Shown: positions 1-64,000 of the stretch, one piece after another
How the letters are laid out: every line of letters starts with the position of its first letter
Position numbering within the stretch: the first letter of the stretch is position 1
Source: Escherichia coli
Lineage (GTDB): Bacteria > Pseudomonadota > Gammaproteobacteria > Enterobacterales > Enterobacteriaceae
Direction: 5' to 3' (one strand)
Length of the DNA stretch: 64,000 nucleotides
Assembly: GCF_044324785.1 (NCBI RefSeq)
Contig: NZ_CP172127.1
Notes under the pieces: generated by a model
Seen by the model: the letters and a program-made list of their open reading frames with translations, nothing else
Database searches by the model: none
Told to the model about the DNA's origin: nothing
Translations under genes and position numbers: made by a program

Positions 1-303
1 CTGTAGCGACTGGAGATAAGCATCGAAATAGAGCGGATCGTCGGTCAGTTGCAGGAAATTACCGAGATTAAGAGTGATGGAAAGTTGCCCGTCAGCCCAC
101 TCCATCAGTTCGGTATAAGGTGGAATGGCGCGCGCCATCTCCGCCAGGCTTATTTTAAAGACGATCAGAAATGGCAGCAGAAACAGCAGGATTAGCCAGA
201 TATAGGGCAGCGCAATCACCAGTTTGCGCCCATGCTTCATTTGCAACTGCGACAGCCACAGCTTAAAGGGTTTTGGCTGGGCAGCAGGTTCAAGTGTACT
301 CAT
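1..303 (-). CDS. potH: Putrescine ABC transporter permease PotH, N-terminal part only (gene continues past the window start)
   Basis: Reverse-complement of 241-303 translates MSTLEPAAQPKPFKLWLSQLQ, the PotH N-terminus; sits 10 bp downstream of the potG stop in the potFGHI operon arrangement. Confidence 0.9.
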   Translation of the reverse strand, partial: MSTLEPAAQPKPFKLWLSQLQMKHGRKLVIALPYIWLILLFLLPFLIVFKISLAEMARAIPPYTELMEWADGQLSITLNLGNFLQLTDDPLYFDAYLQSLQ

Positions 304-312
304 CTTTGCTCC

Positions 313-1446
313 TTAAACCGTCAGCACCACACAGCTGTCCACTTCCCAGCACAAACGCACTTCGTCGCCCCAGGTCGGTAACCCTTTACGATGACGATGG
401 GCGTTTTGTAGCTGGGCGCTAATCATCTGCCCACTTTTCAGACGAACGTGATACACCGAAAGATCGCCGAGATAGGCAATGTGTATCACCTCCCCCACCG
501 CGAAGTTACAACCATTGGCGGGCGGCTCTTCGCAAAGCATGATTTTTTCCGGACGCAGCGCTACGTGTACCGGCACGTTATCAACCACTGAAGCATCTGC
601 ATCGACTTTCAGTGGGTGCACCAGTCCCGGCGAATAAAGCACCAGACCATCTTCCTGACGCTCTTTGAGTACACCTTCAAAGACATTAACCGAACCGATA
701 AATTCAGCGCTATAGCGGGTGGTCGGATGCTCGTAGATCTCTTCCGGTTCGCCAATCTGGACAAATTTCCCACGATTCATAATGGCGATACGCCCCGCCA
801 TGGTCATCGCCTCTTCCTGATCGTGGGTGACCATCACACAAGTCACACCGACACGCTCCAGAATATCCACCACTTCAAGCTGCATCCGGTCACGCAGCTT
901 TTTATCCAGCGCGCCCATCGGCTCATCGAGCAGTAATAGTTTCGGGCGCTTGGCAAGGCTTCGGGCCAGTGCCACACGCTGTCGCTGACCACCGGAAAGC
1001 TGATGCGGTTTGCGTTTGGCGAACTCCTGCATATGCACCAGCCCGAGCATCTCATTGACCCGGCTGGCAATTTCCGCTTTCGGCAATTTGTCCTGTTTCA
1101 GGCCAAAAGCGATATTCTGTTCCACGGTCATATGCGGAAACAGCGCGTAAGACTGAAACATCATATTGATGGGGCGCAGGTAAGGCGGTACCTGTGACAA
1201 ATCGACGCCATCAAGCATTATCTGTCCGGCAGAAGGTTGTTCGAAACCTGCCAGCATACGCAGCAGCGTGGACTTGCCACAGCCGGATGCGCCCAGCAGC
1301 GCGAAGATTTCACCTTTGTAGATGGTCAGGCTGACATCATCCACCGCATGTTGACCATCGTAGGATTTGGTGAGGTTGCGGATTTCTAATAGCGGCGTCA
1401 GCGCCTTACGGGTTTTCGCCTGCGGGCGAGGGATAGCGTCATTCAC
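313..1446 (-). CDS. potG: Putrescine ABC transporter ATP-binding protein PotG (377 aa, GTG start)
   Basis: ORF 313..1527 contains Walker A GASGCGKST, LSGGQRQR signature and the PotG sequence from (V)NDAIPRPQAKTRK; start trimmed to the GTG that gives 377 aa. Confidence 0.92.
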   Translation of the reverse strand: MNDAIPRPQAKTRKALTPLLEIRNLTKSYDGQHAVDDVSLTIYKGEIFALLGASGCGKSTLLRMLAGFEQPSAGQIMLDGVDLSQVPPYLRPINMMFQSYALFPHMTVEQNIAFGLKQDKLPKAEIASRVNEMLGLVHMQEFAKRKPHQLSGGQRQRVALARSLAKRPKLLLLDEPMGALDKKLRDRMQLEVVDILERVGVTCVMVTHDQEEAMTMAGRIAIMNRGKFVQIGEPEEIYEHPTTRYSAEFIGSVNVFEGVLKERQEDGLVLYSPGLVHPLKVDADASVVDNVPVHVALRPEKIMLCEEPPANGCNFAVGEVIHIAYLGDLSVYHVRLKSGQMISAQLQNAHRHRKGLPTWGDEVRLCWEVDSCVVLTV

Positions 1447-1540
1447 GGCTGCTCTCCGGCATTGAATGTGTGCAAGCGCACCATAATGGTGCGAATTGCC
1501 GGCGGGTGTGGTGCGCCCGTCCGGCATCTACGACTGCGGA

Positions 1541-2653
1541 TTATTTTCCGCTCTTCACTTTGGTCCACGCGCGGGTGCGCACACGGTCTATTTTTGGATC
1601 CTGCACTTTCAGAGTGAACAACTTCGCACGAACGTCCGCCGGAGGATAAATCCCTGGATTATCACGCACTTCCGCACTCACCAGCGGCGTAGCTTCTTTG
1701 TTCGCGTTGGCATAGAACACATGGTCGGAAATATGCGCCACCACATCCGGGCGCAGCAGGTAATTCAGGAACTGATAGGCTTCGTCTTTATTTTTGGCAT
1801 CCGCAGGCATGGCGAAGACATCAAAGAACGCCATCGCCCCTTCTTTCGGAATCGAGAACGAGACATTAACGCCATTCTTCGCTTCCTTCGCGCGGTTTGA
1901 CGCCTGCCAGACATCGCCTGCCCAGCCGATAGCGACGCAGATATCGCCGTTTGCCAGGTCGTTAATGTATTGCGATGAATGGAAATAACGAATGTTCGGA
2001 CGCAGCTTTAACAGCAGATCGGTAGCCGGTCCGGTGTAATCATCCGCTTTAGTGCTGTTGGGATCTTTGCCGAGATAATTCAGCACGGTAGCAAAAACTT
2101 CTTCCGGTGCATCAAGGAAAGAGACGCCGCAGCTTTTCAGTTTTTCCAGATTTTCAGGCTTGAGGATCAAGTCCCAGCTATCGACGGGCGCGTTTTCGCC
2201 CAGCACCGCTTTGACTTTATCGACGTTATAGCCAATCCCGGTTGTCGCCCACATATAGGGCATAGCAAATTTATTATCCGGGTCGTGTTTGGCAACCAAC
2301 TTCAGCAGTTCCGGGTCGAGATTCTTCCACTCCGGCAATTTGCTTTTATCCAGCGGCTGGAAAACTCCCGCAGTCAACTGGCGTTCAAGAAAGCTTGCTG
2401 ACGGCACCACCAGGTCAAAGCCGGTGCTACCCGCCATTAATTTGCCTTCCAGTACTTCGTTAGAGTCGAAAACATCGTAGACGACTTTAATACCGGTTTC
2501 TTTTTCAAAATTGGCCACCGTGTCCGGAGCGATATAATCAGACCAGTTATAAATGTGGAGTGTTTTTTGTTCAGCCGCGAGCGTGCCGACAGAGACGGCC
2601 ATCAGAGCACCCGCAACCAGACCCGATAGCCATTTTTTATTTAAGGCGGTCAT
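1541..2653 (-). CDS. potF: Putrescine-binding periplasmic protein PotF (370 aa)
   Basis: ORF translation from MTALNKKWLSGLVAGALMAVSVGTLA (signal peptide) matches PotF; ATG at 2651-2653 complement. Confidence 0.93.
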   Translation of the reverse strand: MTALNKKWLSGLVAGALMAVSVGTLAAEQKTLHIYNWSDYIAPDTVANFEKETGIKVVYDVFDSNEVLEGKLMAGSTGFDLVVPSASFLERQLTAGVFQPLDKSKLPEWKNLDPELLKLVAKHDPDNKFAMPYMWATTGIGYNVDKVKAVLGENAPVDSWDLILKPENLEKLKSCGVSFLDAPEEVFATVLNYLGKDPNSTKADDYTGPATDLLLKLRPNIRYFHSSQYINDLANGDICVAIGWAGDVWQASNRAKEAKNGVNVSFSIPKEGAMAFFDVFAMPADAKNKDEAYQFLNYLLRPDVVAHISDHVFYANANKEATPLVSAEVRDNPGIYPPADVRAKLFTLKVQDPKIDRVRTRAWTKVKSGK

Positions 2654-2949
2654 ATCTCTTTCCTTCTGAAAGTTCGTTAACAAACGAACAAAAGTTGTCA
2701 CACTGAAAGATATGCAATAAACGTGCATATTTTTTATCGGCGCGGTGTAAGAAAAGAGAACTCTCTCCCGGCCAGCACTGCTCGCTATATAAAAGCATCG
2801 CAAGAATAACTTTAGCCAGGGTTTGAGACTATAGCTCGGATTAAAAAACGGTATTTAACAAATTTTTATGCGTATTTGCTCTATGTGATAAAGCCAAATC
2901 GGCACAAGAGAAGTGAAATAATCTTTAAGAAAAGGTTAAAAACAGCAGA

Positions 2950-2990
2950 TAATTTTGCAGCACGCAGTCACTGCGGCAGCGACTGCGTAC
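2950..2990 (-). terminator. Stem-loop downstream of ybjN (acgcagtcactgc / gcagcgactgcgt)
   Basis: Inverted repeat seen directly in the sequence just 3' of the ybjN stop on the minus strand. Confidence 0.4.
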
Positions 2991-3003
2991 TCGAAAGGAG
3001 TTA

Positions 3004-3480
3004 TCAGTGGAGGAAATAGTTTTCGGTAACGTTGTTTTGCCCTTCATCGTCAGTCGGTAACAGCAGTTGATGGGCATTAGCTTCAAGAATGACCATCGAA
3101 ATCTGCTCTTCGCTCTGACGCACGAACCATGCAAACTGCTCATAGGTTACGCCCTGCATAACGGATAAAGACTGGCAAACCACCAGCTTTGGCAGATTAT
3201 CATCCTGCATATCAAGAAATGCTTTCACGGTCAGCGAACTGGCATTGATGGCTGATAAATCCGCCGCCAGCGGCAATACGGCTGAAGGTCGGACTTCCGC
3301 CATGGCAGAAAACAGGATCGTGTTATCGATCAGATCGATTTTGGCATCAAAGACACCGTCGAAATTCTGCATATGGGGCAGATGCAGAGCCTGACAGTTA
3401 TCACATTCAAAAAAACTCATCCCCAGGTCATCGAGCCATTGACGCAGCGTATCCAGACCAGGAACGACCAGCGATGTCAT
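3004..3480 (-). CDS. ybjN: YbjN, putative sensory transduction regulator (158 aa)
   Basis: ORF translation from MTSLVVPGLDTLRQWLDDLGMSFFECDNCQALHLPHM matches YbjN; last gene of the ybjC-nfsA-rimK-ybjN cluster. Confidence 0.85.
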   Translation of the reverse strand: MTSLVVPGLDTLRQWLDDLGMSFFECDNCQALHLPHMQNFDGVFDAKIDLIDNTILFSAMAEVRPSAVLPLAADLSAINASSLTVKAFLDMQDDNLPKLVVCQSLSVMQGVTYEQFAWFVRQSEEQISMVILEANAHQLLLPTDDEGQNNVTENYFLH

Positions 3481-3567
3481 AATTTTGTACAACCTCTTTC
3501 GATAAAAAGACCGGCACAGCTTACGCAAAAAGCGCAGGCAAAACCATGATCAGTAATGTGATTGCGA

Positions 3568-4470
3568 CTAACCACCCGTTTTCAGGCAATATTCGGTCGT
3601 AGCGTGGCGTTCGATCCAGCGGATCATTTTACCCGCGATGTCGATACCGGTGGTTTTTTCTATTCCTTCCAGCCCCGGCGACGCATTCACCTCCATCACC
3701 AACGGCCCGCGATTAGCACGCAGAATATCCACACCAGCAACGTCCAGCGCCATCGTTCGCGCGGCTTTTATCGCGATTTCACGCTCCTGTGGTGTGATAC
3801 TGGCGACGCTTGCCGCGCCGCCACGATGCAAATTGGAACGAAAATCGCCCTCTTTCGCCCGCCGTTCAATCGCAGCGACCACTTCATCCCCAACAACCAG
3901 GCAGCGGATATCGCACCCTTGCGCCTCTTTGATATATTCCTGCACCAGAATATGCGCGTTCAGACCGCGAAAGGCGTCAATCACGCTTTCCGCCGCCTGA
4001 CGCGTCTCCGCCAGCACGACACCAATTCCCTGCGTACCTTCAACCAGCTTAACCACCAGCGGCGCACCACCGACCATGTCGATTAAATCGCTGGTATCAT
4101 CCGGCGAATGCGCAATGCCCGTGACAGGCAGGTCGATGCCCTGACGCGCCAGCAGTTGCATGGAACGCAATTTGTCACGCGCCCGGGCAATGGCGACCGA
4201 CTCATTGAGCGGATAGCTCCCCAGCATCTCGAACTGGCGCAGTGCCGCCGTCCCATAAAAGGTAATGGCGGTGCCAATACGCGGGATCACTGCGTCAAAA
4301 TGGGGTAACTTGCGGCCTTTGTAGTGAATAGAAGACGCCGCAGGATTTATGTTCATGTAGCAAGAAAGCGGATCAAGAATTTCAACCAGGTGACCGCGCT
4401 GTATAGCGGCTTCACGCAGCCGCTTACACGAATAGAGCGTTCCATCCCGGGACAATATGGCAATTTTCAC
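3568..4470 (-). CDS. rimK: Ribosomal protein S6 glutamate ligase RimK (300 aa, GTG start)
   Basis: ORF translation (M)[26 protein letters not shown]... is an ATP-grasp protein matching RimK; GTG at 4468-4470 complement. Confidence 0.93.
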
Positions 4471-4530
4471 CCTGCACCTCTCTGTCAGACCTGGTCAAAA
4501 GCCCGCGTATCATACATCGATGTGGCGGTT

Positions 4531-5253
4531 TTAGCGCGTCGCCCAACCCTGTTTGTGCAAATAATCCAGAATAAATGGGCGGCTTTCTTTAATGATTGTT
4601 CGGCGGATATGATCGCTCCAGGTATCCCGGCGATTATTGCTGCCACGGGTGAGGTAATATTCCGCCAGTTGTTCGTCATACTGCGCCAGTGCGTCTTTAT
4701 CCAACGGTTGATAGTTGTTTTCATGCACCAAAATGGAGGCCGGTAAACGCGGCTTAAGATCCGGATTATCCGCAGGCCAGCCAAGGCACAGCCCAAACAG
4801 CGGCAGAACATGCCGCGGTAATTTCAGCAGCTCCGTCACCGCTTCAATATTATTGCGCAGGCCGCCGATATATACCCCGCCCAATCCCAGCGATTCCGCT
4901 GCGGTTAACGCATTCTGCGCCATCATTGCCGTATCAACGACACCGAGCAACAGTTGTTCCGCCAGGCCGAGCTGAGCATCCGGACAGATCTGTAAATGGC
5001 GGTTAAAGTCGGCACAGAACACCCAGAACTCCGCCGCTTGCGCTACGTGTTTTTGCCCGCCGGTCAGCGTCACCAGTTCTTCACGTAACGCTTTGTCGGT
5101 AATGCGAATAATGCTACTGCACTGCAAAAAACTGGAACTGGACGTCGCACGGGCGCTGTTAATAATCGCCTCACGCTGCGCTTCGGAAATGGGTTCATCA
5201 GTGAAATGGCGAATGGAGCGATGGCCACAAATAAGTTCAATGGTTGGCGTCAT
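4531..5253 (-). CDS. nfsA: Oxygen-insensitive NADPH nitroreductase NfsA (240 aa)
   Basis: ORF translation MTPTIELICGHRSIRHFTDEPISEAQREAIINSARATSSSSFLQCSSIIRITD... matches NfsA. Confidence 0.93.
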   Translation of the reverse strand: MTPTIELICGHRSIRHFTDEPISEAQREAIINSARATSSSSFLQCSSIIRITDKALREELVTLTGGQKHVAQAAEFWVFCADFNRHLQICPDAQLGLAEQLLLGVVDTAMMAQNALTAAESLGLGGVYIGGLRNNIEAVTELLKLPRHVLPLFGLCLGWPADNPDLKPRLPASILVHENNYQPLDKDALAQYDEQLAEYYLTRGSNNRRDTWSDHIRRTIIKESRPFILDYLHKQGWATR

Positions 5254-5524
5254 TATCTTTTTCTCTTTCTGAACGTGAATATTGCGGTGGACGGTTCATC
5301 AGCTGTGGGGCAAGACGTTTTGCCACCTGAAGAATAACCACCACCGCAGCGGGAAGCATGAGCAAAACACCGAGAAAAATCATCAGAATCTGCACTTCTG
5401 GCCGAGAAAATGGCTCAGGCAGCGACAGGGAGCCGCTTACCGACAGCAGCGCCACCGCCAGCAACATCATTCCGATAAATTCCAGTATCAACACGCTTTT
5501 AGGCAATTTACCGATCGCGCGCAT
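5237..5524 (-). CDS. ybjC: YbjC, small inner-membrane protein (95 aa); overlaps the nfsA start by 17 nt
   Basis: ORF MRAIGKLPKSVLILEFIGMMLLAVALLSVSG... is hydrophobic and sits in the conserved position upstream of nfsA. Confidence 0.8.
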   Translation of the reverse strand: MRAIGKLPKSVLILEFIGMMLLAVALLSVSGSLSLPEPFSRPEVQILMIFLGVLLMLPAAVVVILQVAKRLAPQLMNRPPQYSRSEREKDNDANH

Positions 5525-5683
5525 GCGCTTCCCTCTGCAAAGTGAGCCTTCAGTCTAAAACTTTTCACTGTATTGTGTTTAACAGTTATAGCTTTTAGCA
5601 ATTAATGCAACAGGTTAAACCTACTTTCAGCGAATACATTTTAGCGTGATCATTACAGGCATAAATCTATGAGGAGAGAAATA

Positions 5684-5941
5684 ATGCAAACCGTTATTTT
5701 TGGTCGTCCGGGTTGCCCTTACTGTGTGCGTGCAAAAGATCTGGCTGAGAAATTGAGCAATGAACGCGATGATTTTCAGTATCAGTATGTTGATATTCGT
5801 GCGGAAGGGATCACTAAAGAAGATCTACAACAAAAGGCAGGTAAACCCGTAGAAACCGTGCCGCAGATTTTTGTCGATCAGCAACATATCGGCGGCTATA
5901 CCGATTTTGCTGCATGGGTGAAAGAGAATCTGGACGCCTGA
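5684..5941 (+). CDS. grxA: Glutaredoxin 1 (85 aa)
   Basis: MQTVIFGRPGCPYCVRAKDLAEKL... with the CPYC active site; strong RBS gaggaga 8 nt upstream; the longer ORF starting at 5669 is rejected. Confidence 0.93.
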   Translation: MQTVIFGRPGCPYCVRAKDLAEKLSNERDDFQYQYVDIRAEGITKEDLQQKAGKPVETVPQIFVDQQHIGGYTDFAAWVKENLDA

Positions 5942-5970
5942 TTGTCTTACAAGCCCTCGCGTTGAGGGCT

Positions 5971-6348
5971 TTATTGATTTTTTCTGTGCTGTGGTTTAAA
6001 CAAACTACTGATAAATAAGAAACACAGTGCCCCCAGCGCACACCAGAACACCGCACTTAATAACCATGCCAGCTCTTGCCAGAATGAGCGCGTCGGTGAA
6101 AAAAACAGCCGCATAATAAGCATTGAACAGGGTGCCGCCAGCATTGCGCCAAACAGAGGTTTCAGGACTTCTCTACGCTGTGAAAAGAAGCTGGCAACTG
6201 CTCCAGGAAGAATGAAAAACAGCAAGCCGATTTCAGGATGCCCGGCAGCCCGAAAAGCGCCTTTCATGTGCGTCGCCAGAAAAAGGCACACCACAATGAA
6301 GAGGACAAAACAGCAGATTGCCCCCGCCCAACGTTGTTTATGTTTCAC
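5971..6348 (-). CDS. ybjM: YbjM, inner membrane protein (125 aa)
   Basis: Hydrophobic 125-aa ORF in the conserved position between grxA and ybjL. Confidence 0.8.
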   Translation of the reverse strand: MKHKQRWAGAICCFVLFIVVCLFLATHMKGAFRAAGHPEIGLLFFILPGAVASFFSQRREVLKPLFGAMLAAPCSMLIMRLFFSPTRSFWQELAWLLSAVFWCALGALCFLFISSLFKPQHRKNQ

Positions 6349-6617
6349 TCGTTCCTCCTGACACTGCGTCTATCGAACACATTTTTCGCCAGTGTGGCGT
6401 TCAGTAAGATAAAGCCGCTTCGCATTCCATGCTAATATAGGCCAACGCAATTCATATAGCCGTTGATACCTAATGTGATTACACTAGTAAAATATATTGT
6501 TACTTTACTATCGTTTAGGTGCGCTGAATGAATCTGCGCCCTGAATTCTGGTAAAAAACATTATCGTAAATTACCATTTCTTTCAACAGCTTACTAGTAA
6601 ACAAGAAGTTAGCCTCC

Positions 6618-8303
6618 GTGAATATAAACGTCGCCGAATTGTTAAATGGGAATTACATTCTGTTATTATTTGTGGTCCTCGCGCTTGGGCTATGTCTCGG
6701 GAAATTACGACTTGGTTCGATCCAACTGGGTAATTCCATTGGCGTTTTGGTCGTATCACTGTTATTAGGCCAACAACATTTCAGCATTAACACCGACGCG
6801 CTTAATCTTGGCTTTATGCTGTTTATTTTCTGCGTCGGGGTCGAAGCCGGACCGAACTTTTTTTCCATTTTTTTTCGCGATGGGAAAAATTACCTAATGT
6901 TAGCACTGGTGATGGTTGGCAGTGCGCTGGTGATCGCCTTAGGGTTAGGTAAGCTGTTTGGCTGGGATATTGGCCTGACGGCCGGTATGTTAGCAGGCTC
7001 TATGACGTCAACACCGGTTTTGGTCGGTGCTGGCGATACACTGCGTCATTCCGGCATGGAAAGCAGGCAGCTCTCACTGGCACTGGATAATCTGAGCCTC
7101 GGGTATGCCTTAACCTATTTAATCGGTCTGGTGAGTTTAATTGTTGGTGCGCGTTACTTGCCGAAATTGCAGCATCAGGACTTACAGACCAGCGCCCAGC
7201 AAATCGCCCGCGAACGTGGCCTGGACACTGATGCCAACCGTAAGGTTTATTTACCGGTGATCCGCGCCTACCGCGTCGGCCCGGAGCTGGTAGCCTGGAC
7301 CGACGGCAAAAATCTGCGTGAACTGGGTATTTATCGACAAACTGGCTGTTACATTGAACGTATTCGGCGTAACGGGATTCTGGCAAATCCAGACGGTGAT
7401 GCCGTACTACAAATGGGCGATGAAATAGCGTTGGTAGGCTATCCTGACGCCCACGCCCGACTCGATCCCAGTTTCCGTAATGGCAAAGAAGTTTTCGATC
7501 GTGACCTTCTCGACATGCGTATCGTCACTGAAGAAGTGGTCGTTAAAAACCATAACGCTGTTGGCAAACGCCTGGCACAACTGAAGTTGACCGATCACGG
7601 TTGCTTCCTTAACCGCGTCATTCGTAGCCAGATTGAGATGCCGATTGATGACAACGTCGTGCTTAACAAAGGTGACGTTTTACAAGTCAGCGGCGATGCC
7701 CGCCGGGTAAAAACCATCGCCGATCGCATCGGCTTTATCTCGATTCACAGCCAGGTCACTGACTTGCTGGCATTCTGCGCCTTCTTTGTTATTGGGCTGA
7801 TGATCGGGATGATCACCTTCCAGTTCAGCACATTCAGTTTCGGTATGGGGAACGCTGCCGGGTTGTTATTCGCCGGAATTATGCTGGGCTTTATGCGTGC
7901 TAACCACCCGACCTTCGGTTACATTCCGCAGGGTGCATTAAGCATGGTGAAGGAGTTCGGCTTGATGGTGTTTATGGCAGGCGTTGGTCTGAGCGCTGGT
8001 AGCGGTATTAATAACGGCCTGGGCGCGATTGGCGGTCAGATGTTGATTGCCGGATTGATTGTCAGTCTGGTGCCCGTGGTTATCTGCTTCTTGTTCGGTG
8101 CTTATGTATTGCGAATGAACCGCGCACTGTTGTTCGGCGCAATGATGGGCGCACGCACCTGCGCGCCGGCAATGGAGATCATCAGTGATACAGCTCGCAG
8201 TAATATCCCGGCGCTGGGCTATGCGGGCACTTACGCAATCGCCAACGTCCTGCTGACGCTGGCAGGGACAATCATCGTCATGGTATGGCCAGGATTAGGA
8301 TAA
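6618..8303 (+). CDS. ybjL: YbjL, putative AAE-family transporter with TrkA-C domains (561 aa)
   Basis: 561-aa ORF with duplicated membrane domains flanking two cytoplasmic regulatory domains; length and context match YbjL. Confidence 0.88.
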
Positions 8304-8344
8304 AACTGAAGTTGCCCTGAAAATGAAATTTTTTTGCACAACCG

Positions 8345-8374
8345 CAGAACTTTTCCGCAGGGCATCAGTCTTAA
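8345..8374 (+). promoter_or_regulatory. Sigma-E-type promoter of rybB (-35 gaactt, -10 gtctta)
   Basis: ggaactt-like -35 and tctna-like -10 with about 16 bp spacing immediately upstream of the RybB 5' end; RybB is an established sigma-E-dependent sRNA. Confidence 0.6.
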
Positions 8375-8379
8375 TTAGT

Positions 8380-8458
8380 GCCACTGCTTTTCTTTGATGT
8401 CCCCATTTTGTGGAGCCCATCAACCCCGCCATTTTGGTTCAAGGTTGGTGGGTTTTTT
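8380..8458 (+). ncRNA. rybB: RybB small RNA (Hfq-dependent, represses OMP mRNAs)
   Basis: Sequence gccactgcttttctttgatgtccccattttgtggagcccatcaaccccgccattttggttcaaggttggtgggtttttt matches my recollection of RybB including the 3' terminator hairpin and U-run; lies in the ybjL-rcdA intergenic region as in K-12. Confidence 0.82.
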
Positions 8459-8477
8459 GTTATCTAAAATTTATCTA

Positions 8478-9014
8478 CTACCCTGCAACCCTCTCAACCA
8501 TCCTCAAAATCTCCTCGCGCGATAGCGGCTTACGGTCGGTGACAAAATGCAGCGTCATCCCCTCAATAAACGCATCAAGCGCGCGGGCGGTTCCGGGTTC
8601 AAACCATTGTTCGAGCGTTTGCTGACTGCGCTGCATCCAGTTTTGCATTACCGTTTTTAATAGCGGTTTTCGGCTAGCCAGCGCGTAGAGCTGGTACATC
8701 AGCTCCATGTTATCCGGCGTTGCAACCTGTGAGCTGTAAATCATATCGGTGATAGCCTGGCATGCGCCTTGAGCATCACTAACATCGCTAAAAAATGCCT
8801 GATATTGCCGGGACATGATCTCAGTAAAACTGCTGAACGCCTCCAGCAACAACTCATCAATTCCTGAAAAATAGTAGGTCATCGACCCCAACGGTACCCC
8901 GGCAAGGGTAGCAATTTTGCGGTGCGTAACAGCATGTATTCCATAAAGTTTCACCGCCTCCAGCGTGGCCTGGATAATTTTTTCTCGCCGTTGCGGATCG
9001 TTAGCGCGACGCAT
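8478..9014 (-). CDS. rcdA: TetR-family transcriptional regulator RcdA (YbjK), 178 aa
   Basis: ORF from [49 protein letters not shown] has a TetR-type HTH and matches RcdA. Confidence 0.85.
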
Positions 9015-9097
9015 GTCATTTCCTCTCTCTGCAATTGTGTACAAATGTACACAACCTTGCTAATGTTGTCTTCCCTCTTCTTATTTTGACGTGATCT

Positions 9098-10306
9098 ATG
9101 ACCGTAAATTCTTCACGTAATGCATTGAAACGCCGAACCTGGGCGCTGTTTATGTTCTTCTTTTTGCCGGGCCTGTTAATGGCGTCCTGGGCAACCCGTA
9201 CGCCTGCTATCCGCGATATTCTTTCTGTTTCGATCGCTGAAATGGGCGGAGTCCTCTTTGGTCTGTCGATCGGTTCAATGAGCGGTATTCTCTGCTCGGC
9301 GTGGTTAGTGAAACGCTTTGGGACGCGTAATGTCATCCTGGTCACGATGTCCTGCGCATTGATCGGGATGATGATACTAAGTCTGGCACTCTGGCTGACA
9401 TCGCCCCTGCTCTTCGCGGTTGGCCTCGGCGTCTTTGGGGCAAGTTTTGGTTCTGCGGAAGTGGCGATAAACGTTGAAGGTGCCGCCGTTGAGCGAGAAA
9501 TGAATAAAACGGTTTTGCCGATGATGCACGGTTTTTATAGCCTGGGCACGCTGGCAGGCGCTGGTGTCGGGATGGCACTGACGGCTTTTGGCGTTCCGGC
9601 AACGGTGCACATTTTATTGGCGGCGCTGGTAGGTATCGCGCCTATTTATATCGCCATTCAGGCAATCCCTGACGGTACGGGCAAAAATGCTGCCGATGGC
9701 ACCCAGCATGGCGAAAAAGGCGTTCCTTTTTATCGCGATATCCAGTTGCTGCTGATCGGTGTTGTGGTGCTGGCGATGGCCTTTGCCGAAGGTTCTGCCA
9801 ACGACTGGTTACCCTTATTAATGGTTGACGGTCACGGTTTTAGCCCTACTTCCGGCTCGCTGATTTATGCCGGTTTTACCCTGGGGATGACCGTTGGACG
9901 CTTCACTGGCGGTTGGTTCATCGACCGTTACAGTCGCGTTGCCGTGGTTCGGGCCAGTGCACTAATGGGGGCGTTGGGTATTGGGCTGATTATTTTTGTC
10001 GATAGCGCCTGGGTCGCTGGGGTGTCTGTTGTACTCTGGGGACTGGGTGCCTCGCTGGGCTTCCCGCTGACCATTTCTGCCGCCAGCGATACCGGCCCCG
10101 ATGCACCAACCCGCGTCAGTGTGGTAGCAACGACCGGTTATCTGGCTTTCCTCGTCGGGCCGCCACTGCTGGGCTATCTCGGCGAACATTATGGATTACG
10201 TAGTGCAATGCTGGTTGTACTGGCGCTGGTTATTCTCGCGGCTATTGTCGCGAAAGCCGTCGCCAAACCCGATACCAAAACGCAGACGGCGATGGAGAAT
10301 AGTTGA
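9098..10306 (+). CDS. ybjJ: YbjJ, MFS-family inner membrane transporter (402 aa)
   Basis: 402-aa ORF with 12 predicted TM segments; context and length match YbjJ. Confidence 0.85.
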
Positions 10307-11121
10307 TGAGCATTAAATTAATTGCGGTAGACATGGATGGTACTTTCTTAAGCGATCAAAAAACCTATAACCGTGAGCGGTTTATGGCTCAGTATCAGCA
10401 AATGAAAGCACAAGGCATTCGCTTTGTGGTCGCCAGCGGGAATCAATATTATCAGTTGATCTCTTTCTTCCCTGAAATTGCTAATGAAATTGCCTTTGTG
10501 GCTGAAAACGGCGGCTGGGTAGTGAGCGAAGGCAAAGATGTTTTTAATGGCGAGCTGTCGAAGGATGCGTTTGCTACTGTCGTGGAACATTTGCTGACGC
10601 GCCCGGAAGTGGAAATTATTGCCTGCGGAAAAAATAGCGCCTATACATTCAAAAAATATGACGATGCCATGAAAACGGTGGCGGAAATGTATTATCACCG
10701 TCTGGAATACGTCGATAACTTTGACAACTTAGAAGATATCTTCTTTAAGTTTGGTCTGAATCTTTCCGATGAACTGATTCCACAAGTACAAAAAGCATTA
10801 CATGAGGCCATCGGCGATATTATGGTGCCGGTCCACACCGGCAACGGCAGCATCGATCTGATTATCCCCGGCGTACATAAAGCCAATGGCCTTCGCCAAC
10901 TGCAGAAATTATGGGGAATAGACGACAGCGAAGTGGTGGTCTTTGGCGATGGCGGTAACGATATTGAGATGCTGCGTCAGGCAGGCTTTAGTTTTGCAAT
11001 GGAAAATGCCGGCAGCGCGGTCGTCGCAGCAGCAAAATACCGGGTAGGCTCCAATAACCGTGAAGGCGTACTGGATGTGATCGATAAAGTTCTTAAACAC
11101 GAAGCGCCATTTAACCAATAA
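10306..11121 (+). CDS. ybjI: YbjI, HAD-superfamily phosphatase (FMN phosphatase), 271 aa
   Basis: [17 protein letters not shown]... carries the HAD motif I (DMDGT); the ATG overlaps the ybjJ TGA by 1 nt (TTGATGA). Confidence 0.88.
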   Translation: MSIKLIAVDMDGTFLSDQKTYNRERFMAQYQQMKAQGIRFVVASGNQYYQLISFFPEIANEIAFVAENGGWVVSEGKDVFNGELSKDAFATVVEHLLTRPEVEIIACGKNSAYTFKKYDDAMKTVAEMYYHRLEYVDNFDNLEDIFFKFGLNLSDELIPQVQKALHEAIGDIMVPVHTGNGSIDLIIPGVHKANGLRQLQKLWGIDDSEVVVFGDGGNDIEMLRQAGFSFAMENAGSAVVAAAKYRVGSNNREGVLDVIDKVLKHEAPFNQ

Positions 11122-11206
11122 AAACGGCAGCACGCCCGGCAACACAATGCCTGAATGAAGGCTGCATAATTCGCGCAAATTAACCCGCTGCATTATTTCA
11201 GGCGAA

Positions 11207-11491
11207 ATGATTATGAAAAATTGTCTACTGTTGGGCGCGCTTTTAATGGGCTTTACTGGTGTGGCGATGGCGCAAAGTGTCACCGTCGATGTGCCGAGTG
11301 GATACAAAGTGGTTGTGGTTCCTGATTCAGTCAGCGTTCCACAAGCGGTCAGCGTCGCGACTGTGCCGCAAACCGTCTATGTGGCTCCTGCGCCAGCTCC
11401 GGCTTACCGCCCGCATCCTTATGTTCGCCATCTTGCCAGCGTAGGTGAAGGGATGGTTATCGAACACCAGATTGACGACCATCACCATTAA
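11207..11491 (+). CDS. ybjH: YbjH, small secreted protein of unknown function (94 aa)
   Basis: ORF with N-terminal signal peptide MKNCLLLGALLMGFTGVAMA and proline/valine-rich repeats; conserved position next to mdfA. Confidence 0.78.
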   Translation: MIMKNCLLLGALLMGFTGVAMAQSVTVDVPSGYKVVVVPDSVSVPQAVSVATVPQTVYVAPAPAPAYRPHPYVRHLASVGEGMVIEHQIDDHHH

Positions 11492-11497
11492 TTCGAG

Positions 11498-11531
11498 AAT
11501 GCCTGATCGCACAAAGCAATCAGGCATTTTT
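11498..11531. terminator. Bidirectional intrinsic terminator between ybjH and mdfA
   Basis: Hairpin aatgcctgatcgcacaaagcaatcaggcatt followed by a T-run; A-run on the other strand. Confidence 0.6.
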
Positions 11532-12764
11532 TTACCCTTCGTGCGAATTTCCCATCTGTTTATCTTTTAAAAAGATAACCATCAGCAACAGCCACAAAAT
11601 TCCGTTGACAAGGTTGAAGAGATTAAACAGTCCGTTGCCCCCGTTCAGCCAGGCATGTTTGCTGATTTCAATACCGACGGTAAAGATCAGCATTTGCAGC
11701 ATCCCCATCGCCGCAGAAACCGTACCTTTACTCATATCGCTGGCAAACAGGGTTAATCGCACCAGTCCCGCATTCGCCAGACCAATACCGAAAGCATAAA
11801 GACTTAACCCGGCGGTCATCCATAAATACGCGTGCGATGAGATAACCGTTGCCGCAGCAGCGACCAACAGACCAATCATAATCGGCCAGCCGCCCATAAT
11901 AATCAGCGAACGTACGGTGCGACGCGAGGTCAGACGCGCTAACAGCAAGTTACCCGCTATTAACGACCCGAAAATAGGCACTTGCAGCAAGCCATATTCA
12001 TAGCTGCTCAACTGCTCACCGGTAATGATGATAATTGGCGACTGGGCGATCCACGCCAGCAACGGCAGGCTAACGAATCCCAGCGCCAGCGCCCCCGCAA
12101 CAAAGCGACCGTTCTTCAGCACCAGCTTATAGTCACGACCGAGTTCTTTCAGCGACAGTTTCTCGCCTATACGCGTGGCGGTTTCAGGCATGGCTCGTTG
12201 CAGACCGAAAAAGGAGATCGCTGCCAATGCGGCAAACAAGACAAACATCCCCTCCCAGGGCAGCACATGGATCCACGCCGCGCCCACCAGCGGACCAAGT
12301 AGCGGAGCAATCAGCGCCACGTTCGCCATCAGCGCGGTGATCTTGATACAAACCGCCTCTTCGAAGGATTCCTGAATTGCGGCGTATCCCACAGCGCCAA
12401 TGAAACAGAGGCTTATGCCCTGCAAGAAGCGCAACAGGGTGAATTGTTCAATATTTTGCGCCAGTAATATTGCCAGACAGGTGACAATAAACCAAACCAC
12501 TCCCGCCAGCATCACCGGACGGCGACCAATACGATCCGACAGCGGCCCCAGGAGCCATTGTAAAAACATCCCGCCCGCCAGATATGCGGTCATCGAAGTA
12601 GGAACCCAATCAATGCCCGCCTGATATTGTTCCACCACGGCCAACATACCGGGTTGAATCATATCGTTGCCGATATAGGTTGAAAATTCGTAAAGCACCA
12701 GACAGAGAGGGAAAAGTAACGCCTGACGTCCAAGCCTGGCACCGGAAGCTAATTTATTTTGCAT
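11532..12764 (-). CDS. mdfA: Multidrug efflux MFS transporter MdfA (Cmr), 410 aa
   Basis: ORF from [40 protein letters not shown] matches MdfA. Confidence 0.92.
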
Positions 12765-13048
12765 GCAATTTCTTCGCCAATAATAATCGCGCAAAGTTTA
12801 ATAAAAGCGCAGCTAACGAGAAAGCGAATTTTGTAGCTGAAACCACGGTTAAGCACATTCTTACATTATTGCGAGTATAGCTACGCTTTCTTTAAGTTTT
12901 ATTTAACCTATGCCCGTTACAATCACCCACCGTAAACAGGCCGCTTGAGGGAAATAAGACGATGCCGCTTTACCCAGTTTAACCTGCACTTTATTCTCAA
13001 CGACTTGCCTGTATTGGCTCCCTTTTAATCACTTTGCGTCGGGAAGTT

Positions 13049-13645
13049 ATGCTGGAAAATTTGAATCTCTCTCTATTCTCTCTTATTAACGCGACGCCAG
13101 ACTCTGCGCCGTGGATGATCTCGTTGGCGATTTTTATTGCTAAAGATTTGATTACCGTGGTACCGCTGCTGGCCGCAGTACTTTGGTTGTGGGGGCTTAC
13201 AGCACAACGGCAACTGGTGATAAAAATCGCTATCGCGCTGGCGGTCAGCCTGTTTGTGTCCTGGACGATGGGGCATCTTTTTCCGCACGACCGACCCTTT
13301 GTCGAAAATATCGGCTATAACTTCCTGCATCATGCAGCGGATGACTCATTCCCGAGCGATCACGGTACAGTGATTTTCACCTTTGCACTGGCATTTTTAT
13401 GCTGGCATCGCCTGTGGTCCGGCTTACTTTTAATGGTGCTGGCCGTCGTCATTGCCTGGTCGCGCGTTTATCTTGGCGTCCACTGGCCGCTGGATATGCT
13501 CGGTGGATTGCTGGCAGGTATGATTGGCTGCCTTAGCGCTCAGATTATCTGGCAAGCGTTTGGGCATAAACTCTATCAACGTCTGCAATCGTGGTATCGC
13601 TTCTGTTTTGCATTACCGATCCGCAAAGGCTGGGTGCGTGACTGA
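13049..13645 (+). CDS. ybjG: Undecaprenyl-pyrophosphate phosphatase YbjG (PAP2 family), 198 aa
   Basis: MLENLNLSLFSLINATPDSAPWMISLAIFIAKDL... with PAP2 motifs (PSDH, SRVYLGVHWPLD); the ORF-track start at 13034 is a TTG extension and is rejected. Confidence 0.9.
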   Translation: MLENLNLSLFSLINATPDSAPWMISLAIFIAKDLITVVPLLAAVLWLWGLTAQRQLVIKIAIALAVSLFVSWTMGHLFPHDRPFVENIGYNFLHHAADDSFPSDHGTVIFTFALAFLCWHRLWSGLLLMVLAVVIAWSRVYLGVHWPLDMLGGLLAGMIGCLSAQIIWQAFGHKLYQRLQSWYRFCFALPIRKGWVRD

Positions 13646-13702
13646 TCTCTGCTAAAAAGTGTAGTATTGAGCGGCTCGCTTCAATAACTATTCAGAGGGA
13701 TT

Positions 13703-14461
13703 ATGGAAACACGTCGCGAAGAGCGTATCGGGCAGCTGCTGCAAGAATTAAAACGCAGCGATAAGTTACATCTTAAAGACGCCGCCGCCCTGCTTGGGGT
13801 TTCGGAGATGACGATTCGTCGCGATCTGAACAACCACAGTGCGCCCGTCGTTTTGCTCGGCGGCTATATTGTTCTGGAACCACGCAGCGCCAGCCATTAC
13901 CTGTTAAGCGATCAAAAATCCCGCCTGGTGGAAGAAAAACGCCGGGCGGCAAAACTGGCTGCGACGCTGGTAGAACCCGATCAGACCCTCTTTTTTGACT
14001 GTGGCACCACCACACCGTGGATTATTGAAGCGATTGATAATGAAATCCCTTTTACCGCCGTTTGTTATTCGCTAAATACCTTTCTGGCGCTGAAAGAGAA
14101 ACCCCATTGCCGCGCGTTTCTTTGCGGTGGTGAATTTCACGCCAGCAACGCCATTTTCAAACCCATCGATTTTCAGCAAACGCTGAATAATTTTTGCCCG
14201 GATATCGCTTTTTATTCCGCTGCGGGCGTGCATGTCAGTAAGGGCGCTACCTGTTTTAATCTTGAAGAGTTGCCGGTAAAACACTGGGCCATGTCGATGG
14301 CGCAAAAGCATGTGCTGGTTGTCGACCACAGTAAATTTGGCAAGGTGCGTCCGGCGCGCATGGGTGACCTGAAACGCTTTGATATTATGGTGAGCGATTG
14401 TTGCCCGGAAGATGAATATGTGAAGTACGCGCAGACGCAGCGTATTAAGTTGATGTATTAA
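13703..14461 (+). CDS. deoR: Deoxyribose operon repressor DeoR (252 aa)
   Basis: METRREERIGQLLQELKRSDKLHLKDAAALLGVSEMTIRRDL... HTH-containing DeoR-family protein matching DeoR. Confidence 0.92.
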   Translation: METRREERIGQLLQELKRSDKLHLKDAAALLGVSEMTIRRDLNNHSAPVVLLGGYIVLEPRSASHYLLSDQKSRLVEEKRRAAKLAATLVEPDQTLFFDCGTTTPWIIEAIDNEIPFTAVCYSLNTFLALKEKPHCRAFLCGGEFHASNAIFKPIDFQQTLNNFCPDIAFYSAAGVHVSKGATCFNLEELPVKHWAMSMAQKHVLVVDHSKFGKVRPARMGDLKRFDIMVSDCCPEDEYVKYAQTQRIKLMY

Positions 14462-14470
14462 TGACGTATA

Positions 14471-14500
14471 ACCGGATGACGTTTCGCGCCATCCGGTTAT
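14471..14500. terminator. Bidirectional hairpin between convergent deoR and dacC
   Basis: Inverted repeat aaccggatgacgtttcgcgccatccggtt seen in the sequence. Confidence 0.55.
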
Positions 14501-14507
14501 CACAAAA

Positions 14508-15710
14508 TTAAGAGAACCAGCTGCCGAACCACTGATGGAATTTCATCATCACGAAATCCCACATCCGACCAAAGAATCCGCCCTCTTCCACATTTTCCAT
14601 CACGATCAGCGGACGCTGCTCAATGGATTTACCGTTAAGCTGGAAATCAATGGTCCCGACAACCTGACCTTTTTTCAGCGGTGCGGTAAGCTGCGGTTCC
14701 GTTAACGTATAACTCGCTTTCAGGTTTTTCAGCTGCCCACGCGGTATGGTCACTGAGCCCGCTTCACCTGCCCCGAGATTCACTTCGCTCTTATCACCAA
14801 ACCAGACGCGCTGAGTCACAAAGGTGGCATCAGGTTTAATTGGCGTCACGGTTTCAAAGAAGCGGAAACCCCAGGTCAATAATTTCTCAGACTCATTAAA
14901 ACGGATACGGTCGGTTTTCGCCCCCAGCACTACGGAGATTAAACGCATATCGCCCTGGGTAGCCGAAGCAACCAGATTATATCCCGCGCCTGCCGTGGTT
15001 CCTGTCTTCATGCCATCAACATTCAGGTTGCTGCTCCACAGCAGACGGTTACGGTTAGGCTGACGAATTTTGTTGAAGGTGAACTCTTTCTCTTTATGAA
15101 TGGCGTACTCTTCCGGCACATCGTGGATCAATGCTTTACCCAGCAATGCCATATCGCGCGCGGTACTGAACTGCCCCGGCGCATCCAGACCGTGCACCGT
15201 CTGGAAGGTAGTGTTGGTGAGACCCAGTTTTTTGGCATAACCATTCATCAGACCAATAAATGACTCCTGACTCCCGGCAACGTAATCAGCCAGCGCAATG
15301 CAGGCGTCATTACCGGACTGGATAATCACACCTTTGTTCAGGTCTGCCACCGAAACCTGATCGCCCGGTTTGAGGAACATTACCGATGAACCACGCAGTG
15401 CCGGATTTCCCGTCGCCCAGGCATCTTTACCGACCGTCACCATATCGGTGAGTTTAATCTTATCGGCCTTAAGCGCCTGCCCAACCACATAGCTGGTCAT
15501 GATTTTAGTCAGGCTTGCGGGATCCAGTTTCTCATCCGCATTGCCTTCTGCCAGCACTTTACCGCTGGCGTAATCCATTAAAATCCATGCACGCGCATCC
15601 ACGCTCGGCGCTTCAACGGTTTGTTCCGCCGCGAATGCCGTTGGGGCAAAAAGGAATAAAAATGCAGAACCCGCTGCAAGACCACGAAGGAGAGAGGAGT
15701 ATTGCGTCAT
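14508..15710 (-). CDS. dacC: D-alanyl-D-alanine carboxypeptidase DacC (PBP6), 400 aa
   Basis: ORF from [27 protein letters not shown] (signal peptide) with SxxK and SGN motifs matches PBP6. Confidence 0.92.
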
Positions 15711-15956
15711 AAATGCCACCCGAGTATCCATTCAAAAAAAATACGTTATATCGCCGTATGATAAGTTCGGTGATTAATAACGCACACACAAACTTAAAGA
15801 AACCGTAAGTTGGTAAAGTTTTTAAAGTTTATGCAATATCCTGCCGCTTCGCTGCTTCTGGTGTCATTTTTTTGCCAGCTGTTGCTTAAAAGTTAACTTT
15901 ACTTCACCATCGGAGTCCTGTTCAGCCTGTGGCTGCCTGTCGGAAAAGGGGTGAGT

Positions 15957-16583
15957 ATGATTACGCTGTGGGGTCGGAATAATTCAACCAACGTAAAAAA
16001 AGTATTGCTGACGCTCGAAGAACTGGAACTACCTTATGAGCAAATTCTCGCGGGCCGTGAGTTTGGGATAAATCACGATGCTGATTTTCTGGCGATGAAC
16101 CCTAACGGGCTGGTGCCATTGTTGCGTGACGACGAAAGTGATCTCATTCTTTGGGAATCAAACGCCATTGTCCGCTATCTGGCGGCACAGTACGGGCAAA
16201 AACGCCTGTGGATAGACTCACCGGCACGTCGTGCGGAAGCAGAAAAATGGATGGACTGGGCAAACCAGACGCTCAGTAATGCTCATCGCGGGATCCTGAT
16301 GGGATTAGTCAGAACACCACCGGAAGAGCGCGATCAGGCCGCCATTGATGCCAGTTGCAAAGAGTGCGACGCCCTGTTTGCCCTGCTCGATGCGGAACTG
16401 GCAAAAGTAAAATGGTTCTCTGGCGACGAGTTTGGTGTGGGCGATATCGCTATCGCTCCGTTCATCTACAATTTGTTTAACGTTGGCCTGACCTGGACAC
16501 CACGTTCAAATCTGCAACGCTGGTATCAGCAACTCACTGAACGCCCCGCAGTGCGCAAAGTGGTGATGATTCCCGTTAGCTAA
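15957..16583 (+). CDS. gstB: Glutathione S-transferase GstB (YliJ), 208 aa
   Basis: [30 protein letters not shown]... GST fold; matches GstB. Confidence 0.9.
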
Positions 16584-17695
16584 TTGCGTGGGCTAACTTT
16601 AAGTAATTCCCCACTGGACTCGTCGGTGAGAACGTATAAATAACCGTCGGGTCCAGTGCGAACATCACGAATTCGCTGCCCTCTGTCCGTTAAAATACGG
16701 CCATCTTCTGTCACTTTGTCGCCGTTGACGCTCATCACAATGACATCTTTATCTTTCAGCGCGCCAATAAATAATTTTTGCTGCCACTGGGGGAATTTAT
16801 CGCTGTTATAGAAGGCCATGCCGCTCACGGCGGGCGAATCTTTCCAGTAAAAAACAGGTTGCTCGGTCCCGGCGACGATCTCCCCTTTCGCTTCCGGTAT
16901 CTTAAAGCCCGAATAGTTGATTCCCCAGGTTGCCAGCGGCCAGCCGTAGTTTTTGCCTTTTTGCGGGATATTAATTTCATCACCACCGCGCGGGCCATGT
17001 TCATTCAGCCACAGTGCATTACTCCACGGATTCATCGCCATTCCTTGCGGATTACGAATGCCATAAGACCAGATCTCGGCGCGCACACCGGATTCCTTTA
17101 CAAAAGGATTATCATCCGGGATTTCGCCCAGGTCGGTCAGACGCACCAGTTTGCCCTGTAATTTATCCAGATCCTGCGCCGTCGGGCGCTGATTGTTTTC
17201 GCCCAGAGCAATAAAAAGATAACCTTTACCGTCGAATACCAGCCGCCCGCCAAAATGGTTGCCGGTAGACAGTTTTGGCATCTGGCGAAAGACGGTGCGG
17301 AAGTCGGTCACTTTTGATAGATCATCACTTAAGCGGCCATAACCCACAGCAGTTCCGGCTTTGCCATCATCGCCAACTTCGGAATAACTTAACCAGATGC
17401 GGCGAGACTGAGCAAAATCAGGCGCTAAAACCACGTCCAGCAGGCCGCCCTGCCCGCGCGCCCAAACGTCCGGCACTCCGGAAAGCGGCGCAGATAATCC
17501 TTTTCCTGCTTGCCAGTGACGCAACTCGCCGCCGCGCAGAGTGATTAACATACCGTGATTATTGGGTAAAAAGGCCAGCGCCCAGGGATGGTCGAGTTTG
17601 TCTTGCAGTACTTCGACATTTACCGTTGCTGGAGCCGCCCAGAGAGCGGAAGAAAGACAAATAAGGGGCACAGAGAAAAAGAATTGTCGATGCAT
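16580..17695 (-). CDS. yliI: Soluble aldose sugar dehydrogenase YliI (PQQ-dependent), 371 aa
   Basis: [44 protein letters not shown]... signal peptide plus beta-propeller sequence matching YliI. Confidence 0.9.
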
Positions 17696-17805
17696 AACGC
17701 CTCCGGATTGACTCTGGCTTAAAGCGTAGTCAGTGGAGGAGATAACAAATTCATTTTTACAAAAACTTAAACATGAAGGGGGAGACGCTTTCTCCCCCTT
17801 AGTTT

Positions 17806-18189
17806 TCAGGCCTTCTCAAGCATGGCGTGCTTCTGCAGGCTCTGGATACTCAGCGTTAAGCTCATCAGACAATTTTCAAGCTTATCGGCGTTGACGGTAA
17901 TAACAGTCGGGCAATCATGGTGCCCACTCATCAAACATACTGCGGCTGTCGCTAATGCTTCTTCAGCATGATGAAGAGCACTCCACTCTTCCTGATCCAG
18001 ATGAAGATTCAACCGCAGCGATTTATCGTGCAGTTCGCGATTCAGTTTAAAAAAGTTATCTCGTAGATGATTGCTTTCGCTGACGGACATGTATCCTTTT
18101 GCCTTCCTCAGTTGCACGTATGCGGCGAGGTCAACGCGTGCGTCGATCAACCGGTTCAGCAGATCGATTCGCTGTCTGTCAACGAACAT
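17806..18189 (-). CDS. bssR: Biofilm regulator BssR (YliH), 127 aa
   Basis: ORF from MFVDRQRIDLLNRLIDARVDLAAYVQLRKAKGYMSVSESNHLRDNFFKLNREL matches BssR. Confidence 0.88.
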   Translation of the reverse strand: MFVDRQRIDLLNRLIDARVDLAAYVQLRKAKGYMSVSESNHLRDNFFKLNRELHDKSLRLNLHLDQEEWSALHHAEEALATAAVCLMSGHHDCPTVITVNADKLENCLMSLTLSIQSLQKHAMLEKA

Positions 18190-18401
18190 ACTTCGATCCT
18201 CCTCTTTCCAGCCTTGTTGCAATTAAATAGTATGGCTATTTTTTGAGCAAAATGCTGTCCAGGATCAATTCTTCACGCCGAATTAACAAAATTTACATTT
18301 CCTTCGCCTCCGCCAGTGAATGAGATTGCGATACAAATTTTATCCAGAACTCTGTAGAATCCCTGCCCTGACCTTTCCTGTAACTGAATATTTTTTAAGC
18401 T

Positions 18402-19727
18402 ATGAGCAAAGTAACTCCCCAGCCGAAAATCGGCTTTGTTTCCCTTGGCTGTCCGAAAAACCTTGTTGATTCAGAGCGTATTCTCACCGAACTACGCACT
18501 GAAGGTTATGACGTGGTACCGAGCTATGACGATGCGGACATGGTGATCGTCAACACCTGCGGCTTTATTGACAGCGCGGTACAAGAATCACTGGAAGCCA
18601 TTGGTGAAGCGTTGAATGAAAACGGCAAGGTAATTGTGACCGGTTGTCTGGGGGCAAAAGAAGATCAGATCCGCGAAGTCCACCCGAAAGTGCTGGAAAT
18701 CACCGGGCCTCATAGCTATGAGCAGGTTCTGGAGCACGTTCATCACTACGTGCCAAAACCGAAACACAACCCATTCCTGAGCCTGGTGCCAGAACAAGGC
18801 GTGAAACTGACGCCGCGTCATTATGCCTATCTGAAAATTTCTGAAGGCTGTAATCACCGCTGCACCTTCTGCATTATTCCGTCTATGCGCGGCGACCTGG
18901 TGAGCCGTCCGATTGGCGAAGTGTTAAGTGAAGCGAAACGCCTGGTAGATGCGGGCGTTAAAGAGATTCTGGTGATCTCGCAGGATACTTCCGCCTATGG
19001 CGTCGATGTTAAACATCGTACTGGCTTCCACAACGGCGAGCCGGTAAAAACCAGCATGGTCAGCCTGTGCGAACAGTTATCGAAACTGGGGATCTGGACA
19101 CGTCTGCACTACGTTTACCCTTATCCGCATGTGGACGACGTCATCCCACTGATGGCAGAAGGCAAAATCCTGCCGTATCTGGACATTCCGTTGCAGCACG
19201 CCAGCCCGCGCATTCTCAAACTGATGAAGCGTCCGGGTTCTGTAGATCGCCAACTGGCGCGCATCAAACAGTGGCGCGAAATCTGCCCGGAACTGACCCT
19301 ACGCTCAACCTTTATTGTCGGCTTCCCTGGCGAGACGGAAGAAGATTTCCAGATGCTACTCGACTTCCTGAAAGAAGCGCGTCTGGATCGCGTTGGCTGC
19401 TTTAAATACAGCCCGGTTGAAGGTGCAGACGCCAATGCCCTGCCTGACCAGGTTCCGGAAGAAGTGAAAGAAGAACGCTGGAACCGTTTCATGCAGCTGC
19501 AGCAGCAGATTTCCGCCGAGCGCCTGCAAGAGAAAGTGGGCCGTGAAATTCTGGTGATTATCGACGAAGTGGACGAAGAAGGCGCGATTGGTCGCAGCAT
19601 GGCAGATGCACCGGAAATCGACGGCGCGGTTTATCTCAATGGTGAAACCAACGTTAAGCCAGGTGATATCCTGCGTGTGAAAGTCGAGCACGCCGATGAG
19701 TACGATTTGTGGGGTAGCCGGGTTTAA
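18402..19727 (+). CDS. rimO: Ribosomal protein S12 methylthiotransferase RimO (YliG), 441 aa
   Basis: [36 protein letters not shown]... radical-SAM MTTase with [11 protein letters not shown] motif; matches RimO. Confidence 0.93.
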
Positions 19728-19732
19728 TTAAT

Positions 19733-19762
19733 TCAGGCCGGGCAAAATCATTTGTCCGGCCT
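19733..19762. terminator. Bidirectional hairpin between convergent rimO and dgcI
   Basis: Inverted repeat caggccgggcaaaatcatttgtccggcctg seen in the sequence. Confidence 0.55.
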
Positions 19763-19773
19763 GCGAATAATGA

Positions 19774-21102
19774 TTACTGCCAGCTAATCTGAGCCCTGCC
19801 GTTTTTCTTACTCTTATACAACCGCTCATCCGCCAGCATTTTCAAGCGTTCGACGGTAGGACATTCATTTGAATGCGCTACACCGATACTGGTGCTTAAA
19901 TTAATGCTTCCCACCTGGAAATGAACGATTTCTTTTAGAATCGATAGCAACTCTTCCAGCGTTCCACCCGTATAAATCACCGCAAATTCGTCACCGCCGA
20001 AGCGGTAGACTTTACCTTTATCTACCGGGATCTGTGATTTAAGGATTTTCACCACTTTCATCAACACTTCATCGCCCAGCAAATGACCGAAGGTGTCGTT
20101 GATGTTTTTGAATTTATCGACGTCAAACAGGCACAAATAACCGCCTTTTTCCGGTAGCGCTTTTAAATCTTCGTCAAAGGATTTTCTGCCCATCGCTTTG
20201 GTCAGGTCGTCCAGGAACGCCGAGTTATACATACTGTAGAGTTTTTTGACATCGGCAGCTGAAAAGAAAAGCCCGCCATCCAGTACGCGTTCAAAATGGT
20301 TATTAATAATGGCTTCTTTCTCCACAATACCACGATTAATCACTCTGCGTACCAGATAGAGGCAACTGGCACCCGATATCACAGCCACCAATGCGGCAAA
20401 GAAAATAATCAACGTACAAACCCGCAAATAAACATCTTTTTTATACGCAAATACGTACAATCCGGTCGGCAAATAGGAGAAGTGCTCCATCGCTTCCGAA
20501 ACGGTGAAGATGGCGTTTTTAGCATTATATTCATCACCGGTCACCGGTTTACCGTTCTTAAACAGAGAGAACATCAGGTTCTCGCTATCCATCGCCAGTG
20601 ATTTTGACAGTAAAGAAAAACGCTCCAGACCAAGCAAAAATATCAGACTGCGATTGTGGGTTACCGGATAGAGGTAATAGACGAAGGTTTTACCGTCAAA
20701 AGAGATAAACCCTGTATTTTTGACATGTCGATACTTCACAACCTGCATAATATCTGCACAATAATTTTTCTCGAACTCCTTTACCTGAATACATTCGTCA
20801 CTGAAAATCAGATAAGGACCGACATCGTACAAATAAGAGGGTGAAACCGAGTCGGCGTAAGCTGTGCGCAAACCAACCAACAGCTGTTCCTCCGTGGGGT
20901 TTAGCGTGTTGATGAGATCAATTGCCACGCTACGCCGATATTCAGCAATATTTGCCACCGCAAAAGCAGTATCAATAACGGACTGTTTCAGGCCATACAC
21001 CCGTTCCTTTACCATTTGAGTGTAGATCCCGCAGGCAACTGCTGAAATCATGATAAAAATCAGCAGACTGACTGTAAGTACGAACTTATTGATTCTGGAC
21101 AT
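19774..21102 (-). CDS. dgcI: Diguanylate cyclase DgcI (YliF), 442 aa, periplasmic sensor domain plus GGDEF
   Basis: [30 protein letters not shown]...; C-terminal GGDEF domain (RFGGDEF); 7 bp downstream of pdeI. Confidence 0.9.
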
Positions 21103-21109
21103 ACGTAAA

Positions 21110-23458
21110 CTACTCTTTTACTAATTTTCCACTTTTATCCCAGGCGGAGAATGGCATGGGTTTCTGGTACAGATACCCCTGAGCCTGAACACATCCTAAT
21201 TTGATTAATTCGCGCGCAACGTCTTCGCTCTCTACGCCTTCCGCAATCACCGGGATCCGGTTATAGCGTGCCAGATCGAAAATAATGCGCACAATTTTTC
21301 CCGCAGTACCGAAAATATCGCCGGTAAATTGCGAGTCCACTTTTATGCTATCTGGATTAATTTCATAAAAACGTTTCAGGTTTGACAAACCGGTGCCAAA
21401 GTCATCAATCGATATCCGTACCCCTTGTTTACGCAGTTGTTCAATATTGAGATAAAAATGTTCATTAATTCGCTCGATCACGGTTTCAGTGATCTCAACA
21501 CAGAGGCTGTTCGCCTTCAGGCCATTTTCTTTCATGATGGTGGTAAAACGCTCATGAAAGTGCGGTTCGTTTAACTGCCAGGGCGAAACATTAATATGCA
21601 GTAAGAAATCATCCTTCAGCGATGCACGCTGACTAAAATGTCTGAATTCACCCATTGCCGTTTTAATAATCTGATAACCCAGCTCATTGATAAACCCGAT
21701 ATCTTCAGCAATGGTAATGAACTTCAGCGGTGAAATGATCCCCCGCTCCGCAGACACCCAACGGCACAACGCCTCCGCGCCCAGAATGGTGCGGGTGTTA
21801 ATATCAACGATCGGCTGATAGACCAGGAATAGTTCGCCAATTTCCATTGCATGGCGAATATTACGCGCAATCCAGATATTCTCTTCTATTTCGTTGAGTT
21901 TCGCGTCATCACAGAAAATAAACTCGGAGAACATATGATCACGGATACTGGAAATCGCCAGTTTCAGTTTTTCTGCGTAACTCCAGGCGTTTTCTCCCTG
22001 CAAAGGTTCACAAATGGCAGACTTATGGATGCGCAGATTGCGGTAGCCAAAGCTGCTGTCAAAATCGTTTACCATCGCTATTTTACGGGTAAATGTCTGT
22101 ACATTTTCCCGGCACAGAAGTAAATAGAGATCGGCATTAAATGTCACGATATCGCAGCATTGCGCATATTTCTCGGCAATTCGCTGACACAATTTCCTGA
22201 CGATTTTATTGCGTTCATCAACACCAAACACCGCTTCCACGGCTTCCAGACCACACAGTTTGATGATCCCCACAGCCAGATACTGATTATTGTTGGACTC
22301 AATAATCGCCATATTTTTAATAAAACCGCTTTCCTGATCGTAAGAGATCAGTGAGAGCAATTTATTTGACCGTTCAATTTCGGCATCTTTCATTTCCGCG
22401 ATCGAATTTTTGATGCTGATAATCTCTTTCGCATCGCCTTCGCGAATTTTCAGAGCCTCGATTTGATCCGTTGAGTCAGGCAAAAACGCCAGCGTATTAA
22501 CCAGCTCTGTCATTTCAGAAAATTGCCGACGGAACACACGAGTGGTCATTAAATAAACCACCAGCAATACGATAATAATGAAAGCAAACGGCAGATAAAA
22601 AAGTTTATCTGATGCGTTCAATAAATTACCACCAGGATAATAAAAATAGATTTCGAATAATGCGTTGTTTGGCACCGCTGATGTTTTTTCGATATATTCA
22701 GTATCGACAGAATCAATAATATTATAATTACCTTCGCTATTATAAATAATTAGTTTTTCACGAGCGAGTTGATTCTTGGCAATGATCTCATGGCCTTGTT
22801 TTAAAAATAGAACTTCATCATTAGCGCTGATTTGATCAAGATACTAGTTCAGATATCGCCAGTTTAAATCGACATGAATTTTATCCACCGCTAACAAATC
22901 GTGATCTTTGCCGTTGATGTGTAGCGTAAAAGAGATACATTTTTTACCCGGACGATCAAAGCAATTGTATGCCGGATTCCAGCTGTTGTTAGAGTCATCT
23001 GAAGCCATCGACCACGGTCGTTTCGATGGGTTAAAATCGGCAAAAATAACCCGCCCTGACTCGTCGACAAGCGGTCCATTTACTTGTTCCTGATGATAAA
23101 CAACGATTTTATCATTCGCCCTCCGCGAAAAAAGATAATATTTATTATCATCAAGTACCAGTCCCACCGAGTCTAAAAATGGCATCATTTCCATTTTAAG
23201 AATCACGGCGCGTTGAATCTCCTCTGTATTTTTTAATAAATACAGTGAGTCCTTTAATGTCAGGGCCGAACGTTCAATATCTTTAAAGAAATAGCCAACG
23301 TTTTTCTGAATAAGTTCAAAGCGGCTATCGGCACGTTTTACCGCGCGCTCCGATACCAGTTGATAGTTAATGATGAAAAAAAGACCAATAAATGACAGTG
23401 CTGCCAATAAAAATAAAATTATCAGCCTTATCTTTATCTTTTCGTATAAACTCAGCAT
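21110..23458 (-). pseudogene. pdeI: c-di-GMP phosphodiesterase PdeI (YliE, 782 codons) interrupted by an in-frame TAG at codon 205 (complement of 22844-22846)
   Basis: ORFs 22844..23536 and 21110..22675 are in the same frame and separated only by one amber codon (coding strand ...CTG AAC TAG TAT CTT...); read through, the length is exactly 782 codons from MLSLYEKIKIRL, matching intact PdeI; the EAL domain lies entirely downstream of the stop. Confidence 0.75.
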
Positions 23459-23635
23459 GTTAATACATTTAACAAAATAACTATCTGAACGCTGTGCCGC
23501 TGCAAAAATTGTCCCTTGCTGCGGCTTTTTAACCAAATTACCCGATTCTACAAAATCAGCAGAAAGTTACAACACTTGCTTAGGGCAATAATTTCCTGTG
23601 AGGTGATTACCCTTTCAAGCAATATTCAAACGTAA

Positions 23636-24547
23636 CTATCCTTTAATTTTCGGATCCAGCGCATCGCGTAAACCATCGCCCAACAAATTGAACGCCAGTA
23701 CGGTCAGAAAAATAGCCAGGGTCGGAAAAACAGCGACATGCGGCGCGATAACCATATCCGCTCGTGCCTCATTGAGCATTGCTCCCCACTCTGGTGTCGG
23801 CGGCTGCGCACCGAGGCCGAGAAATGACAGGCTGGCGGCAGAGATAATCGAGGTGCCGATGCGCATGGTGAAAAACACCACGATAGAAGAGACGGTCCCA
23901 GGCAAGATATGACGCAATAAAATGGTCATATCGCTGGCACCAATACTGCGTGCTGACTCAATAAAGGTTTGCTGTTTCAACACCAGCGTGTTGCCGCGCA
24001 CCAGGCGGGCAAACGCGGGGATGGAAAAAATGGCGACAGCGATAATCACGTTAGCAATGCCGCTTCCCAACACCGCAACAACAGCGATCGCCAGTAAAAT
24101 ACCCGGGAAGGCAAACAGCACATCGCAAATGCGCATGATTAGCCGATCTGACCAGCCTTCATAATATCCAGCAAGCAAGCCCAGCAACGTCCCGATCGCC
24201 GCACCGATAAACACGGCAAACACACCCGCCGCCAGTGAGATTTGCGCACCAACCAGGACACGGCTGAAAATGTCACGCCCGAGTGAATCGACGCCAAACC
24301 AGTGCTGCAAAGAAGGTCCGTTATTCAGATTGTCATAATCGAAATAATTTTCGGCGTCATAGGGAGCGATCCAGCGTGCAAAAATGGCCACTACAATCAA
24401 TAAAATAACGAATAATGCGGCGGTCATCGCCATATGCTGACGGCGAAATCGTCGCCAGAATTCATGCCACGGTGTACGTACCTGGTCAGGTTTGACCAGT
24501 GGCATGGCGTTTAACACCGCCTGACGTCGCCAGTTAAATAGTCGCAT
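23636..24547 (-). CDS. gsiD: Glutathione ABC transporter permease GsiD (303 aa)
   Basis: ABC permease matching GsiD (YliD); operon position after gsiC. Confidence 0.9.
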
Positions 24548-24549
24548 CC

Positions 24550-25470
24550 TTACTTGTACCTGATAGCCGGGTTAATGGCGGCGTAAAGCACATCCACCAC
24601 TAAGTTGATAAGAATAAATTCCAGCGAGAAAAGCAGAATTTCCGCCTGAATCACCGGGTAATCGCGCATTTCTACGGAGTCAACGAGTAAGCGTCCAAGT
24701 CCGGGCCAGTTGAAAACTTTCTCCACCACGATGGAACCACCGAGCAAAAAGCCAAACTGTAAGCCCATCATGGTCACTACCGGGATCATCGCGTTGCGTA
24801 GCCCGTGTTTGAGGACAACCCAGGTTTCGCTCACCCCTTTCGCCCTCGCGGTACGCATATAATCTTCGCTTAAAACGTCGACAAACGACGCGCGGGTAAA
24901 GCGCGCCATCACGGCTGCCACTGCCGCGCCGAGCGTCAGGGAGGGTAAAATATAGTGCTGCCAACTGTCTGCTCCCACGGTAGGCAGCCAGCCCAGTTCA
25001 ACGGAGAATACCTGAATTAAAAGCATCCCCAGCGCAAATGCCGGAAACGAGATCCCCGACACCGCAATGGTCATACTCAATCGATCCGGCCAACGATTAC
25101 GCCAGACGGCGGCGATAATTCCCGCCGCCATACCAAATATCACCGCCCAGACCATACTGGTTATGGTCAGCCACAGCGTTGGCATAAAGCGGCTGGCAAT
25201 CTCATCGGCAACCGGACGACGCGACACCATCGACAGGCCAAAATCCCCCTGCACAGCATTGCTGATATAGTGCCAGAACTGGTGATACAGCGGCTGATCC
25301 AACCCCAGCTGCTGACGCACCAGTTCTATAACCTGCGCATCAGCTTCGGGCCCGGCAATCAATCGCGCCGGATCGCCGGGCAGCATATGGACAAATAAAA
25401 ACACCAGCACCGAGACGATAAACAGCGTCGGAATCAACCCCAGTAAGCGTTTGATAACGTAATTAAGCAT
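24550..25470 (-). CDS. gsiC: Glutathione ABC transporter permease GsiC (306 aa)
   Basis: [37 protein letters not shown]... DppB-type permease matching GsiC. Confidence 0.9.
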
Positions 25471-25487
25471 TCCACTCCCTGCGTTGC

Positions 25488-27026
25488 TTATTGCAAATCC
25501 GCGTCTTCAAAGCTGAAGCCGGTGTCTGGCATGATCCAAAAACCGGTCAGGTTTTTACTGTGTGCCGACACCAGTTTTTCTACCACCAGCGGGATCCACG
25601 GCGACTCTTGCCAGATGATATCCTGCGCCGCCTTATATAAACGGGTCTTTTCTGCCGGATCATTAGTTTTCAGTGCCTGAGCCAGGAAGTCATCCACCTG
25701 TTTATTGCTGTAAAACGCGGTATTAAACAGCGTCGGTGGCCAGTTCTGCGATGCAAACAGCGGCGATAGAGCCCAGTCAGCTTCGCCGGTTGAAGCCGAC
25801 CAGCCAGTGTAGAACATCCGCACGCCGCTCTCTTTTTGCCCTTTACCTTCAACTTCTGCCGCCCGCTGTCCGGCATCCATCGCAGTCACCTGGGCTTTAA
25901 TCCCGATCTGCGCTAACTGCTGCTGGGTAAATTGCAGCACTTTCTGCGCGGTGCTGTGGTTATGTGACGACCACAGCGTGGTACTGAAACCGTTGGGATA
26001 TCCCGCCTCTTTCAGTAATTCGCGCGCTTTCACTGGATCGTAAGGCCACGGTTTATAACTTTGCGCGTAGGCGATACTCGGCGGTACCACACCAGTAGCT
26101 GGCGTTGCATAGCCCGCGAAGGCTACTTTCACCAGCGCCGGGCGGTTAATGGCGTAATTCAGCGCCTCACGGACCTTCGGGTTATCGAACGGCTTTTGCG
26201 TCACGTTCATACTGATATAACGCTGCATAATTGACGGACTGGCCATCAACTCGATATTTTTGTTTTTCTCCAGCAGTGCGGCCTGCTCGTAGGGAATGGG
26301 GAAAGCAAACTGCGCTTCACCGGTTTGCAGCATTGCCGCGCGGGTGTTGTTATCCGCCACCGGACGCCAGGTTATGCTGTCCAGTTTGGGCAATCCTGGC
26401 TGCCAGTAACCCGCGAATTTTTTCACCTTCACAAAATCAGTCTGATTCCAGGTATCCAGTTCATACGGCCCGGTTCCCACTGGATGAAAACCAATCTCCT
26501 TGCCATATTTTTCCAGCGCTGCCGGTGAAATCATCGCGGTCGCCGGATGGGCAAGAATATTAATAAACGCTGAGAACGGCTGTTTGAGGGTAATCTTTAC
26601 CGTTGTTGGATCGATCGCTTCCGTTTTGGCAATATTCTTATACAGGTTGTAGCGTTTAAGATGATTCGCCGGATCGCTGGCCCGGTCCAGATTCGCTTTT
26701 ACCGCCGCTGCGTTGAAGTCGGTGCCATCCTGGAATTTAATTCCTTCCCGCAGTTTCACGGTGTAAGTTAGGCCGTCATCGGAAACGGTATAACTCTCCG
26801 CCAGCACGTTTTTCAGTTTCATCTCTTTATCGAGACCGAACAGCCCCTGGTAAAACGATTTCGCTACGGCCTGAGATAACGTGTCATTCGCGTCATATGG
26901 ATCGAGCGTGGTGAAGTTCGATCCTACAGCCACCACCACATCTTTGGCAGCGAATGCACAAGATGCCATCAACGCTGTCGCAATGCCCAGCGCCACTAAC
27001 CCACTACGGTGTACAGCTCTTGCCAT
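25488..27026 (-). CDS. gsiB: Glutathione-binding periplasmic protein GsiB (512 aa)
   Basis: ORF from [38 protein letters not shown] matches GsiB; the 601-aa ORF-track extension is rejected. Confidence 0.9.
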
Positions 27027-27045
27027 TTTATTCTCCGCCTGAATG

Positions 27046-28917
27046 TTATCTACGCATGAATGCGTATTCTGATTGTGGTTGTGCGACGTAATGCCCCGGC
27101 CCGACGCATTGCAACGAGACGGCTGCAACCTCTTCGCCACGCAGATGAATATTGCTGGGAAGATCGTCCGACAGCAGTACACGCTGCGGTCGTTGTCGGG
27201 ACGGTTCCGCGACCGGAACTGCCGCCAGTAATTTACGCGTATAAGGATGCTTCGGGTTTTCGAAGACCGCGCGCCGTGGACCAATTTCAACAATTTGTCC
27301 GAGATACATCACCGCCACACGATGACTAATCCGCTCTACCACGGCCATATCGTGGGAGATAAACAGATACGCAATGCCGAAATCACGCTGGAGATCGAGC
27401 AACAAGTTGATAATCTGCCCGCGAATAGAAACATCCAGCGCCGAGACGGCTTCGTCGGCAATGATCACTTTCGGATTCAATGCCAACGCGCGAGCAATGC
27501 AGATACGCTGGCGCTGACCGCCGGAAAACTCATGCGGGTAACGCCAGGCATGTTCAGGTAACAGGCCCACGCGCTCCAGCAACCACGCAACGCGGGCAGC
27601 CGCTTCTTTACCTGGCAATAAACCGTGTACGCGCAGCGGTTCGATAATCGAATCACCGATGGTCTGACGTGGGTCCAGCGAAGCGTAAGGGTCCTGAAAA
27701 ATAAACTGAATATCGCGGCGCAATGCCTGAAGTTTGCCGGGTGACAAGGTATCGATTCGCTGACCGTTAAAGATAATTTCGCCGCCCTGCGATTCGACCA
27801 GGCGCAGCAACGCCCGCCCGGTAGTGGATTTACCGCTGCCAGACTCGCCCACCAGCGATAGCGTTTCACCAGGCCAGAGATCAAAACTGACTTTCTCAAC
27901 GGCATGCACTTCCCGCGTTACGCGATTCAACAAACCGCTGCGCAAAGGGAAACGGGTGACCAGATTACGCACCCGTAAAACAGGTTCGCCATCCACCACC
28001 GTTTTCTGCTCGATGGGGGGGGCCTGTTTCGCTGGATGTTCAAGCGATATCAATGGGAAACGTCGGGGATAATCTAACCCTTTCATCGCACCAAGTTGCG
28101 GAACAGCAGCTAACAGCGCACGGGTGTAAGGATGTTGCGGTGCATGAAAAATCTGTTCGACGCTACCCGTTTCCACCGCCTCGCCCTGATACATCACCAG
28201 TACCCGATCGGCAATCTCTGCCACCACGCCCATATCGTGAGTGATAAAGATAACGCCCATCGACATCTCTTTTTGCAATACTTTGATTAATTGCAGGATC
28301 TGCGCCTGAATAGTGACATCCAGCGCGGTGGTTGGCTCATCGGCAATCAGCACAGCCGGGCGGCATGACAGCGCCATCGCAATCATCACTCGCTGGCGCA
28401 TCCCGCCAGAGAGTTGATGCGGATAACGTGAAAGAATGGTTTGTGCCTCCGGAATGCGTACCTGATCCAGCATCCGCTTCGCCTCGACCATTGCTTCTTC
28501 ACGACTGGCGTTTTGATGCAGACGAATAGATTCAGCAATCTGTTCACCCACAGTAAATACCGGGTTCAGCGATGTCATCGGCTCCTGAAATATCATCGCC
28601 ATATCCGCACCGCGCACATGGCGCATTTGTGCAGCGCTCTGCTCGCTAAGTTCAATCACTTCGCGACTGCGCCGCCGCAACAGCATTTGATCGCACTGCA
28701 CTAAACCGCCCGCCTGTTCCAACAGGCGCATCAATGCCAGCGCAGTCACTGACTTACCGGAGCCGGATTCGCCAACAATTGCCAGCGTCTCACCGCGTTG
28801 CAGGCTAAAAGAGAGATTGCGGACCGCAGCTATTTTCTGCTGGTCCTGCATAAAGGCAATATTCAGATTTTCAACCGCCAGCACATCACCGGCATCAAGT
28901 TCATCACTGTGTGGCAA
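27046..28917 (-). CDS. gsiA: Glutathione ABC transporter ATP-binding protein GsiA (623 aa, tandem ABC domains)
   Basis: ORF from [22 protein letters not shown] with two Walker A motifs (GESGSGKS) and two LSGG signatures; matches GsiA. Confidence 0.9.
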
Positions 28918-29869
28918 CGGTGTCCCCTTTTTCACGGTAGATACCGGTGGTTGGCGTATCGCCTGCGTAGCCCCAGGCGCGATACATTCCTTCGGTGTTA
29001 AACAGTAGCGCGACGTTACCTTCATGGTCGATAGCGATTAAGCCACCGCTACCGCCAAGCGCAGGGAGTTTTTCCATTACTACCCGCTCGCAGGCTTCCG
29101 CGAGACTTAATCCGCCGTAATCCATTAACGCGGCGATGTCATATGCCGCCAGCGCGCGGATGAAGACTTCGCCCGTGCCGGTACATGAAACCGCCACACT
29201 GGCGTTATTGGCGTAGCATCCGGCCCCCACTAAGGGACTATCGCCAACTCGTCCGGGTAATTTATTGGTCATTCCGCCTGTGGACGTGGCTGCCGCCAGA
29301 TTGCCGTCTAAATCCAACGCCACGGCCCCCACGGTGCCCATTTTCTGTTTTTCATCCAGTGGCGCACCGCTATGGTCGAGGACCATTTCCCCTTCCTCGC
29401 GCGCTGCCAGTAGTTGTTCATAACGCAAAGGCGTGGAGAAAATCTCCGGCGAGACGCGCTCCATGCCATGAGCAGACGCAAAATTTTCTGCCCCTTCGCC
29501 AATCATCATCACATGCGGGCTCTGCTCCATCACCAGCCGGGCGGCAAGAACCGGATTACGCAGATGACTAACGCCCGCCACCGCACCGGCTTTCAGGGTG
29601 TTACCATCCATCACACAGGCGTCCAGTTCATGGGTTTCATCACGCGTAAAGACAGCGCCAATTCCGGCGTTAAACAGTGGACACTCTTCCAGCAGACGCA
29701 CCGCTTCCGTCACCACATCCAGCGCACTTTCGCCCGCTTCCAGCATTTTCTGCCCGGTTTCAACAATGGCAGACAGCGCCTCGATGTAGCGTAATTCCTG
29801 TTGCAGACTCATCTGCGCGCGGCTAATTGCACCTGCGCCGCCATGAATTGCAATGACTGCTTTGCCCAT
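28904..29869 (-). CDS. iaaA: Isoaspartyl dipeptidase / L-asparaginase IaaA (Ntn hydrolase), 321 aa
   Basis: [32 protein letters not shown]... with the autoproteolytic GTVGAVALD site; overlaps the gsiA start by 14 nt. Confidence 0.9.
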
Positions 29870-30072
29870 AGTATTCGTCCATTAAGGGTGGCTCGCCACT
29901 TTTGCTATAAATATCAGAATTTTTATGAATTACTCATTCAATTTTTGAATATAGAAAGATGGATATGGCATGTAAAGGCAGGAGCCAGCGCTACGCCCGA
30001 GGTGGCATACAGTCTGTGGCGTTTTTCTGACATAATAGGCAAATTCGATTTTGCCTCCGCAGGAGTGTTTTC

Positions 30073-31308
30073 ATGGAATTTACCACCGGATTGATGTCGC
30101 TCGACACCGCGCTTAATGAGATGCTTTCTCGCGTTACCCCACTGACCGCCCAGGAAACGCTGCCACTGGTACAGTGTTTTGGTCGTATTCTGGCGAGCGA
30201 TGTCGTTTCGCCACTGGATGTCCCGGGGTTTGATAACTCCGCTATGGACGGCTACGCGGTGCGTTTAGCCGATATAGCCTCCGGGCAACCGCTGCCCGTT
30301 GCCGGTAAATCCTTTGCCGGTCAGCCGTACCATGGTGAATGGCCTGCGGGTACCTGCATTCGTATTATGACCGGTGCGCCGGTGCCAGAAGGCTGCGAAG
30401 CGGTGGTGATGCAGGAACAGACTGAACAAACGGACAATGGCGTGCGTTTTACTGCTGAAGTGCGTAGCGGGCAAAATATTCGCCGTCGCGGTGAAGATAT
30501 CTCTGCGGGTGCGGTTGTTTTCCCGGCGGGGACTCGCCTGACTACCGCAGAGCTGCCAGTAATTGCTTCACTGGGGATTGCCGAAGTTCCGGTGATTCGT
30601 AAAGTGCGTGTAGCGCTGTTTTCTACCGGTGATGAACTCCAGTTGCCAGGCCAGCCGCTGGGCGACGGCCAAATCTACGATACCAACCGTCTCGCCGTAC
30701 ACCTGATGTTAGAACAGCTGGGATGCGAGGTAATCAACTTAGGGATTATCCGCGACGATCCCCATGCCCTGCGCGCCGCTTTTATTGAAGCCGATAGTCA
30801 GGCGGATGTGGTGATCAGTTCCGGCGGTGTTTCAGTGGGTGAAGCGGATTACACCAAAACCATTCTTGAAGAGCTGGGGGAGATCGCCTTCTGGAAGCTG
30901 GCGATTAAACCGGGTAAACCGTTCGCGTTCGGTAAACTTTCTAATAGCTGGTTCTGCGGCCTGCCGGGCAACCCGGTTTCAGCAACGCTGACCTTCTATC
31001 AACTGGTACAGCCTTTGCTGGCAAAACTAAGCGGCAATACCGCCAGCGGCCTGCCCGCGCGCCAGCGTGTGCGCACGGCATCGCCTCTGAAGAAATCGCC
31101 AGGACGCCTTGATTTCCAGCGCGGTATGCTGCAACGCAACGCCGATGGCGAACTGGAAGTGACGACCACCGGGCATCAGGGTTCACATATATTTAGCTCC
31201 TTTAGCCTCGGCAACTGCTTTATCGTACTGGAGCGCGAGCGCGGCAATGTGGAAGTGGGCGAATGGGTGGAAGTAGAACCGTTTAACGCATTGTTCGGAG
31301 GCCTGTAA
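30073..31308 (+). CDS. moeA: Molybdopterin molybdenumtransferase MoeA (411 aa)
   Basis: [63 protein letters not shown]... matches MoeA. Confidence 0.93.
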
Positions 31309-32057
31309 TGGCGGAACTCAGCGATCAGGAGATGTTGCGCTACAACCGGCAAATCATTCTGCGCGGTTTTGATTTTGACGGTCAGGAGGCGCTAAAAGAT
31401 TCCCGCGTGCTGGTCGTCGGCCTTGGTGGACTCGGCTGCGCAGCTTCGCAGTATCTGGCAAGCGCCGGTGTCGGCAACCTGACGCTGCTCGACTTCGACA
31501 CGGTTTCGCTCTCGAATCTGCAACGCCAGACTCTGCACAGTGATGCCACGGTCGGGCAACCGAAGGTGGAATCCGCCCGTGACGCCCTGACGCGGATCAA
31601 CCCACATATCGCGATTACGCCAGTCAATGCACTGCTGGATGACGCAGAACTTGCTGCGATGATTGCAAAACACGATCTGGTGCTCGACTGTACGGATAAC
31701 GTTGCGGTACGCAATCAACTGAACGCAGGCTGTTTTGCCGCGAAGGTGCCGCTGGTTTCCGGCGCGGCAATTCGTATGGAAGGTCAAATCACGGTCTTCA
31801 CTTATCAGGACGGCGAGCCTTGCTATCGCTGCCTTAGCCGTTTGTTTGGCGAGAACGCGTTAACCTGCGTAGAAGCAGGCGTGATGGCACCGTTGATCGG
31901 CGTAATTGGTTCGTTGCAGGCAATGGAAGCGATCAAACTGCTGGCAGGTTATGGCAAACCGGCCAGCGGGAAAATCGTCATGTACGATGCGATGACCTGT
32001 CAGTTTCGCGAAATGAAACTGATGCGTAACCCGGGGTGTGAGGTGTGTGGGCAGTAA
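31308..32057 (+). CDS. moeB: Molybdopterin-synthase adenylyltransferase MoeB (249 aa)
   Basis: [44 protein letters not shown]... ThiF/MoeB fold with CxxC pairs; start overlaps the moeA stop. Confidence 0.93.
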   Translation: MAELSDQEMLRYNRQIILRGFDFDGQEALKDSRVLVVGLGGLGCAASQYLASAGVGNLTLLDFDTVSLSNLQRQTLHSDATVGQPKVESARDALTRINPHIAITPVNALLDDAELAAMIAKHDLVLDCTDNVAVRNQLNAGCFAAKVPLVSGAAIRMEGQITVFTYQDGEPCYRCLSRLFGENALTCVEAGVMAPLIGVIGSLQAMEAIKLLAGYGKPASGKIVMYDAMTCQFREMKLMRNPGCEVCGQ

Positions 32058-32143
32058 TTGCCACCTCAGGCCAGATAAGACGTAGCAGGCATCGGTGCAC
32101 TCCGCCACGTCATCAGCAATTTATGAAGATGCAGAACGTCCGG

Positions 32144-32806
32144 TTAAATCGACGTTCTGCCAAACGCTCCCAGCCAGTCCTGTTCAAACTTCGCCACAGC
32201 GGCATCAACCGCCGGATAGCTAATCATCTGTTGTGCCACATCCAGCGGCAGAGTAATTGATTCACACCCTGCCAGTAAGCAGTCCAGCGCCTGACGCGGG
32301 GTTTTGAAACTCGCGGCTAACACTTTCGCCTGCGGCGCATGCATTTTCAATAACTGGTGTAAGTCGGTCACAGTCTGAATACCGCTACCGCCCTGAGCAT
32401 CAATACGATTAACGTAAGGCGCAACATATTCCGCACCTGCCAGCGCCGACAGCAGCCCTTGTGCTGCGCCATATACCGCGGTTCCCAGCGTCGGAATCCC
32501 TTCCGCTTTTAACATCTTAATAGCTGCCAGCCCCTCGGCGGTCACCGGAACTTTCACCACGATATCCGCAATAATAGAACGCAATTTACGTGCGTCATTC
32601 ACCATCCCTTCAGCAGTGGTAGCCATTACCTGGGCAAACAGACGCCCCTGACCGCCCATCGCTTCATGAAGTTCCGGAAGCACAACCTCCAGCGGTTTTT
32701 TACCCGCGGCGATAATGCTTGGGTTAGTGGTCACACCCGCCAGCGGAAAAATACGTGACAGCGCCTTCACCGCAACAACGTCTGAAGTATCCAGATACAG
32801 TTCCAT
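32144..32806 (-). CDS. fsaA: Fructose-6-phosphate aldolase 1 FsaA (220 aa)
   Basis: ORF from [46 protein letters not shown] matches FsaA (transaldolase-like). Confidence 0.9.
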
Positions 32807-32936
32807 AACCATCCTCAAAATGTACTTTTTGTCTGAATGTAGACTATCACGGGAAAACTCTCTGAACAGTTGACGCACATCAATCTAACTTTCATTCGAA
32901 AGTATTTTAATGTTTGAACGAAACAGAGAGGCAACT

Positions 32937-33836
32937 ATGATTTTCAATATTCAGCGCTACTCGACCCATGATGGCCCCGGTATCCGCACGGTCGTATTTC
33001 TTAAAGGCTGTTCGCTGGGCTGCCGCTGGTGTCAGAACCCGGAAAGCCGCGCCCGCACGCAGGATCTGCTGTATGACGCACGTCTGTGTCTGGAAGGCTG
33101 CGAGCTGTGCGCTAAGGCCGCGCCGGAAGTGATTGAGCGCGCGCTGAATGGCTTGCTTATTCATCGGGAAAAGTTAACCCCGGAGCATCTGACAGCGTTA
33201 ACCGACTGCTGCCCGACACAGGCGTTAACCGTATGTGGTGAAGTGAAAAGCGTTGAGGAGATAATGAAGACCGTTCTGCGCGATAAACCGTTTTACGATC
33301 GCAGCGGCGGCGGCTTAACGCTTTCTGGCGGTGAACCCTTTATGCAGCCGGAAATGGCGATGGCGCTACTGCAAGCCAGCCACGAGGCCGGCATTCATAC
33401 TGCGGTAGAAACCTGTCTGCATGTGCCGTGGAAATATATCACCCCTTCTCTGCCCTATATCGATCTGTTTCTTGCCGATTTAAAACACGTTGCCGACGCA
33501 CCGTTTAAACAGTGGACCGACGGTAATGCCGCCAGGGTGCTGGATAACCTGAAAAAACTCGCCGCAGCGGGCAAAAAAATCATTATCCGCGTGCCGCTGA
33601 TTCAGGGCTTTAATGCCGACGAAACCTCTGTAAAAGCCATTACCGATTTTGCCGCCGACGAGCTGCACGTTGGCGAAATTCATTTCCTGCCCTACCACAC
33701 GCTGGGCATCAACAAATATCACTTACTTAATCTGCCCTATGACGCCCCGGAAAAACCGCTTGATGCGCCAGAACTGCTCGACTTTGCCCAGCAGTATGCC
33801 TGCCAGAAAGGGTTAACCGCGACCTTACGAGGATAA
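32937..33836 (+). CDS. pflE: Glycyl-radical enzyme activating protein PflE (YbiY), radical SAM, about 299 aa
   Basis: [36 protein letters not shown]... with CxxxCxxC radical-SAM motif and a ferredoxin-like cysteine cluster. Confidence 0.85.
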
Positions 33837-33841
33837 CAACC

Positions 33842-36274
33842 ATGACCACACTGAAACTGGATACGCTCAGCGACCGCATTAAAGCGCACAAAAATGCGCT
33901 GGTGCATATTGTGAAACCGCCGGTCTGTACCGAGCGCGCGCAGCACTATACTGAGATGTATCAACAACATCTCGATAAGCCGATCCCGGTACGTCGCGCG
34001 CTGGCGCTGGCGCATCACCTGGCGAATCGCACCATCTGGATCAAGCACGATGAGTTGATCATTGGCAACCAGGCAAGCGAAGTTCGCGCCGCGCCGATCT
34101 TCCCGGAATATACCGTCTCCTGGATCGAAAAAGAGATTGATGATCTGGCGGATCGTCCGGGTGCTGGTTTTGCGGTGAGCGAAGAGAACAAACGTGTTCT
34201 GCATGAAGTGTGCCCTTGGTGGCGCGGTCAGACGGTACAGGATCGCTGCTACGGCATGTTTACCGATGAGCAAAAAGGTCTGCTGGCGACCGGAATCATT
34301 AAAGCGGAAGGCAATATGACCTCCGGCGATGCGCACCTGGCGGTGAATTTCCCGCTACTGCTGGAAAAAGGTCTTGATGGTCTGCGCGAGAAAGTAGCGG
34401 AACGTCGCTCGCGCATCAACCTGACGGTGCTGGAAGATTTGCACGGCGAGCAGTTCCTGAAAGCGATTGATATCGTGCTGGTGGCAGTCAGTGAACACAT
34501 TGAACGTTTCGCTGCCCTGGCGCGTGAAATGGCAGCCACTGAAACCCGCGAAAGCCGTCGCGATGAACTGCTGGCGATAGCAGAAAACTGCGATCTTATC
34601 GCCCACCAGCCGCCGCAGACTTTCTGGCAGGCGCTGCAACTGTGCTACTTCATCCAGTTGATTTTGCAGATCGAATCTAACGGTCACTCGGTATCGTTTG
34701 GTCGTATGGACCAGTATCTCTACCCGTACTATCGCCGCGACGTTGAACTGAACCAGACACTGGATCGTGAACACGCCATCGAGATGCTGCATAGCTGCTG
34801 GTTAAAATTGCTGGAAGTGAACAAAATCCGCTCCGGCTCGCACTCGAAAGCCTCTGCGGGAAGTCCGCTGTATCAGAACGTCACCATTGGCGGACAAAAT
34901 CTGGTTGATGGTCAACCAATGGACGCGGTGAATCCACTCTCTTACGCGATCCTCGAATCCTGCGGTCGCCTGCGTTCTACTCAGCCTAACCTCAGCGTGC
35001 GTTACCATGCAGGAATGAGCAACGATTTCCTCGACGCCTGCGTACAGGTGATCCGCTGCGGCTTCGGGATGCCGGCGTTCAACAACGACGAAATCGTCAT
35101 CCCGGAATTTATTAAACTCGGTATTGAACCGCAGGACGCTTACGACTATGCAGCGATTGGTTGTATCGAAACCGCCGTCGGTGGCAAATGGGGCTATCGC
35201 TGTACCGGCATGAGCTTTATCAACTTCGCCCGCGTGATGCTGGCGGCGCTGGAAGGCGGGCGTGATGCCACCAGCGGCAAAGTGTTCCTGCCACAAGAAA
35301 AAGCGTTGTCAGCGGGTAACTTCAACAACTTCGATGAAGTAATGGACGCATGGGATACGCAAATCCGTTACTACACGCGTAAATCAATCGAAATCGAATA
35401 TGTCGTCGACACCATGCTGGAAGAGAACGTACACGATATTCTCTGCTCGGCGCTGGTGGATGACTGTATTGAGCGAGCGAAAAGTATCAAGCAAGGCGGC
35501 GCTAAATATGACTGGGTTTCTGGCCTGCAGGTCGGCATTGCTAACCTCGGCAACAGCCTGGCGGCAGTGAAGAAACTGGTATTTGAACAGGGCGCGATTG
35601 GTCAGCAACAGCTGGCTGCCGCACTGGCGGATGACTTCGACGGCCTGACTCACGAGCAGCTGCGTCAGCGGCTGATTAACGGTGCGCCTAAGTACGGCAA
35701 CGACGATGATACTGTCGATACGCTGCTGGCTCGCGCTTATCAGACCTATATCGACGAACTAAAACAGTACCATAACCCGCGCTATGGTCGTGGTCCGGTT
35801 GGCGGCAATTATTACGCGGGTACGTCATCTATCTCCGCTAACGTACCCTTTGGCGCGCAGACGATGGCAACGCCGGACGGGCGTAAAGCCCACACCCCGC
35901 TGGCAGAAGGCGCTAGTCCGGCCTCCGGTACTGATCATCTTGGCCCTACTGCGGTCATTGGCTCAGTGGGTAAACTGCCTACGGCCGCGATTCTCGGCGG
36001 CGTGTTGCTCAACCAGAAACTGAATCCGGCAACGCTGGAGAACGAATCTGACAAGCAGAAACTGATGATCCTGCTACGCACCTTCTTTGAAGTGCATAAA
36101 GGCTGGCATATTCAGTACAACATCGTTTCCCGCGAAACGCTGCTGGAAGCGAAAAAACATCCGGATCAGTACCGCGATCTGGTAGTGCGTGTCGCGGGTT
36201 ATTCCGCCTTCTTCACTGCGCTCTCTCCAGACGCACAGGACGATATCATCGCCCGTACTGAACATATGCTGTAA
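33842..36274 (+). CDS. pflF: Glycyl-radical enzyme PflF (YbiW), PFL-like, 810 aa
   Basis: 810-aa ORF with the C-terminal glycyl-radical motif ([10 protein letters not shown]) and PFL-like domain; matches YbiW. Confidence 0.9.
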
Positions 36275-36278
36275 CTCT

Positions 36279-36306
36279 TCCGCCCGGCGGCCACCGTCGC
36301 CGGGCC
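36279..36306 (+). terminator. Hairpin after pflF (gcccggcggccaccgtcgccgggc)
   Basis: GC-rich inverted repeat directly after the pflF stop. Confidence 0.45.
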
Positions 36307-36419
36307 AAATCATTCACATCATCAATTTCATCCTCGCTTTCATTCGAAATATAATTTGTGCTCTGCGTCACATTGTTATTACACTGTTACGGTTTCATTT
36401 TCGAGCCAGGAGCACACCT

Positions 36420-37235
36420 ATGAGCGTAAAAGTTATCGTCACAGACATGGACGGTACTTTTCTTAACGACGCCAAAACGTACAACCAACCACGTTTTATG
36501 GCGCAATATCAGGAACTGAAAAAGCGCGGCATTAAGTTCGTTGTCGCCAGCGGTAATCAGTATTACCAGCTTATTTCGTTCTTTCCTGAGCTAAAGGATG
36601 AGATCTCTTTTGTCGCGGAAAACGGCGCACTGGTTTACGAACATGGCAAGCAACTGTTCCACGGCGAACTGACCCGACATGAATCGCGGATTGTTATTGG
36701 CGAGTTGCTAAAAGATAAGCAACTCAATTTTGTCGCCTGCGGTCTGCAAAGTGCATATGTCAGCGAAAACGCCCCCGAAGCATTCGTCGCACTGATGGCA
36801 AAACACTACCATCGCCTGAAACCTGTAAAAGATTATCAGGAGATTGACGACGTACTGTTCAAGTTTTCGCTCAACCTGCCGGATGAACAAATCCCGTTAG
36901 TGATCGACAAACTGCACGTAGCGCTCGACGGCATTATGAAGCCGGTTACCAGTGGTTTTGGCTTTATCGACCTGATTATTCCTGGCCTGCATAAAGCGAA
37001 TGGTATTTCGCGGTTACTGAAACGCTGGGATCTGTCACCGCAAAATGTGGTAGCGATTGGCGACAGCGGTAACGATGCGGAGATGCTGAAAATGGCGCGT
37101 TATTCCTTTGCGATGGGCAATGCTGCGGAAAACATTAAACAAATCGCCCGTTACGCTACCGATGATAATAATCATGAAGGCGCGCTGAATGTGATTCAGG
37201 CGGTGCTGGATAACACATCCCCTTTTAACAGCTGA
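36420..37235 (+). CDS. ybiV: Sugar phosphatase YbiV (SupH), HAD/Cof family, 271 aa
   Basis: [51 protein letters not shown]...; paralogous to YbjI in this same window; the upstream ORF-track extension from 36189 is rejected. Confidence 0.9.
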
Positions 37236-37386
37236 CCTCTCTACCGGAGCTATGCGCTCCGGTTTTCCCTTCTTTTTACATCCTTTACATCACATCAAAT
37301 CATTAAACTTCCATTAACTTATTTATAACTTATATTGTCACATGCAAATCAGCATAGTTTCGAATGAAAGTTAATGCGAGGTGGTT

Positions 37387-38652
37387 ATGGCTTCTACTTT
37401 TACCAGCGACACATTGCCTGCCGATCACAAAGCAGCTATCCGTCAGATGAAGCACGCGCTGCGGGCGCAGCTTGGCGACGTCCAGCAGATCTTTAATCAG
37501 CTAAGCGATGACATTGCCACGCGAGTGGCTGAAATCAACGCACTCAAAGCACAGGGCGATGCCGTCTGGCCGGTGCTGTCTTATGCCGATATCAAAGCAG
37601 GTCATGTTACTGCAGAGCAGCGCGAACAAATTAAACGTCGCGGTTGTGCGGTGATAAAAGGCCATTTCCCCCGCGAACAAGCGCTAGGCTGGGATCAGTC
37701 GATGCTGGACTATCTGGACCGCAACCGCTTTGACGAGGTCTACAAAGGCCCCGGCGATAATTTCTTCGGGACACTCAGCGCTTCACGTCCCGAGATTTAC
37801 CCCATCTACTGGTCGCAGGCGCAAATGCAGGCCCGCCAGAGTGAAGAAATGGCGAATGTGCAGTCGTTTCTCAATCGTCTGTGGACATTTGAAAGTGATG
37901 GAAAGCAATGGTTTAACCCGGATGTGAGCGTCATCTACCCTGACCGTATCCGCCGCCGTCCGCCCGGAACGACCTCCAAAGGTCTTGGAGCGCATACCGA
38001 CTCCGGGGCGCTGGAACGCTGGCTGCTTCCAGCGTATCAGCACGTTTTCGCCAACGTCTTTAATGGCAATCTGGCGAAATACGATCCCTGGCATGCGGCA
38101 CATCGTACGGAAGTTGAAGAGTACACGGTGGACAACACCACCAAATGTTCCGTGTTTCGGACATTCCAGGGCTGGACAGCGCTCTCTGATATGCTGCCTG
38201 GTCAGGGGTTGCTGCACGTCGTGCCCATTCCTGAAGCCATGGCGTACGTACTGTTACGTCCGCTGCTTGATGATGTGCCGGAGGATGAACTGTGCGGCGT
38301 AGCGCCCGGAAGAGTGTTGCCGGTATCAGAGCAATGGCATCCACTGTTAATTGAGGCGTTAACCAGCATTCCAAAACTCGAGGCCGGAGACTCCGTCTGG
38401 TGGCACTGCGACGTCATCCATTCCGTTGCCCCCGTTGAAAATCAACAGGGTTGGGGCAACGTGATGTACATTCCTGCGGCACCGATGTGCGAGAAAAATC
38501 TTGCCTACGCGCACAAGGTGAAGGCCGCACTGGAAAAAGGCGCATCGCCGGGCGACTTCCCGCGCGAGGACTATGAAACAAACTGGGAAGGACGCTTTAC
38601 GCTTGCCGACCTCAACATTCACGGTAAGCGAGCGTTGGGAATCGACAGCTGA
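37387..38652 (+). CDS. ybiU: YbiU, DUF1479 protein (2OG-oxygenase-like), 421 aa
   Basis: ORF from MASTFTSDTLPADHKAAIRQMKHALRAQL... matches YbiU. Confidence 0.85.
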   Translation: MASTFTSDTLPADHKAAIRQMKHALRAQLGDVQQIFNQLSDDIATRVAEINALKAQGDAVWPVLSYADIKAGHVTAEQREQIKRRGCAVIKGHFPREQALGWDQSMLDYLDRNRFDEVYKGPGDNFFGTLSASRPEIYPIYWSQAQMQARQSEEMANVQSFLNRLWTFESDGKQWFNPDVSVIYPDRIRRRPPGTTSKGLGAHTDSGALERWLLPAYQHVFANVFNGNLAKYDPWHAAHRTEVEEYTVDNTTKCSVFRTFQGWTALSDMLPGQGLLHVVPIPEAMAYVLLRPLLDDVPEDELCGVAPGRVLPVSEQWHPLLIEALTSIPKLEAGDSVWWHCDVIHSVAPVENQQGWGNVMYIPAAPMCEKNLAYAHKVKAALEKGASPGDFPREDYETNWEGRFTLADLNIHGKRALGIDS

Positions 38653-39722
38653 GTGTCGTACAGCCCTTCCCGTTCCACGGCGGTGTTCCCTTTTCCTGGG
38701 CGAACCCGCCGCACTGACTCCCGCACCGCCAATCGTCCGTGCAGCAGCAGCGAGCCCACCGGAGCATCCGGGCGAATCAGCCGCTGTTGCAACATTTGCA
38801 CCGCTTCATTGCCTAGCTCATCGCGTGGCACATGCACAGCCGTCAGGGGAACATCCTCGATTGCCGCAAGGTTAAAGCCGTCGATACTCATCACCGAGAC
38901 ATCCTGTGGTACGCGCAGACCACGACGATGTAGCGCATTTACCGTTCCCGCCGCCATAAAATCCCCGCCGACCAGAAACGCCGTCGGCAACGTCTTGCCA
39001 TTGGCGGCATCCAGCCACGCTCCGACCTTTTCTTCCGCTTCTTTAGCGCTAAAACTGCTGATATTCAGCAAATGACGGTCATGGTGAAAGGCCAGATTAT
39101 GCTGACGCCATGATTCTTTAATCCCTGCAAACCGCTGCTCCATAGTGTAGCGGCGCAGGCACATCACATTCATCACCTCCCGGTGACCCATTTCAAACAG
39201 ATAGCGGGCGGCGAACGCGCCAATTAACCGATGGTCCGGCGCAATCGCCGGGAGGCGCATTCGTTCATCACGGCAGTTGATCAGCACACAAGGCTTAGCG
39301 AGATCGGCGGCCAGATCATGGATGTGCGGATCGTCAATCCCCAGCAGGATCGCCGCCTGCGTATCTGCTTCATTCATCCGCGAGAGAAATAGCGCGGGAT
39401 CGCTGTCAAACTCCTCCAGCGCGCAGTAACGCAGCCGCACTTCATGCGGCGATAACGCTTTGCTGATGCTCTGGATCACACGGTAATAAAAGATATCAGA
39501 TCGTTGGTCAAAAGCGCGTTGCGGCGCGAAAATAATCAGGTTGTTCAGCAACATACGACCTGCTGCCATGCCATCCATCACGCCCAACTCACGCGCGCAG
39601 GCCAGCACCTGTTCGCGAGCGCGTGCACTGGTATTCGCTTTGCCAGCCAGCACCCGCGAAACCGTACTCGGCGATAGCCCGGTACGTGCGGCGATATCGG
39701 CGATTTTCAGCTTCTTGTCCAT
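38619..39722 (-). CDS. LacI-family transcriptional regulator (accessory, not in K-12 at this position), about 367 aa with an unusually long C-terminal tail
   Basis: MDKKLKIADIAARTGLSPSTVSRVLAGKANTSARAREQVLACARELGV... is a LacI-type HTH followed by a periplasmic-binding-protein-like sugar domain; its 3' end overlaps the ybiU 3' end by 34 nt. Confidence 0.7.
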   Translation of the reverse strand: MDKKLKIADIAARTGLSPSTVSRVLAGKANTSARAREQVLACARELGVMDGMAAGRMLLNNLIIFAPQRAFDQRSDIFYYRVIQSISKALSPHEVRLRYCALEEFDSDPALFLSRMNEADTQAAILLGIDDPHIHDLAADLAKPCVLINCRDERMRLPAIAPDHRLIGAFAARYLFEMGHREVMNVMCLRRYTMEQRFAGIKESWRQHNLAFHHDRHLLNISSFSAKEAEEKVGAWLDAANGKTLPTAFLVGGDFMAAGTVNALHRRGLRVPQDVSVMSIDGFNLAAIEDVPLTAVHVPRDELGNEAVQMLQQRLIRPDAPVGSLLLHGRLAVRESVRRVRPGKGNTAVEREGLYDTQLSIPNARLP

Positions 39723-40016
39723 TTTGTGATCTGCCTCTAATTCGGAAATGACAGAATTTTCATGAGCAAAAAAGCCCATTCTGTCTGGCATTAAATCCAT
39801 TTCAGTAATGTATATCAGTCACTCATGGAAAAACGTGCACAAAACCCGCTTTCTTTCGCTTTTAGGGTCTCTTACTGTGAATTGGTAGAACAACTTCCAT
39901 ACAAAAATAATGGAAAAACGAACAACAAAGACTTTATTTATCAAAAAGTTAAAAGTGGTGTGACAACTCCATTCTGACGTTGCCGCACAAACCCTATACC
40001 ATTCTGTGGAGTGCAT
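39723..40016. promoter_or_regulatory. Divergent control region between the LacI-family regulator and the MFS-GH31 genes
   Basis: 294-bp AT-rich, ORF-free intergenic region between divergently oriented genes; position inferred, no operator identified. Confidence 0.4.
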
Positions 40017-41318
40017 ATGAGTCAGGGTATCAATAACGATATGACTGCCAGTAAACCGCGCCATATCGTCAAAAATCTGCGTTGGTGGATACTGGTCCTT
40101 TTTTTGCTCGGTGTTACTGTCAACTACATCACGCGTAACTCGCTGGGTATTCTCGCCCCCGAACTGAAAAGCAGCCTGGGGATTACCACCGAACAATATT
40201 CCTGGATTGTAGGTGCTTTCCAGCTCGCCTATACCCTATTCCAACCGTTGTGCGGATGGCTGATTGACGTCATTGGCCTCAAACTGGGCTTTATGATCTG
40301 CGCGGGACTGTGGGCACTGGCCTGTCTGATGCATGCGGGGGCGGGAAACTGGGTACATCTGGCGCTGTTGCGCTTCTTTATGGGCGGTGCGGAAGCCGCA
40401 GCAACCCCAGCAAACGCCAAAACCATCGGTGAATGGTTTCCAAAATCAGAACGCCCGATCGCCGCAGGCTGGGCAGGCGTCGGTTTTTCCATCGGTGCCA
40501 TGCTGGCCCCACCGATTATCTATTTTGCCCACGCTTCATTCGGCTGGCAGGGTGCATTTATGTTCACTGGCATCCTGGCGATGCTGTGGGTCGTGCTGTG
40601 GTGGGCGTTCTATCACAGCCCGGATAAGCATCCTAACCTCAGCAAAGCCGAGCTGGACTTTATTCGCCAGGATAACGAAGCGCCCCCGGTCAAGTTACCC
40701 TTTCTGACCGCACTGAAAACCGTGGGCAAAAATAAACGCTTTTACGGTATCGCTATCCCGGCCTTTATGGCAGAACCGGCGTGGGCGGTGATGAGTTTCT
40801 GGGTTCCGCTATACCTGTCCAAAACCTATGGCATGGACCTGAAGCAGATCGCATTATTCGCCTGGTTGCCGTTCCTCGCCGCTGATCTTGGCAGTATTGC
40901 CAGCGGCTATCTGACCAAACTTTACACCCGCCTGTTTGGGCTGAGTCGTGTGAACTCCGTTGTCGCATCATCGGTCAGTGGCGCATTCCTGATGGTTTCG
41001 CTGGCGGTGATGGCCTTTACCAATAACCCGTATATCGCCATCGTCCTTATCTCCATCGGCGGCTTCGGTCACCAGATCATCTCCTGCATGCTAAGCGCAC
41101 TGGTGGTGGAATCCTTCGACAAAGGTCAGATGGCCACTGTTAACGGCATGCGCGGTTCTGCCGCGTGGATCGCAAGTTTCCTGTTCTCCCTGATAATCGG
41201 GGTTACCGCAGACAAAATCGGCTTTAACCCCCTGTTTATCGCCATGGGCTTCTTTGACCTGATTGGCGCTTTCTTCCTGGTCACCTTTATTGCTGAACGT
41301 CGCGCAAAACGCGCCTGA
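40017..41318 (+). CDS. MFS transporter resembling the anion:cation symporter family (ExuT/GudP/DgoT-like), about 433 aa
   Basis: 12-TM ORF with N-terminal sequence ...NYITRNSLGILAPELKSSLGITTEQYSWIVGAFQLAYTLFQP typical of ACS-family transporters; RBS ggag 6 nt before the ATG at 40017. Confidence 0.7.
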   Translation: MSQGINNDMTASKPRHIVKNLRWWILVLFLLGVTVNYITRNSLGILAPELKSSLGITTEQYSWIVGAFQLAYTLFQPLCGWLIDVIGLKLGFMICAGLWALACLMHAGAGNWVHLALLRFFMGGAEAAATPANAKTIGEWFPKSERPIAAGWAGVGFSIGAMLAPPIIYFAHASFGWQGAFMFTGILAMLWVVLWWAFYHSPDKHPNLSKAELDFIRQDNEAPPVKLPFLTALKTVGKNKRFYGIAIPAFMAEPAWAVMSFWVPLYLSKTYGMDLKQIALFAWLPFLAADLGSIASGYLTKLYTRLFGLSRVNSVVASSVSGAFLMVSLAVMAFTNNPYIAIVLISIGGFGHQIISCMLSALVVESFDKGQMATVNGMRGSAAWIASFLFSLIIGVTADKIGFNPLFIAMGFFDLIGAFFLVTFIAERRAKRA

Positions 41319-41332
41319 GAGTGGATGTAAAC

Positions 41333-43696
41333 ATGAAAACGCTGAAAAACTGGACCCTGCACAAACAGTCTGCCCACCACGTTGAACTGCTGGTCGATGG
41401 CCAGCATATCCTGTGCCTGTACGTGCTGGAAGAAAATCTGTTCCGCGTGCTGTTAAAACGCAAAGGCGAGCTGGCGCTGGATCGCACCTGGAGCATTGCT
41501 CCGGCGCAGGATGTGCCATGGGAAGGGCGCAGCCGCGAAGATCTCAGCGGCTTTAGCCTGCCCGCGTGGACATTGATCCAGCACGACGACACCGTGGTTA
41601 TCGCCACCGAGTCACTGCGTGTCACCGTTCACCAGCCGCTGTGGCTGGAGTGGCACTATCGTAACAACGAAGGCGAATGGCTGCCGTTGGTGAATGACCG
41701 CCCGACCAGCGCTTATCTGCTGAATGCCCACGGCGATGGCGTGGCACACTATCAGAGCCGTCGTAAAGATGAACGCTTTTATGGCCTCGGAGATAAAGCC
41801 GGCGACCTGCAACGCAACGGTAAACGTTACGAGATGCGTAACCTCGACGCGATGGGCTACAACGCCGTTAGTACTGACCCGCTGTACAAACACATTCCAT
41901 TCACCATCACCCGCCGCGATGACATTAGCTTCGGCCTGTTTTATGACAACCTCAGCAGCTGCTGGCTGGATCTGGGCAACGAGATCGACAACTACCACAC
42001 CGCCTATCGCCGCTGGCAGGCGGAAGCGGGTGATATCGACTACTACCTGTTTACCGGCGAACGCGTACTTGATATCACCAAAGCCTTCGTACGCCTGACC
42101 GGAAAAACCCTGTTCGGACCGAAATGGAGCCTGGGCTACAGCGGTTCAACTATGCACTACACCGATGCGCCGGACGCACAAAATCAGTTGATGAACTTTA
42201 TCCGCCTGTGTGAAGAACATGCAATTCCCTGCGATTCGTTCCAGCTCTCTTCCGGTTATACCTCAATTAACGGCAAACGCTATGTGTTCAACTGGAACTA
42301 CGACAAAGTGCCGCAGCCGAAAGTGATGAGCCAGGCATTTCACAATGCTGGTTTGCACCTGGCCGCCAATATCAAGCCGTGCCTGTTGCAGGATCACCCA
42401 CGCTATAACGAAGTGGCAGAAAGAGGACTGTTCATCCGTGATTCAGAAACAGATGAACCAGAACGTTCCAGCTTCTGGGATGACGAAGGTTCTAACCTCG
42501 ACTTTACTAATCCGCAGACCATCCAGTGGTGGCAGGAAGGCGTGACCACACAGCTTCTGGAGATGGGTATCGACTCCACCTGGAACGACAACAACGAATT
42601 CGAAGTATGGGACGGTGAAGCACGCTGTCACGGCTTTGGTCAGACGATCGCGATCAAACATATTCGCCCAGTGATGCCACTGCTGATGATGCGAGCCTCG
42701 ATGGAAGCCCAGCAGCGTTTCGCTCCGGAAAAACGTCCGTACTTGATCTCCCGCTCCGGCTGCGCGGGAATGCAGCGCTACGTGCAGACCTGGAGTGGCG
42801 ATAACCGCACTAGCTGGGACACTCTGCGCTACAACACCCGCATGGGTCTGGGGATGAGCCTCTCCGGGTTGTATAACCTCGGTCACGACGTCGGCGGTTT
42901 CTCCGGTGATAAACCGGACCCGGAACTGTTTGTACGCTGGGTACAAAACGGCGTGATGCATCCGCGCTTTACGATTCACTCATGGAACGATGACCATACC
43001 GTAAACGAACCGTGGATGTATCCGGGCGTCACTCCGGCGATCCGCAGCGCTATTGAGTTGCGCTATCGCCTGCTGCCCTACTTTTATACCCTGATGTGGC
43101 AGGCATACGCCGATGATGAACCAATGCTACGTCCGACTTTCCTTGACCACGAGCACGACGTTCAGACTTTTGAAGAGTGTGATGACTTCCTGCTTGGTCG
43201 CGATATTTTGGTTGCCAGCGTCGTAGAGCAAGGCGAGCGCCAGCGCCGTGTATGGCTGCCAGATAACGAAACTGGCTGGTACGATTTCTACAACGGCGAA
43301 TGGTTCAGTGGCGGTCAGTGGATCACCCTCGACGCACCGCTGGAGAAACTGCCGCTGATGGTGCGTGCCGGGGCTGGTCTACCGCTCAGCAAACGCATCA
43401 CCTATGTGAGCGCAGAACAAGACGATACCCGCGAACTGAAACTGTTCCCGCTGAAAGGTGTGGGCACAACGTCCGGCCTGCTGTTTGAAGACGATGGCGA
43501 AAGCTGGGGCTACCAAACTGGTAATGCGCTTTGGGTGGAATGGGAAATGGTTTGCGATGGGGCGACCATCAACCTGAAAGTCAACGCGCGCGGGGATTAT
43601 CGTCCTGCATGGAGTGCACTGAAAGTGTCATTACCATTGGAAGAAAAACGCACGCTGCTGGTCAATGGTGTTGAAGGGAGTGAATGGATGCGTTAA
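41333..43696 (+). CDS. Glycoside hydrolase family 31 alpha-glycosidase (about 787 aa)
   Basis: Carries GH31 hallmark motifs: TWNDNNEF (catalytic nucleophile region), RSGCAGMQRY...WSGDN (acid/base region), GHDVGGF; tightly linked (2-14 bp) downstream of the transporter. Confidence 0.75.
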   Translation: MKTLKNWTLHKQSAHHVELLVDGQHILCLYVLEENLFRVLLKRKGELALDRTWSIAPAQDVPWEGRSREDLSGFSLPAWTLIQHDDTVVIATESLRVTVHQPLWLEWHYRNNEGEWLPLVNDRPTSAYLLNAHGDGVAHYQSRRKDERFYGLGDKAGDLQRNGKRYEMRNLDAMGYNAVSTDPLYKHIPFTITRRDDISFGLFYDNLSSCWLDLGNEIDNYHTAYRRWQAEAGDIDYYLFTGERVLDITKAFVRLTGKTLFGPKWSLGYSGSTMHYTDAPDAQNQLMNFIRLCEEHAIPCDSFQLSSGYTSINGKRYVFNWNYDKVPQPKVMSQAFHNAGLHLAANIKPCLLQDHPRYNEVAERGLFIRDSETDEPERSSFWDDEGSNLDFTNPQTIQWWQEGVTTQLLEMGIDSTWNDNNEFEVWDGEARCHGFGQTIAIKHIRPVMPLLMMRASMEAQQRFAPEKRPYLISRSGCAGMQRYVQTWSGDNRTSWDTLRYNTRMGLGMSLSGLYNLGHDVGGFSGDKPDPELFVRWVQNGVMHPRFTIHSWNDDHTVNEPWMYPGVTPAIRSAIELRYRLLPYFYTLMWQAYADDEPMLRPTFLDHEHDVQTFEECDDFLLGRDILVASVVEQGERQRRVWLPDNETGWYDFYNGEWFSGGQWITLDAPLEKLPLMVRAGAGLPLSKRITYVSAEQDDTRELKLFPLKGVGTTSGLLFEDDGESWGYQTGNALWVEWEMVCDGATINLKVNARGDYRPAWSALKVSLPLEEKRTLLVNGVEGSEWMR

Positions 43697-43875
43697 ATCA
43701 TTACCGGGGCCGGGAGGCGACTGCACCTTACCCGGTCCAGCCATCGAATCCTTTACCTCAGTATTTCACGCTGCAGGAAGGCAGCAAACCTGTAAACCCC
43801 GGGAGCTTAAATAAGTAAGTGACCGGGGTGAACAGGTGAAGCCAATGCATCTGCCGCATGAAAGACGGCGGGGAA

Positions 43876-45471
43876 TTAACCGTCGATCCCTTTACTACGC
43901 AGGTAATCTTCGTAATTACCGCTAAAGTCAATAACGCGTTCCGGGGTGATTTCCAGAATGCGGGTCGCCAGGGAGCTTACGAACTCACGGTCGTGTGAAA
44001 CAAAGATCAGCGTGCCCTGATACAGTTCCAGCGCCATGTTCAGCGACTCGATGGATTCCATATCCAGGTGGTTGGTCGGTTCGTCCATGATCAGAATGTT
44101 CGGCTTCTGCATCATTAACTTACCAAACAGCATCCGCCCTTTTTCCCCACCGGAAAGCACTTTCGCTGGTTTTTTGATGTCGTCCTGGCTGAACAGCAAA
44201 CGACCGAGAATGCTGCGTACCGCCTGCTCGTCATCGCCTTCCTGCTTCCACTGGCTCATCCATTCGAACACGGTCAGATCATTTTCAAACTCATATTCGT
44301 GGTCCTGAGCATAGTAACCAATGCGCGCGTTTTCAGACCATTTTACGGTGCCGCTGTCCGGTTGCAGATCGCCCACCAGCGTTTTCAGCAGCGTTGATTT
44401 ACCGACGCCGTTGGTACCCAGTACCGCAAGTTTTTCACCGACCTCCAGCAGCAGGTTGAGATTTTTAAACAGTGGACCGTTATCAAACCCTTTGGTCAGA
44501 CCTTCCACTTCCAGCGCGTTACGGAACAGTTTCTTATCCTGTTCAAAACGGATGAACGGGTTCTGACGGCTGGAGGCTTTCACCTCTTCCAGTTTGATTT
44601 TATCAATCTGGCGCGCGCGCGAAGTTGCCTGGCGAGATTTCGAGGCGTTGGCGCTAAAGCGGCTAACGAAAGATTGCAGCTCAGCAATCTGCGCTTTCTT
44701 CTTGGCGTTATCAGCCAGCAGACGTTCACGCGCCTGGGTCGCCGCCGTCATGTACTCATCGTAGTTGCCCGGATAAACGCGCAGCTCGCCGTAATCCAGA
44801 TCCGCCATATGGGTACAAACCATGTTAAGGAAGTGACGGTCGTGCGAGATGATGATCATGGTGCTGTCACGCTCGTTCAGCACCTGTTCCAGCCAACGAA
44901 TGGTGTCGATGTCGAGGTTGTTGGTCGGTTCGTCGAGCAGGAGAATGTCTGGATCAGCAAAAAGCGCCTGTGCCAGCAGCACACGCAGCTTCCAGCCAGG
45001 AGCAACTTCACTCATCGGGCCGTAGTGCTGTTCCACTGGAATTCCCACGCCAAGCAACAATTCACCGGCGCGAGCTTCCGCAGAGTAACCGTCCATTTCG
45101 CCGTATTTCACTTCCAGATCGGCCACTTTATAGCCGTCTTCTTCACTCATTTCCGGCAAAGCATAGATGCGGTCACGCTCCTGCTTCACTTCCCACAACT
45201 CTTTATGCCCCATGATCACCGTATCCAGCACAGTGAACTCTTCAAAGGCAAACTGATCCTGACGCAGCTTACCAATGCGCTCGTTGGGATCGAGGGAAAC
45301 GTTACCCAACGTCGGCTCTAAGTCGCCGCCGAGGATCTTCATAAAGGTGGATTTACCACTACCGTTCGCGCCAATCAGGCCGTAACGGTTGCCGCCGCCA
45401 AATTTGACGGAAATGTTTTCAAACAACGGCTTACTGCCGAACTGCATGGTGACGTTACTGGAAACTAACAC
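43876..45471 (-). CDS. ybiT: ABC-F family ATPase YbiT (tandem ABC domains), about 530 aa, GTG start
   Basis: (M)[41 protein letters not shown]... two ABC cassettes without a TM domain; matches YbiT. Confidence 0.9.
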
Positions 45472-45689
45472 AGGCGTATCCTGAAAAGAGATATGACAAA
45501 CCGCGCATTATGCCATAAGTCTGAAAGAAGATCCTGCTCCTCGCTTAAGGTCTACACTCAAGCCAAAGGCAAAAAATGTGATTTCGTACACATCTGATTT
45601 CACTGTGAGCTGGAATGAACTTATAATGCGCTTCCAATACTCTAATATTCTCAACCCAATGGCCTGCCAGGCACAAAATCTCGCTTAAC

Positions 45690-46610
45690 ATGAATATGAA
45701 ATTGAAAACATTATTCGCAGCGGCCTTCGCTGTTGTCGGCTTTTGCAGTACCGCCTCTGCGGTAACTTATCCTCTGCCAACCGACGGGAGTCGCCTGGTT
45801 GGTCAGAATCAGGTGATCACCATTCCTGAAGGTAACACTCAGCCGCTGGAGTATTTTGCCGCCGAGTACCAGATGGGGCTTTCCAATATGATGGAAGCGA
45901 ACCCCGGTGTGGATACCTTCCTGCCGAAAGGCGGTACTGTACTGAACATTCCGCAGCAGCTGATCCTGCCGGATACCGTTCATGAAGGCATCGTCATTAA
46001 CAGTGCAGAGATGCGTCTGTATTACTATCCGAAAGGAACCAACACTGTTATCGTGCTGCCGATCGGCATTGGTCAGTTAGGCAAAGACACGCCTATCAAC
46101 TGGACCACCAAAGTTGAGCGTAAAAAAGCAGGCCCGACCTGGACGCCGACCGCCAAAATGCACGCAGAGTACCGCGCTGCGGGCGAACCGCTTCCGGCTG
46201 TCGTTCCGGCAGGTCCGGATAACCCGATGGGTCTGTATGCACTCTACATCGGTCGCCTGTACGCTATCCATGGCACCAACGCCAACTTCGGTATCGGCCT
46301 GCGTGTAAGTCATGGCTGTGTGCGTCTGCGTAACGAAGACATTAAATTCCTGTTCGAGAAAGTGCCTGTCGGTACTCGCGTGCAGTTTATTGATGAGCCG
46401 GTGAAAGCGACTACCGAACCAGACGGCAGCCGTTACATTGAAGTCCATAACCCGCTGTCTACCACCGAAGCCCAGTTTGAAGGTCAGGAAATTGTGCCAA
46501 TTACCCTGACGAAGAGCGTGCAGACAGTGACCGGTCAGCCAGATGTTGATCAGGTTGTTCTGGATGAAGCGATCAAAAATCGTTCCGGGATGCCGGTTCG
46601 TCTGAATTAA
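45690..46610 (+). CDS. ldtB: L,D-transpeptidase LdtB (YbiS), 306 aa
   Basis: [24 protein letters not shown] signal peptide, LysM-like region and YkuD domain with the catalytic HGCVRL motif region ([12 protein letters not shown]). Confidence 0.9.
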
Positions 46611-46629
46611 TCGTCAAAACGTAAAACAG

Positions 46630-46658
46630 AGGCGGACTCATCATCCGCCTTTTTTATT
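46630..46658 (+). terminator. Intrinsic terminator after ldtB
   Basis: Hairpin aggcggactcatcatccgcct followed by tttttt. Confidence 0.65.
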
Positions 46659-46667
46659 TGCCAGACC

Positions 46668-47786
46668 CTACCAGGCCGGGATCATAACCAACAAAACGTA
46701 TCCCACCAGCGCCGCCCACAACAGCATCGGTATTGAATAGAGATGGAAACGCCACCAGATACGGCGATCGTTCGCCATCCGTAACGCAATCAAATTTGCC
46801 AGCGATCCGGGTAATAAACCAAAGCCACCTACGTTAACCGCCCATGCCAGCAGCAACGACGGCGGCACATAATTGAGCAGCAAAATGGTACTCGGCACGT
46901 TACTGATCACCTGCGATAAACCGATTGCCGTTAACCATAACCCGGGTTCAGATAAATGACTCACGTTACCCAACACACCTTGCAACGCTGGAAGCTGGGT
47001 CAGTAAATGGACGTCGATAAACATCGCCATAAACACCAGCAGCAGCGTCCAGTCCACACTCAACACCACGCGACGTGCCAGCAGCGCAAAGCCCGCCGCC
47101 ACAATCACCAGTCCCCACAGCTCTTGTTTTAACTCCAGCGCCGTCAGAAAGACGATATACAGCCCCAGACAACTCCACACCAGCCGCGGTTTCCACTCCG
47201 GAGTTTGCACCCCCGTATGGTATTGGAGTGCCTTTCCAGGGAAACAACACCAGCACAGGAGCAGGAGCGTCAGCATCATTGCGCCAGCCAGTGGTGCCAT
47301 TTGGGCAATAAATCCGGCAAACGAAAGACCAGAACGTCCCCAGATAAGAATATTTTGCGGGTTGCCAATTGGCGTCAGTAGCGAACCAGCGTTGACTGCC
47401 AGCGCCTCAAAAATAATCAGCCGATTAACCGGGATCTCACACAGTCTTTTGAGCGTGATAGTCAGCGGAACAACTATAAACAGCGCGACATCGTTGGTCA
47501 GAAAGGTAGAAAGCAGCGCCGCCGCCAGCACCATAAACATCGCCAGCCGACGCTCCGTAGCAAAGCGGCGCACCATTTTGCGCCCCAGCACATCAAAATA
47601 ACCGCTTAGCTCCACACCTTTAGTCAGCAGCATCAGGCCGCTTAAGGTGATGATGGTGTGCCAGTCGATAGCAGCAGGCCAGGATTTCGGTGCAAAGGGA
47701 ACAAAAAAACTTAATCCGATGCCAACAAGAATTAATAACTGAAAAAAACGATCGCCTTGCAGCGTGCGTAAAAAAGGCAGGCTCAT
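46668..47786 (-). CDS. ybiR: YbiR, putative inner-membrane anion transporter (ArsB/NhaD-type), 372 aa
   Basis: Hydrophobic 372-aa ORF; start overlaps the mntR stop (operon mntR-ybiR). Confidence 0.85.
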
Positions 47787-48250
47787 TTGGCACCGTGTTT
47801 CTGGGTAAACAAACGAAAGGCATCCAGCGTCTCTTCACTAACATGGTGCTCCATGCCTTCCGCGTCGCGACGGGCGATTTCCGGACTGACGCCCAACACC
47901 AACAAGAAATTTTCGACTATCTGATGTCGCTCGCGGCTTTCCTGCGCCAGTTTCTCTCCTTCTGCCGTTAAAAACACGCCACGCCAGGGGATCATTTCAA
48001 TCAGCCCCATGGTTGCCAGCCGCTTAAGCATTTTCGCCACCGTCGGTTGCGAAACCCCCAGACGAGCAGCCATGTCCACCTGACGAGCTTCCCCCACTTC
48101 CCTGATCAAGTCAGAAATCAGCTCAACGTAATCATCAATAAGCTCGCGCCGATGCGCCTCTCTGACCTGGCGGAACCCTTCAACGTGCTCTTCCACGTTC
48201 ACTAACTGCGTCACTTTTTTTGCTGTTGGCGTACCTGCGCGACGACTCAT
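47783..48250 (-). CDS. mntR: Manganese-responsive transcriptional regulator MntR (DtxR family), 155 aa
   Basis: [71 protein letters not shown]... matches MntR. Confidence 0.9.
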
Positions 48251-48338
48251 TGTGCTTCCTCATTATGGTGACGCATACCTAGCGTTCTCATTTCGTGCGC
48301 ACATTGTAAACCAGAGTTGCGAAGGTACAAAAAATTAA

Positions 48339-48382
48339 CGTTTTAGCAATAGCTATATAATATAGCCTGTGCTATATCTGTA
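48339..48382. promoter_or_regulatory. Putative MntR operator(s) in the mntS promoter (tagcaatagctata / atatagcctgtgctatat)
   Basis: AT-rich imperfect palindromes with GC(A/T)...AGC cores upstream of mntS; mntS is an established MntR-repressed gene. Confidence 0.5.
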
Positions 48383-48435
48383 TGTAATGCAATCATCCCT
48401 CAAGGATCGACGGGATTAGCAAGTCAGGAGGTCTT

Positions 48436-48564
48436 ATGAATGAGTTCAAGAGGTGTATGCGCGTGTTTAGTCATTCTCCCTTTAAAGTACGGTTAATGCT
48501 GCTCTCTATGTTGTGCGATATGGTCAACAACAAACCGCAGCAAGATAAACCTTCCGATAAATAG
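48436..48564 (+). CDS. mntS: Small protein MntS (42 aa), encoded within the RybA sRNA locus
   Basis: Translation MNEFKRCMRVFSHSPFKVRLMLLSMLCDMVNNKPQQDKPSDK; RBS aggagg at 48425-48430; divergent from mntR as in K-12. Confidence 0.85.
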   Translation: MNEFKRCMRVFSHSPFKVRLMLLSMLCDMVNNKPQQDKPSDK

Positions 48565-48835
48565 CGGCGTCGCGGTACGCCGCTTCACTCCTGCTTTTAT
48601 GCAGGCACAACGCGTTTTGGTCTGAAAAACCCCACTTTTTGTCGGATTTGCAATCCCCTTCGCAAAAGATTTGTTCGTCAGTAGTTGACCTGAACGGCGG
48701 CTCGCTCTATCTTCTTGCAGCCCTGCGTATATTGCGGCTCGCGGATGCGGACCCCTTTCCCCTCTTCACGCACTCTTGCAGGTATTGACCCTTGACGCCA
48801 GGGTAAGCACATGGCGTTTGTTACGATAGTGGCAT

Positions 48836-50419
48836 ATGAATTTAACCCTCAAAGAATCGCTTGTTACCCGTAGCCGGGTATTTAGCCCGTGGACTGCGTT
48901 CTACTTTTTACAGTCGCTATTAATTAACCTCGGCTTAGGTTATCCCTTCAGTTTGCTCTACACCGCTGCGTTTACGGCTATTTTGCTTTTGCTATGGCGA
49001 ACATTGCCTCGCGTACAAAAAGTTCTGGTCGGTGTCAGTTCGCTGGTGGCGGCTTGTTATTTCCCTTTTGCTCAGGCCTACGGCGCGCCTAATTTCAATA
49101 CATTGCTGGCATTGCACTCCACCAATATGGAAGAGTCGACCGAAATCCTGACGATTTTTCCGTGGTACAGCTACCTGGTCGGCTTATTTATTTTTGCGCT
49201 CGGCGTAATAGCAATCAGGCGAAAAAAAGAGAATGAAAAAGCGCGCTGGAATACCTTCGACAGCCTGTGTCTGGTATTCAGTGTGGCGACATTTTTTGTT
49301 GCTCCCGTGCAAAACCTGGCCTGGGGCGGCGTATTTAAACTGAAAGATACTGGCTATCCGGTATTTCGTTTTGCTAAGGATGTCATCGTCAATAATAACG
49401 AGGTGATTGAAGAGCAAGAACGGATGGCAAAACTGTCCGGAATGAAAGATACCTGGACGGTCACTGCCGTTAAGCCGAAATATCAGACTTATGTGGTGGT
49501 GATCGGTGAAAGCGCGCGTCGCGATGCCCTCGGTGCCTTTGGCGGTCACTGGGACAATACCCCGTTTGCCAGCAGCGTTAACGGTTTGATATTTGCTGAC
49601 TACATTGCCGCCAGTGGCTCCACGCAGAAATCGCTTGGCTTAACGCTCAATCGCGTAGTCGATGGCAAACCACAGTTTCAGGATAACTTTGTCACCCTGG
49701 CAAATCGCGCGGGCTTCCAGACCTGGTGGTTTTCCAACCAGGGCCAAATCGGCGAATACGATACCGCCATCGCCAGCATCGCCAAACGTGCAGATGAAGT
49801 GTACTTCCTGAAAGAAGGTAATTTTGAAGCAGATAAAAACACGAAAGACGAAGCGTTACTGGATATGACCGCTCAAGTGCTGGCACAAGAGCACTCGCAA
49901 CCGCGGCTGATTGTTCTACATCTGATGGGCTCACATCCGCAGGCCTGCGACCGGACACAAGGCAAATACGAAACCTTTGTGCAATCGAAAGAAACGTCGT
50001 GCTATCTCTATACCATGACGCAAACGGACGATTTACTGCGCAAGCTGTACGATCAGTTACGCAACAGCGGCAGCAGCTTCTCGCTGGTTTACTTTTCTGA
50101 CCACGGTCTGGCTTTTAAAGAGCGCGGCAAAGACGTGCAATACCTTGCCCATGATGATAAGTATCAGCAAAATTTCCAGGTGCCTTTTATGGTCATTTCG
50201 AGCGACGATAAAGCGCATCGGGTGATTAAAGCCCGCCGCTCAGCCAATGACTTCTTAGGTTTTTTCTCCCAGTGGACGGGAATTAAAGCGAAGGAAATTA
50301 ACATCAAATACCCGTTTATATCTGAGAAGAAAGCCGGGCCGATATACATCACCAACTTCCAGTTACAGAAGGTAGATTACAACCATCTCGGAACCGATAT
50401 TTTCGACCCGAAACCTTAA
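48836..50419 (+). CDS. opgE: Phosphoethanolamine transferase OpgE (YbiP), 527 aa
   Basis: N-terminal TM segments plus C-terminal sulfatase-like domain; length and position match OpgE. Confidence 0.85.
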   Translation: MNLTLKESLVTRSRVFSPWTAFYFLQSLLINLGLGYPFSLLYTAAFTAILLLLWRTLPRVQKVLVGVSSLVAACYFPFAQAYGAPNFNTLLALHSTNMEESTEILTIFPWYSYLVGLFIFALGVIAIRRKKENEKARWNTFDSLCLVFSVATFFVAPVQNLAWGGVFKLKDTGYPVFRFAKDVIVNNNEVIEEQERMAKLSGMKDTWTVTAVKPKYQTYVVVIGESARRDALGAFGGHWDNTPFASSVNGLIFADYIAASGSTQKSLGLTLNRVVDGKPQFQDNFVTLANRAGFQTWWFSNQGQIGEYDTAIASIAKRADEVYFLKEGNFEADKNTKDEALLDMTAQVLAQEHSQPRLIVLHLMGSHPQACDRTQGKYETFVQSKETSCYLYTMTQTDDLLRKLYDQLRNSGSSFSLVYFSDHGLAFKERGKDVQYLAHDDKYQQNFQVPFMVISSDDKAHRVIKARRSANDFLGFFSQWTGIKAKEINIKYPFISEKKAGPIYITNFQLQKVDYNHLGTDIFDPKP

Positions 50420-50424
50420 AAACA

Positions 50425-50452
50425 AAAATCCGCCCCGAGAGGCGGATTTTTT
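50425..50452. terminator. Bidirectional intrinsic terminator shared by convergent opgE and ompX
   Basis: Hairpin aaatccgccccgagaggcggattt flanked by A-run and T-run. Confidence 0.7.
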
Positions 50453-50467
50453 ATATCACCGAAGTGA

Positions 50468-50983
50468 TTAGAAGCGGTAACCAACACCGGCAATCCAGGT
50501 GCCTACGTCAACGCTACGAATACGGCTCTGCTCGTAAGAGAAGTCCAGAGCAACGTTTTCCATCGGGTTGAACTGCAGACCAGCACCGTAGGAGAAACCG
50601 TAGTCGCTGGTGTCGTGTTTGTAGGTCGGGTATTCAGTGGTCTGGAATTTACCATAACCCACACCCACTACACCGTAGATGCTTGCCCAGTCGTTAATGC
50701 GGTAAGCCGGACCAGCAGTGATGCCGTAGTACTGGTTTTTGTTGTAGTCACCAGAGCTTGCAGTACGGCTTTTCTCGGTGTAAGTGAAAGAACCGATCAC
50801 ACCCAGCGGGCTGTTGTCTTCTTCATAGCGGTATTTCAGGTTGAAACCGCCCATTTTGTTCATTTGGCCCTGAGCGTCGCTCTGTGCGTAACCGCCAGTT
50901 ACGGTAGAAGTCGCAGCTACGGAAGTACCTGCGGTGAAAGCCAGAACTGCGGCCAGTGCTGAAAGACATGCAATTTTTTTCAT
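50468..50983 (-). CDS. ompX: Outer membrane protein X (171 aa)
   Basis: MKKIACLSALAAVLAFTAGTSVAATSTVTGGYAQSDAQGQMNKMGGFNLKYRYEEDNSPLGVIGSFTYTEK...IAGVGYRF matches OmpX including the C-terminal Phe. Confidence 0.95.
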   Translation of the reverse strand: MKKIACLSALAAVLAFTAGTSVAATSTVTGGYAQSDAQGQMNKMGGFNLKYRYEEDNSPLGVIGSFTYTEKSRTASSGDYNKNQYYGITAGPAYRINDWASIYGVVGVGYGKFQTTEYPTYKHDTSDYGFSYGAGLQFNPMENVALDFSYEQSRIRSVDVGTWIAGVGYRF

Positions 50984-51335
50984 AACCACCTCAAATGTGA
51001 TTCAAATAAGTCCTAAGTTTTAAATATATCAAAAATTAATGGGAAACTCTTCGCGATTTGTGATGTCTAACGGGCCATTTCATGTAACAGAACGTTTCCA
51101 TACACCGCTATCCATCTAAATTTAAATCACTTTTTCAGAGAACTGCGTAAGTATTACGCATGTTTTCCCTGTCATTCATCCAGATTATTCCTAATCACCA
51201 GACTAATGATTCCATCAATCCTGGCGCATTTTAGTCAAAACGGGGGAAAATTTTTTCAACAAATGCTCAACCAGCATTGGGTATATCCAGTACACTCCAC
51301 GCTTTACTTAAGTCTAGATATTTGTGGGAGAAAGG

Positions 51336-52223
51336 ATGCCTGGTTCATTACGTAAAATGCCGGTCTGGTTACCAATAGTCATATTGCTCGTTGCCATGGC
51401 GTCTATTCAGGGTGGAGCCTCGTTAGCTAAGTCACTTTTTCCTCTGGTGGGCGCACCGGGTGTCACTGCGCTACGTCTGGCATTAGGAACGCTGATCCTC
51501 ATCGCGTTCTTTAAGCCATGGCGACTGCGCTTTGCCAAAGAGCAGCGGTTACCGCTGTTGTTTTACGGCGTTTCGCTGGGTGGGATGAATTATCTTTTTT
51601 ATCTTTCTATTCAGACAGTACCGCTGGGTATTGCGGTGGCGCTGGAGTTCACCGGACCACTGGCGGTGGCGCTGTTCTCTTCTCGTCGCCCGGTAGATTT
51701 CGTCTGGGTTGTTCTGGCGGTTCTTGGTCTGTGGTTCCTGCTACCGCTGGGGCAAGACGTTTCCCATGTCGATTTAACCGGCTGTGCGCTGGCTCTGGGG
51801 GCCGGGGCTTGTTGGGCTATTTACATTTTAAGTGGGCAACGCGCAGGAGCGGAACATGGCCCTGCGACGGTGGCAATTGGTTCGTTGATTGCAGCGTTAA
51901 TTTTCGTGCCAATTGGAGCGCTTCAGGCTGGTGAAGCACTCTGGCACTGGTCGGTTATTCCATTGGGTCTGGCGGTCGCTATTCTCTCGACCGCTCTGCC
52001 TTATTCGCTGGAAATGATTGCCCTCACCCGTTTGCCAACACGGACATTTGGTACGCTGATGAGCATGGAACCGGCGCTGGCTGCCGTTTCCGGGATGATT
52101 TTCCTCGGAGAAACACTGACACCCATACAGCTGCTGGCGCTCGGCGCTATCATCGCCGCTTCAATGGGGTCTACGCTGACAGTACGCAAAGAGAGCAAAA
52201 TAAAAGAATTAGACATTAATTAA
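51336..52223 (+). CDS. rhtA: Threonine/homoserine exporter RhtA (DMT family), 295 aa
   Basis: ORF from MPGSLRKMPVWLPIVILLVAMASIQGGASLAKSLFPLVG matches RhtA. Confidence 0.88.
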   Translation: MPGSLRKMPVWLPIVILLVAMASIQGGASLAKSLFPLVGAPGVTALRLALGTLILIAFFKPWRLRFAKEQRLPLLFYGVSLGGMNYLFYLSIQTVPLGIAVALEFTGPLAVALFSSRRPVDFVWVVLAVLGLWFLLPLGQDVSHVDLTGCALALGAGACWAIYILSGQRAGAEHGPATVAIGSLIAALIFVPIGALQAGEALWHWSVIPLGLAVAILSTALPYSLEMIALTRLPTRTFGTLMSMEPALAAVSGMIFLGETLTPIQLLALGAIIAASMGSTLTVRKESKIKELDIN

Positions 52224-52232
52224 ATTTACATT

Positions 52233-52260
52233 TCTGCATGGTTATGCATAACCATGCAGA
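52233..52260. terminator. Perfect 28-bp palindrome immediately after rhtA (tctgcatggttatgcataaccatgcaga)
   Basis: Perfect inverted repeat seen directly; likely the rhtA terminator, possibly also a protein-binding site upstream of dps. Confidence 0.5.
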
Positions 52261-52377
52261 ATTTCTCGCTACTTTTCCTCTACACCGTCTTTATATATCG
52301 AATTATGCAAAAGCATATTTATTCCGAAAATTCCTGGCGAGCCAATAAATAAGAATTGTTCTTATCAATATAACTAA

Positions 52378-53025
<648 letters not shown>

Positions 53026-53253
53026 ATCCATCGCTGATGGTGCAGAACTTTAGTACACGATAAAAGCGGCTTCCTGACAGGAGGCCGTTTTGTTTTGTAG
53101 CCCGCCTCAACGCACTTATTTAGTGCATCCATCTGCTATCCCCAGCTGGTTAAGTAAATTTTTTGTATCCACATCATCACACAATCGTTACATAACGATT
53201 GTTTTTTCATCAGGTTTTACGCTAAATAATCACTGTGTTGAGTGCACAATTTT

Positions 53254-53300
53254 AGCGCACCAGTTTGGTGCCCCAGAATGGTGCATCTTCAGGGTATTGC
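53254..53300 (+). promoter_or_regulatory. NtrC (NRI) enhancer sites upstream of glnH (gcaccagtttggtgc and atggtgcatc...)
   Basis: Matches the TGCACCA-N3-TGGTGCA NtrC consensus; established architecture of glnHp2. Confidence 0.7.
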
Positions 53301-53358
53301 CCTATAAATCGTGCATCACGTTTTTACCGCATCTCGATAAATCAATGAGTTGCAAAAC

Positions 53359-53375
53359 TGGCACGATTTTTTCAT
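53359..53375 (+). promoter_or_regulatory. Sigma-54 promoter glnHp2 (TGGCAC-N5-TTTCA)
   Basis: ctggcacgattttttcat matches the -24 GG / -12 GC-type sigma-54 consensus, about 55 bp upstream of the glnH ATG. Confidence 0.75.
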
Positions 53376-53413
53376 ATATGTGAATGTCACGCAGGGGATC
53401 GTCCCGTGGATAG

Positions 53414-54175
<762 letters not shown>

Positions 54176-54204
54176 TAACGCTACGCCTGTAAAGCGCACT
54201 GGCA

Positions 54205-54262
54205 GTTCCCTCTCCCCTCTGGGGAGAGGATTAGGGTGAGGGGCGCAAACCCGCTCCGGGGC
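54205..54262 (+). repeat. GC-rich hairpin-forming element in the glnH-glnP intergenic region (intra-operon attenuator or REP-like element)
   Basis: cctctcccc / ggggagagg inverted repeat followed by gggtgaggggcgcaaacccgctccgggg, seen directly; family assignment uncertain. Confidence 0.4.
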
Positions 54263-54313
54263 CATTAATTACCCTGAATTTGATTATTTACACCACGGTA
54301 ACAGGAACAACAT

Positions 54314-54973
54314 ATGCAGTTTGACTGGAGTGCCATCTGGCCTGCCATTCCGCTTCTGATTGAAGGTGCCAAAATGACCCTGTGGATTTCGGTCCTCGGT
54401 CTGGCTGGCGGCCTGGTGATCGGATTGCTGGCAGGTTTTGCACGCACCTTCGGTGGTTGGATAGCCAACCACGTCGCGCTGGTCTTTATTGAAGTGATCC
54501 GCGGCACACCTATCGTCGTCCAGGTGATGTTTATCTACTTTGCCCTGCCGATGGCGTTTAACGACTTACGCATCGACCCGTTTACTGCGGCGGTGGTCAC
54601 CATCATGATCAACTCCGGCGCGTACATTGCAGAAATCACGCGTGGTGCGGTGCTGTCTATTCACAAAGGTTTTCGTGAAGCAGGACTGGCGCTCGGTCTT
54701 TCACGTTGGGAAACCATTCGCTACGTCATTTTACCGCTGGCATTGCGTCGTATGCTGCCGCCGCTGGGTAACCAGTGGATCATCAGCATTAAAGACACCT
54801 CGCTGTTTATTGTTATCGGCGTGGCGGAACTGACCCGTCAGGGGCAAGAAATTATTGCCGGTAACTTCCGCGCCCTTGAGATCTGGAGCGCCGTGGCGGT
54901 GTTCTATCTGATTATTACCCTGGTGCTGAGCTTTATTCTGCGTCGTCTGGAAAGAAGGATGAAAATCCTGTGA
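54314..54973 (+). CDS. glnP: Glutamine ABC transporter permease GlnP (219 aa)
   Basis: [48 protein letters not shown]... matches GlnP. Confidence 0.93.
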
Positions 54974-55692
54974 TTGAATTTAAAAACGTCTCCAAGCATT
55001 TTGGTCCAACCCAGGTGCTGCACAATATCGATTTGAACATTGCTCAGGGCGAAGTCGTGGTGATTATCGGGCCGTCCGGTTCCGGTAAATCGACCCTGCT
55101 GCGCTGCATCAACAAACTGGAAGAAATCACCTCCGGCGATCTGATTGTCGATGGCCTGAAGGTTAACGATCCGAAAGTTGACGAGCGCCTGATTCGCCAG
55201 GAAGCAGGTATGGTGTTCCAGCAGTTTTACCTCTTCCCGCATCTGACGGCGCTGGAAAACGTCATGTTTGGTCCGCTACGCGTGCGTGGCGCGAACAAAG
55301 AAGAGGCGGAAAAACTGGCGCGTGAGCTGCTGGCGAAAGTCGGCCTGGCAGAACGCGCTCACCACTACCCTTCCGAGCTTTCTGGTGGTCAACAGCAGCG
55401 TGTGGCGATCGCACGCGCGCTGGCGGTGAAGCCGAAAATGATGCTGTTTGATGAACCGACTTCCGCTCTTGACCCGGAACTGCGCCATGAAGTGCTGAAG
55501 GTTATGCAGGATCTGGCTGAAGAAGGGATGACGATGGTGATCGTGACACACGAAATCGGTTTTGCCGAGAAAGTAGCTTCGCGCCTGATCTTTATCGACA
55601 AAGGCCGGATTGCGGAAGATGGCGATCCGCAGGTGTTGATCAAGAACCCACCGAGCCAGCGCTTGCAGGAATTTTTGCAGCACGTCTCTTAA
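54970..55692 (+). CDS. glnQ: Glutamine ABC transporter ATP-binding protein GlnQ (240 aa)
   Basis: [48 protein letters not shown]... Walker A and [15 protein letters not shown]; start overlaps the glnP stop. Confidence 0.93.
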
Positions 55693-55699
55693 CTTCTCA

Positions 55700-55728
55700 G
55701 CCTCCCTTTCCCCCGAAAGGGAGGCACA
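55700..55728 (+). terminator. Terminator hairpin after glnQ (cctcccttt cccccg aaagggagg)
   Basis: Inverted repeat seen directly after the glnQ stop. Confidence 0.55.
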
Positions 55729-55808
55729 CCAGATTCCTCTCATTTAAAATCGCCCCTCCCCCAGCATCTATACTTATCTTTTTGCTCTGTTTTCTCACTG
55801 GAGGAGTC

Positions 55809-58034
55809 ATGCGGTGGATCCTGTTCATCCTCTTCTGCCTGCTGGGCGCACCTGCCCACGCGGTATCCATACCCGGCGTTACAACCACAACGACAACGGA
55901 CTCAACGACTGAACCGGCCCCGGAACCGGATATCGAACAAAAAAAAGCGGCCTATGGCGCACTGGCGGATGTGCTGGATAATGACACCTCGCGTAAAGAG
56001 TTGATCGACCAGTTGCGCACCGTCGCCGCGACGCCCCCTGCGGAACCCGTACCGAAGATCGTGCCGCCGACGCTGGTTGAAGAGCAAACCGTGCTGCAAA
56101 AAGTCACCGAAGTCAGCCGCCATTATGGTGAAGCCCTTTCCGCCCGCTTCGGACAACTTTATCGCAATATCACCGGCTCCCCGCATAAGCCGTTTAATCC
56201 ACAAACCTTCAGCAATGCGTTGACCCATTTTTCAATGTTAGCGGTATTAGTGTTTGGTTTTTACTGGCTGATTCGCCTGTGCGCACTTCCGCTGTATCGC
56301 AAAATGGGTCAGTGGGCGCGGCAAAAAAATCGTGAGCGCAGTAACTGGTTGCAGCTTCCGGCGATGATTATCGGGGCGTTTATTATCGACCTGCTGTTAC
56401 TGGCGCTGACATTGTTTGTCGGCCAGGTATTAAGCGACAACCTGAATGCGGGCAGTCGCACCATCGCTTTCCAACAAAGTTTGTTTCTCAACGCCTTTGC
56501 CCTGATTGAATTTTTCAAAGCTGTACTACGCCTGATTTTTTGCCCAAATGTGGCGGAGCTGCGCCCGTTCACGATTCAGGACGAGAGCGCCCGTTACTGG
56601 AGTCGTCGCCTGAGCTGGTTAAGCAGCCTGATTGGCTATGGCCTGATTGTGGCCGTGCCGATTATCTCTAATCAGGTGAATGTACAGATAGGTGCGCTGG
56701 CGAACGTCATCATTATGCTGTGCATGACGGTCTGGGCGTTGTACCTGATCTTTCGTAATAAAAAAGAGATTACCCAGCATTTGCTCAACTTCGCGGAGCA
56801 TTCGCTGGCCTTTTTCAGCCTGTTTATCCGCGCCTTTGCGCTGGTGTGGCACTGGCTGGCAAGCGCCTATTTTATCGTGCTGTTTTTCTTTTCGTTGTTC
56901 GATCCGGGCAACAGCCTGAAATTTATGATGGGTGCAACGGTGCGCAGCCTGGCGATTATTGGTATCGCAGCGTTTGTTTCCGGTATGTTTTCCCGCTGGC
57001 TGGCGAAAACCATCACCCTCTCGCCACATACTCAGCGTAACTATCCAGAGCTGCAAAAACGGCTGAATGGCTGGCTTTCGGCGGCGCTGAAAACAGCGCG
57101 TATTCTGACAGTCTGCGTGGCGGTAATGCTGCTGTTGAGCGCATGGGGATTGTTCGATTTCTGGAACTGGCTGCAAAACGGTGCGGGGCAGAAAACCGTA
57201 GATATCCTGATCCGTATCGCACTCATTCTTTTCTTCTCGGCGGTTGGCTGGACGGTGCTCGCCAGTTTGATCGAAAACCGGCTGGCTTCGGATATTCATG
57301 GCCGCCCGCTACCCAGCGCCCGCACGCGTACCCTGCTGACGCTGTTTCGTAACGCGCTGGCGGTGATTATCAGTACCATCACCATCATGATTGTGTTGTC
57401 GGAAATCGGCGTCAATATCGCGCCATTGCTGGCAGGTGCCGGGGCATTAGGTCTGGCTATCTCGTTTGGTTCGCAAACGCTGGTGAAAGATATTATCACC
57501 GGGGTATTTATTCAGTTTGAAAACGGCATGAACACTGGAGATTTGGTTACTATCGGGCCGTTGACCGGTACTGTGGAACGGATGTCGATTCGCTCCGTGG
57601 GCGTGCGTCAGGATACCGGGGCGTATCACATCATTCCGTGGTCTTCGATAACCACCTTTGCTAACTTCGTCCGCGGCATTGGTTCGGTGGTGGCAAATTA
57701 CGATGTTGATCGCCATGAAGATGCTGATAAAGCCAATCAGGCACTGAAAGATGCGGTAGCTGAATTGATGGAAAACGAAGAAATTCGCGGGTTGATTATC
57801 GGTGAACCGAACTTTGCCGGGATTGTCGGCTTAAGCAATACCGCGTTTACACTGCGTGTTTCGTTCACCACGCTGCCACTCAAACAGTGGACGGTCCGCT
57901 TTGCCCTCGACAGCCAGGTGAAAAAACATTTCGACCTGGCGGGTGTTCGCGCGCCGGTACAGACTTATCAGGTGCTGCCTGCTCCGGGCGCGGCCCCGGC
58001 TGAACCGTTGCCGCCGGGGGAACCAACGCTTTAA
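55809..58034 (+). CDS. ybiO: Mechanosensitive channel YbiO (MscS family), about 741 aa
   Basis: [18 protein letters not shown] signal peptide, multiple TM segments and a C-terminal MscS domain; the upstream ORF-track extension is rejected. Confidence 0.85.
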
Positions 58035-58960
58035 CGCTGGCGATTGACAAAACGGCGGCGCTGCTCGTCGTTCATAAAGGTCCAGGCAATAAAGCGACTC
58101 TGCTTTTGCCCCTGGGCCATCTCTTTTTTAACCACCTTCACCGCGCCCACGTCCGTCAGGGCACGATACAACGGCGGTAAGTTTTCACCACGAGATACCA
58201 GTGAGGTAAACCACATCACCTGCTTCGCGAAGCCTTTGCTCTCTTCAATCATCTTTTTGATAAAGGTGACTTCACCGCCTTCACACCACAACTCCTGTTG
58301 CTGGCCGCCAAAGTTCAGTGCATCGTCTTTGTTTAGCCCCAGGTTACGGCGTTTACGTTCACTACCTGCCCGTGCCGCAGCGGCGGAATCGTGGAATGGC
58401 GGGTTACACAAGGTCGCGTCGTATTGCTCGTTTTTATGGATGATGCCGTTAAAAATCGCCCCACTCTCTTTTTGCCGACGCAGACGAATGGCGCGGTTAA
58501 GCCCCGGATTAGCACTGATGATCGCCTGCGCACTGCTTAACGCCTGGCTGCTGGTTTCACTACCAGTAAAACGCCAGCCATATTCATGTACGCCAATCAG
58601 CGGGTAAATACAGTTCGCACCAACGCCGATATCCAGAATGCTGGCATTAGCTGGAATTGTTCCGCTTGCTTCTGCCAGTAAATCGGCAAGGTGATGAATA
58701 TAATCCGCCCGGCCCGGTACTGGTGGGCAGAGAAAACCGTCGGGGATATCCCAGTTCGCTACGGCGTAAAAATGGGCCAGCAACGCCTTATTGAGCGCCT
58801 TCACCGCCAGCGGATTGGCAAAGTCTACGCTTTGCTCCCCGGCGGGTGTAAGCGTGAGGAATTGCCTGAGTTCAGGATTGACCTGACAAAGCGTGGCGAG
58901 ATCGTAGCGGCTGTGATGACGGTTGCGCGGATGCAACCCCGGTTTCTGGGCGGACATAGC
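58031..58960 (-). CDS. rlmF: 23S rRNA m6A1618 methyltransferase RlmF (YbiN), 308 aa
   Basis: ORF from [34 protein letters not shown] with the SAM-binding NPPF motif (LCNPPFHDS). Confidence 0.88.
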
Positions 58961-59232
58961 ATTCTCCTTTAAGCAGCGGCGTAAGATACCCGCATAACGC
59001 GACAGGGTAAATATCTGGCTGCGTTTATCATTCCCCAAAACCTTAACATGGCTATGGTTTATGGCAATTCATCATAAAAATCAGCATCATGCATTTCATT
59101 GATTTGTCTTATTTTGTAAAAATATATCGTTCAAAAAATAAGCACATCTCTGTCAATTTTTTGCGTCATTTTCATCGCCCAGGCGACCTACACTTATCAG
59201 GCACTACCCGTTGTATTTATGAGGATGTCATT

Positions 59233-59493
59233 ATGAAAAAGTGCCTCACACTACTGATTGCCACCGTCCTGAGCGGAATCTCTCTCACGGCTTATGCCGC
59301 GCAACCGATGAGTAACCTGGACAGCGGTCAGCTACGGCCCGCCGGTACCGTTTCGGCAACTGGCGCATCAAACCTAAGCGATCTGGAGGATAAACTGGCA
59401 GAAAAAGCGCGCGAGCAAGGCGCGAAAGGTTATGTCATTAATTCCGCAGGCGGAAATGACCAGATGTTCGGTACTGCAACCATCTACAAATAA
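59233..59493 (+). CDS. mcbA: McbA (YbiM), small periplasmic DUF1471 protein, 86 aa
   Basis: MKKCLTLLIATVLSGISLTAYAAQPMSNLDSGQLRPAGTVSATGASNLSDLEDKLAEKAREQGAKGYVINSAGGNDQMFGTATIYK; paralogous to YbiJ in the same window. Confidence 0.82.
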   Translation: MKKCLTLLIATVLSGISLTAYAAQPMSNLDSGQLRPAGTVSATGASNLSDLEDKLAEKAREQGAKGYVINSAGGNDQMFGTATIYK

Positions 59494-59626
59494 CCCCACC
59501 AACGTAACTGCATTCGCCTCTGGATGCAGTTTTCGCCTGTTTTGTAATCAAAAAACATCAAATATGAACGCAATGTAAATAAATGTATTTCTTTTTCGCG
59601 CAATGGGTGATAGAAAATCGCGCCAA

Positions 59627-59657
59627 GTGATAATGCTTATCAAAATTATTATCACTT
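59627..59657 (+). promoter_or_regulatory. Fur box in the fiu promoter (gtgataatgcttatcaaaattattatcac)
   Basis: Matches the GATAATGATAATCATTATC Fur consensus in overlapping hexamers; fiu is an established Fur-regulated gene. Confidence 0.7.
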
Positions 59658-59757
59658 GCACGAACACTATCACGAGATTAACAGTGGCATCGCATCCGCA
59701 GAGAGGCTTTCTCGTGGCAGTGAAAATTTCAACATATAAGAAAAAGTCACCTGCAAA

Positions 59758-62040
59758 ATGGAAAACAATCGCAATTTCCCTGCCAGACAATTTCATTCGC
59801 TCACGTTCTTTGCCGGTCTTTGTATTGGCATCACGCCTGTGGCTCAGGCACTCGCCGCCGAAGGGCAAGCAAACGCGGATGACACGCTGGTTGTCGAAGC
59901 ATCAACGCCTTCGCTTTATGCGCCACAACAATCTGCTGATCCGAAATTCTCGCGTCCGGTAGCGGATACTACCCGCACGATGACGGTGATTTCTGAACAA
60001 GTGATTAAAGATCAGGGCGCAACCAACCTTACCGACGCGCTCAAAAACGTCCCCGGCGTGGGTGCGTTTTTTGCGGGTGAGAACGGTAACTCCACCACTG
60101 GCGACGCCATTTATATGCGTGGTGCCGATACCTCTAACAGTATTTATATTGATGGCATTCGCGATATCGGCAGCGTCTCGCGCGACACCTTCAATACCGA
60201 GCAGGTCGAAGTGATTAAAGGGCCGTCCGGCACCGACTACGGGCGCAGCGCACCGACGGGCTCGATCAATATGATCAGCAAGCAGCCGCGCAATGACTCA
60301 GGCATTGACGCCTCCGCGAGTATTGGCAGCGCCTGGTTCCGCCGCGGCACGCTGGACGTCAATCAGGTCATTGGTGATACCACTGCGGTGCGCCTGAATG
60401 TGATGGGTGAAAAAACGCACGATGCCGGACGCGACAAAGTCAAAAATGAGCGTTACGGCGTCGCCCCTTCTGTCGCTTTTGGCCTTGGCACAGCGAATCG
60501 TTTGTATCTTAATTATCTACATGTCACCCAGCACAACACGCCAGACGGCGGCATTCCGACCATCGGTTTGCCGGGCTATTCTGCCCCATCTGCGGGAGCG
60601 GCGGCCCTGAATCATTCCGGAAAAGTAGATACGCATAACTTTTATGGCACGGATTCCGATTACGACGATTCGACCACCGATACCGCTACCATGCGTTTTG
60701 AGCACGATATCAACGATAACACCACCATTCGCAATACTACCCGTTGGTCGCGCGTGAAGCAGGATTACCTGATGACGGCGATTATGGGCGGGGCGTCGAA
60801 TATTACCCAGCCCACCAGCGATGTGAATAGCTGGACCTGGTCACGCACGGCGAATACTAAAGATGTGAGTAATAAAATTCTCACCAACCAGACCAACCTG
60901 ACCTCGACGTTCTATACCGGTTCTATCGGTCATGATGTCAGTACCGGCGTGGAATTTACCCGTGAAACGCAGACTAACTACGGCGTTAATCCGGTGACGT
61001 TACCTGCGGTAAATATTTATCATCCTGACAGCAGCATTCATCCCGGCGGCCTGACGCGCAACGGCGCAAACGCCAATGGTCAGACGGATACCTTCGCAAT
61101 TTACGCTTTCGATACGCTGCAAATCACCCGTGATTTTGAGCTGAACGGCGGGATCCGTCTGGATAATTATCATACTGAATATGACAGTGCCACCGCCTGC
61201 GGCGGCAGCGGACGCGGTGCCATCACCTGCCCTGCTGGCGTGGCAAAAGGTTCTCCGGTCACCACCGTCGATACCGCCAAGTCGGGCAATCTGGTGAACT
61301 GGAAAGCCGGGGCGCTGTATCACCTGACGGAAAACGGCAATGTCTATATTAACTATGCTGTTTCCCAGCAGCCTCCGGGCGGCAACAACTTCGCCCTTGC
61401 GCAGTCTGGCAGCGGTAACAGTGCCAACCGCACCGATTTTAAACCGCAAAAAGCCAACACCAGCGAGATTGGCACCAAATGGCAGGTTCTGGATAAACGC
61501 CTGTTGCTCACCGCCGCGCTGTTCCGTACTGATATCGAAAATGAAGTTGAGCAAAATGATGACGGAACTTACTCGCAATACGGTAAGAAACGCGTCGAAG
61601 GCTATGAGATATCCGTGGCCGGGAATATCACTCCCGCGTGGCAGGTGATTGGCGGCTATACCCAGCAAAAAGCAACCATCAAAAACGGCAAAGATGTTGC
61701 CCAGGATGGTTCCTCATCGCTGCCGTATACCCCGGAGCACGCCTTTACCTTATGGAGCCAGTATCAGGCAACCGATGATATTTCCGTTGGTGCGGGCGCA
61801 CGCTATATCGGCAGTATGCATAAAGGTTCTGACGGCGCGGTGGGAACGCCAGCGTTTACCGAAGGTTATTGGGTCGCCGACGCTAAACTGGGGTATCGGG
61901 TTAATCGCAATCTCGACTTCCAGCTAAACGTCTACAACCTGTTTGATACCGATTACGTCGCCTCAATCAACAAGAGCGGCTACCGTTATCACCCGGGCGA
62001 GCCAAGAACCTTCCTGCTCACGGCCAATATGCATTTCTGA
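59758..62040 (+). CDS. fiu: TonB-dependent catecholate siderophore receptor Fiu (760 aa)
   Basis: Signal peptide, plug domain and beta-barrel ending ...[11 protein letters not shown] (C-terminal aromatic residue) match Fiu. Confidence 0.9.
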
Positions 62041-62047
62041 TTCAGAT

Positions 62048-62070
62048 GTGGGGCGCAGGCCCCACTTTTT
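62048..62070 (+). terminator. Hairpin between fiu and ybiX (gtggggcgcaggccccac + ttttt)
   Basis: Seen directly; probably a partial terminator inside the fiu-ybiX operon. Confidence 0.5.
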
Positions 62071-62081
62071 GGAGAACTTGT

Positions 62082-62759
62082 ATGATGTACCACATTCCCG
62101 GCGTGCTATCGCCAAAGGACGTCGCCCGTTTTCGCGAACAACTGGAACAAGCCGAATGGGTGGATGGACGCGTCACCACTGGCGCACAAGGTGCGCAAGT
62201 TAAGAACAATCAACAGGTAGACACCCGCAGCACGTTATACGCCGCCCTGCAAAATGAGGTGCTGAACGCGGTTAACCAACATGCTTTGTTCTTTGCCGCG
62301 GCCTTACCGCGTACCCTTTCCACGCCGCTGTTTAATCGCTATCAGAACAATGAAACCTATGGTTTTCATGTGGATGGCGCAGTACGCAGTCACCCACAAA
62401 ACGGCTGGATGCGCACTGACCTTTCTGCCACACTGTTTTTAAGCGATCCACAAAGCTACGACGGCGGCGAACTGGTCGTTAATGACACCTTCGGACAACA
62501 TCGGGTAAAACTCCCGGCAGGCGATCTGGTGTTGTATCCCTCCAGCAGCTTGCATTGCGTGACACCCGTAACCCGCGGCGTACGAGTGGCATCATTTATG
62601 TGGATCCAGTCGATGATCCGTGATGATAAAAAGCGCGCCATGCTGTTTGAACTGGACAACAATATTCAGTCGCTGAAAAGCCGCTACGGCGAAAGTGAAG
62701 AGATCCTGTCGCTGCTCAATCTTTATCATAATCTGCTGCGGGAATGGTCGGAGATCTGA
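62082..62759 (+). CDS. ybiX: YbiX, PKHD-type Fe(II)/2-oxoglutarate-dependent hydroxylase, 225 aa
   Basis: [34 protein letters not shown]... with an HxD...H iron-binding pattern; co-oriented with fiu. Confidence 0.85.
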
Positions 62760-62832
62760 CGCTTGAACTGCCCGAGTTCGTCCCTATATTAGCTACACTT
62801 AACTGTACAAGTATTGATATGGGGAGGACGAT

Positions 62833-63099
62833 ATGGCATCCGGTTGGGCTAACGATGACGCCGTCAACGAACAGATCAACAGTACAATTGAAGATGCGAT
62901 TGCCCGCGCTCGGGGTGAAATTCCGCGTGGTGAAAGCCTGTATGAATGTGAAGAGTGCGGCGCACCTATCCCACAGGCCCGTCGGGAAGCCATTCCTGGC
63001 GTGCGCTTATGCATTCATTGTCAGCAGGAGAAAGATTTACAAAAACCAGCTTATACAGGATATAATCGCAGAGGTTCGAAAGACAGCCAGTTACGTTAA
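62833..63099 (+). CDS. ybiI: YbiI, DksA/TraR-family C4 zinc-finger protein, 88 aa
   Basis: MASGWANDDAVNEQINSTIEDAIARARGEIPRGESLYECEECGAPIPQARREAIPGVRLCIHCQQEKDLQK with a CxxC...CxxC finger. Confidence 0.85.
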   Translation: MASGWANDDAVNEQINSTIEDAIARARGEIPRGESLYECEECGAPIPQARREAIPGVRLCIHCQQEKDLQKPAYTGYNRRGSKDSQLR

Positions 63100-63363
63100 C
63101 TACAACTGGCGGGATGTATAGCGAGTATAATTTGTATTTTGCGTGGCATTCCGTGCCTTTAACGCTGTCGTGACTGCCACGCTGCATAAAACAAGTCCAT
63201 AAGTTCAACAAATAAATGGATTATCAGTATGTTAGATATCAATCAATTTATTTGAACAAGGCGGTCAATTCTCTTCGATTTTATCTCTCGAAAAAAAACG
63301 TGATACTCATCACATCGACGAAACAACGTCACTTATACAAAAATCACCTGCGAGAGATTAATT

Positions 63364-63624
63364 ATGAAAACTATCAATACTGTTGTTGCTGCTATGGCTC
63401 TTTCAACTCTGTCATTTGGCGTGTTTGCCGCGGAACCGGTAACGGCATCCCAGGCACAGAACATGAATAAAATCGGCGTGGTTTCTGCCGATGGCGCATC
63501 CACCCTCGATGCCCTGGAAGCGAAACTGGCTGAGAAAGCTGCGGCAGCTGGGGCGAGTGGATACAGCATCACTTCTGCCACCAACAACAATAAATTAAGC
63601 GGTACTGCGGTAATTTATAAGTAA
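63364..63624 (+). CDS. ybiJ: YbiJ, periplasmic DUF1471 protein, 86 aa
   Basis: MKTINTVVAAMALSTLSFGVFAAEPVTASQAQNMNKIGVVSADGASTLDALEAKLAEKAAAAGASGYSITSATNNNKLSGTAVIYK. Confidence 0.85.
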   Translation: MKTINTVVAAMALSTLSFGVFAAEPVTASQAQNMNKIGVVSADGASTLDALEAKLAEKAAAAGASGYSITSATNNNKLSGTAVIYK

Positions 63625-63734
63625 TTCGTAAGCCGGATCAGTCGTTTACGCTACGTCCAGCACAAGTATTTCCCTGTCTGTTTGCCGACAGACGCATATG
63701 CTCTAACCCTCATTGATCCTATATTACCCTTGTT

Positions 63735-63762
63735 TGCCCGTCCGTTACTGGACGGGCTTTTT
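63735..63762 (+). terminator. ybiJ intrinsic terminator (gcccgtccgttactggacgggc + tttttt)
   Basis: Perfect hairpin plus T-run seen directly. Confidence 0.75.
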
Positions 63763-63765
63763 TGT

Positions 63766-64000
63766 GCACAGAAAACCCCCAGCTAGGCTGGGGGTTCCGG
63801 AAAGCTTTCAGCTTTGAGCCAGTTATTAAAACCCCTTTTGATTTGTTAAAACACCTTGCGGTCTGGCAACTGCAAGTGTCAAACAAGAAATCAAAAGGGG
63901 GTCCCAATGGGGGACGAAAAGAGCTTAGCGCACACCCGCTGGAACTGTAAATATCACATAGTTTTTGCGCCGAAATACCGAAGACTGGCGTTTTACGGAG
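63766..64000 (+). mobile_element. Left end of an IS200 insertion sequence (IS200/IS605 family), truncated by the window end
   Basis: Two hairpins characteristic of the IS200 left end (cccccagctaggctggggg, then a stem sequestering the RBS: ccccttttgatttgtt...aacaagaaatcaaaaggggg) followed by the tnpA start; IS200 is absent from K-12 as far as I recall. Confidence 0.75.
63907..64000 (+). CDS. tnpA: IS200 transposase TnpA (HUH Y1 transposase), N-terminal 31 codons only
   Basis: Translation MGDEKSLAHTRWNCKYHIVFAPKYRRLAFYG matches the conserved IS200 TnpA N-terminus. Confidence 0.8.
   Translation, partial: MGDEKSLAHTRWNCKYHIVFAPKYRRLAFYG

Follow-up and report, generated by a model that had tools for sequence, protein, structure and literature searches.

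A three-gene accessory island between ybiU and ybiT of Escherichia coli, consisting of an MFS transporter gene, a GH31 hydrolase gene and a divergent LacI-family regulator gene, probably imports and splits a small alpha-glycoside containing D-glucuronic acid, with release of D-glucuronate. Gene content, family assignments, conserved residues, gene neighborhoods and operator enrichment are directly observed, and from them we infer the substrate class, the direction of transport, the regulation and the identity of the glycone. We propose that the ExuT-like MFS symporter would take up a small alpha-glycoside bearing the D-glucuronic acid carboxylate, and that the cytoplasmic retaining GH31 enzyme would cut it to D-glucuronate and a second product; glucuronate would then be passed to the isomerase pathway that is core to E. 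coli (UxaC, UxuB, UxuA, then KDG). The LacI-family repressor would keep expression off until substrate or product is present, and in many relatives the hexuronate regulators UxuR/ExuR may also take part. The sub-claim that we favor, with a confidence about evenly balanced, is that glucuronic acid is the glycone and occupies subsite -1; the enzyme would then be an alpha-glucuronidase (EC 3.2.1.139 or related), and the island would do for alpha-glucuronides what the uidA/uidB system does for beta-glucuronides. As candidate natural substrates we name aldouronic acids derived from xylan (GlcA or 4-O-Me-GlcA alpha-1,2-xylose), the alpha-glucuronosyl-glycerol of glucuronosyl-diacylglycerol lipids, and the GlcA-alpha-1,2-inositol of sphingolipids from plants and fungi.

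Features of the island and its borders, in positions of the 64,000-nucleotide window
Feature	Position	Strand	Basis or role
ybiU	37387-38652	+	Core-genome left flank of the island
LacI-family regulator, candidate local repressor, 'LfaR'-type	38619-39779	-	ORF list and RefSeq CDS in an identical locus
Divergent regulatory region	39780-40016	.	Read from the sequence, with a promoter scan
UxuR/ExuR-type operator-like box TTGGTAGAACAA	39882-39893	.	One mismatch to TTGGTnnACCAA; overlaps the -35 element
ExuT-like MFS transporter, anion:cation symporter type, 'LfaT'-type	40017-41318	+	Predicted H+-coupled importer of a carboxylate-bearing glycoside
GH31 glycoside hydrolase, cytoplasmic, 'LfaA'-type, 'L-S-S-G-Y' subfamily	41333-43696	+	Domain, motif and sequence comparison
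ybiT (ABC-F ATPase)	43876-45471	-	Core-genome right flank of the island

The window is the whole stretch of E. coli DNA that was analysed. The island is present in 577 of 5426 complete E. coli genomes (about one strain in ten) and is also found on plasmids; it is absent from K-12, in which ybiU and ybiT are directly adjacent with nothing in between. The transporter reading frame (433 aa) begins with an ATG preceded by GGAG 5 nt upstream, and the hydrolase frame (787 aa) follows on the same strand, 14 nt downstream of the transporter gene; RefSeq annotates both identically in identical E. coli loci. The original prediction had paired a GH31 hydrolase with an anion:cation symporter (ACS)-like transporter, and both reading frames lie exactly where it placed them, with family signals that agree. 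The regulator gene is transcribed divergently from the transporter gene and shares 34 bp at its 3' end with the 3' end of ybiU; RefSeq annotates it as a CDS in the identical locus L001 (12603-13763, offset +26016). Its NCBIfam matches are the LacI-family models RbsR, CytR and PurR, each below cutoff.

The transporter matches Pfam MFS_1 (2e-58), and its top NCBIfam model by far is the ACS model TIGR00893, '2A0114, D-galactonate transporter' (4e-79, 266 bits, under the curated cutoff of 395 bits). It has no Pfam MFS_2 match, and neither TIGR00792 nor any other GPH model is among the best 25 of 30 NCBIfam matches; for contrast, the neighboring transporter in Peribacillus reaches 480 bits on TIGR00792. 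The profile check set out with the original prediction leans to the ACS side, below cutoff, and the GPH pairing that it ascribed to characterised E. coli GH31 loci is seen in K-12, where yihQ adjoins yihO and yihP. The TM1 motif Y-x-T-R-N is common to the island transporter and K-12 ExuT, which are 43% identical across 414 residues. The best solved structure for the transporter is DgoT (E 1e-38), which like ExuT belongs to TCDB 2.A.1.14 (SLC17-like). In DgoT, R47, Y44 and Y79 bind the substrate carboxylate, with a salt bridge from R47, the TM1 Arg; E133 is the coupling Glu of TM4, Q164 binds a hydroxyl, and Asp46 is a second protonation site (PMC6532931). A gap-free alignment places R40, Y37, Y72 and E126 of the island transporter at DgoT R47, Y44, Y79 and E133, so that the carboxyl-binding Arg, both Tyr and the coupling Glu are kept. 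It differs from DgoT at Asp46, which is T39, and at Q164, which is F157; because E. coli ExuT also has Thr at the former position, T39 reads as a trait of the ExuT branch and not as exclusion from the ACS family.

We considered whether the transporter is simply the ExuT orthologue, a transporter of free hexuronates, and rejected this: identity is only 43%, and exuT sits elsewhere in E. coli, beside uxaC. Since E. coli retains its own exuT, the island gene is an ExuT paralogue. Identity of the island transporter is 80-81% with the Pantoea and Erwinia transporters that are linked to GH31 and lie beside uxuA/uxaC, and 44-47% with the MFS proteins linked to GH31 in Caballeronia and Sphingomonas. 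That the transporter is always paired with a glycosidase suggests that its cargo is a glycoside rather than free hexuronate. Counting against a glucuronide, the TRAP and MFS partners of these hydrolases resemble free-hexuronate transporters and so might carry the monosaccharide alone.

Gene neighborhoods of the hydrolase were surveyed in 80 GTDB species representatives with orthologues of 51-90% identity, and about 90 loci were examined overall. Directly 5' of the GH31 gene and on the same strand lies an ExuT-like MFS gene in 48 of the 80 loci and TRAP dctQM in 29, together 77 of 80. Uronate genes are frequent (uxaC in 27 loci, uxuA in 25, uxuB in 20), as are a UxuR/ExuR-like GntR regulator (25 loci) and a divergent LacI gene (40 loci). 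The uronate genes, the UxuR/ExuR-like regulators and the beta-glucuronidase-like GH2 genes often share an operon with GH31, and a typical operon reads dctP / dctQ dctM GH31 uxuB uxaC. In Pantoea dispersa and one Erwinia genome the orthologous transporter-hydrolase pair is divergent from uxuA-(uxuB)-uxaC with a GntR/FCD regulator, and a metagenomic relative with 47% identity lies inside uxuB, uxaC / manD-like, kdgK, eda, dctQ, dctM, GH31, dctP. The structures nearest to the TRAP binding protein form a group of EFI TRAP SBPs, taken here as hexuronate complexes. The uronate link reaches relatives of about 44-46% identity and ABC-coupled versions, among them Microvirga (uxaC, LacI / ABC, GH31, uxuA) and Burkholderia ubonensis (a glucarate-dehydratase-like gene with ABC, GH31 and an NAD-oxidoreductase). 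Peribacillus combines uxaC, a GusB-like glucuronide transporter (381 bits) and GH31, and Varibaculum has dctP, a true beta-glucuronidase (802 bits, cutoff 544), dctQM, GH31, uxaC and uxuA.

A GH31 enzyme named LfaA has been listed under glucuronate utilisation in a kdgK-uxaC-uxuB-lfaA-uxuA cluster, where its suggested role, put forward as speculation, is the hydrolysis of imported glucuronides (Leyn et al. 2017, PMC5507952); the annotation is a passing prediction for a Rhodobacteraceae genome in which the enzyme is still named 'alpha-glucosidase, 3.2.1.20' (PMC5507952). The name and the guess of glucuronides, for a gene that presumably corresponds to the one studied here, are already those of comparative genomicists. 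LfaA is a cytoplasmic GH31, and orthologues of the E. coli gene show the same neighborhood pattern. Of the features of this clade, transporter adjacency is found in E. coli and in the 77 loci above, and uronate genes in at least 27 of 80 loci and not at the E. coli island, which adjoins no uronate gene, a point that counts against the glucuronide reading. A Francisella glucuronate operon also includes a 776-aa 'alpha-glucosidase' (PMC3479022). Our literature search found no enzymology or active-site analysis of LfaA, nothing on the E. coli island or on the ExuT-like transporter that it encodes, no biochemical characterisation of any member of the subfamily, and no report of such glucuronide-splitting activity in GH31.

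Regulatory elements of the region were also sought. The + strand of the divergent region has a single sigma-70-like site (-35 TTGGTA, 39882-39887; -10 AATAAT, 39906-39911), a number of sites not above chance. Two direct copies of ATGGAAAAACG (39825-39835 and 39910-39920, the second overlapping the -10) are candidate elements read from the sequence. Matches to the UxuR/ExuR-type operator are not significant in the window alone (2 versus 1.86 expected). At the equivalent position in 78 orthologous loci, exact TTGGTnnACCAA boxes are present in 23 (about 1.0 expected) and one-mismatch boxes in 10 more, for a total of 33 against 2.8 expected. The E. coli box may be a weak or vestigial tie to the hexuronate regulon; its mismatch and its lack of significance in the window count against the glucuronide reading.

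The hydrolase has the GH31 architecture of a catalytic TIM-barrel (PF01055, 4.6e-88) flanked by N- and C-terminal beta-sandwich domains (PF13802, 5.6e-37; PF21365, 1.4e-22), with a DUF5110 match (4.6e-06); inspection of the translation by eye revealed no hydrophobic N-terminal signal sequence. Its nucleophile D419 (WNDNNE) and acid/base D490 (WSGDN) are invariant across 159 relatives. With the canonical alpha-glucosidases it shares the fold, both catalytic residues and the Arg/His/Trp/Phe part of subsite -1 (equivalents of GAA R600, H674, W516, W613 and F649). It differs in three motifs, with Q-L-S-S-G-Y for W-x-D-x-D-Y, N-I-K-P for I-x-D-P and W-N-D-N-N-E for W-x-D-M-N-E. Residues listed for subsite -1 of GAA include D404, I441, M519 and W376 (PMC5653652), and by alignment of motifs, not of coordinates, these correspond to S306, N346, N420 and M274 here; G308 and K348 occupy two more positions that are acidic in the canonical motifs. 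All six are invariant in the 159 subfamily sequences. A canonical subsite -1 of the GAA, MGAM or glucosidase II type was accordingly rejected, and the enzyme is one of a large subfamily of GH31 that lacks a close solved structure. The original prediction had drawn an anionic alpha-glycoside from the transporter family alone; neighborhoods, operators and pocket are independent evidence in the same direction. Its uronic example gains support from the carboxylate-binding residues, the uxaC/uxuA/uxuB loci, the UxuR/ExuR operators and the altered pocket with its invariant Lys, all of which suggest, as far as sequence comparison can, a uronic substrate. Its sulfonated example fared poorly, as described below.

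Some members of the subfamily, in Roseomonas and in a 40%-identical relative, have no nearby uronate genes and are accompanied by sugar ABC transporters, so the subfamily pocket is not proven to be uronate-specific. An alternative explanation, which we consider unlikely while giving it some weight, is that glucuronate is the aglycone: GH31 would cut an alpha-linked neutral sugar (glucose, xylose, mannose or GlcNAc) off the non-reducing terminus of a short oligosaccharide in which the next residue is GlcA, and with substrates such as X-alpha-GlcA or X-alpha-GlcA-beta-Y a co-located GH2 beta-glucuronidase would then free glucuronate. Such sequential exo-digestion fits the beta-glucuronidase-like GH2 genes found in the same loci (14 of the 80 species, as well as Azospirillum, Sphingomonas and Varibaculum), but no GH2 gene is adjacent in the Enterobacterial, Pseudomonas and Erwinia loci, and ExuT-like MFS, GusB-like GPH and TRAP transporters suit cargo of mono- or disaccharide size more than trisaccharides. 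The uronate-linked clade is told from the rest of the subfamily by R123, H222, Q304, H543 and others; these lie mostly outside the mapped -1 positions and, not being clearly in subsite -1, appear compatible with glucuronate in subsite +1. Members in neutral-looking contexts also have identical -1 residues. Throughout the subfamily, however, the canonical -1 Asp is replaced together with three hydrophobic contacts of subsite -1, which is unexpected for an ordinary glucose or xylose glycone.

That same loss of the sugar-binding Asp argues against an ordinary neutral alpha-glucosidase or alpha-xylosidase, for which the ACS-type transporter would have shifted to carrying a neutral disaccharide and uronate genes would lie nearby by coincidence; we regard this as very improbable. 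Public annotations do name the enzyme an alpha-glucosidase or alpha-xylosidase, its closest solved structures are canonical GH31 alpha-glucosidases (ER glucosidase II alpha, GAA and MalA, E 1e-80 to 1e-62; ER glucosidase II is the best PDB match, E 1e-79), MalA is its top NCBIfam match, and the Serratia and Cronobacter loci, like that of E. coli, hold a regulator, a transporter, a hydrolase and nothing more. Every family match is nevertheless under its curated cutoff (MalA 305 of 800 bits, YicI 230 of 606, the sulfoquinovosidase model PRK10426 138 of 553), and the carboxylate-binding triad of the transporter is intact. Five transporter types accompany the GH31 gene, of which ACS-MFS, TRAP, GusB-like GPH and RhiT-annotated families are typical for acidic substrates and the fifth, ABC, includes two systems beside uronate genes; uronate genes accompany it in Proteobacteria, Firmicutes and Actinobacteria, and operators are enriched 5' of the operon. 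A role like that of the yihQ system, with a sulfoquinovosidase-like enzyme cleaving a sulfonated alpha-glycoside, seems to us extremely unlikely. Both systems pair GH31 with an anionic-sugar transporter, and YihQ R301 aligns with R316, but non-SQ GH31 enzymes, glucosidase II for one, can have Arg here too. In the alignment against YihQ that the original prediction proposed, W304 and Y508 are replaced by F319 and F523, leaving only the Arg of the R-W-Y triad, and we rejected assignment to GH31_13 with its Q/E-R-W-Y motif (YihQ Q288, R301, W304, Y508); Q304 may align with Q288, an alignment ambiguous by one residue. YihQ is a distant match (E 1.6e-31, 25% identity), and none of the approximately 90 loci contains sulfoglycolysis genes, whereas glucuronate genes are present.

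The YihQ and YihO/YihP system (GH31_13) nonetheless resembles the proposed glucuronide module in having a retaining GH31 that acts on an anionic 6-modified alpha-glucoside, stands beside its importer and feeds a dedicated catabolic route; it differs in its GPH transporter, where the island has an ACS-type MFS, and in its linked pathway, sulfoglycolysis rather than glucuronate catabolism. If glucuronic acid is the glycone, the reaction would be that of the known alpha-glucuronidases of GH67, GH115 and GH4, which free (Me)GlcA from aldouronic acids and other alpha-glucuronides. Those families have no sequence relationship to the island enzyme, in which GH31 domains alone were detected. GH31 enzymes are retaining and use double displacement; those of GH67 and GH115 are inverting, and those of GH4 depend on NAD. 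Uronate clusters also contain intracellular GH67 and GH4 enzymes. The gus (uid) system (UidA of GH2 with UidB/GusB) follows the same scheme of intact glucuronide import, cytoplasmic hydrolysis and passage of glucuronate to UxaC and UxuAB, with a different glycosidase family, a different anomer (GH31 acts on alpha-linkages) and a different E. coli transporter family, and the island regulator is LacI-type. In many species a UidA-like gene lies in the same locus as GH31, and in Peribacillus a GusB-like transporter gene precedes the GH31 gene.

The stretch 40017-43696, originally described as a glycoside hydrolase family 31 (GH31) gene paired with a transporter gene, corresponds exactly to two co-directional genes, and identical E. 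coli loci carry the same coding sequences in RefSeq. Together with the divergent gene for a LacI-family regulator, they form a three-gene island flanked by the core genes ybiU and ybiT, which are adjacent in K-12 with nothing between them. At their 3' ends, ybiU (+) and the regulator gene (-) overlap by 34 bp (38619-38652), placing the left island boundary inside the ybiU stop region, with no intergenic gap. Of 5426 complete E. coli genomes, 577 carry the island segment (identity at least 90%), in this collection always on the chromosome. The same LacI-MFS-GH31 genes, with about 85% amino-acid identity, are carried by the mobilizable IncI-gamma/K1 plasmid pCD90-1-1 of E. coli (NZ_CP050048.1) as cargo between dsbC-family and ssb/trbC backbone genes, and plasmids of E. 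albertii and Klebsiella pneumoniae have related GH31 genes. The module is accessory and, given these plasmid-borne copies, horizontally mobile. No uronate gene lies within the E. coli island itself; E. coli encodes uxaC and exuT.

Coordinates of features in the window and, where a plasmid or locus is named, in orthologous loci of other genomes
Feature	Coordinates	Strand	Remarks
LacI-family regulator gene	38619-39779	-	divergent from transporter gene; RefSeq CDS in identical E. coli loci
MFS transporter gene	40017-41318	+	433 aa; ATG at 40017, GGAG before start
GH31 hydrolase gene	41333-43696	+	787 aa; 14 nt 3' of transporter gene
TTGGTAGAACAA, E. coli counterpart box	39882-39893		one mismatch; overlaps -35 of only promoter-like element upstream of transporter
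ATGAAAAnnTTTTCAT, best E. coli match	39748-39763		two mismatches; inside annotated 5' end of regulator gene
ATGGAAAAACG, first copy	39825-39835		divergent promoter region
ATGGAAAAACG, second copy	39910-39920		divergent promoter region; overlaps predicted transporter -10
RybB sRNA	8383-8461	+	Rfam, 104.8 bits, well above gathering threshold
STnc490 Hfq-binding RNA	63774-63897	+	Rfam, 146.4 bits, well above gathering threshold
LacI-MFS-GH31 genes, plasmid pCD90-1-1 (L103)	4332-9382
MFS-GH31-porin and glp region, plasmid pNK83 (L099)	7690-15763
GH2, best model beta-glucuronidase (L074)	4377-6191	-
GH2, best model beta-glucuronidase (L090)	6304-8109	+
GH2, best model beta-glucuronidase (L097)	4000-5844
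GH2, best model beta-glucuronidase (L101)	15296-17155

The only Pfam domain found in the transporter is MFS_1. Its assignment to an anion:cation symporter (ACS) type, made in the original prediction from sequence pattern, was probably right: TIGR00893 (2A0114, anion:cation symporter family) is the top NCBIfam model at 266 bits, far above the others and below its curated cutoff of 395 bits, and the closest solved structure is that of the D-galactonate:H+ symporter DgoT (E 1e-38). No GPH model is among the NCBIfam matches listed (best 25 of 30), and a GPH classification was rejected on these and the Pfam results. In DgoT the substrate carboxyl is bound by R47, Y44 and Y79, and protons are carried by E133 and D46 (PMC6532931). 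A gap-free N-terminal alignment puts R40, Y37, Y72 and E126 of the transporter opposite R47, Y44, Y79 and E133 of DgoT, whereas Thr replaces D46 and Phe replaces the hydroxyl-binding Q164. The transporter is 43% identical to E. coli ExuT and shares with it a Y-x-T-R-N motif, and we thus regard it as an ExuT paralogue. A first homologue search with the transporter gave near-identical sequences only.

The GH31 protein contains all GH31 domains (Pfam), with the nucleophile D419 in WNDNNE and the acid/base D490 in WSGDN; by inspection the N-terminus has no signal peptide, so the enzyme should be cytoplasmic. It falls below the cutoff of every NCBIfam equivalog. Among PDB entries it is closest to canonical alpha-glucosidases, at about 30% identity (ER glucosidase II alpha, E 1e-79; Flavobacterium FjDex31A, 1.5e-78), with YicI (3e-36) and the sulfoquinovosidase YihQ (1.6e-31) scoring far lower. 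In the human alpha-glucosidase GAA the -1 sugar is hydrogen-bonded by D404, D518, R600, D616 and H674 and has hydrophobic contacts with W376, I441, W516, M519, W613 and F649 (PMC5653652). When these positions are mapped by motif alignment rather than coordinates, seven are kept (D518 as D419, R600 as R474, D616 as D490, H674 as H549, W516 as W417, W613 as W487, and F649 as F523) and four are changed (D404 to S306, W376 to M274, I441 to N346, and M519 to N420). Two residues beyond D404 and I441, where canonical enzymes have acidic side chains, this enzyme has G308 and K348, and the subfamily has three more basic residues of its own, K186, H355 and R545; the pocket and basic residues are essentially invariant among 159 subfamily sequences. 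By this alignment, the part of the pocket normally holding O2 and O3 is kept, and the part expected at C4-C6 would have lost three acidic side chains and gained polar and basic ones, as would be expected if the glycone had the gluco configuration and an acidic group at C6.

By alignment with 118 representatives, drawn from a library of 1.8 billion proteins, the subfamily is large: it has over 100 clusters (50% identity) and ranges through Proteobacteria, Firmicutes and Actinobacteria of gut, plant, soil and marine habitats. It has [QH]-L-S-S-G-Y where canonical GH31 has W-[LM]-D-I-[DE]-Y, with D-x-D/E at that motif in all canonical relatives aligned; N-I-K-P and W-N-D-N-N-E motifs are also common to more than 100 subfamily clusters, and 29 columns are invariant in 51 subfamily sequences of 30-90% identity. 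There is no close solved structure within the subfamily, the nearest PDB entries lacking the motif, and the subfamily is a sizeable, structurally unsampled part of GH31. A literature search returned no biochemical or structural study of the subfamily, and neither a characterised close relative of the enzyme nor any enzymology. To our knowledge, CAZy lists no alpha-glucuronidase or other uronate-directed activity for GH31, and paper searches gave none.

Gene neighbourhoods were compared in one genome per species, with ORFs clustered without bias, at 80 loci (51-90% identity) from Enterobacterales, Pseudomonas, Aeromonas, Vibrio, Marinomonas, Pasteurellaceae, Halomonas, many Alphaproteobacteria, Bacillaceae and one actinobacterium. 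The contigs of several more distant representatives were too short to show a gene context. An ExuT-like MFS gene lies directly upstream at 48 of the 80 loci and a divergent LacI regulator gene is present at 40, while the TRAP transporter gene dctM is upstream at 29 (dctQ at 24, dctP at 19). The glucuronate genes uxaC, uxuA and uxuB accompany the hydrolase at 27, 25 and 20 loci respectively, and a UxuR/ExuR-like GntR regulator at 25. The arrangement dctP | dctQ dctM GH31 uxuB uxaC (uxuA kdgK) is seen repeatedly, and a metagenomic GH31 gene (47% identical) is flanked by dctM and dctP within a complete uxaC/uxuB/manD/kdgK/eda cluster. In Pantoea dispersa and an Erwinia genome the orthologous pair (identity 80-81% for the transporter) is transcribed divergently from uxuA-(uxuB)-uxaC, the genes of the glucuronate isomerase pathway, and a GntR/FCD regulator gene.

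The enzyme has five types of transporter partner (ACS-MFS, TRAP, GusB-like GPH, RhiT-annotated and ABC), and all except ABC belong to families typical for acidic substrates. Two ABC versions are beside uronate genes: Microvirga has uxaC, LacI | ABC transporter, GH31, uxuA, and in Burkholderia ubonensis the ABC transporter and GH31 genes are accompanied by a glucarate-dehydratase-like gene and one for an NAD-dependent oxidoreductase, which suggests the oxidative uronate route. Peribacillus combines uxaC, a GusB-like glucuronide transporter and GH31. No uronate genes were found near the GH31 genes of Roseomonas and a 40%-identical relative. Inositol oxygenase converts myo-inositol to glucuronate. 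A published 'glucuronate metabolism' operon of Francisella sp. TX07-7308 (F7308_1388-1396) includes an inositol oxygenase together with a RhiT-like transporter, a 776-aa 'alpha-glucosidase' (a candidate member of the subfamily), uxuB, uxuA, kdgK, kdgA and uxaC (PMC3479022); this combination would fit a glucuronosyl-inositol substrate.

Genes for GH2 proteins with beta-glucuronidase as best model occur in 14 of the 80 species (L014-L093), as well as on Azospirillum and Sphingomonas plasmids, the Azospirillum locus reading LacI | GH2, dctPQM, GH31. The Varibaculum GH31 operon contains a bona fide beta-glucuronidase (802 bits, passing the UidA equivalog cutoff), and a GGNKKG stretch in one of the GH2 proteins resembles the carboxylate-binding N-K motif of E. 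coli GUS. The presence of GH2 and GH31 in one locus suggests either that both anomers are handled or that digestion is sequential. Two further contexts hint at the partner product. On plasmid pNK83 of Caballeronia sp. NK8, an ExuT-like MFS gene (44% identical), GH31 and a porin gene adjoin glpK/glpD and a DeoR regulator, which hints at a glycerol aglycone in some lineages (alpha-glucuronosyl-glycerol), or may be coincidence; in Sphingomonas, TonB receptors, a beta-xylosidase-type GH43 and GH2 surround the ExuT-like MFS-GH31 pair. The alpha/beta-hydrolase of the Sphingomonas locus, considered as a candidate glucuronoyl esterase, has Pfam matches to generic hydrolases only.

From these sequence comparisons, the module probably serves the uptake and hydrolysis of a small alpha-glycoside containing D-glucuronic acid. 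We propose that the permease, whose homologues include free-hexuronate carriers, would recognise the substrate carboxylate, and that the cytoplasmic GH31 enzyme would free glucuronate for the core UxaC-UxuB-UxuA pathway. The chances are nearly even that glucuronate is the glycone and the enzyme an alpha-glucuronidase, a reading favoured by the remodelling of canonical -1 contacts across the subfamily, by the GusB-like glucuronide carrier among its partners, and by the beta-glucuronidase genes that share the loci, which would suit the handling of imported glucuronides in either anomeric form. Tentatively, it would be the first GH31 alpha-glucuronidase, a retaining enzyme holding the C6 carboxylate in an invariant Ser/Asn/Lys/Asn pocket, and with its ExuT-like permease would constitute an alpha counterpart of the gus system. 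Sulfoquinovosidases showed that GH31 can evolve recognition of an anionic group at C6, and such an alpha-glucuronidase would be a second, independent case that uses different residues.

The main rival reading, unlikely yet compatible with sequential digestion, is that the enzyme instead removes a neutral alpha-sugar from a glucuronate aglycone, with beta-glucuronidase acting afterwards; residues that set the uronate-linked clade apart from other subfamily members were sought, and are ambiguous between glycone and aglycone. That it is an ordinary neutral alpha-glucosidase, like its nearest PDB entries, is improbable and poorly supported. A sulfoquinovosidase is more improbable still, a sulfonated substrate having been one of the examples in the original prediction: of the Q/E-R-W-Y motif of these enzymes (Q288, R301, W304, Y508; PMC12780224), R301 corresponds to R316 but W304 and Y508 are both replaced by Phe (F319 and F523), and sulfoglycolysis genes are in none of the loci examined (about 90).

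The names lfaA, lfaT and lfaR are used in regulon databases. A comparative-genomics paper assigns a cytoplasmic GH31 'LfaA, alpha-glucosidase' to glucuronate utilisation and speculates that imported glucuronides are its substrates (PMC5507952); the association was thus predicted before. The module described here pairs GH31 with an ACS-type transporter, and its substrate class is probably new. If correct, the alpha-glucuronidase reading would assign a function to a large GH31 subfamily, and E. coli and many other bacteria would have a system for alpha-glucuronides beside the classical beta-glucuronide (gus) system. The locus is carried by the Enterobacter asburiae species representative (L015). 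E. asburiae JDR-1 is reported to ferment methylglucuronoxylose, a xylan-derived aldobiuronate. Its hydrolysis is intracellular, and no genes are known to be responsible; on the alpha-glucuronidase reading the locus would supply the missing transporter and intracellular enzyme for this fermentation, and might give a two-gene cassette for fermenting the acid-resistant aldouronates of hemicellulose hydrolysates. With a defined substrate, the many annotations as 'alpha-glucosidase' or 'alpha-xylosidase' could be corrected; it would also reveal a new entry point into glucuronate catabolism, which has been linked to gut colonisation (PMC10990124), and would explain a strain-variable, plasmid-transferable E. 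coli trait.

The UxuR/ExuR-type palindrome TTGGTnnACCAA is present within 400 bp upstream of the operon's first gene at 33 of 78 loci (23 exact), with about 2.8 (1.0 exact) expected from the loci's own background, and the matches include LacI-type loci of Serratia, Hafnia, Yersinia and Budvicia. Two such matches occur in the 64-kb window, which is chance level, and we therefore take the E. coli box TTGGTAGAACAA as a possible relic or weak site. Box matches (exact or with one mismatch) are also seen inside the GH31 gene, about +1300 from its start, at L035, L039, L048 and L066 (window equivalent about 42630). They lie at a conserved position encoding G-F-G-K-P-I, probably reflect the coding sequence by coincidence, and call for care in scanning for operators. 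A second palindrome, ATGAAAAnnTTTTCAT, is a LacI operator candidate recurring in 16-23 of 40 orthologous intergenic regions, and matches like its best E. coli one are not above chance in the window. No inverted repeats were found in the intergenic regions at default stringency. The two copies of ATGGAAAAACG are direct repeats, and a search of orthologous regions from other genera showed no copies. The RybB and STnc490 RNAs elsewhere in the window are ordinary core-genome features, unrelated to the island.

Follow-up and report, generated by a model that had tools for sequence, protein, structure and literature searches.

A complete ERIC element and a decayed REP-like hairpin between a GH31 gene and ybiT of Escherichia coli, at the end of a probably ancestral gene cluster

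The window, i.e., the whole stretch of 64,000 nucleotides of Escherichia coli DNA that was analysed, carries between ybiU and ybiT three genes for a LacI-family regulator, an MFS transporter, and a glycoside hydrolase of family 31 (GH31), followed by a spacer of 179 bp that reaches from the end of the GH31 open reading frame (43696) to the end of the ybiT open reading frame on the minus strand (43876). Coordinates of the GH31 gene were carried over from the RefSeq annotation of strain XJ6.1. The features of the locus are the following:

37387–38652, plus strand: ybiU (DUF1479), the left flank (open reading frame list and RefSeq annotation)
38619–39779, minus strand: LacI-family regulator gene, with a 34-nt tail-to-tail overlap with ybiU
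38640–43882, no strand: variable segment, with the last three ybiU codons, the lacI-family, MFS, and GH31 genes, the spacer, and the last ybiT codons
40017–41318, plus strand: MFS transporter gene (open reading frame list and RefSeq annotation)
41333–43696, plus strand: GH31 gene, the last of the cluster (open reading frame list and RefSeq annotation)
43697–43875, no strand: spacer from the GH31 stop to the ybiT stop, 179 bp, wholly missing from K-12-type genomes
43707–43739, plus strand: decayed REP-like hairpin GCCGGGAGGCGACTGCACCTTACCCGGTCCA, from positional alignment with REP units in related genera
43748–43877, plus strand: full-length ERIC/IRU element, from nhmmer profile, alignment, primer match, and hairpin
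43876–45471, minus strand: ybiT (ABC-F family ATPase), the right flank, 531 aa with the C-terminus GIDG-stop

The spacer had been introduced in a preliminary description, made from the letters of the window, as GC-rich and free of open reading frames, and this was confirmed: its GC content is 55.3% (51.1% for the 64-kb window), and no open reading frame of at least 60 aa was found in 43697–43875. Shorter open reading frames of 29–57 aa overlap the spacer; they run into the flanking genes or sit within the repeat described below. Folding of the whole spacer gave z = −4.3 on the plus strand and z = −3.75 on the minus strand.

ERIC stands for enterobacterial repetitive intergenic consensus, a small, non-autonomous, MITE-like mobile repeat. 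A profile of this family was built from five independent E. coli copies only (aceF-lpdA, pepB-iscX, yjbE-yjbF, rpsB-tsf, and iscS-iscR), which were the best matches of the spacer in genomes without this locus; all five are intergenic and align with the spacer across about 125 nt, the aceF-lpdA copy with 77% identity over 110 nt (blastn, E = 1e-13). Searching the 64-kb window with nhmmer returned one sole match, 43748–43877, which covers model positions 6–136 of 139 (E = 1.9e-29, 97.7 bits). The spacer sequence was matched in 5423 of the 5426 complete E. coli genomes, at a median of 9 places per genome, and the profile found numerous copies in other genera. The sequences of the primers ERIC1R and ERIC2, which appear together in 246 papers, were confirmed from the literature and located in the element: ERIC2 matches at 43813 with 19 of its 22 bases, and the complement of ERIC1R at 43791 with 16 of 22 in an ungapped comparison, the window copy having a 1-nt deletion there. 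The central sequence of the hairpin, GGAGCTTAAATAAGTAAGTGACCGGGGTGA, is similar to the ERIC consensus. As aligned to the profile the element measures 130 nt, and between the outer ends of its terminal inverted repeats 124 bp (43752–43875); these repeats are TTTACC (43752–43757) and GGGGAA (43870–43875), with the centre of the palindrome near 43811, and their counterparts in Citrobacter read TTTCCC...GGGAAA. The right end abuts or overlaps the TTA at 43876–43878 that is the complement of the ybiT stop codon. At this end, TA is present within that TTA, and at the left end there is none.

In the literature, the ERIC/IRU family is described as 127 bp long, intergenic, and co-transcribed, with terminal inverted repeats, TA at the termini, and a long stem-loop (PMC2229807, PMC3184786, PMC10969869, which summarise Sharples & Lloyd 1990, Hulton, Higgins & Sharp 1991, and Wilson & Sharp 2006); the elements are also named RU-1. 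The window copy shares with the family a length of about 125–130 bp, central and terminal inverted repeats, the long imperfect hairpin, an intergenic site 3′ of genes, and dispersal in many copies per genome. It shows no structural difference from the family; what sets it apart is its direct contact with a stop codon and the presence of copies at the corresponding position in other genera. By its sequence, the hairpin at 43748–43877 is a member of the ERIC family, with every sequence-level defining feature that was tested, the TA of the termini being seen at the right end only. The spacer that bears it is missing from K-12, O157:H7, and CFT073, and the window copy is hence of the type of the extra ERICs previously reported in intergenic regions of non-K-12 strains (PMC10969869).

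The core of the element is a palindrome with arms of 22 nt (43788–43809 and 43816–43837), around which about 125 nt fold into one hairpin of −49.1 kcal/mol (z = −4.5; none of 200 shuffles was as good). A consensus fold of 24 ERIC copies from many genera likewise gave one long hairpin with 36 pairs, 25 of which show compensatory changes. This large palindrome lies to the right of an inverted repeat quoted in the preliminary description and had been overlooked there. The quoted repeat itself was found (ccggggccggg at 43704–43714 and cccggtcc at 43731–43738). The several short GC-rich inverted repeats described for the spacer are parts of two known elements that had not been recognised there, the complete ERIC and a REP-like hairpin. 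Folded in 53 nt, the quoted repeat reaches −19.2 kcal/mol with z = −1.6, and 14 of 200 shuffles were as good, so that this fold is not beyond chance.

The stretch 43707–43739 aligns with REP units that are located just 3′ of the GH31 stop in Trabulsiella, Citrobacter sp. MGH106, and Enterobacter chuandaensis, and is identical to the Trabulsiella REP at the same position in 24 of 34 bases. At position 43725, three of the four other carrier genomes compared have G and not A, which restores a GGCG/CGCC pairing. With REP/BIME units it shares a GC-rich, imperfectly palindromic sequence (about 33 nt), a place immediately 3′ of a stop codon, and alignment with REP units at the corresponding position in related genera, and it differs from them by its decay, the stem being interrupted in this strain and the fold being no better than that of shuffled sequences. 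Its flavour is the CCCGG of Citrobacter, Enterobacter, and Trabulsiella REPs, in contrast to the ATCCGG/ATCAGG of the REPs in the K-12 spacer. We read 43707–43739 as a decayed hairpin that is REP-like, on the basis of positional alignment alone, given the z of −1.6 for its fold.

The spacer had also been expected to hold the transcription terminators of both convergent genes. This was not supported by a pattern scan of 43300–44300, in which neither an intrinsic terminator (a hairpin with a T run directly after it; 0 sites, both strands scanned) nor a promoter-like site was found. The spacer resembles Rho-independent terminators in having stable GC-rich hairpins downstream of both stop codons and departs from them in having no T/U run after any hairpin on either strand. 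Convergent transcripts of GH31 and ybiT would run into the REP-like and ERIC sequences, and in their RNA the ERIC would form a long hairpin and the REP a short one. Stable hairpins are known as barriers to 3′-exonucleases; those of the spacer may be 3′-end structures which block or modulate decay, and not canonical hairpin-plus-U terminators.

A different reading would have the spacer encode a distinct small RNA or small protein instead of a passive repeat. The short open reading frames of 29–57 aa could be taken in its favour, but they enter the flanking genes on the wrong strand or in the wrong frame, and no promoter-like site lies in 43300–44300. For a small RNA there is further the fact that ERIC-derived RNAs are held in Rfam as sRNAs, and a weak match to CssrA at 43822–43920 (21.9 bits, E = 0.66) which is far below the gathering score of that family, 93; in the whole stretch of 36000–47000, the Rfam search yielded sub-threshold hits only. 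CssrA itself represents the right-hand half of the ERIC between rpsB and tsf, and comparably weak hits come from other ERIC copies. We consider the reading as a small RNA or small protein almost certainly wrong. A CssrA sRNA gene at 43822–43920 was accordingly rejected as a candidate, its weak match having been traced to shared ERIC sequence: the window hit arises because the CssrA family is ERIC-derived. On the E. coli rpsB-tsf spacer (L006, 1552–1661), CssrA (RF02798) covers the right ERIC half plus downstream sequence with 136 bits, and V_AS5 and Ysr49 matched entire ERIC copies below threshold. As judged from these matches, more than one ‘sRNA’ family in Rfam, indeed several, is ERIC-derived.

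The extent of the surrounding variable segment was determined by alignment with a K-12-type genome (strain 1A), with which identity ends at 38639 and restarts at 43883. Since identity restarts only there, the whole spacer is within the variable segment. The segment is present in 575 of the 5426 complete E. coli genomes, with PCN033 and an ST38 isolate among the carriers. K-12-type genomes have instead about 260 bp of unrelated sequence, made up of two classical REPs and a hairpin adjoining ybiT; no remnants of the cluster were found in this K-12-type spacer, its sole matches being REP units elsewhere. The proposal that the spacer belongs to a segment without K-12 counterpart was thus upheld by this alignment, in which no spacer base is shared, and the opposite outcome, a spacer that is entirely ancestral, was not what the comparison with the K-12 type returned. 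The right recombination boundary, by contrast, had been placed inside the spacer, and the edge is located 7 nt beyond it, in the last codons of ybiT. At this end, YbiT terminates in GIDG-stop (531 aa) here and in GIE-stop (530 aa) in the K-12 type; at the other end, the last three codons of ybiU differ (IDS-stop here, MDV-stop in the K-12 type). Both variants of the YbiT and of the YbiU C-terminus also occur in cluster-bearing other genera, and therefore neither gene end is a deletion scar.

Two further observations concern the segment ends. A weak inverted match surrounds the segment, with GGA ATC GAC AGC TGA at the ybiU end and GGG ATC GAC GGT TAA at the ybiT end (38636–38652 and 43876–43892); other genera do not share it, and chance is its probable origin. 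The tail overlap of ybiU and the LacI-family gene (38619–38652) is 34 nt long here and usually 34, 79, or 82 nt in other genera, and these lengths mark at least two allelic forms of the regulator C-terminus.

The distribution of the cluster outside E. coli was assessed by scanning species-representative genomes with the GH31 protein and keeping the best 80 loci. At least 32 of these 80 best loci, from over 30 other enterobacterial species, have the order ybiU-lacI-MFS-GH31-ybiT, and a further 17 have lacI-MFS-GH31-ybiT without a detected ybiU. In the syntenic loci the lacI-family gene is on the opposite strand and overlaps the ybiU tail, usually with ybiW and ybiV upstream and ldtB downstream. 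Full synteny was found in, among others, Enterobacter, Citrobacter, Klebsiella, Raoultella, Kluyvera, Kosakonia, Leclercia, and Lelliottia, and also in Trabulsiella, Pseudocitrobacter, Phytobacter, Pluralibacter, Siccibacter, and Salmonella enterica subsp. diarizonae, and the part lacI-MFS-GH31-ybiT-ldtB is kept in Buttiauxella, Cedecea, Mangrovibacter, and other genera. Regarding composition, the cluster has a GC content of 54–56% and a GC3 of 0.61–0.65, next to a flank GC3 of 0.54–0.64. The flanks diverge from the K-12 type by an even 2–2.5%, with no rise toward the junctions, and diversity of the cluster among E. coli carriers is up to about 2%.

The preliminary description had viewed the segment as acquired by insertion, by a mechanism that it called unclear, and had reported neither direct repeats nor an integrase. 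The latter holds. The longest word common to both junction zones is 6 nt long, which was equalled or beaten in 241 of 500 shuffles; no repeat family, direct or inverted, brackets the segment beyond chance; no tRNA gene lies in 33000–48000; and no integrase or mobility gene was found between ybiU and ybiT, the RefSeq annotation of an equivalent genome listing the LacI-family, MFS, and GH31 genes only. For the insertion itself, loss in most E. coli is the simpler account, in view of the conserved synteny, the matching GC and GC3, and the uniform flank divergence. Because the cluster, which would serve sugar utilisation, occupies the same position between ybiU and ybiT across the Enterobacteriaceae, its most likely history is an ancestral presence followed by loss from about 89% of the E. 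coli genomes sequenced.

If the spacer were instead the right junction of a horizontally acquired island, bearing a recombination scar together with the terminators of both convergent genes, the limited distribution of the segment (just 575 of 5426 E. coli genomes) and the unrelated sequence in its place in the K-12 type would be accounted for, and so would the absence of other Escherichia species from the best 80 GH31 loci and the exchange of alleles of the locus between genera. The gene order at the site is nevertheless conserved across many enterobacterial genera, composition equals that of the flanks, flank divergence is flat near the junctions, and integrase, tRNA gene, and flanking direct repeat are all lacking. 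The best foreign GH31 protein among the matches listed is 91% identical, so that no recent donor is visible; moreover, no terminator pattern was found and the discontinuity is in ybiT codons and not in the spacer. An origin as an island junction is in our view improbable. What the segment has in common with integrative genomic islands is only the presence/absence polymorphism among strains; it differs from them in having no integrase, att-type direct repeats, tRNA gene, or compositional shift, and in that many genera have these genes at this very site.

Among the loci listed, the regulator and transporter of E. coli are most similar to their Kluyvera counterparts (88–93% aa identity) and not to those of Citrobacter, and Citrobacter werkmanii has an Enterobacter-like regulator allele; going by these similarities, there has evidently been movement of ybiU-ybiT alleles from genus to genus. 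The best 80 GH31 loci listed included no other Escherichia species, and a divergent (90–95%) E. coli carrier of the cluster that could represent a cryptic clade was not found. Because other Escherichia are missing from the best 80 loci and the similarities among alleles depart from the species tree, the cluster may have been replaced by an old re-import into E. coli through homologous recombination. At another chromosomal site, a second GH31 gene with 74.5% DNA identity to the 3′ part of the window GH31 gene is present in 223 E. coli genomes (e.g., E. coli strain C, NZ_CP029371.1, 2925465–2926190), and some cluster carriers show two places.

Within E. coli, the ybiV-ybiT interval occurs in at least four haplotypes, namely the full cluster, the K-12-type REP pair, an O157 type that is short of one REP, and a type without ybiU. 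The last is represented by ZJ3920 (L088, 1461–1661), and the O157:H7 locus was entered in the haplotype comparison as L090. The haplotype set further includes the VE-T2 locus (L089, 1868–2848), and in one E. coli strain an IS621 transposase gene lies in the REP-containing spacer. The ybiU-ybiT region has undergone repeated loss, along with turnover of its repeats.

An ERIC in the same orientation is present at the ybiT stop of Citrobacter werkmanii, C. amalonaticus, Enterobacter asburiae, Enterobacter sp. Bisph1, Franconibacter (‘Enterobacter’) pulveris, the metagenome-assembled Enterobacteriaceae UBA3516, and Kosakonia. It is patchy among genera, being found in about 11 of the 54 loci that have both GH31 and ybiT, and genera without it have REP units there instead. 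The window ERIC is 86–88% identical to the copies of C. werkmanii, C. amalonaticus, E. asburiae, and UBA3516 and 68–73% identical to its E. coli paralogues, which argues that the ERIC at this site is old. For comparison, the adjacent coding DNA is 80–82% (GH31) and 86–87% (ybiT) identical to that of the same four taxa. By these identities, the window ERIC is the positional counterpart of the copies in other genera and changes no faster than the neighbouring genes. Among the E. coli carriers compared, the spacer has just a handful of differing positions. Of the 5426 genomes, 576 had at least 80% of an ERIC-containing query and 575 the cluster, and none of these 575 E. coli genomes was found to have an unoccupied site, with TA only, next to the ybiT stop.

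ERICs are usually described as single dispersed copies. Between GH31 and ybiT of Kosakonia quasisacchari (L038, 10418–11192), there is a head-to-tail ERIC array with a period of 128 and 5.5 copies (TRF) that yielded 7 profile hits; K. pseudosacchari has 3–4 copies between the two genes, and Franconibacter pulveris 2 (L067, 10419–10796, and L045, 10504–10783).

Such local amplification in Kosakonia would also be compatible with a recent, E. coli-specific MITE insertion into the TA of the ybiT stop, the stop being a hot spot that was hit repeatedly across genera. ERIC-type elements are described as TA-flanked (PMC2229807, PMC3184786), the window element ends at the TTA complementary to the ybiT stop, and its distribution of about 11 in 54 loci is patchy. 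Independent recent hits are hard to reconcile, though, with the 86–88% identity to same-site copies of Citrobacter and E. asburiae as opposed to 68–73% to the E. coli paralogues tested, with the single orientation in all loci, with the near-constancy of the copy across E. coli carriers that differ by about 2% in their cluster, and with the missing TA on the left. We consider a recent insertion very improbable and retain an old ERIC shared by position between the genera; that the element was originally inserted at the stop-codon TA is a conjecture.

The position of the element relative to ybiT bears on its possible effect. In reviews of ERICs (PMC2229807, PMC3184786, PMC10969869), an ERIC at the 3′ end of a gene in Yersinia is reported to be able to lower the transcript level, depending on its orientation, and the proposal of De Gregorio et al. 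2005, as given in those reviews, is that in the far terminal repeat an RNase E site becomes exposed through a ribosome-aided conformational change, by which the upstream mRNA is destabilised. In the window, the ERIC begins 0–2 nt after the ybiT stop codon, and since it starts this close to the stop, the geometry fits what the ribosome/RNase E model requires. A ribosome that terminates on ybiT would sit over the near terminal repeat and open the base of the stem. On this analogy, the ERIC could be, instead of passive repeat DNA, a cis-acting 3′-UTR element which has been kept in precisely this place and orientation since before the split of Escherichia, Citrobacter, Enterobacter, and Kosakonia, and which evolves no faster than the adjacent, strongly conserved ABC-F gene because it sets the decay of ybiT mRNA via stem opening and an RNase E site. 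We offer this as a tentative proposal with a small chance of being correct.

Other elements were observed at the same place in loci without ERIC. In cluster-less E. coli, the hairpin just 3′ of the ybiT stop shows paired changes between haplotypes, CCGTCACCCCGAC...GGGGTGACGG versus CAGTAGCCCTGAC...AGGGCTACTG (L002, 5955–5990, compared with L091 and L088, alignment columns about 258–290), which suggests that structure at the ybiT 3′ end may be maintained whichever element supplies it. In genera without ERIC (L025, L012, L042, L077), a REP next to ybiT is followed by a T run on the GH31 strand, e.g., GCCCGGTAAGCGTAGCGCCACCGGGCTTTGTTTTTA, as seen in the last ~40 nt before the ybiT stop (alignment columns 60–116); REP plus T run looks like a putative intrinsic terminator for the GH31 operon in these genera. 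The E. coli ERIC haplotype is without the T run seen in the ERIC-less genera.

Altogether, the spacer is, with good confidence, a decayed REP-like hairpin plus a complete ERIC, forming the tail of a probably ancestral cluster that was lost from about 89% of E. coli. As a finding this is real but ordinary, both repeat families being already known. It does correct the view of the locus: for a three-gene block that is variable in E. coli and resembles an acquired island, an ancestral enterobacterial cluster which most strains have lost is the better reading, and comparison with K-12 alone is a poor ground for inferring insertion. Of modest interest is that an ERIC is located at the ybiT stop in several genera and is about as conserved there as the adjacent coding DNA, so that the site offers a natural test case for the proposed ribosome/RNase E model of how ERICs act.

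Follow-up and report, generated by a model that had tools for sequence, protein, structure and literature searches.

The mntS/RybA locus between mntR and opgE in Escherichia coli, with a putative promoter and leader for opgE

Results

Gene order at the mntS locus

The window analysed here, a stretch of 64,000 nucleotides, is Escherichia coli chromosome: many complete E. coli genomes match the 701 bases around mntS with 100% identity, and the mntS locus was found in 5421 of 5426 such genomes. The gene encoding the manganese-sensing DtxR-family repressor MntR lies on the minus strand (47783..48250; ORF, NCBIfam, Pfam and RefSeq), and its product matches NCBIfam NF008273 with 269 bits (cutoff 153) together with the Pfam domains Fe_dep_repress and Fe_dep_repr_C. 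The 42-codon mntS ORF is located on the plus strand (48436..48564), 185 bp from mntR and divergent from it, as an earlier sequence-only reading of the region had described; ybiR lies beyond mntR. Downstream of mntS is opgE (ybiP; 48836..50419, plus strand; ORF, RefSeq and Pfam), which codes for a phosphoethanolamine transferase (PMC3818809).

The sequence-only reading had suggested an alignment with K-12 mntS/rybA, and this confirmed the identification: the ORF is identical to K-12 b4705, and a region of ~600 bp is 99% identical to MG1655, with four SNPs and zero indels. All of the SNPs fall outside the ORF and the operators (one at 48280, three in the mntS-opgE spacer). RefSeq annotates mntR, mntS, opgE and rybA at the K-12 locus. 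None of the tests made here contradicted the identification, and the feature is almost certainly mntS of E. coli, carried by the RybA RNA.

The mntS ORF is maintained across Enterobacteriaceae

The mntS coding sequence (42 amino acids, ATG start) is supported by the ORF list, RefSeq, NCBIfam, identity to K-12 and conservation, and its translation is exactly the one previously quoted. It is preceded by the Shine-Dalgarno sequence AGGAGGT (48426..48432, plus strand), called perfect in the sequence-only reading, which ends 3 nt before the ATG (4 nt for the AGGAGG core); AGGAGG is kept in 34 of 36 aligned species. The protein matches the NCBIfam equivalog NF033226 (small_MntS) with 96 bits against a cutoff of 36. 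A Pfam scan of the 42-residue protein gave no match in the copy of Pfam used, despite PF26599 being precomputed on all of the MntS relatives listed. A profile search recovered 246 relatives; the best 120 of these are 41-75 amino acids long and all carry PF26599, and every named protein among these 120 is MntS.

To examine the locus in other species, 80 species-level Enterobacteriaceae loci were collected, anchored on MntR rather than MntS because circularity was to be avoided. The order mntR-mntS-opgE and an intact ORF of 41-44 codons were found in 77 of the 80 loci, which is 77 of 77 readable ones, two of the remaining three being cut at contig ends and one carrying an insertion of phage-like genes. 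Disruption of the frame, named beforehand as an outcome that would speak against the gene, was therefore absent. Nucleotide conservation at codon positions 1, 2 and 3 was 0.87, 0.94 and 0.71, respectively, with third positions least conserved, and an alignment of 28 distinct MntS orthologues contained 16 invariant columns (core MNEFKRC..VF.HSPF.VRL.L), the N-terminal 27 residues being almost invariant and the tail free to vary. Judged from these comparisons, the ORF is kept as a coding sequence beyond what chance would give. Across the 77 species the ORF, the Shine-Dalgarno sequence, the operators and the terminator hairpin are all near-invariant.

The suggestion that automated ORF callers often miss mntS no longer holds for RefSeq, as 50 of the 50 RefSeq annotations among the records listed carry the gene. 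Several database proteins of 87-112 amino acids (P0121, P0147 and P0134) begin like MntS and continue into spacer or other sequence; these seem to be variants with a frameshift or a deletion, or else ORFs that were called wrongly.

Two adjacent MntR boxes overlap the mntS promoter

Upstream of mntS are two adjacent inverted repeats, 19 bp apart. Box 1 (TTTTAGC-AATA-GCTATAT, 48341..48358) is an imperfect repeat with a core at 48343-48356 that carries one mismatch, and box 2 (ATATAGC-CTGT-GCTATAT, 48360..48377) is a perfect 7+7 inverted repeat with an exact core at 48362-48375. The sequence ATAGC-N4-GCTAT, the core of the MntR box at mntH, was then tested. It occurs exactly at the K-12 mntH promoter, and exact copies are rare in the window (two found, 0.07 expected; five found and 1.35 expected if one mismatch is allowed). 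One of the two is box 2. The other (ATAGCCGGTGCTAT, 52459-52472) covers a TATACT hexamer 50 bp before the start codon of dps (52522) and provides a positive control for the motif from within the window. Its position fits the reported control of dps by MntR: the title of Yamamoto 2011, cited in PMC10003395, names dps as an MntR target.

Conservation of the boxes was then assessed in an alignment of 36 sequences whose members are <90% identical to each other. Box 1 is nearly invariant in these diverged species, and box 2 is identical in 34 of the 36, the other two having CTAT instead of CTGT in the spacer. The operator block has a mean identity of 0.92, and the segment 48335-48392 is near-invariant while its flanks drift. 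These results uphold the assignment of the AT-rich palindromes to MntR, with a core common to the mntH and dps promoters and near-invariant across genera; loss of conservation, raised in advance as evidence against it, was not seen.

The -10 hexamer of the mntS/rybA promoter, TATAAT (48356..48361, plus strand), lies 7 nt before 48369, where the RybA 5′ end is annotated. A promoter scan found no good -35 element for it, and in place of one there is a conserved A-tract (ACAAAAAATTAACG). Boxes 1 and 2 together span the hexamer and the annotated 5′ end, with box 2 overlapping the latter, a statement about position alone and not about function. Repression of mntS by MntR-Mn has been reported (PMC4361602, PMC9315381). 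Taken together, motif identity, conservation and these secondary citations support the view that boxes 1 and 2 are MntR operators.

Folding places a hairpin in the 5′-UTR of the mntS mRNA (48395..48416, plus strand). By eye, a CCC/GGG pairing in E. coli is replaced by CTC/GAG in Kluyvera-type sequences, which appears to be a compensatory change.

Insertions at the operator

The mntS operator (window 48356-48366) also serves as a prophage integration site with the shared core TATAATATAGC, the corresponding segments in the comparative set being L084 2380-2600, L085 and L013 2600-3010. Given the position of this core, integration leaves box 1 on one side and box 2 with the -10 hexamer on the other. 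In E. coli PSJ-16 a degraded P2-family prophage of 3.9 kb is located between mntR and mntS, containing an integrase fragment, tail and head-completion fragments and a serine acetyltransferase, and in Citrobacter sp. R56 phage-like genes are found at the same junction. About 30 of the 5421 E. coli genomes show a split match at the operator. The reconstructed attP pattern was absent from the viral_contigs collection, and the phages collection returned only ~80% identical integrase fragments of P2-family phages. In Leclercia adecarboxylata (L038 2650-2900), an insert of ~250 bp inside box 1 distances the mntS promoter from the A-tract and the mntR side. By eye, this insert resembles an ERIC/IRU repeat.

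The RybA transcript and its terminator hairpin

RybA is annotated in K-12 (b4416; 852725..853064) as an RNA of 340 nt, which maps without indels to 48369..48708 on the plus strand, with the K-12 5′ end 853064 at window position 48369. Northern analysis detected seven RybA species of 205 to about 400 nt sharing a common 5′ end (PMC4361602). Term-seq 3′ ends have been reported at K-12 positions 852845, 852816 and 852973 (PMC7815308, supplement 1), and the mapping of these coordinates was checked against sequences printed in a table of that paper. The dominant forms are 48369-48588 (220 nt) and 48369-48617 (249 nt), seen in minimal medium and in LB, respectively, and they end 24 and 53 nt past the mntS stop codon. 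The annotated 3′ end, 48708, which none of the dominant Term-seq ends matches, is the first base of a putative opgE -10 hexamer.

A terminator-type hairpin (AGCGGCGT-CGCGGT-ACGCCGCT; 48563..48584, plus strand) overlaps the mntS stop codon. It is GC-rich, with an 8-bp stem and a 6-nt loop (dG -13.8 kcal/mol), and the Term-seq end at 48588 lies 4 nt downstream of it. Its mean identity across 77 sequences is 0.955, loop included. A T-run (TTCATTTTTCTGTC) follows the stem in 62 of 74 species and is lost in all five Escherichia sequences (window 48585-48598 compared with L007-L082). In E. coli the stem is followed by TTCACTCC, with three T in eight positions, and a terminator scan of it found none. 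A second hairpin (CCTGC-TTTTAT-GCAGG, then GCGTTTT; 48590..48617, plus strand) is weakly conserved (0.41) and coincides at its end with the LB Term-seq 3′ end at 48617. Decay of the U-tract in Escherichia would lead to read-through and so to the RybA ladder of 205 to about 400 nt, and it plausibly accounts for the longer species.

The terminator hairpin, its 6-nt loop included, is nearly invariant in many genera (GCGGCG-TCGCGGTA-CGCCGC, as in other genera), which exceeds what a terminator needs. RybA has been reported to be bound by ProQ and RhsFI (PMC7618764), and contact with a protein is a possible reason for the invariance. The predicted folding of RybA as a whole is not unusual relative to shuffled sequence (z = -0.47). 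The Rfam search proposed earlier gave no match at E <= 1 over 47000-50000, which says little, as Rfam apparently has no RybA model. A manganese riboswitch of the yybP-ykoY type was considered as well and rejected, there being no Rfam match to it at E <= 1.

A putative promoter and leader upstream of opgE

The spacer between mntS and opgE (48565-48835) is 271 bp long, in agreement with the ~270 bp given in the sequence-only reading. That reading also called it GC-rich, which holds only mildly: at 53.9% GC, compared with 51.1% for the window, the spacer is hardly GC-rich, and 59% is reached only in 48700-48799. The statement that it has no obvious ORF likewise stands in part, as ORFs of 20-49 codons exist and none is conserved. 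A conserved second small ORF was rejected on account of stops and frame changes in other genera. As for the idea that the spacer belongs to the 3′ region of RybA, the K-12 annotation does place the first 144 of the 271 nt inside RybA, whereas the distal half better fits opgE.

Conservation varies along the spacer, the stretch 48585-48633 being the least conserved (0.41). Further downstream is an inverted repeat, TTTGC-N10-GCAAA (48647..48666; identity 0.74), present as GTTTTG...CAAAAC in most genera; the putative opgE transcription start follows ~65 bp downstream. The innermost pair of this repeat is not kept from genus to genus, and this speaks for a site in DNA rather than a stem in RNA; we know of no transcription-factor motif that fits it.

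A scan of the spacer returned a single good promoter match on the plus strand, TTGACC-17-TATCTT (48685..48713), which we regard as a putative opgE promoter. It leaves a conservation footprint, with identities of 0.974 for the -35 element, 0.536 for the spacer between the elements and 0.994 for the -10 element. The SMRT-Cappable-seq supplements contained no match for an opgE transcription start.

The sequence between this promoter and opgE would form a leader of about 116 nt (48720..48835, plus strand; assigned by conservation), with an identity of 0.76 overall and 0.89 over 48787-48820. It includes a C-rich, G-poor tract (48752-48777; 14 C, 1 G) followed by two overlapping plus-strand hairpins predicted from folding and pairing: hairpin A (48788-92/48800-04) and hairpin B (48794-800/48812-18), the latter followed by TTTGTT. 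Each is paired in 97% of cells. Covariation is modest, most pairs being invariant and one outer pair varying (AU:25, CG:7), and the fold of the leader is not unusual (z = +0.82). An upstream ATG at 48811 (CACATGGCGTTT) is conserved in 35 of 36 species, and in most genera the ORF that it opens is 3-5 codons long (MAF..) and stops immediately upstream of the opgE ATG. Two species have this ORF continuing in frame into opgE, and in E. coli a 1-nt insertion lengthens it to 20 codons, overlapping the opgE start. This ORF is not in the supplement of the ribosome-profiling study of Stringer 2021.

A Rho termination region has been reported at K-12 852560 (Rho score 6.19, p = 5e-42; PMC7815308, supplement 2, where the meaning of the columns was confirmed by recomputing the ratio). 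This position corresponds to window 48873, 37 nt into opgE. The Rho-terminated transcripts near the opgE start could come from either promoter. In the literature searched we found no description of the opgE leader or of opgE regulation.

MntS function and its link to SitA

MntS is known from previous work. Its gene is transcribed at low manganese, and the protein is conserved and expressed (PMC4361602, PMC9315381). The overproduction phenotype was ascribed to the MntS protein, not to the RNA, and is Hfq-independent (PMC4361602). MntS binds and inhibits MntP and self-associates with manganese, and it shares homology with a subset of the signal peptides of SitA, from one of which it derives (bioRxiv 10.1101/2023.06.02.543501). 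In the present analysis, a single-pass profile search against 1.84 billion protein representatives returned a SitA-type match (E = 8.7e-4) with the signal peptide FSHSPFRLRLMLVGM; this similarity weakly reproduces the SitA link. A role for the RNA itself has also been put forward, namely the reported repression of aroF and aroL by RybA (Gerstle 2012, cited in PMC11878033 and PMC4361602).

Discussion

The mntS/RybA gene, its control by MntR and its action on MntP have already been published, and this is an ordinary locus. With mntS annotated by RefSeq in essentially every E. coli genome, the scientific weight of mntS/RybA itself is very little. The modest by-product of the analysis is a clearer map of the mntS-opgE spacer than was available before, in which the proximal part would be the end of the mntS transcript, the distal half most likely is not RybA, and the same distal half looks like a promoter of opgE's own followed by a Rho-sensitive, C-rich leader.

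Another way to read the spacer is that all 271 bp are the 3′ part of RybA, that its conserved blocks serve a regulatory RNA through base-pairing or protein binding, and that opgE is read through from the mntS promoter. This would account for the K-12 rybA annotation running 144 nt past the stop codon, for Northern species of up to about 400 nt that share the mntS 5′ end (PMC4361602) and for the binding of RybA by ProQ and RhsFI (PMC7618764), and an Escherichia terminator lacking its U-tract would permit it. The dominant Term-seq ends, however, lie only 24 and 53 nt past the stop codon, and conservation in the region is lowest (0.41) over the 50 nt that follow the hairpin. Moreover, the distal blocks are conserved even though 62 of 74 species have a T-run after the stem, and the contrast between the -35 and -10 elements and the sequence separating them is the pattern of a promoter. 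We consider it unlikely that the whole spacer is RybA. It is far less likely still that the distal blocks are relics of a sitA coding sequence lost after the signal peptide. The derivation of MntS from such a peptide invites the idea, and translated spacers weakly match the mature SitA N-terminus (for example FTDLQSPSQNIC against FTVIQDIAQNV), but the best E-values were 0.06-2 in a 35-kb search space (tblastn, 78 spacers), in many genera the frame is interrupted by stops and shifted against that of mntS, and the stretch of DNA that gives the matches is the one holding the inverted repeat and the -35 hexamer. With non-significant matches and a frame broken in many genera, a sitA relic in the spacer was rejected.

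Two further alternatives concern the transcript and its operators. RybA might act mainly as a non-coding regulator (repression of aroF and aroL, peroxide stress), with the ORF secondary, as would agree with Gerstle 2012, in the form cited in PMC11878033 and PMC4361602, and with a terminal hairpin that is invariant including its loop and a reported association with ProQ. Against this, the ORF is under protein-level constraint, the overexpression phenotype was ascribed to the protein and is Hfq-independent (PMC4361602), and MntS binds MntP (bioRxiv 10.1101/2023.06.02.543501), which together leave a mainly regulatory RNA improbable; RybA may nonetheless have a dual function, with a second role at the RNA level beside the MntS protein. 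The palindromes, being AT-rich, might instead be generic promoter sequence or sites for another regulator such as Fur. We give this almost no credence, as the exact core, of which only 0.07 copies are expected per window, recurs at mntH and dps, which are other MntR targets, and is nearly invariant while its flanks drift, and as the palindromes adjoin mntR itself.

The preferred reading, in which MntR controls an mRNA for MntS and opgE has a promoter of its own, suggests the following scheme. Two adjacent MntR operators would overlap a sigma-70 promoter that has TATAAT at 48356-61 and its start at 48369, so that with plentiful manganese MntR-Mn would occupy the operators and shut the promoter. 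When manganese is scarce, an mRNA of 220-250 nt would be made, and its strong Shine-Dalgarno sequence would direct synthesis of the 42-residue MntS. The transcript would end at the conserved stem-loop overlapping the stop codon; in Escherichia, decay of the U-tract after the stem would be the cause of the longer read-through species. Rho would terminate near the opgE start, within the C-rich leader of that gene. The ORF, the Shine-Dalgarno sequence, the operators and the hairpins in this scheme, their conservation and the K-12 mapping come from the sequence analysed here. Repression by MntR, expression of MntS, inhibition of MntP, the 3′ ends and Rho sensitivity are taken from the literature. 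From both we infer the assignment of promoter and leader to opgE and the effect of U-tract decay, the latter offering, as a change within the genus, an explanation for the many RybA lengths in E. coli.

A bolder and more tentative possibility is that the distal 150 bp form an undescribed, genus-spanning opgE unit, consisting of the inverted repeat, the promoter, and a leader with mutually exclusive hairpins and an upstream ORF, that decides Rho loading and termination. In such a unit the hairpins and the upstream ORF would gate the loading of Rho on the C-rich tract and hence termination at the opgE start. If this reading of the leader is true, it provides a testable candidate for the control of opgE.

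Comparison with known systems

The locus corresponds to K-12 mntS (b4705) and rybA (b4416), with an identical ORF, the same neighbours mntR and opgE, and the same operators and hairpin. The mntH and dps promoters likewise carry the inverted-repeat core ATAGC-N4-GCTAT over the promoter; the difference is that mntS has two adjacent boxes 19 bp apart, whereas mntH and dps each have one exact core in the stretches examined. MntS shares with the MntS-like SitA signal peptides their length and the motif FSHSPF-x-(L/V)RLML. It is less hydrophobic than they are and lacks both an AXA cleavage site and a mature domain. SitA is the periplasmic subunit of the SitABCD manganese importer, and no significant sitA remnant follows MntS.

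As a transcript, RybA resembles dual-function RNAs of the SgrS/SgrT type, being a short RNA that was first called an sRNA and carries a translated small ORF. It differs from them in being Hfq-independent, and in the literature searched we found no base-pairing target site defined for it. Finally, the opgE leader can be likened, and only likened, to the Rho-dependent 5′-leader attenuators of mgtA, corA and mdtJI (PMC7815308), a comparison that takes up the putative opgE promoter deduced from its conservation footprint. The likeness of this putative unit to the attenuators would lie in a C-rich, G-poor tract, a short upstream ORF and bicyclomycin-sensitive termination at the start of the gene.

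Follow-up and report, generated by a model that had tools for sequence, protein, structure and literature searches.

A BoxC-type hairpin between glnH and glnP of Escherichia coli and its putative role at the 3' end of glnH mRNA

The palindrome in the spacer between glnH and glnP of Escherichia coli is, judged by its sequence, a full-length and slightly diverged copy of the dispersed E. coli repeat BoxC. In published K-12 mapping data, a major steady-state 3' end of glnH RNA lies 3-4 nt past the stem of the hairpin in this repeat. We propose, with a probability of roughly 0.6, that the BoxC hairpin blocks 3'-to-5' exonucleases and leaves a protected glnH-only mRNA, an arrangement of the malE-malF type. 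A longer half-life or a higher level of glnH mRNA relative to glnPQ mRNA would be expected from such a hairpin, and read-through into the permease genes may be attenuated.

Locus and spacer layout

The window is the whole stretch of DNA analysed here, 64,000 nucleotides of E. coli contig NZ_CP172127.1 (assembly GCF_044324785.1). The genes dps, glnH, glnP, glnQ, and ybiO are located on its plus strand, and they correspond to the E. coli glnHPQ locus according to the K-12 annotation of the orthologous region. A sequence-only reading of the window had described a GC-rich palindromic element at 54176-54313. It had claimed a strong stem-loop without a U-tract, had set the element apart from REP, had left the repeat family unassigned, and had named RNA folding, BLAST, and 3'-end mapping as checks. 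It had also noted that such intra-operon hairpins typically stabilise the binding-protein mRNA and attenuate read-through into the permease genes, an interpretation that is supported in part here. The interval was verified as the exact 138-nt glnH-glnP spacer, from the stop codon to the ATG, and the sequence quoted in that reading is present within it. The BoxC core is in the sense orientation and starts 33 nt downstream of the glnH stop codon. The features of the locus are as follows, in window coordinates.

53429-54175, plus strand: glnH CDS, periplasmic glutamine-binding protein, the gene 5' of the element (ORF list and K-12 annotation)
54173-54175, plus strand: glnH stop codon
54183-54279, plus strand: lineage-specific spacer cassette, delimited by eye from related spacers by comparison with SCPM-O-B-8794 and another relative
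54186-54256, plus strand: full-length BoxC (PIT/TMECO) copy, including the weakly conserved left and right flanks (alignment and profile)
54208-54243, plus strand: 36-nt tripartite core, made of the C-block CCCTCTCCCC, the loop TCT, G-block 1 GGGGAGAGGA, the linker TTA, and G-block 2 GGGTGAGGGG
54209-54229, plus strand: perfect 9-bp hairpin, with arms at 54209-54217 and 54221-54229 and the loop at 54218-54220
54233, plus strand: counterpart of the RNA 3' end mapped in K-12 (847200, minus strand), at the A of the TTA linker
54234-54243, plus strand: G-block 2, the putative third strand of a DNA intrastrand triplex, located 3' of the RNA end and strain-variable
54293-54302, plus strand: GlnZ sRNA target site CCACGGTAAC (literature, predicted seed duplex, and conservation)
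54303-54316, plus strand: glnP Shine-Dalgarno AGGA (54303-54306) and start codon ATG (54314-54316)
54314-54973, plus strand: glnP CDS, permease, the gene 3' of the element (ORF list and K-12 annotation)
54970-55692, plus strand: glnQ CDS (ORF list)

Identity of the repeat

The TMECO motif was named BoxC earlier, as a palindromic repeat of the 1990s, and PIT elements is a later name from Maher's group (Holder et al. 2015, PMC4666352). The core of the window copy, CCCTCTCCCCTCTGGGGAGAGGATTAGGGTGAGGGG, is identical to the commonest type-A TMECO, CCCTCGCCCCTCTGGGGAGAGGGTTAGGGTGAGGGG (PMC4666352), at 34 of the 36 positions. The BoxC family consensus spans about 56-65 bp, core and flanks together. 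The family alignment was made from 10 K-12 copies and the window copy. Beyond the 36-nt core, this alignment yielded a consensus with weakly conserved flanks, which reads ..AAAACGnGCnCGGACGGTC on the left of the core and AACAnnCCnGCnC on the right. The window copy agrees with this flank consensus at 10/17 positions on the left and at 7/9 on the right. A profile built from the 10 K-12 copies alone gave a single match in the window, at 54191-54250, with an E value of 2.9e-12 and a score of 41.8 bits. No further BoxC copy was found in the 64-kb window, either by pattern or by profile search.

The distribution of the element was determined by BLAST. The 71-nt element is a dispersed repeat, with 65,599 places in 5,425 of the 5,426 complete E. 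coli genomes; the number of places per genome has a median of 12 and a maximum of 26, and nearly all of the places are chromosomal. K-12 has about 30-36 BoxC copies; the window copy and the 10 K-12 copies compared are all located in intergenic positions. The core, the flanks, the profile, and the BLAST result thus assign the element to the BoxC/PIT/TMECO family, which the sequence-only reading had not done. The separation from REP stands, as the REP consensus (with its ..CTTATCMGGCCTAC-type arm) found no match in the spacer at up to 2 mismatches. An Rfam scan of 53000-55000 at permissive thresholds returned only chance-level matches, all of them far below the gathering scores.

The window copy shares with BoxC/PIT/TMECO the tripartite core, the flank consensus, the extragenic location, and the multiple dispersed copies in E. 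coli, but differs from it by two bases. Position 6 of the C-block is T, not G. With this T, the G.A mismatch seen in the common 'A mm' type is gone, and the C-block is therefore able to form a perfect hairpin with G-block 1. G-block 1 reads GGGAGAGGA, with its last G changed to A at 54230. The strict TMECO pattern, CCCTCNCCC-N3-6-GGGNGAGGG-N3-GGGNGAGGG, does not match the window copy. The G-to-A change at 54230 breaks this pattern, and the copy is therefore missing from the 23 K-12 sites in Table 1 of Holder et al. (PMC4666352). The absence of any mention of glnH or glnP in the Holder 2015 supplements (PMC4666352) fits the same change. The canonical G is kept at the equivalent of 54230 in the cryptic-clade Escherichia sp. 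E1V33.

Other BoxC copies between adjacent genes on the same strand were seen in K-12 at pstA-pstB (fetched-locus positions 1496-1530) and yihS-yihR (fetched-locus positions 1453-1487). The pstA-pstB copy is in another ABC-transporter gene cluster, and BoxC is antisense to the mRNA at both sites.

Structure of the hairpin

The inverted repeat is formed by CCTCTCCCC, the loop TCT, and GGGGAGAGG, and it makes a perfect 9-bp GC-rich stem at 54209-54229. RNA folding gave -18.3 kcal/mol for the minimal hairpin, in agreement with the strong stem-loop that had been claimed. Within the window copy, only the pairing between the C-block and G-block 1 is perfect according to RNA folding. For the canonical copies, RNAalifold favours a pairing of the C-block with G-block 2 via a G.U pair. 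No compensatory changes were found by RNAalifold among the 11 copies, which are too similar to one another to carry covariation evidence. An inverted or mirror relation of the BoxC flanks, seen by eye, was dropped when the consensus fold gave it no support.

Compared with shuffled sequence, the hairpin is more than a chance occurrence. The 21-nt hairpin pattern has 1 occurrence in the 64-kb window at up to 3 mismatches, versus 0 in 100 shuffles. A scan of the window for perfect hairpins with 9 bp or more in the stem and 3-8 nt in the loop detected only 7 distinct ones, of which this hairpin is 1; the scan produced 14 register/loop matches versus a mean of 1.8 in the shuffles. The longest perfect hairpin of the window is a different one, a perfect 13-bp palindrome, TTCTGCATGGTTATGCATAACCATGCAGAA, located at 52232-52261 between rhtA and dps. 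Against composition-matched shuffles, the z-score of the total folding energy was -1.97 when the whole spacer was folded and -0.9 when only the 71-nt core was. The energy of the whole spacer is unexceptional for such GC-rich DNA, and the specific perfect stem, rather than the minimum free energy, is therefore the evidence.

The lack of a U-tract was also confirmed. The bases after the stem are AUUAGGGUG (tail ATTAGGGTG), with only two U residues. An intrinsic terminator combines a GC-rich hairpin with an immediate U-tract; the hairpin is present here and the U-tract is absent. A consensus intrinsic-terminator scan of the spacer did not call the hairpin. As a separate observation, four G-tracts could form a possible RNA G-quadruplex, but two of them are located beyond the mapped RNA end.

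Mapped RNA 3' ends at glnH and at other BoxC copies

A strong K-12 end at 847200 on the minus strand is present in all three Term-seq conditions of Adams et al. (2021, PMC7815308). It was covered in MG1655 by 30,332 reads in LB at OD 0.4, by 130,459 reads in LB at OD 2.0, and by 42,295 reads in M63 (PMC7815308, Supplementary file 1), and its class in the table is 'orphan'. Each entry in the sequence column of this table consists of the 3'-end nucleotide preceded by 50 nt and followed by 10 nt, a register that was calibrated on the thrL entry. This register places the 3' end at the A of the TTA linker, ...CCCUCUCCCCUAUGGGGAGAGGAUUA-3'. When the end was mapped through the K-12 locus, it fell on window position 54233, 3-4 nt past the stem. 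The Term-seq strain is K-12; its BoxC copy has the loop TAT where the window copy has TCT, and two bases upstream are different as well.

The counts at 847200(-) are of the same order as those of the neighbouring dps terminator in LB at OD 0.4, and they are 5-6 fold lower in LB at OD 2.0 and in M63. No other 3' end is listed from glnH to about 200 nt beyond glnQ in either LB condition, and the glnH-glnP spacer has no reported Rho-termination region (PMC7815308). Termination and processing are indistinguishable in Term-seq.

Besides the glnH-glnP copy, at least four BoxC copies have an RNA 3' end adjoining the hairpin. At TMECO copy 20, a type-B repeat with a perfect stem that is sense to the transcript, the RNA ends 4 nt beyond the hairpin (3959467-, 28,044 reads). 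The lldD 3' end (3781065+) is located 3-4 nt past the perfect hairpin of copy 17, which is in the antisense orientation. Degenerate BoxC copies with Term-seq 3' ends were found at 4231270- and 632098+. At eight canonical sense type-A copies (near tauD, adk, ycjD, tldD, yhfS, zntA, yjdP, and gntP), no Term-seq end was found at the predicted positions. This null result may reflect low expression or the G.A stem mismatch ('A mm') of these copies.

Conservation within Escherichia and across Enterobacteriaceae

In 5,400 of the 5,426 E. coli genomes, a 438-nt query across the spacer was matched over at least 80% of its length with no less than 95% identity. E. coli FORC_042, one of the few genomes without the element, is the exception that was inspected; IS26 has replaced the spacer and glnP in this strain, leaving glnH-IS26-glnQ. 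Eight Escherichia alleles were compared. The stem is invariant in all eight, and the loop varies (TCT, TAT, and GCC). G-block 2 varies by a 1-nt deletion (GGGTGA-GGG) and as GGGTGAAGGG, and the right flank is variable too. An invariant stem beside a variable third block fits a constraint on the hairpin and not on a triplex third strand, as far as this small sample of sequences goes.

The comparison across genera used 80 glnH loci from species-representative genomes and the window, which makes 81 Enterobacteriaceae spacers. A stable single stem-loop is present in 81 of the 81 glnH-glnP spacers, with energies from -13.7 to -38.4 kcal/mol and a median of -20.8. These hairpins are drawn from at least four unrelated sequence classes: 41 are REP-like (CCCGG..CCGGG), 24 are of the GGGGCG..CGCCCC type, 14 are of other types, and 2 are BoxC. 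Many of the 24 GGGGCG..CGCCCC hairpins are followed by a T-run, which gives them the look of a terminator. Among the 81 spacers, just two have BoxC at this junction, those of the window strain and of Escherichia sp. E1V33.

In E. albertii and in SCPM-O-B-8794, a genome recorded as E. coli, the place of BoxC is taken by a REP-like GCCCGGCAG...CTGACCGGGC hairpin. Segregation of this REP-like spacer allele (2248-2341 of the SCPM-O-B-8794 locus) within E. coli was considered and rejected, as the allele occurs in 0 of the 5,426 complete genomes. SCPM-O-B-8794 is therefore probably a different Escherichia lineage. E. albertii and further relatives have an unrelated sequence with its own hairpin in place of the cassette at 54183-54279, and both sides of the cassette are conserved, especially the ..TTGATTATTTACACCACGGTAACAGGAAC.. 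stretch ahead of glnP.

The GlnZ target site

A second regulatory site, absent from the sequence-only reading, lies downstream of BoxC in the spacer and is separate from it. The GlnZ sRNA is processed from the glnA 3' UTR, pairs just upstream of the glnP Shine-Dalgarno, and represses glnP; compensatory mutations established this pairing in Salmonella as well as in E. coli (Walling et al., bioRxiv 10.1101/2022.04.01.486790; Miyakoshi et al., PMC9731577). The annotated K-12 glnZ seed was paired with window positions 54293-54302, and the predicted duplex has -18.4 kcal/mol. This figure comes from a seed-restricted prediction, and a run with the full-length GlnZ and the spacer gave meaningless whole-length pairing. 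Nearly all of the 80 related spacers retain the CCACGGTAAC motif, while the cassette 5' of it gets replaced. In the Salmonella pulse-expression results examined, GlnZ lowered glnP and glnQ more than 4-fold, and these are the only two glnHPQ genes named there among 12 hits. As far as those results go, the response of glnP and glnQ fits a junction that uncouples glnH from glnPQ.

Proposed role of the hairpin

Upon transcription of the operon, the C-block and G-block 1 would fold into the perfect 9-bp GC-rich RNA hairpin. The hairpin would then act as a barrier to 3'-to-5' exonucleases, and RNAs that were cut or terminated farther downstream would be shortened as far as the hairpin, so that a glnH-only mRNA would remain protected. 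Weak termination at the hairpin may occur in addition. The binding-protein message would outnumber or outlast the permease message, as in the malE-malF arrangement. The hairpin would also shield glnH from GlnZ, which acts at its separate site beside the glnP ribosome-binding site. In the E. coli lineage, BoxC would thus hold the role that unrelated REP-like or terminator-like hairpins would play in other Enterobacteriaceae.

The closest known systems are consistent with such a barrier. Stable hairpins lacking uridines mark exonuclease-protected 3' ends genome-wide, and some of these ends belong to binding-protein genes of ABC transporters (Dar and Sorek 2018, PMC6061677, PMC5927463). The protective REP/BIME stem-loops at malE-malF and hisJ-hisQ are located between the binding-protein and permease genes of an ABC transporter, and each is a stable U-less hairpin with a steady-state RNA 3' end right past the stem. 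The glnH-glnP junction shows the same features, but its hairpin has no sequence relation to REP. The stem-loops at Rho-dependent or processed 3' ends (PMC6061677, PMC5927463) are likewise stable, free of uridines, and followed immediately by a precise end, whereas the glnH hairpin comes from a dispersed repeat and has no reported Rho region (PMC7815308). In the assays of Hoyne and Maher, as cited in PMC4666352, PIT elements acted neither as promoters nor as terminators and left RNA polymerase unaffected. This result counts against termination and is compatible with an exonuclease barrier.

Alternative explanations

A neutral or selfish BoxC copy may have landed in a tolerant spacer, and the 3' end would then be an incidental by-product of any stable hairpin. 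We regard this as unlikely. BLAST detects the repeat at a median of 12 places per genome, no function has been established for it, and the total folding energy is ordinary for the composition, all of which a neutral repeat would accommodate; however, a stable hairpin is kept at this position in every related genus despite the replacement of its sequence. The stem is invariant among the eight alleles, in contrast to the variable loop and third block. The glnQ-glnP-glnH operon was among 390 operons analysed for differential decay and is absent from the decay-regulated list (Dar and Sorek 2018, PMC5927463), a point in favour of neutrality and against the proposed protection of glnH mRNA. The copy is nevertheless essentially fixed in E. 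coli, unlike the instability reported for TMECO loci (PMC4666352).

It is quite improbable that the hairpin is a leaky terminator or attenuator, which would stop part of the RNA polymerases after glnH either intrinsically, with a poor U-tract, or with the aid of a factor. Intrinsic terminators usually release the transcript farther than 3-4 nt from the stem. The precise end 3-4 nt past a GC-rich stem is in favour of termination, but this spacing is nearer to the stem than the usual intrinsic release point. The glnH hairpin resembles an intrinsic terminator in being GC-rich and following a stop codon, and 24 of the 81 spacers have a GGGGCG..CGCCCC hairpin at this junction, many with a T-run and the look of a true intrinsic terminator. 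The E. coli element differs from these in having no U-tract; its tail has only two U residues, and the consensus scan makes no call. The absence of a reported Rho-dependent region at the spacer (PMC7815308) is in favour of a leaky terminator, and the inactivity of PIT elements in reporter and polymerase assays, as cited in PMC4666352, is against it.

A DNA-level intrastrand purine-motif triplex of the C-block, G-block 1, and G-block 2 that stalls replication or promotes local instability has very little probability: such triplexes are very stable in vitro for TMECO oligonucleotides, TMECO loci are reported to be more strain-variable (PMC4666352), and the window copy keeps most of the tripartite motif, but in vivo footprinting gave no support for stable formation (PMC4666352), the window copy lacks one G of block 1, the third block and not the stem is strain-variable, and the locus is very stable (5,400/5,426 genomes at 95% identity or more). 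RNA does not form triplexes of the purine motif (PMC4666352), and a triplex is therefore unable to explain the RNA 3' end.

Significance

The family was described in the 1990s and the 3' end is already contained in a public Term-seq table; the element is therefore not new as an object. In the literature examined, BoxC/TMECO has been treated as a DNA triplex motif whose function is not known and which has no terminator activity (PMC4666352). The link between the BoxC hairpin and RNA 3' ends goes unmentioned in the BoxC/PIT/TMECO literature examined. The precise RNA 3' ends found here and at the at least four other copies provide a testable hypothesis for some BoxC copies.

A broader proposal, to which we give somewhat less than an even chance, is that perfect-stem BoxC copies are working RNA elements, that is, REP-like hairpins that define 3' ends by blocking exonucleases, and that BoxC replaced an ancestral REP-like or terminator hairpin at glnH-glnP. 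If this is true, repeat families would be interchangeable parts that set the ratio of binding protein to permease and shield glnH from GlnZ-triggered decay of glnPQ. A role would also be provided for BoxC/TMECO, a family without an assigned function for about 30 years. The glnH-glnP junction represents a natural experiment, in which different hairpin cassettes occupy one conserved site.

Other features around the glnHPQ operon

A canonical intrinsic terminator with a 13-pair stem and a T-run is located downstream of dps, at 53063-53091, and it corresponds to the very strong K-12 end 848340(-). Another K-12 'orphan' 3' end, 848057(-), detected in LB at OD 2.0 (PMC7815308), maps to about 53376, which is 53 nt before the start codon of glnH. 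It is in a U-rich stretch beside TGGCACGATTTTTTCA, which resembles a sigma-54 promoter upstream of glnH.

The glnQ-ybiO spacer contains a perfect 11-bp hairpin without a U-tract at window positions 55700-55725, 8 nt past the glnQ stop codon. The same hairpin in K-12 has a Term-seq end at 845561- with 29,295 reads, in M63 only, and this end adjoins the Rho-termination region 845551-. A REP/BIME-like block of about 143 nt is present between the glnQ stop codon and this hairpin in K-12 and is absent from the window strain.

On the minus strand, an ORF of 166 amino acids (..APHPNPLPRGERE..) at 53765-54265 runs antisense through glnH and the BoxC element. This ORF is almost certainly spurious and of the kind that repeat copies produce in automatic annotation.

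Follow-up and report, generated by a model that had tools for sequence, protein, structure and literature searches.

The closest described system is that of Escherichia coli K-12, where fiu-ybiX(-ybiI) (b0805-b0803) belongs to the Fur core regulon. Receptor-oxygenase pairs of the same kind have been described outside the enteric bacteria. The pairing of cciT with cciO in Caulobacter crescentus, published in 2025, is likewise a Fur-regulated operon in which a Fiu/PiuA-type TonB-dependent transporter is followed by a YbiX-family oxygenase, and CciT function is strictly and specifically dependent on CciO (Hernandez-Ortiz et al. 2025, PMC12004947; PMC12004943). It differs from the E. coli locus in its transporter (Fiu is ~30% similar to CciT), in an sRNA annotated within the operon, and in having no ybiI. 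In Pseudomonas aeruginosa, piuA and piuC likewise set a catechol and siderophore-drug receptor beside a PKHD-type oxygenase, and loss of either gene raises the MICs of siderophore-drug conjugates. However, piuA-piuB and piuC-piuE are transcribed divergently as two operons, both with a Fur box of their own and without an attenuator hairpin, so that piuA and piuC are paired without being co-transcribed. For the element between the genes, the nearest parallels are the rplL-rpoB attenuator and the malE-malF REP, leaky intra-operon terminators or stabilisers in which a stem-loop likewise lies between co-transcribed genes and the distal gene is stepped down. The protein prolyl hydroxylases PHD2, Pseudomonas PPHD (which acts on EF-Tu) and OGFOD1/Tpa1 are also among the closest known systems.

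The window analyzed here is a 64,000-nucleotide stretch of an E. coli chromosome, and the locus within it is, as a whole, the iron-starvation operon fiu-ybiX-ybiI, already known and stated as such in PMC12004943. Genes, order, 41-nt spacer, hairpin and Fur box are the same as in K-12, and the DNA of the locus shares 95–99% identity with 5,417 complete genomes of E. coli. Differences from K-12 consist of a few base changes (e.g., GGAGAACTTG in the window for GGAGAAATTG in K-12) and an IS200 element inserted downstream of ybiJ in the window strain. All four objects of a previous sequence-only reading of this DNA, i.e. a Fur box, the fiu and ybiX genes, the gap between them and a hairpin, were found where it had placed them (Table 1). 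The modest new detail is a conserved attenuator hairpin between fiu and ybiX, and we consider it very probable that the unit is served by one Fur-repressed promoter and a leaky terminator after fiu, with the outcome that the receptor would be abundant and the enzyme scarce. This layout bears on the reading of resistance mutations: cefiderocol and other siderophore-drug conjugates enter through Fiu and its homologues PiuA and PiuD, and resistance by loss of the partner oxygenase is emerging in E. coli as well as in P. aeruginosa.

Table 1 Features of the fiu-ybiX-ybiI locus, in window positions
Feature	Position	Strand	Evidence
Stem-loop 3' of mcbA, AACUGCAUUC/GGAUGCAGUU, then U-rich tail	59506..59531	+	-14.1 kcal/mol, z = -3.1
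A/T-rich block aATGTAAATAAATGTATTTcTTTTT, nearly invariant, 5' of the -35	59572..59597	+	Invariant columns, 17 enteric genera (alignment A3)
Predicted sigma-70-like fiu promoter	59607..59634	+	Promoter scan, 9/12 match
Two adjacent 7-1-7 Fur boxes, TGATAATgCTTATCA and TCAAAATtATTATCA	59628..59654	.	Motif matches, conservation, ChIP-exo
fiu, TonB-dependent catecholate receptor, 760 aa	59758..62040	+	NF007349, Pfam, RefSeq
Intrinsic-terminator-like element, stem and U5	62048..62070	+	Fold, Term-seq, conserved stem-loop
ybiX Shine-Dalgarno GGAG	62071..62074	+	Read from sequence; abuts the U-tract, 7 nt before ATG
ybiX, 225 aa, cytoplasmic Fe(II)/2-oxoglutarate oxygenase, PiuC/CciO family	62082..62759	+	Homologue conservation, structure match
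TTGAAC-16-TATATT, promoter-like site between ybiX and ybiI	62763..62790	+	Promoter scan
ybiI, DksA/TraR-family C4 zinc-finger protein, 88 aa	62833..63099	+	NF008243
Stem-loop over the ybiI stop codon	63086..63122	+	Term-seq 3' end; weak fold, -9.8 kcal/mol, z = -1.3

Fur control upstream of fiu

The stem-loop that follows mcbA is likely the terminator of that gene and would shield fiu from upstream transcription; in published RNA-seq data, mcbA was unchanged in a delta-fur strain while fiu was derepressed. Downstream of it, the predicted fiu promoter combines a -35 GTGATA (59607-59612), a 16-nt spacer and a -10 GATAAT (59629-59634), with both hexamers inside conserved blocks of alignment A3. 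The A/T-rich block next to this promoter could be an UP element or the site of some factor.

The sequence-only reading had proposed that Fur controls fiu from a clear box about 100 bp upstream, and had suggested a motif scan as a check. Two matches to the 7-1-7 motif TGATAATNATTATCA were identified at 59628-59642 (1 mismatch, 13/14) and 59640-59654 (2 mismatches, 12/14), i.e. 104–130 nt upstream of the fiu ATG, and the window as a whole holds 5 such matches for 0.23 expected, a count obtained in none of 100 shuffles. The box is "clear" only under a 7-1-7 or hexamer model, since a search with the 19-mer consensus (up to 3 mismatches) found no site. The best 19-mer match at fiu is 15/19, within four overlapping matches spaced by 6 bp. 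Relative to the 19-mer the site is degenerate, and it appears only with the 7-1-7 motif or at a score of at least 13/19. Across nearly all intact enteric loci, a Fur box matching 12–14 of 14 positions is found at about -120 to -135, with a few loci carrying it elsewhere, between -45 and -201, and a single weak box (11/14, in L040); the control segments reached at most 11.

Published data agree with this assignment, and the proposed Fur control is borne out by the boxes, by ChIP-exo and by derepression of fiu in delta-fur strains. Fur ChIP-exo yielded a single peak, located upstream of fiu and assigned to fiu-ybiX (MG1655) or to fiu, ybiX and ybiI (W3110 and W). Since the two boxes overlap the -10-like GATAAT, which lies 16 nt 3' of GTGATA and is conserved along with it, Fe-Fur bound there in iron-rich cells would block the single sigma-70 promoter; binding and derepression are observed, and the block is what the overlap suggests. 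Under iron limitation, transcription would begin near 59641, leaving a 5' UTR of ~116 nt, a start position estimated from the promoter hexamers.

The hairpin and the expression step between fiu and ybiX

Both genes lie on the same strand, separated by 41 nt (62041-62081) rather than the 42 bp previously given. Within this spacer, 7 nt 3' of the fiu stop codon, GTGGGGC-GCAG-GCCCCAC (62048-62065) forms a stem of 7 bp, 6 of them G-C, followed by T5. The sequence-only reading had described this hairpin as weak and had taken the weakness as a sign of co-transcription, a line of reasoning which does not survive: the hairpin is strong (-14.4 kcal/mol, z = -3.7, no shuffle as stable), conserved and terminator-like, a 3' end has been mapped to it, and ~20% read-through would account for ybiX expression. 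Terminator-like matches as a class show no enrichment in the region (8 for 5.5 expected), and the U-tract is short. In K-12 Term-seq data, the primary RNA 3' end in M63 medium (839219) falls on the fifth U (62070), 30 nt after the fiu stop. The same sample includes a 3' end internal to ybiX, which indicates that transcripts do run past the hairpin, with read counts in this method giving no quantitative measure of termination efficiency.

Of 46 Enterobacterales loci, one is without fiu, and the spacers of the other 45 all retain the stem-loop; per-sequence folding revealed at least 6 distinct, fully complementary stems. In a covariance model (CM)-based alignment, 90% of cells were paired, vs. 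at most 61% with slid partners, and 4 of the 7 pairs change on both sides. As MAFFT and CM alignments force mutually offset stems into a single alignment, these formal covariation figures fall short of the picture obtained by folding each sequence separately. In Pseudocitrobacter, the hairpin position is taken by a REP element, and E. whittamii has a BIME in addition to the hairpin. The U-tract itself is poorly conserved, with 1–8 T in the 8–10 nt after the stem, and is poor in several genera (e.g., CCCTCC in Leclercia and TTGCAGG in Citrobacter), so that the stem may be conserved for something other than termination. Possibly, the hairpin is instead mainly an RNA-stability element, a barrier to 3' exonucleases which guards a processed fiu transcript while the distal part decays faster, as in the classical example of the REP between malE and malF. 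The far better conservation of the stem and the REP and BIME elements found in its place or beside it both favor this interpretation, which we nevertheless rate as rather unlikely: in E. coli, the 3' end coincides precisely with the final U of U5, as is characteristic of intrinsic termination. Stabilization and termination are compatible roles.

An expression step at the hairpin is seen in published delta-fur RNA-seq data. In MG1655, deletion of fur raised fiu from 38 to 1763 (log2 +5.47), ybiX from 9.9 to 381 (log2 +5.21) and ybiI from 22 to 185, with similar changes for fiu and ybiX in 8–9 strains; the values in delta-fur W3110 were 2355, 399 and 71. These describe a Fur-dependent staircase of 1 (fiu) to ~0.2 (ybiX) to 0.03–0.1 (ybiI). 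That carA and carB have similar scores at unequal lengths shows the values to be length-normalized, which puts the drop across the hairpin at 4.6- to 5.9-fold. That fiu and ybiX are co-transcribed, as proposed earlier, is supported by their ratio, which is the same under repression (0.26) and derepression (0.22). We infer from this step that ybiX is made by ~20% read-through of the hairpin, with the caveat that differential decay could mimic such a step in steady-state RNA. At 62070, where the K-12 3' end was mapped, the hairpin and U5 would terminate or stabilize the majority of transcripts, and about one transcript in five would continue through the ybiX Shine-Dalgarno located directly past the U-tract. 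Compared to the rplL-rpoB and malE-malF elements, that of fiu-ybiX is a minimal 18-nt hairpin abutting the downstream Shine-Dalgarno. A strong but leaky terminator which sets YbiX at about one-fifth of Fiu also means that an IS insertion or point mutations in the spacer can silence ybiX with fiu intact. Under cefiderocol selection, the mutant that reached the highest MIC carried both a cirA insertion and an ISKpn8 insertion in the fiu-ybiX spacer.

Alternatively, the hairpin could be a complete terminator, with ybiX and ybiI expressed from their own promoter(s) and responding to Fur through a separate site or indirectly. The strength and mapped 3' end of the hairpin fit this scenario, as do a sigma-S SELEX site between ybiX and ybiI, a weak Fur-like match (13/19) at 62715-62733, and the divergent P. 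aeruginosa piuC with its own putative Fur box. We consider it very improbable, given that the 41-nt spacer is too small for a promoter and that the sole Fur ChIP-exo peak is upstream of fiu, while ybiX derepression follows that of fiu at a constant ratio in 8 strains. An independent promoter, together with absence of read-through, had been named beforehand as the observation that would speak against co-transcription, and a scan of the + strand found no promoter-like site in the 1 kb upstream of ybiX, within the last 1 kb of fiu, with the proviso that a consensus scan is insensitive and a weak internal promoter could escape it. Selection of an IS upstream of ybiX alongside the cirA insertion further argues against separate promoters, and so do homologous pairs elsewhere, with genes 6–25 nt apart.

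Two other roles for the spacer were considered. The end of fiu and its hairpin could be released as a 3' UTR-derived small regulatory RNA, which would explain stem conservation and would be in line with the stable 3' end, the terminator hairpin, and the sRNA gene CCNA_R0097 annotated in the Caulobacter cciT-cciO operon. This seems extremely doubtful: five U after the stem make a poor Hfq-binding tail, the bases 5' of the stem are conserved no further than coding constraint, and neither Rfam nor a literature search returned such an RNA. The Rfam scan, run over 58900-64000, gave a single match, the IS200-associated STnc490 downstream, and none to any known RNA family at fiu-ybiX. A clamp on the ybiX Shine-Dalgarno, i.e. 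translational coupling through pairing with the bases after the fiu stop, was rejected. In E. coli, the pairing probability of this site is 0.68 vs. 0.47 with shuffled flanks, but the 34 enteric sequences show no excess over shuffles (mean 0.55 vs. 0.58). The GGAG or AGGA motif itself is conserved in alignment A1.

ybiI as the distal member of the unit

The single ChIP-exo peak and the delta-fur staircase together argue for one Fur-repressed promoter followed by a leaky terminator and a unit that reaches ybiI. The fiu-ybiX pair of the sequence-only reading is thus co-transcribed as proposed, and extends further than proposed, according to both delta-fur data and the transcription units of W3110 and W. 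Third in the Fur-dependent unit, ybiI is also its least expressed gene, with a log2 fold change of 3.0–5.3 in delta-fur strains and membership in the Fur-1 iModulon. Still fewer transcripts would arrive at ybiI than at ybiX, and this gene would also draw on its own sigma-S-type promoter: the site at 62763-62790 is a predicted secondary ybiI promoter, and Genomic SELEX placed a site for RNA polymerase with sigma-S (and with other minor sigma factors) between ybiX and ybiI. In LB medium, Term-seq mapped the 3' end of the ybiI transcript to K-12 position 838167, near window position 63122.

The receptor and its partner oxygenase

The Fiu protein matches the NCBIfam equivalog NF007349 over residues 1-760 with 1506 bits (cut-off 686), and includes the Pfam domains Plug (PF07715) and TonB_dep_Rec_b-barrel (PF00593) of a 22-strand barrel. 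Its translation includes what we take to be, from established knowledge of these motifs, a signal peptide ending in ...VAQALA/AEG, a TonB box (DTLVVEA) and a C-terminal aromatic residue (...NMHF).

YbiX is a predicted, typical Fe(II)/2-oxoglutarate oxygenase, as judged from its sequence and structural model, in agreement with the hydroxylase assignment of the sequence-only reading, which had suggested structural modelling as a check. Across 80 diverse homologues, the HxD...H metal triad (H96, D98 and H158) is at least 90% conserved, and R168, the ligand of the 2OG C5 carboxylate, is invariant. The model adopts a double-stranded beta-helix fold with a C-terminal PKHD_C helical hairpin and aligns to the PiuC crystal structures (9GHL, 9QN0-9QN4; 49–50% identity) with a TM-score of 0.93. 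A Fiu-like receptor was found directly upstream of the YbiX homologue, in the same order, in 77 of 80 genomes, and the pairing is as conserved as previously suggested: in a published survey, 87.7% of oxygenase genes adjoin a transporter, with the pairing broadly conserved (Hernandez-Ortiz et al. 2025, PMC12004947; PMC12004943). Among non-enteric pairs, the gap is at most 25 nt in 20 of 34 loci (6–25 nt). Four more distant YbiX-family representatives (37–43% identity) gave uninformative neighborhoods, as most of them lay on short contigs or in unrelated surroundings.

The earlier remark that the function of YbiX is not established still holds for its biochemistry, a matter already recognized and under active study, and genetic work from 2023–2025 shows that uptake through the partner receptor requires YbiX and its homologues. 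A delta-cirA delta-ybiX strain has a higher cefiderocol MIC than delta-cirA alone, a ybiX nonsense mutation confers resistance to a catechol-PNA conjugate, and piuC mutations are associated with siderophore-drug resistance in Pseudomonas. As the genetics of E. coli and Caulobacter shows, YbiX is specifically needed for uptake via its partner receptor. Since cefiderocol acts in the periplasm, and yet a cirA mutant that also loses ybiX has a higher MIC for it, YbiX would have to act on outer-membrane passage itself or remove a competing ligand, and not merely catabolize what is imported.

One candidate activity is that of a protein hydroxylase, with YbiX, PiuC and CciO marking the cognate receptor or another envelope-bound partner while it is still in the cytoplasm, prior to export, and the unmarked receptor being inactive. 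If true, this would explain the one-to-one genetic dependence, the gene adjacency, and how a cytoplasmic loss blocks periplasm-targeted drugs; it is also compatible with the nearest folds to YbiX after PiuC, all of which are protein prolyl hydroxylases, and with the observation that CciT protein is still made without CciO. We regard this activity as quite improbable. To our knowledge, most picocyanobacteria have no such TonB-dependent receptors. Homologues of piuC have been reported in picocyanobacteria, which counts against a protein hydroxylase, and so does a recurrent linkage in which the oxygenase is followed downstream by an FMN-dependent alpha-hydroxy-acid oxidase, pointing instead to small-molecule chemistry. 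This gene-neighborhood evidence on the oxygenase family is the sole lead that the window offers towards the biochemical role of YbiX.

Gene content and the Fur-controlled promoter

Of 5,426 complete E. coli genomes, 5,417 match the region 59494-62759 at 95-99% identity (best match 99.2%). RefSeq annotates it as fiu and ybiX, and the gene layout from mcbA to ybiJ is that of K-12 b0806-b0802 in opposite orientation. The DUF1471 paralogues mcbA and ybiJ bracket the fiu-ybiX-ybiI block, one on each side. An IS200 element is inserted after ybiJ, with its 5' end at 63774-63897 (Rfam STnc490, 146 bits) and a tnpA-like ORF from near 63907, and runs on to 64000; neither strain 19KM1831 nor K-12 carries an insertion here, and in them ybiE and hcxB come next.

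Features of the fiu-ybiX region, with two oxidase genes from non-enteric loci
Feature	Position	Strand	Description
mcbA	59233-59493	+	DUF1471 (YdgH/BhsA-like)
fiu	59758-62040	+	760 aa; NCBIfam equivalog NF007349, 1506 bits; Plug and barrel domains
Hairpin GTGGGGC-GCAG-GCCCCAC	62048-62065	+	Seen in sequence
T5	62066-62070	+	Directly after hairpin
ybiX Shine-Dalgarno GGAG	62071-62074	+	7 nt before ATG
ybiX	62082-62759	+	225 aa; NF003972; Pfam 2OG-FeII_Oxy_3 and PKHD_C
Promoter-like match	62763-62790	+	Promoter scan; upstream of ybiI
ybiI	62833-63099	+	DksA/TraR zinc finger
ybiJ	63364-63624	+	DUF1471 (YdgH/BhsA-like)
Oxidase gene, L049	5193-6290	as oxygenase	Next after YbiX homologue
Oxidase gene, L060	5152-6189	as oxygenase	Next after YbiX homologue

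The sequence-only reading had placed a Fur box about 100 bp upstream of fiu, and the 7-1-7 motif TGATAATNATTATCA indeed matches at 59628-59642 (one mismatch) and 59640-59654 (two mismatches); the whole window holds five matches against 0.23 expected, a number reached in 0/100 shuffles. The proposed motif scan thus held for this model and for four overlapping 19-mer matches near fiu (13-15/19), whose 6-bp spacing is a hexamer-array signature, but not for the strict 19-mer consensus, which had no match with three or fewer mismatches. A promoter scan placed a -10-like GATAAT inside the first Fur box, 16 nt downstream of GTGATA, and in a 17-genus alignment the box and both promoter hexamers fall in invariant blocks. 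Across at least 40 enteric species the box scores 12-14/14, mostly ~120-135 nt upstream of fiu; a few lie elsewhere (-45 to -201), and a single locus (L040) reaches only 11/14; control segments score at most 11. The coordinates of a Fur ChIP-exo peak fit this box if they are numbered on the older K-12 scheme, which is offset from the current one. This single published peak was assigned to fiu-ybiX (MG1655) or to fiu,ybiX,ybiI (W3110, W).

Just upstream of the fiu -35, a nearly invariant block at 59572-59597, aATGTAAATAAATGTATTTcTTTTT, is shared by genera ranging from Escherichia to Serratia and Rouxiella. Two TGTA repeats lie 10 bp apart within the block, which may act as an UP element or bind some other regulator. 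Further Fur-like matches lie at 23134-23152 (15/19 to the 19-mer) and, for the 7-1-7 motif with two mismatches, at 37163-37177 and 50152-50166.

The spacer hairpin and read-through

The fiu-ybiX gap counts 41 nt rather than the 42 bp first given, and its hairpin, initially called weak, folds alone at -14.4 kcal/mol, was equalled by no shuffle and satisfies a simple terminator pattern, so that "weak" was wrong. For K-12 grown in M63 glucose, Term-seq data (Adams et al. 2021, supplementary file 1) put the primary 3' end of fiu at minus-strand position 839219; with K-12 fiu at 839249-841531, and thrL used to fix the 3'-end position within each listed sequence, this corresponds to window 62070, the fifth U in the tract. 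The same sample contains a 3' end within ybiX at +344 (window ~62425), and RNA therefore extends beyond the hairpin. Another ORF-internal 3' end, in the fiu signal-peptide region at +77 (window ~59835), may stem from premature termination or from termination that depends on an sRNA; PMC11979758 mentions control of Fiu by sRNA.

Published RNA-seq values (Gao et al. 2023, supplement "DESeq result") are length-normalised, as the similar scores of carA and carB show. For fiu, ybiX, ybiI, ybiJ and mcbA they are 38, 9.9, 22, 31 and 19 in wild-type MG1655, 1763, 381, 185, 75 and 26 in its delta-fur mutant, and 2355, 399, 71 and 32 (no mcbA value given) in W3110 delta-fur. The ybiX/fiu ratio is thus 0.17-0.22 derepressed and 0.26 repressed, which fits one origin with ~80% loss at the hairpin. 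These ratios, the lack of any + strand promoter-like site within 1 kb upstream of ybiX, the tracking of fiu by ybiX derepression in eight delta-fur strains, and an ISKpn8 insertion in the spacer that arose under cefiderocol selection together support the co-transcription first suggested, via a leaky terminator, in a unit that runs on into ybiI.

The zinc-finger (TraR/DksA-type) gene ybiI is Fur-dependent within what has already been termed a fiu-ybiX-ybiI operon (PMC12004943), and has a published sigma-S-type SELEX promoter site. A weak reverse-strand Fur-like match within the ybiX 3' end (62715-62733, 13/19), ~100 nt before ybiI and 30 nt before its promoter-like site, is probably due to chance. 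Loss of fur raises ybiJ a little (log2 1.2-3.1), as though some read-through extended that far, and leaves mcbA unchanged.

Conservation of the pair and its hairpin

A YbiX scan across 100,044 species genomes yielded 80 loci. In 77 of them (one decayed) the oxygenase gene is immediately preceded, in the same orientation, by a gene for a Fiu-like receptor; in two a single gene separates the pair, and the last, L042 (Tatumella sp. JGM91), lacks any Fiu-like gene within 4.5 kb; the pairing is therefore conserved as first stated, the published figure being 87.7%. Every Enterobacterales spacer contains a stable stem-loop, and the stems vary yet stay complementary (GTGGGGC/GCCCCAC, CGGGGCG/CGCCCCG, GGGGGGC/GCCCCCT and three distinct Tatumella stems). 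In a CM-based alignment, 90% of cells are paired against at most 61% with slid partners, and both sides change in 4/7 pairs. The U-tract is far less conserved than the stem, and a role as stabiliser instead of terminator therefore stays a live alternative. Earlier publications already describe the regulation by Fur, the operon and the conserved pairing. The initial finding is correct and known; what the present analysis adds is the spacer hairpin as a strong, phylogenetically maintained attenuator setting a ~5-fold step.

Among 34 non-enteric pairs, 20 are spaced by at most 25 nt; a hairpin is present in 10, in many cases with a T-run after it. In Escherichia sp. MOD1-EC7003 and E. whittamii (L002 and L003, both 4289-4500), a 171-bp BIME composed of two REP elements is inserted in the fiu-ybiX spacer and interrupts the original hairpin, and the full hairpin with T5 recurs just before ybiX; in Pseudocitrobacter (L019, L023, L024) a REP-like palindrome replaces the short hairpin. 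Citrobacter sp. Awk 4 (L041) has lost most of fiu and has a disrupted ybiX, with hairpin and ybiI retained. Across the 80 loci, ybiI occurs only in Escherichia, Citrobacter, Leclercia, Silvania, Klebsiella, Raoultella and Pseudocitrobacter (associated loci L021, L026-L029, L031, L033, L035-L046), and is absent from Kluyvera, Pantoea, Rouxiella, Serratia, Tatumella and every non-enteric locus, and is thus a late addition to the pair.

Oxygenase function and the oxidase neighbour

That YbiX function is not established, as the sequence-only reading held, is also recognised in published work. Cefiderocol MICs are higher for delta-cirA delta-ybiX than for delta-cirA, a ybiX nonsense mutation confers resistance to a catechol-PNA conjugate, and in Caulobacter CciO is specifically needed for CciT function, CciT protein still being produced without it (2025 cciT-cciO papers). 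In P. aeruginosa, piuC mutations are associated with higher siderophore-drug MICs; piuA and piuC are divergent there, making polarity on piuA unlikely. Since cefiderocol acts in the periplasm, we infer that the oxygenase must affect outer-membrane passage or ligand competition, beyond cytoplasmic breakdown alone.

In 13/34 non-enteric loci (L049, L051, L052, L054, L057, L060, L061, L064, L066, L069, L070, L071, L080; Nitrosomonas, Methylophilaceae, Burkholderiales, Aliarcobacter), the next gene, on the same strand, encodes an FMN-dependent alpha-hydroxy-acid dehydrogenase/oxidase and overlaps the oxygenase gene or begins within ~15 nt of its end. Five representatives match PF01070 (E-values 1e-107 to 1e-121), and the remaining eight were assigned through BLASTP clustering with them; three representatives fall below all NCBIfam equivalog cut-offs (LldD, lactate oxidase, MftD). 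The text of two 2025 Caulobacter papers (PMC12004947, PMC12004943) does not mention this neighbour, which hints at an alpha-hydroxy acid as a possible product of the oxygenase. Malate is bound in one PiuC crystal (9GHL), and the Methylophilus locus also carries PepSY_2 and cytochrome b561 genes. In E. coli, the hydroxycarboxylate dehydrogenase gene hcxB/ybiC lies ~1 kb downstream on the opposite strand.
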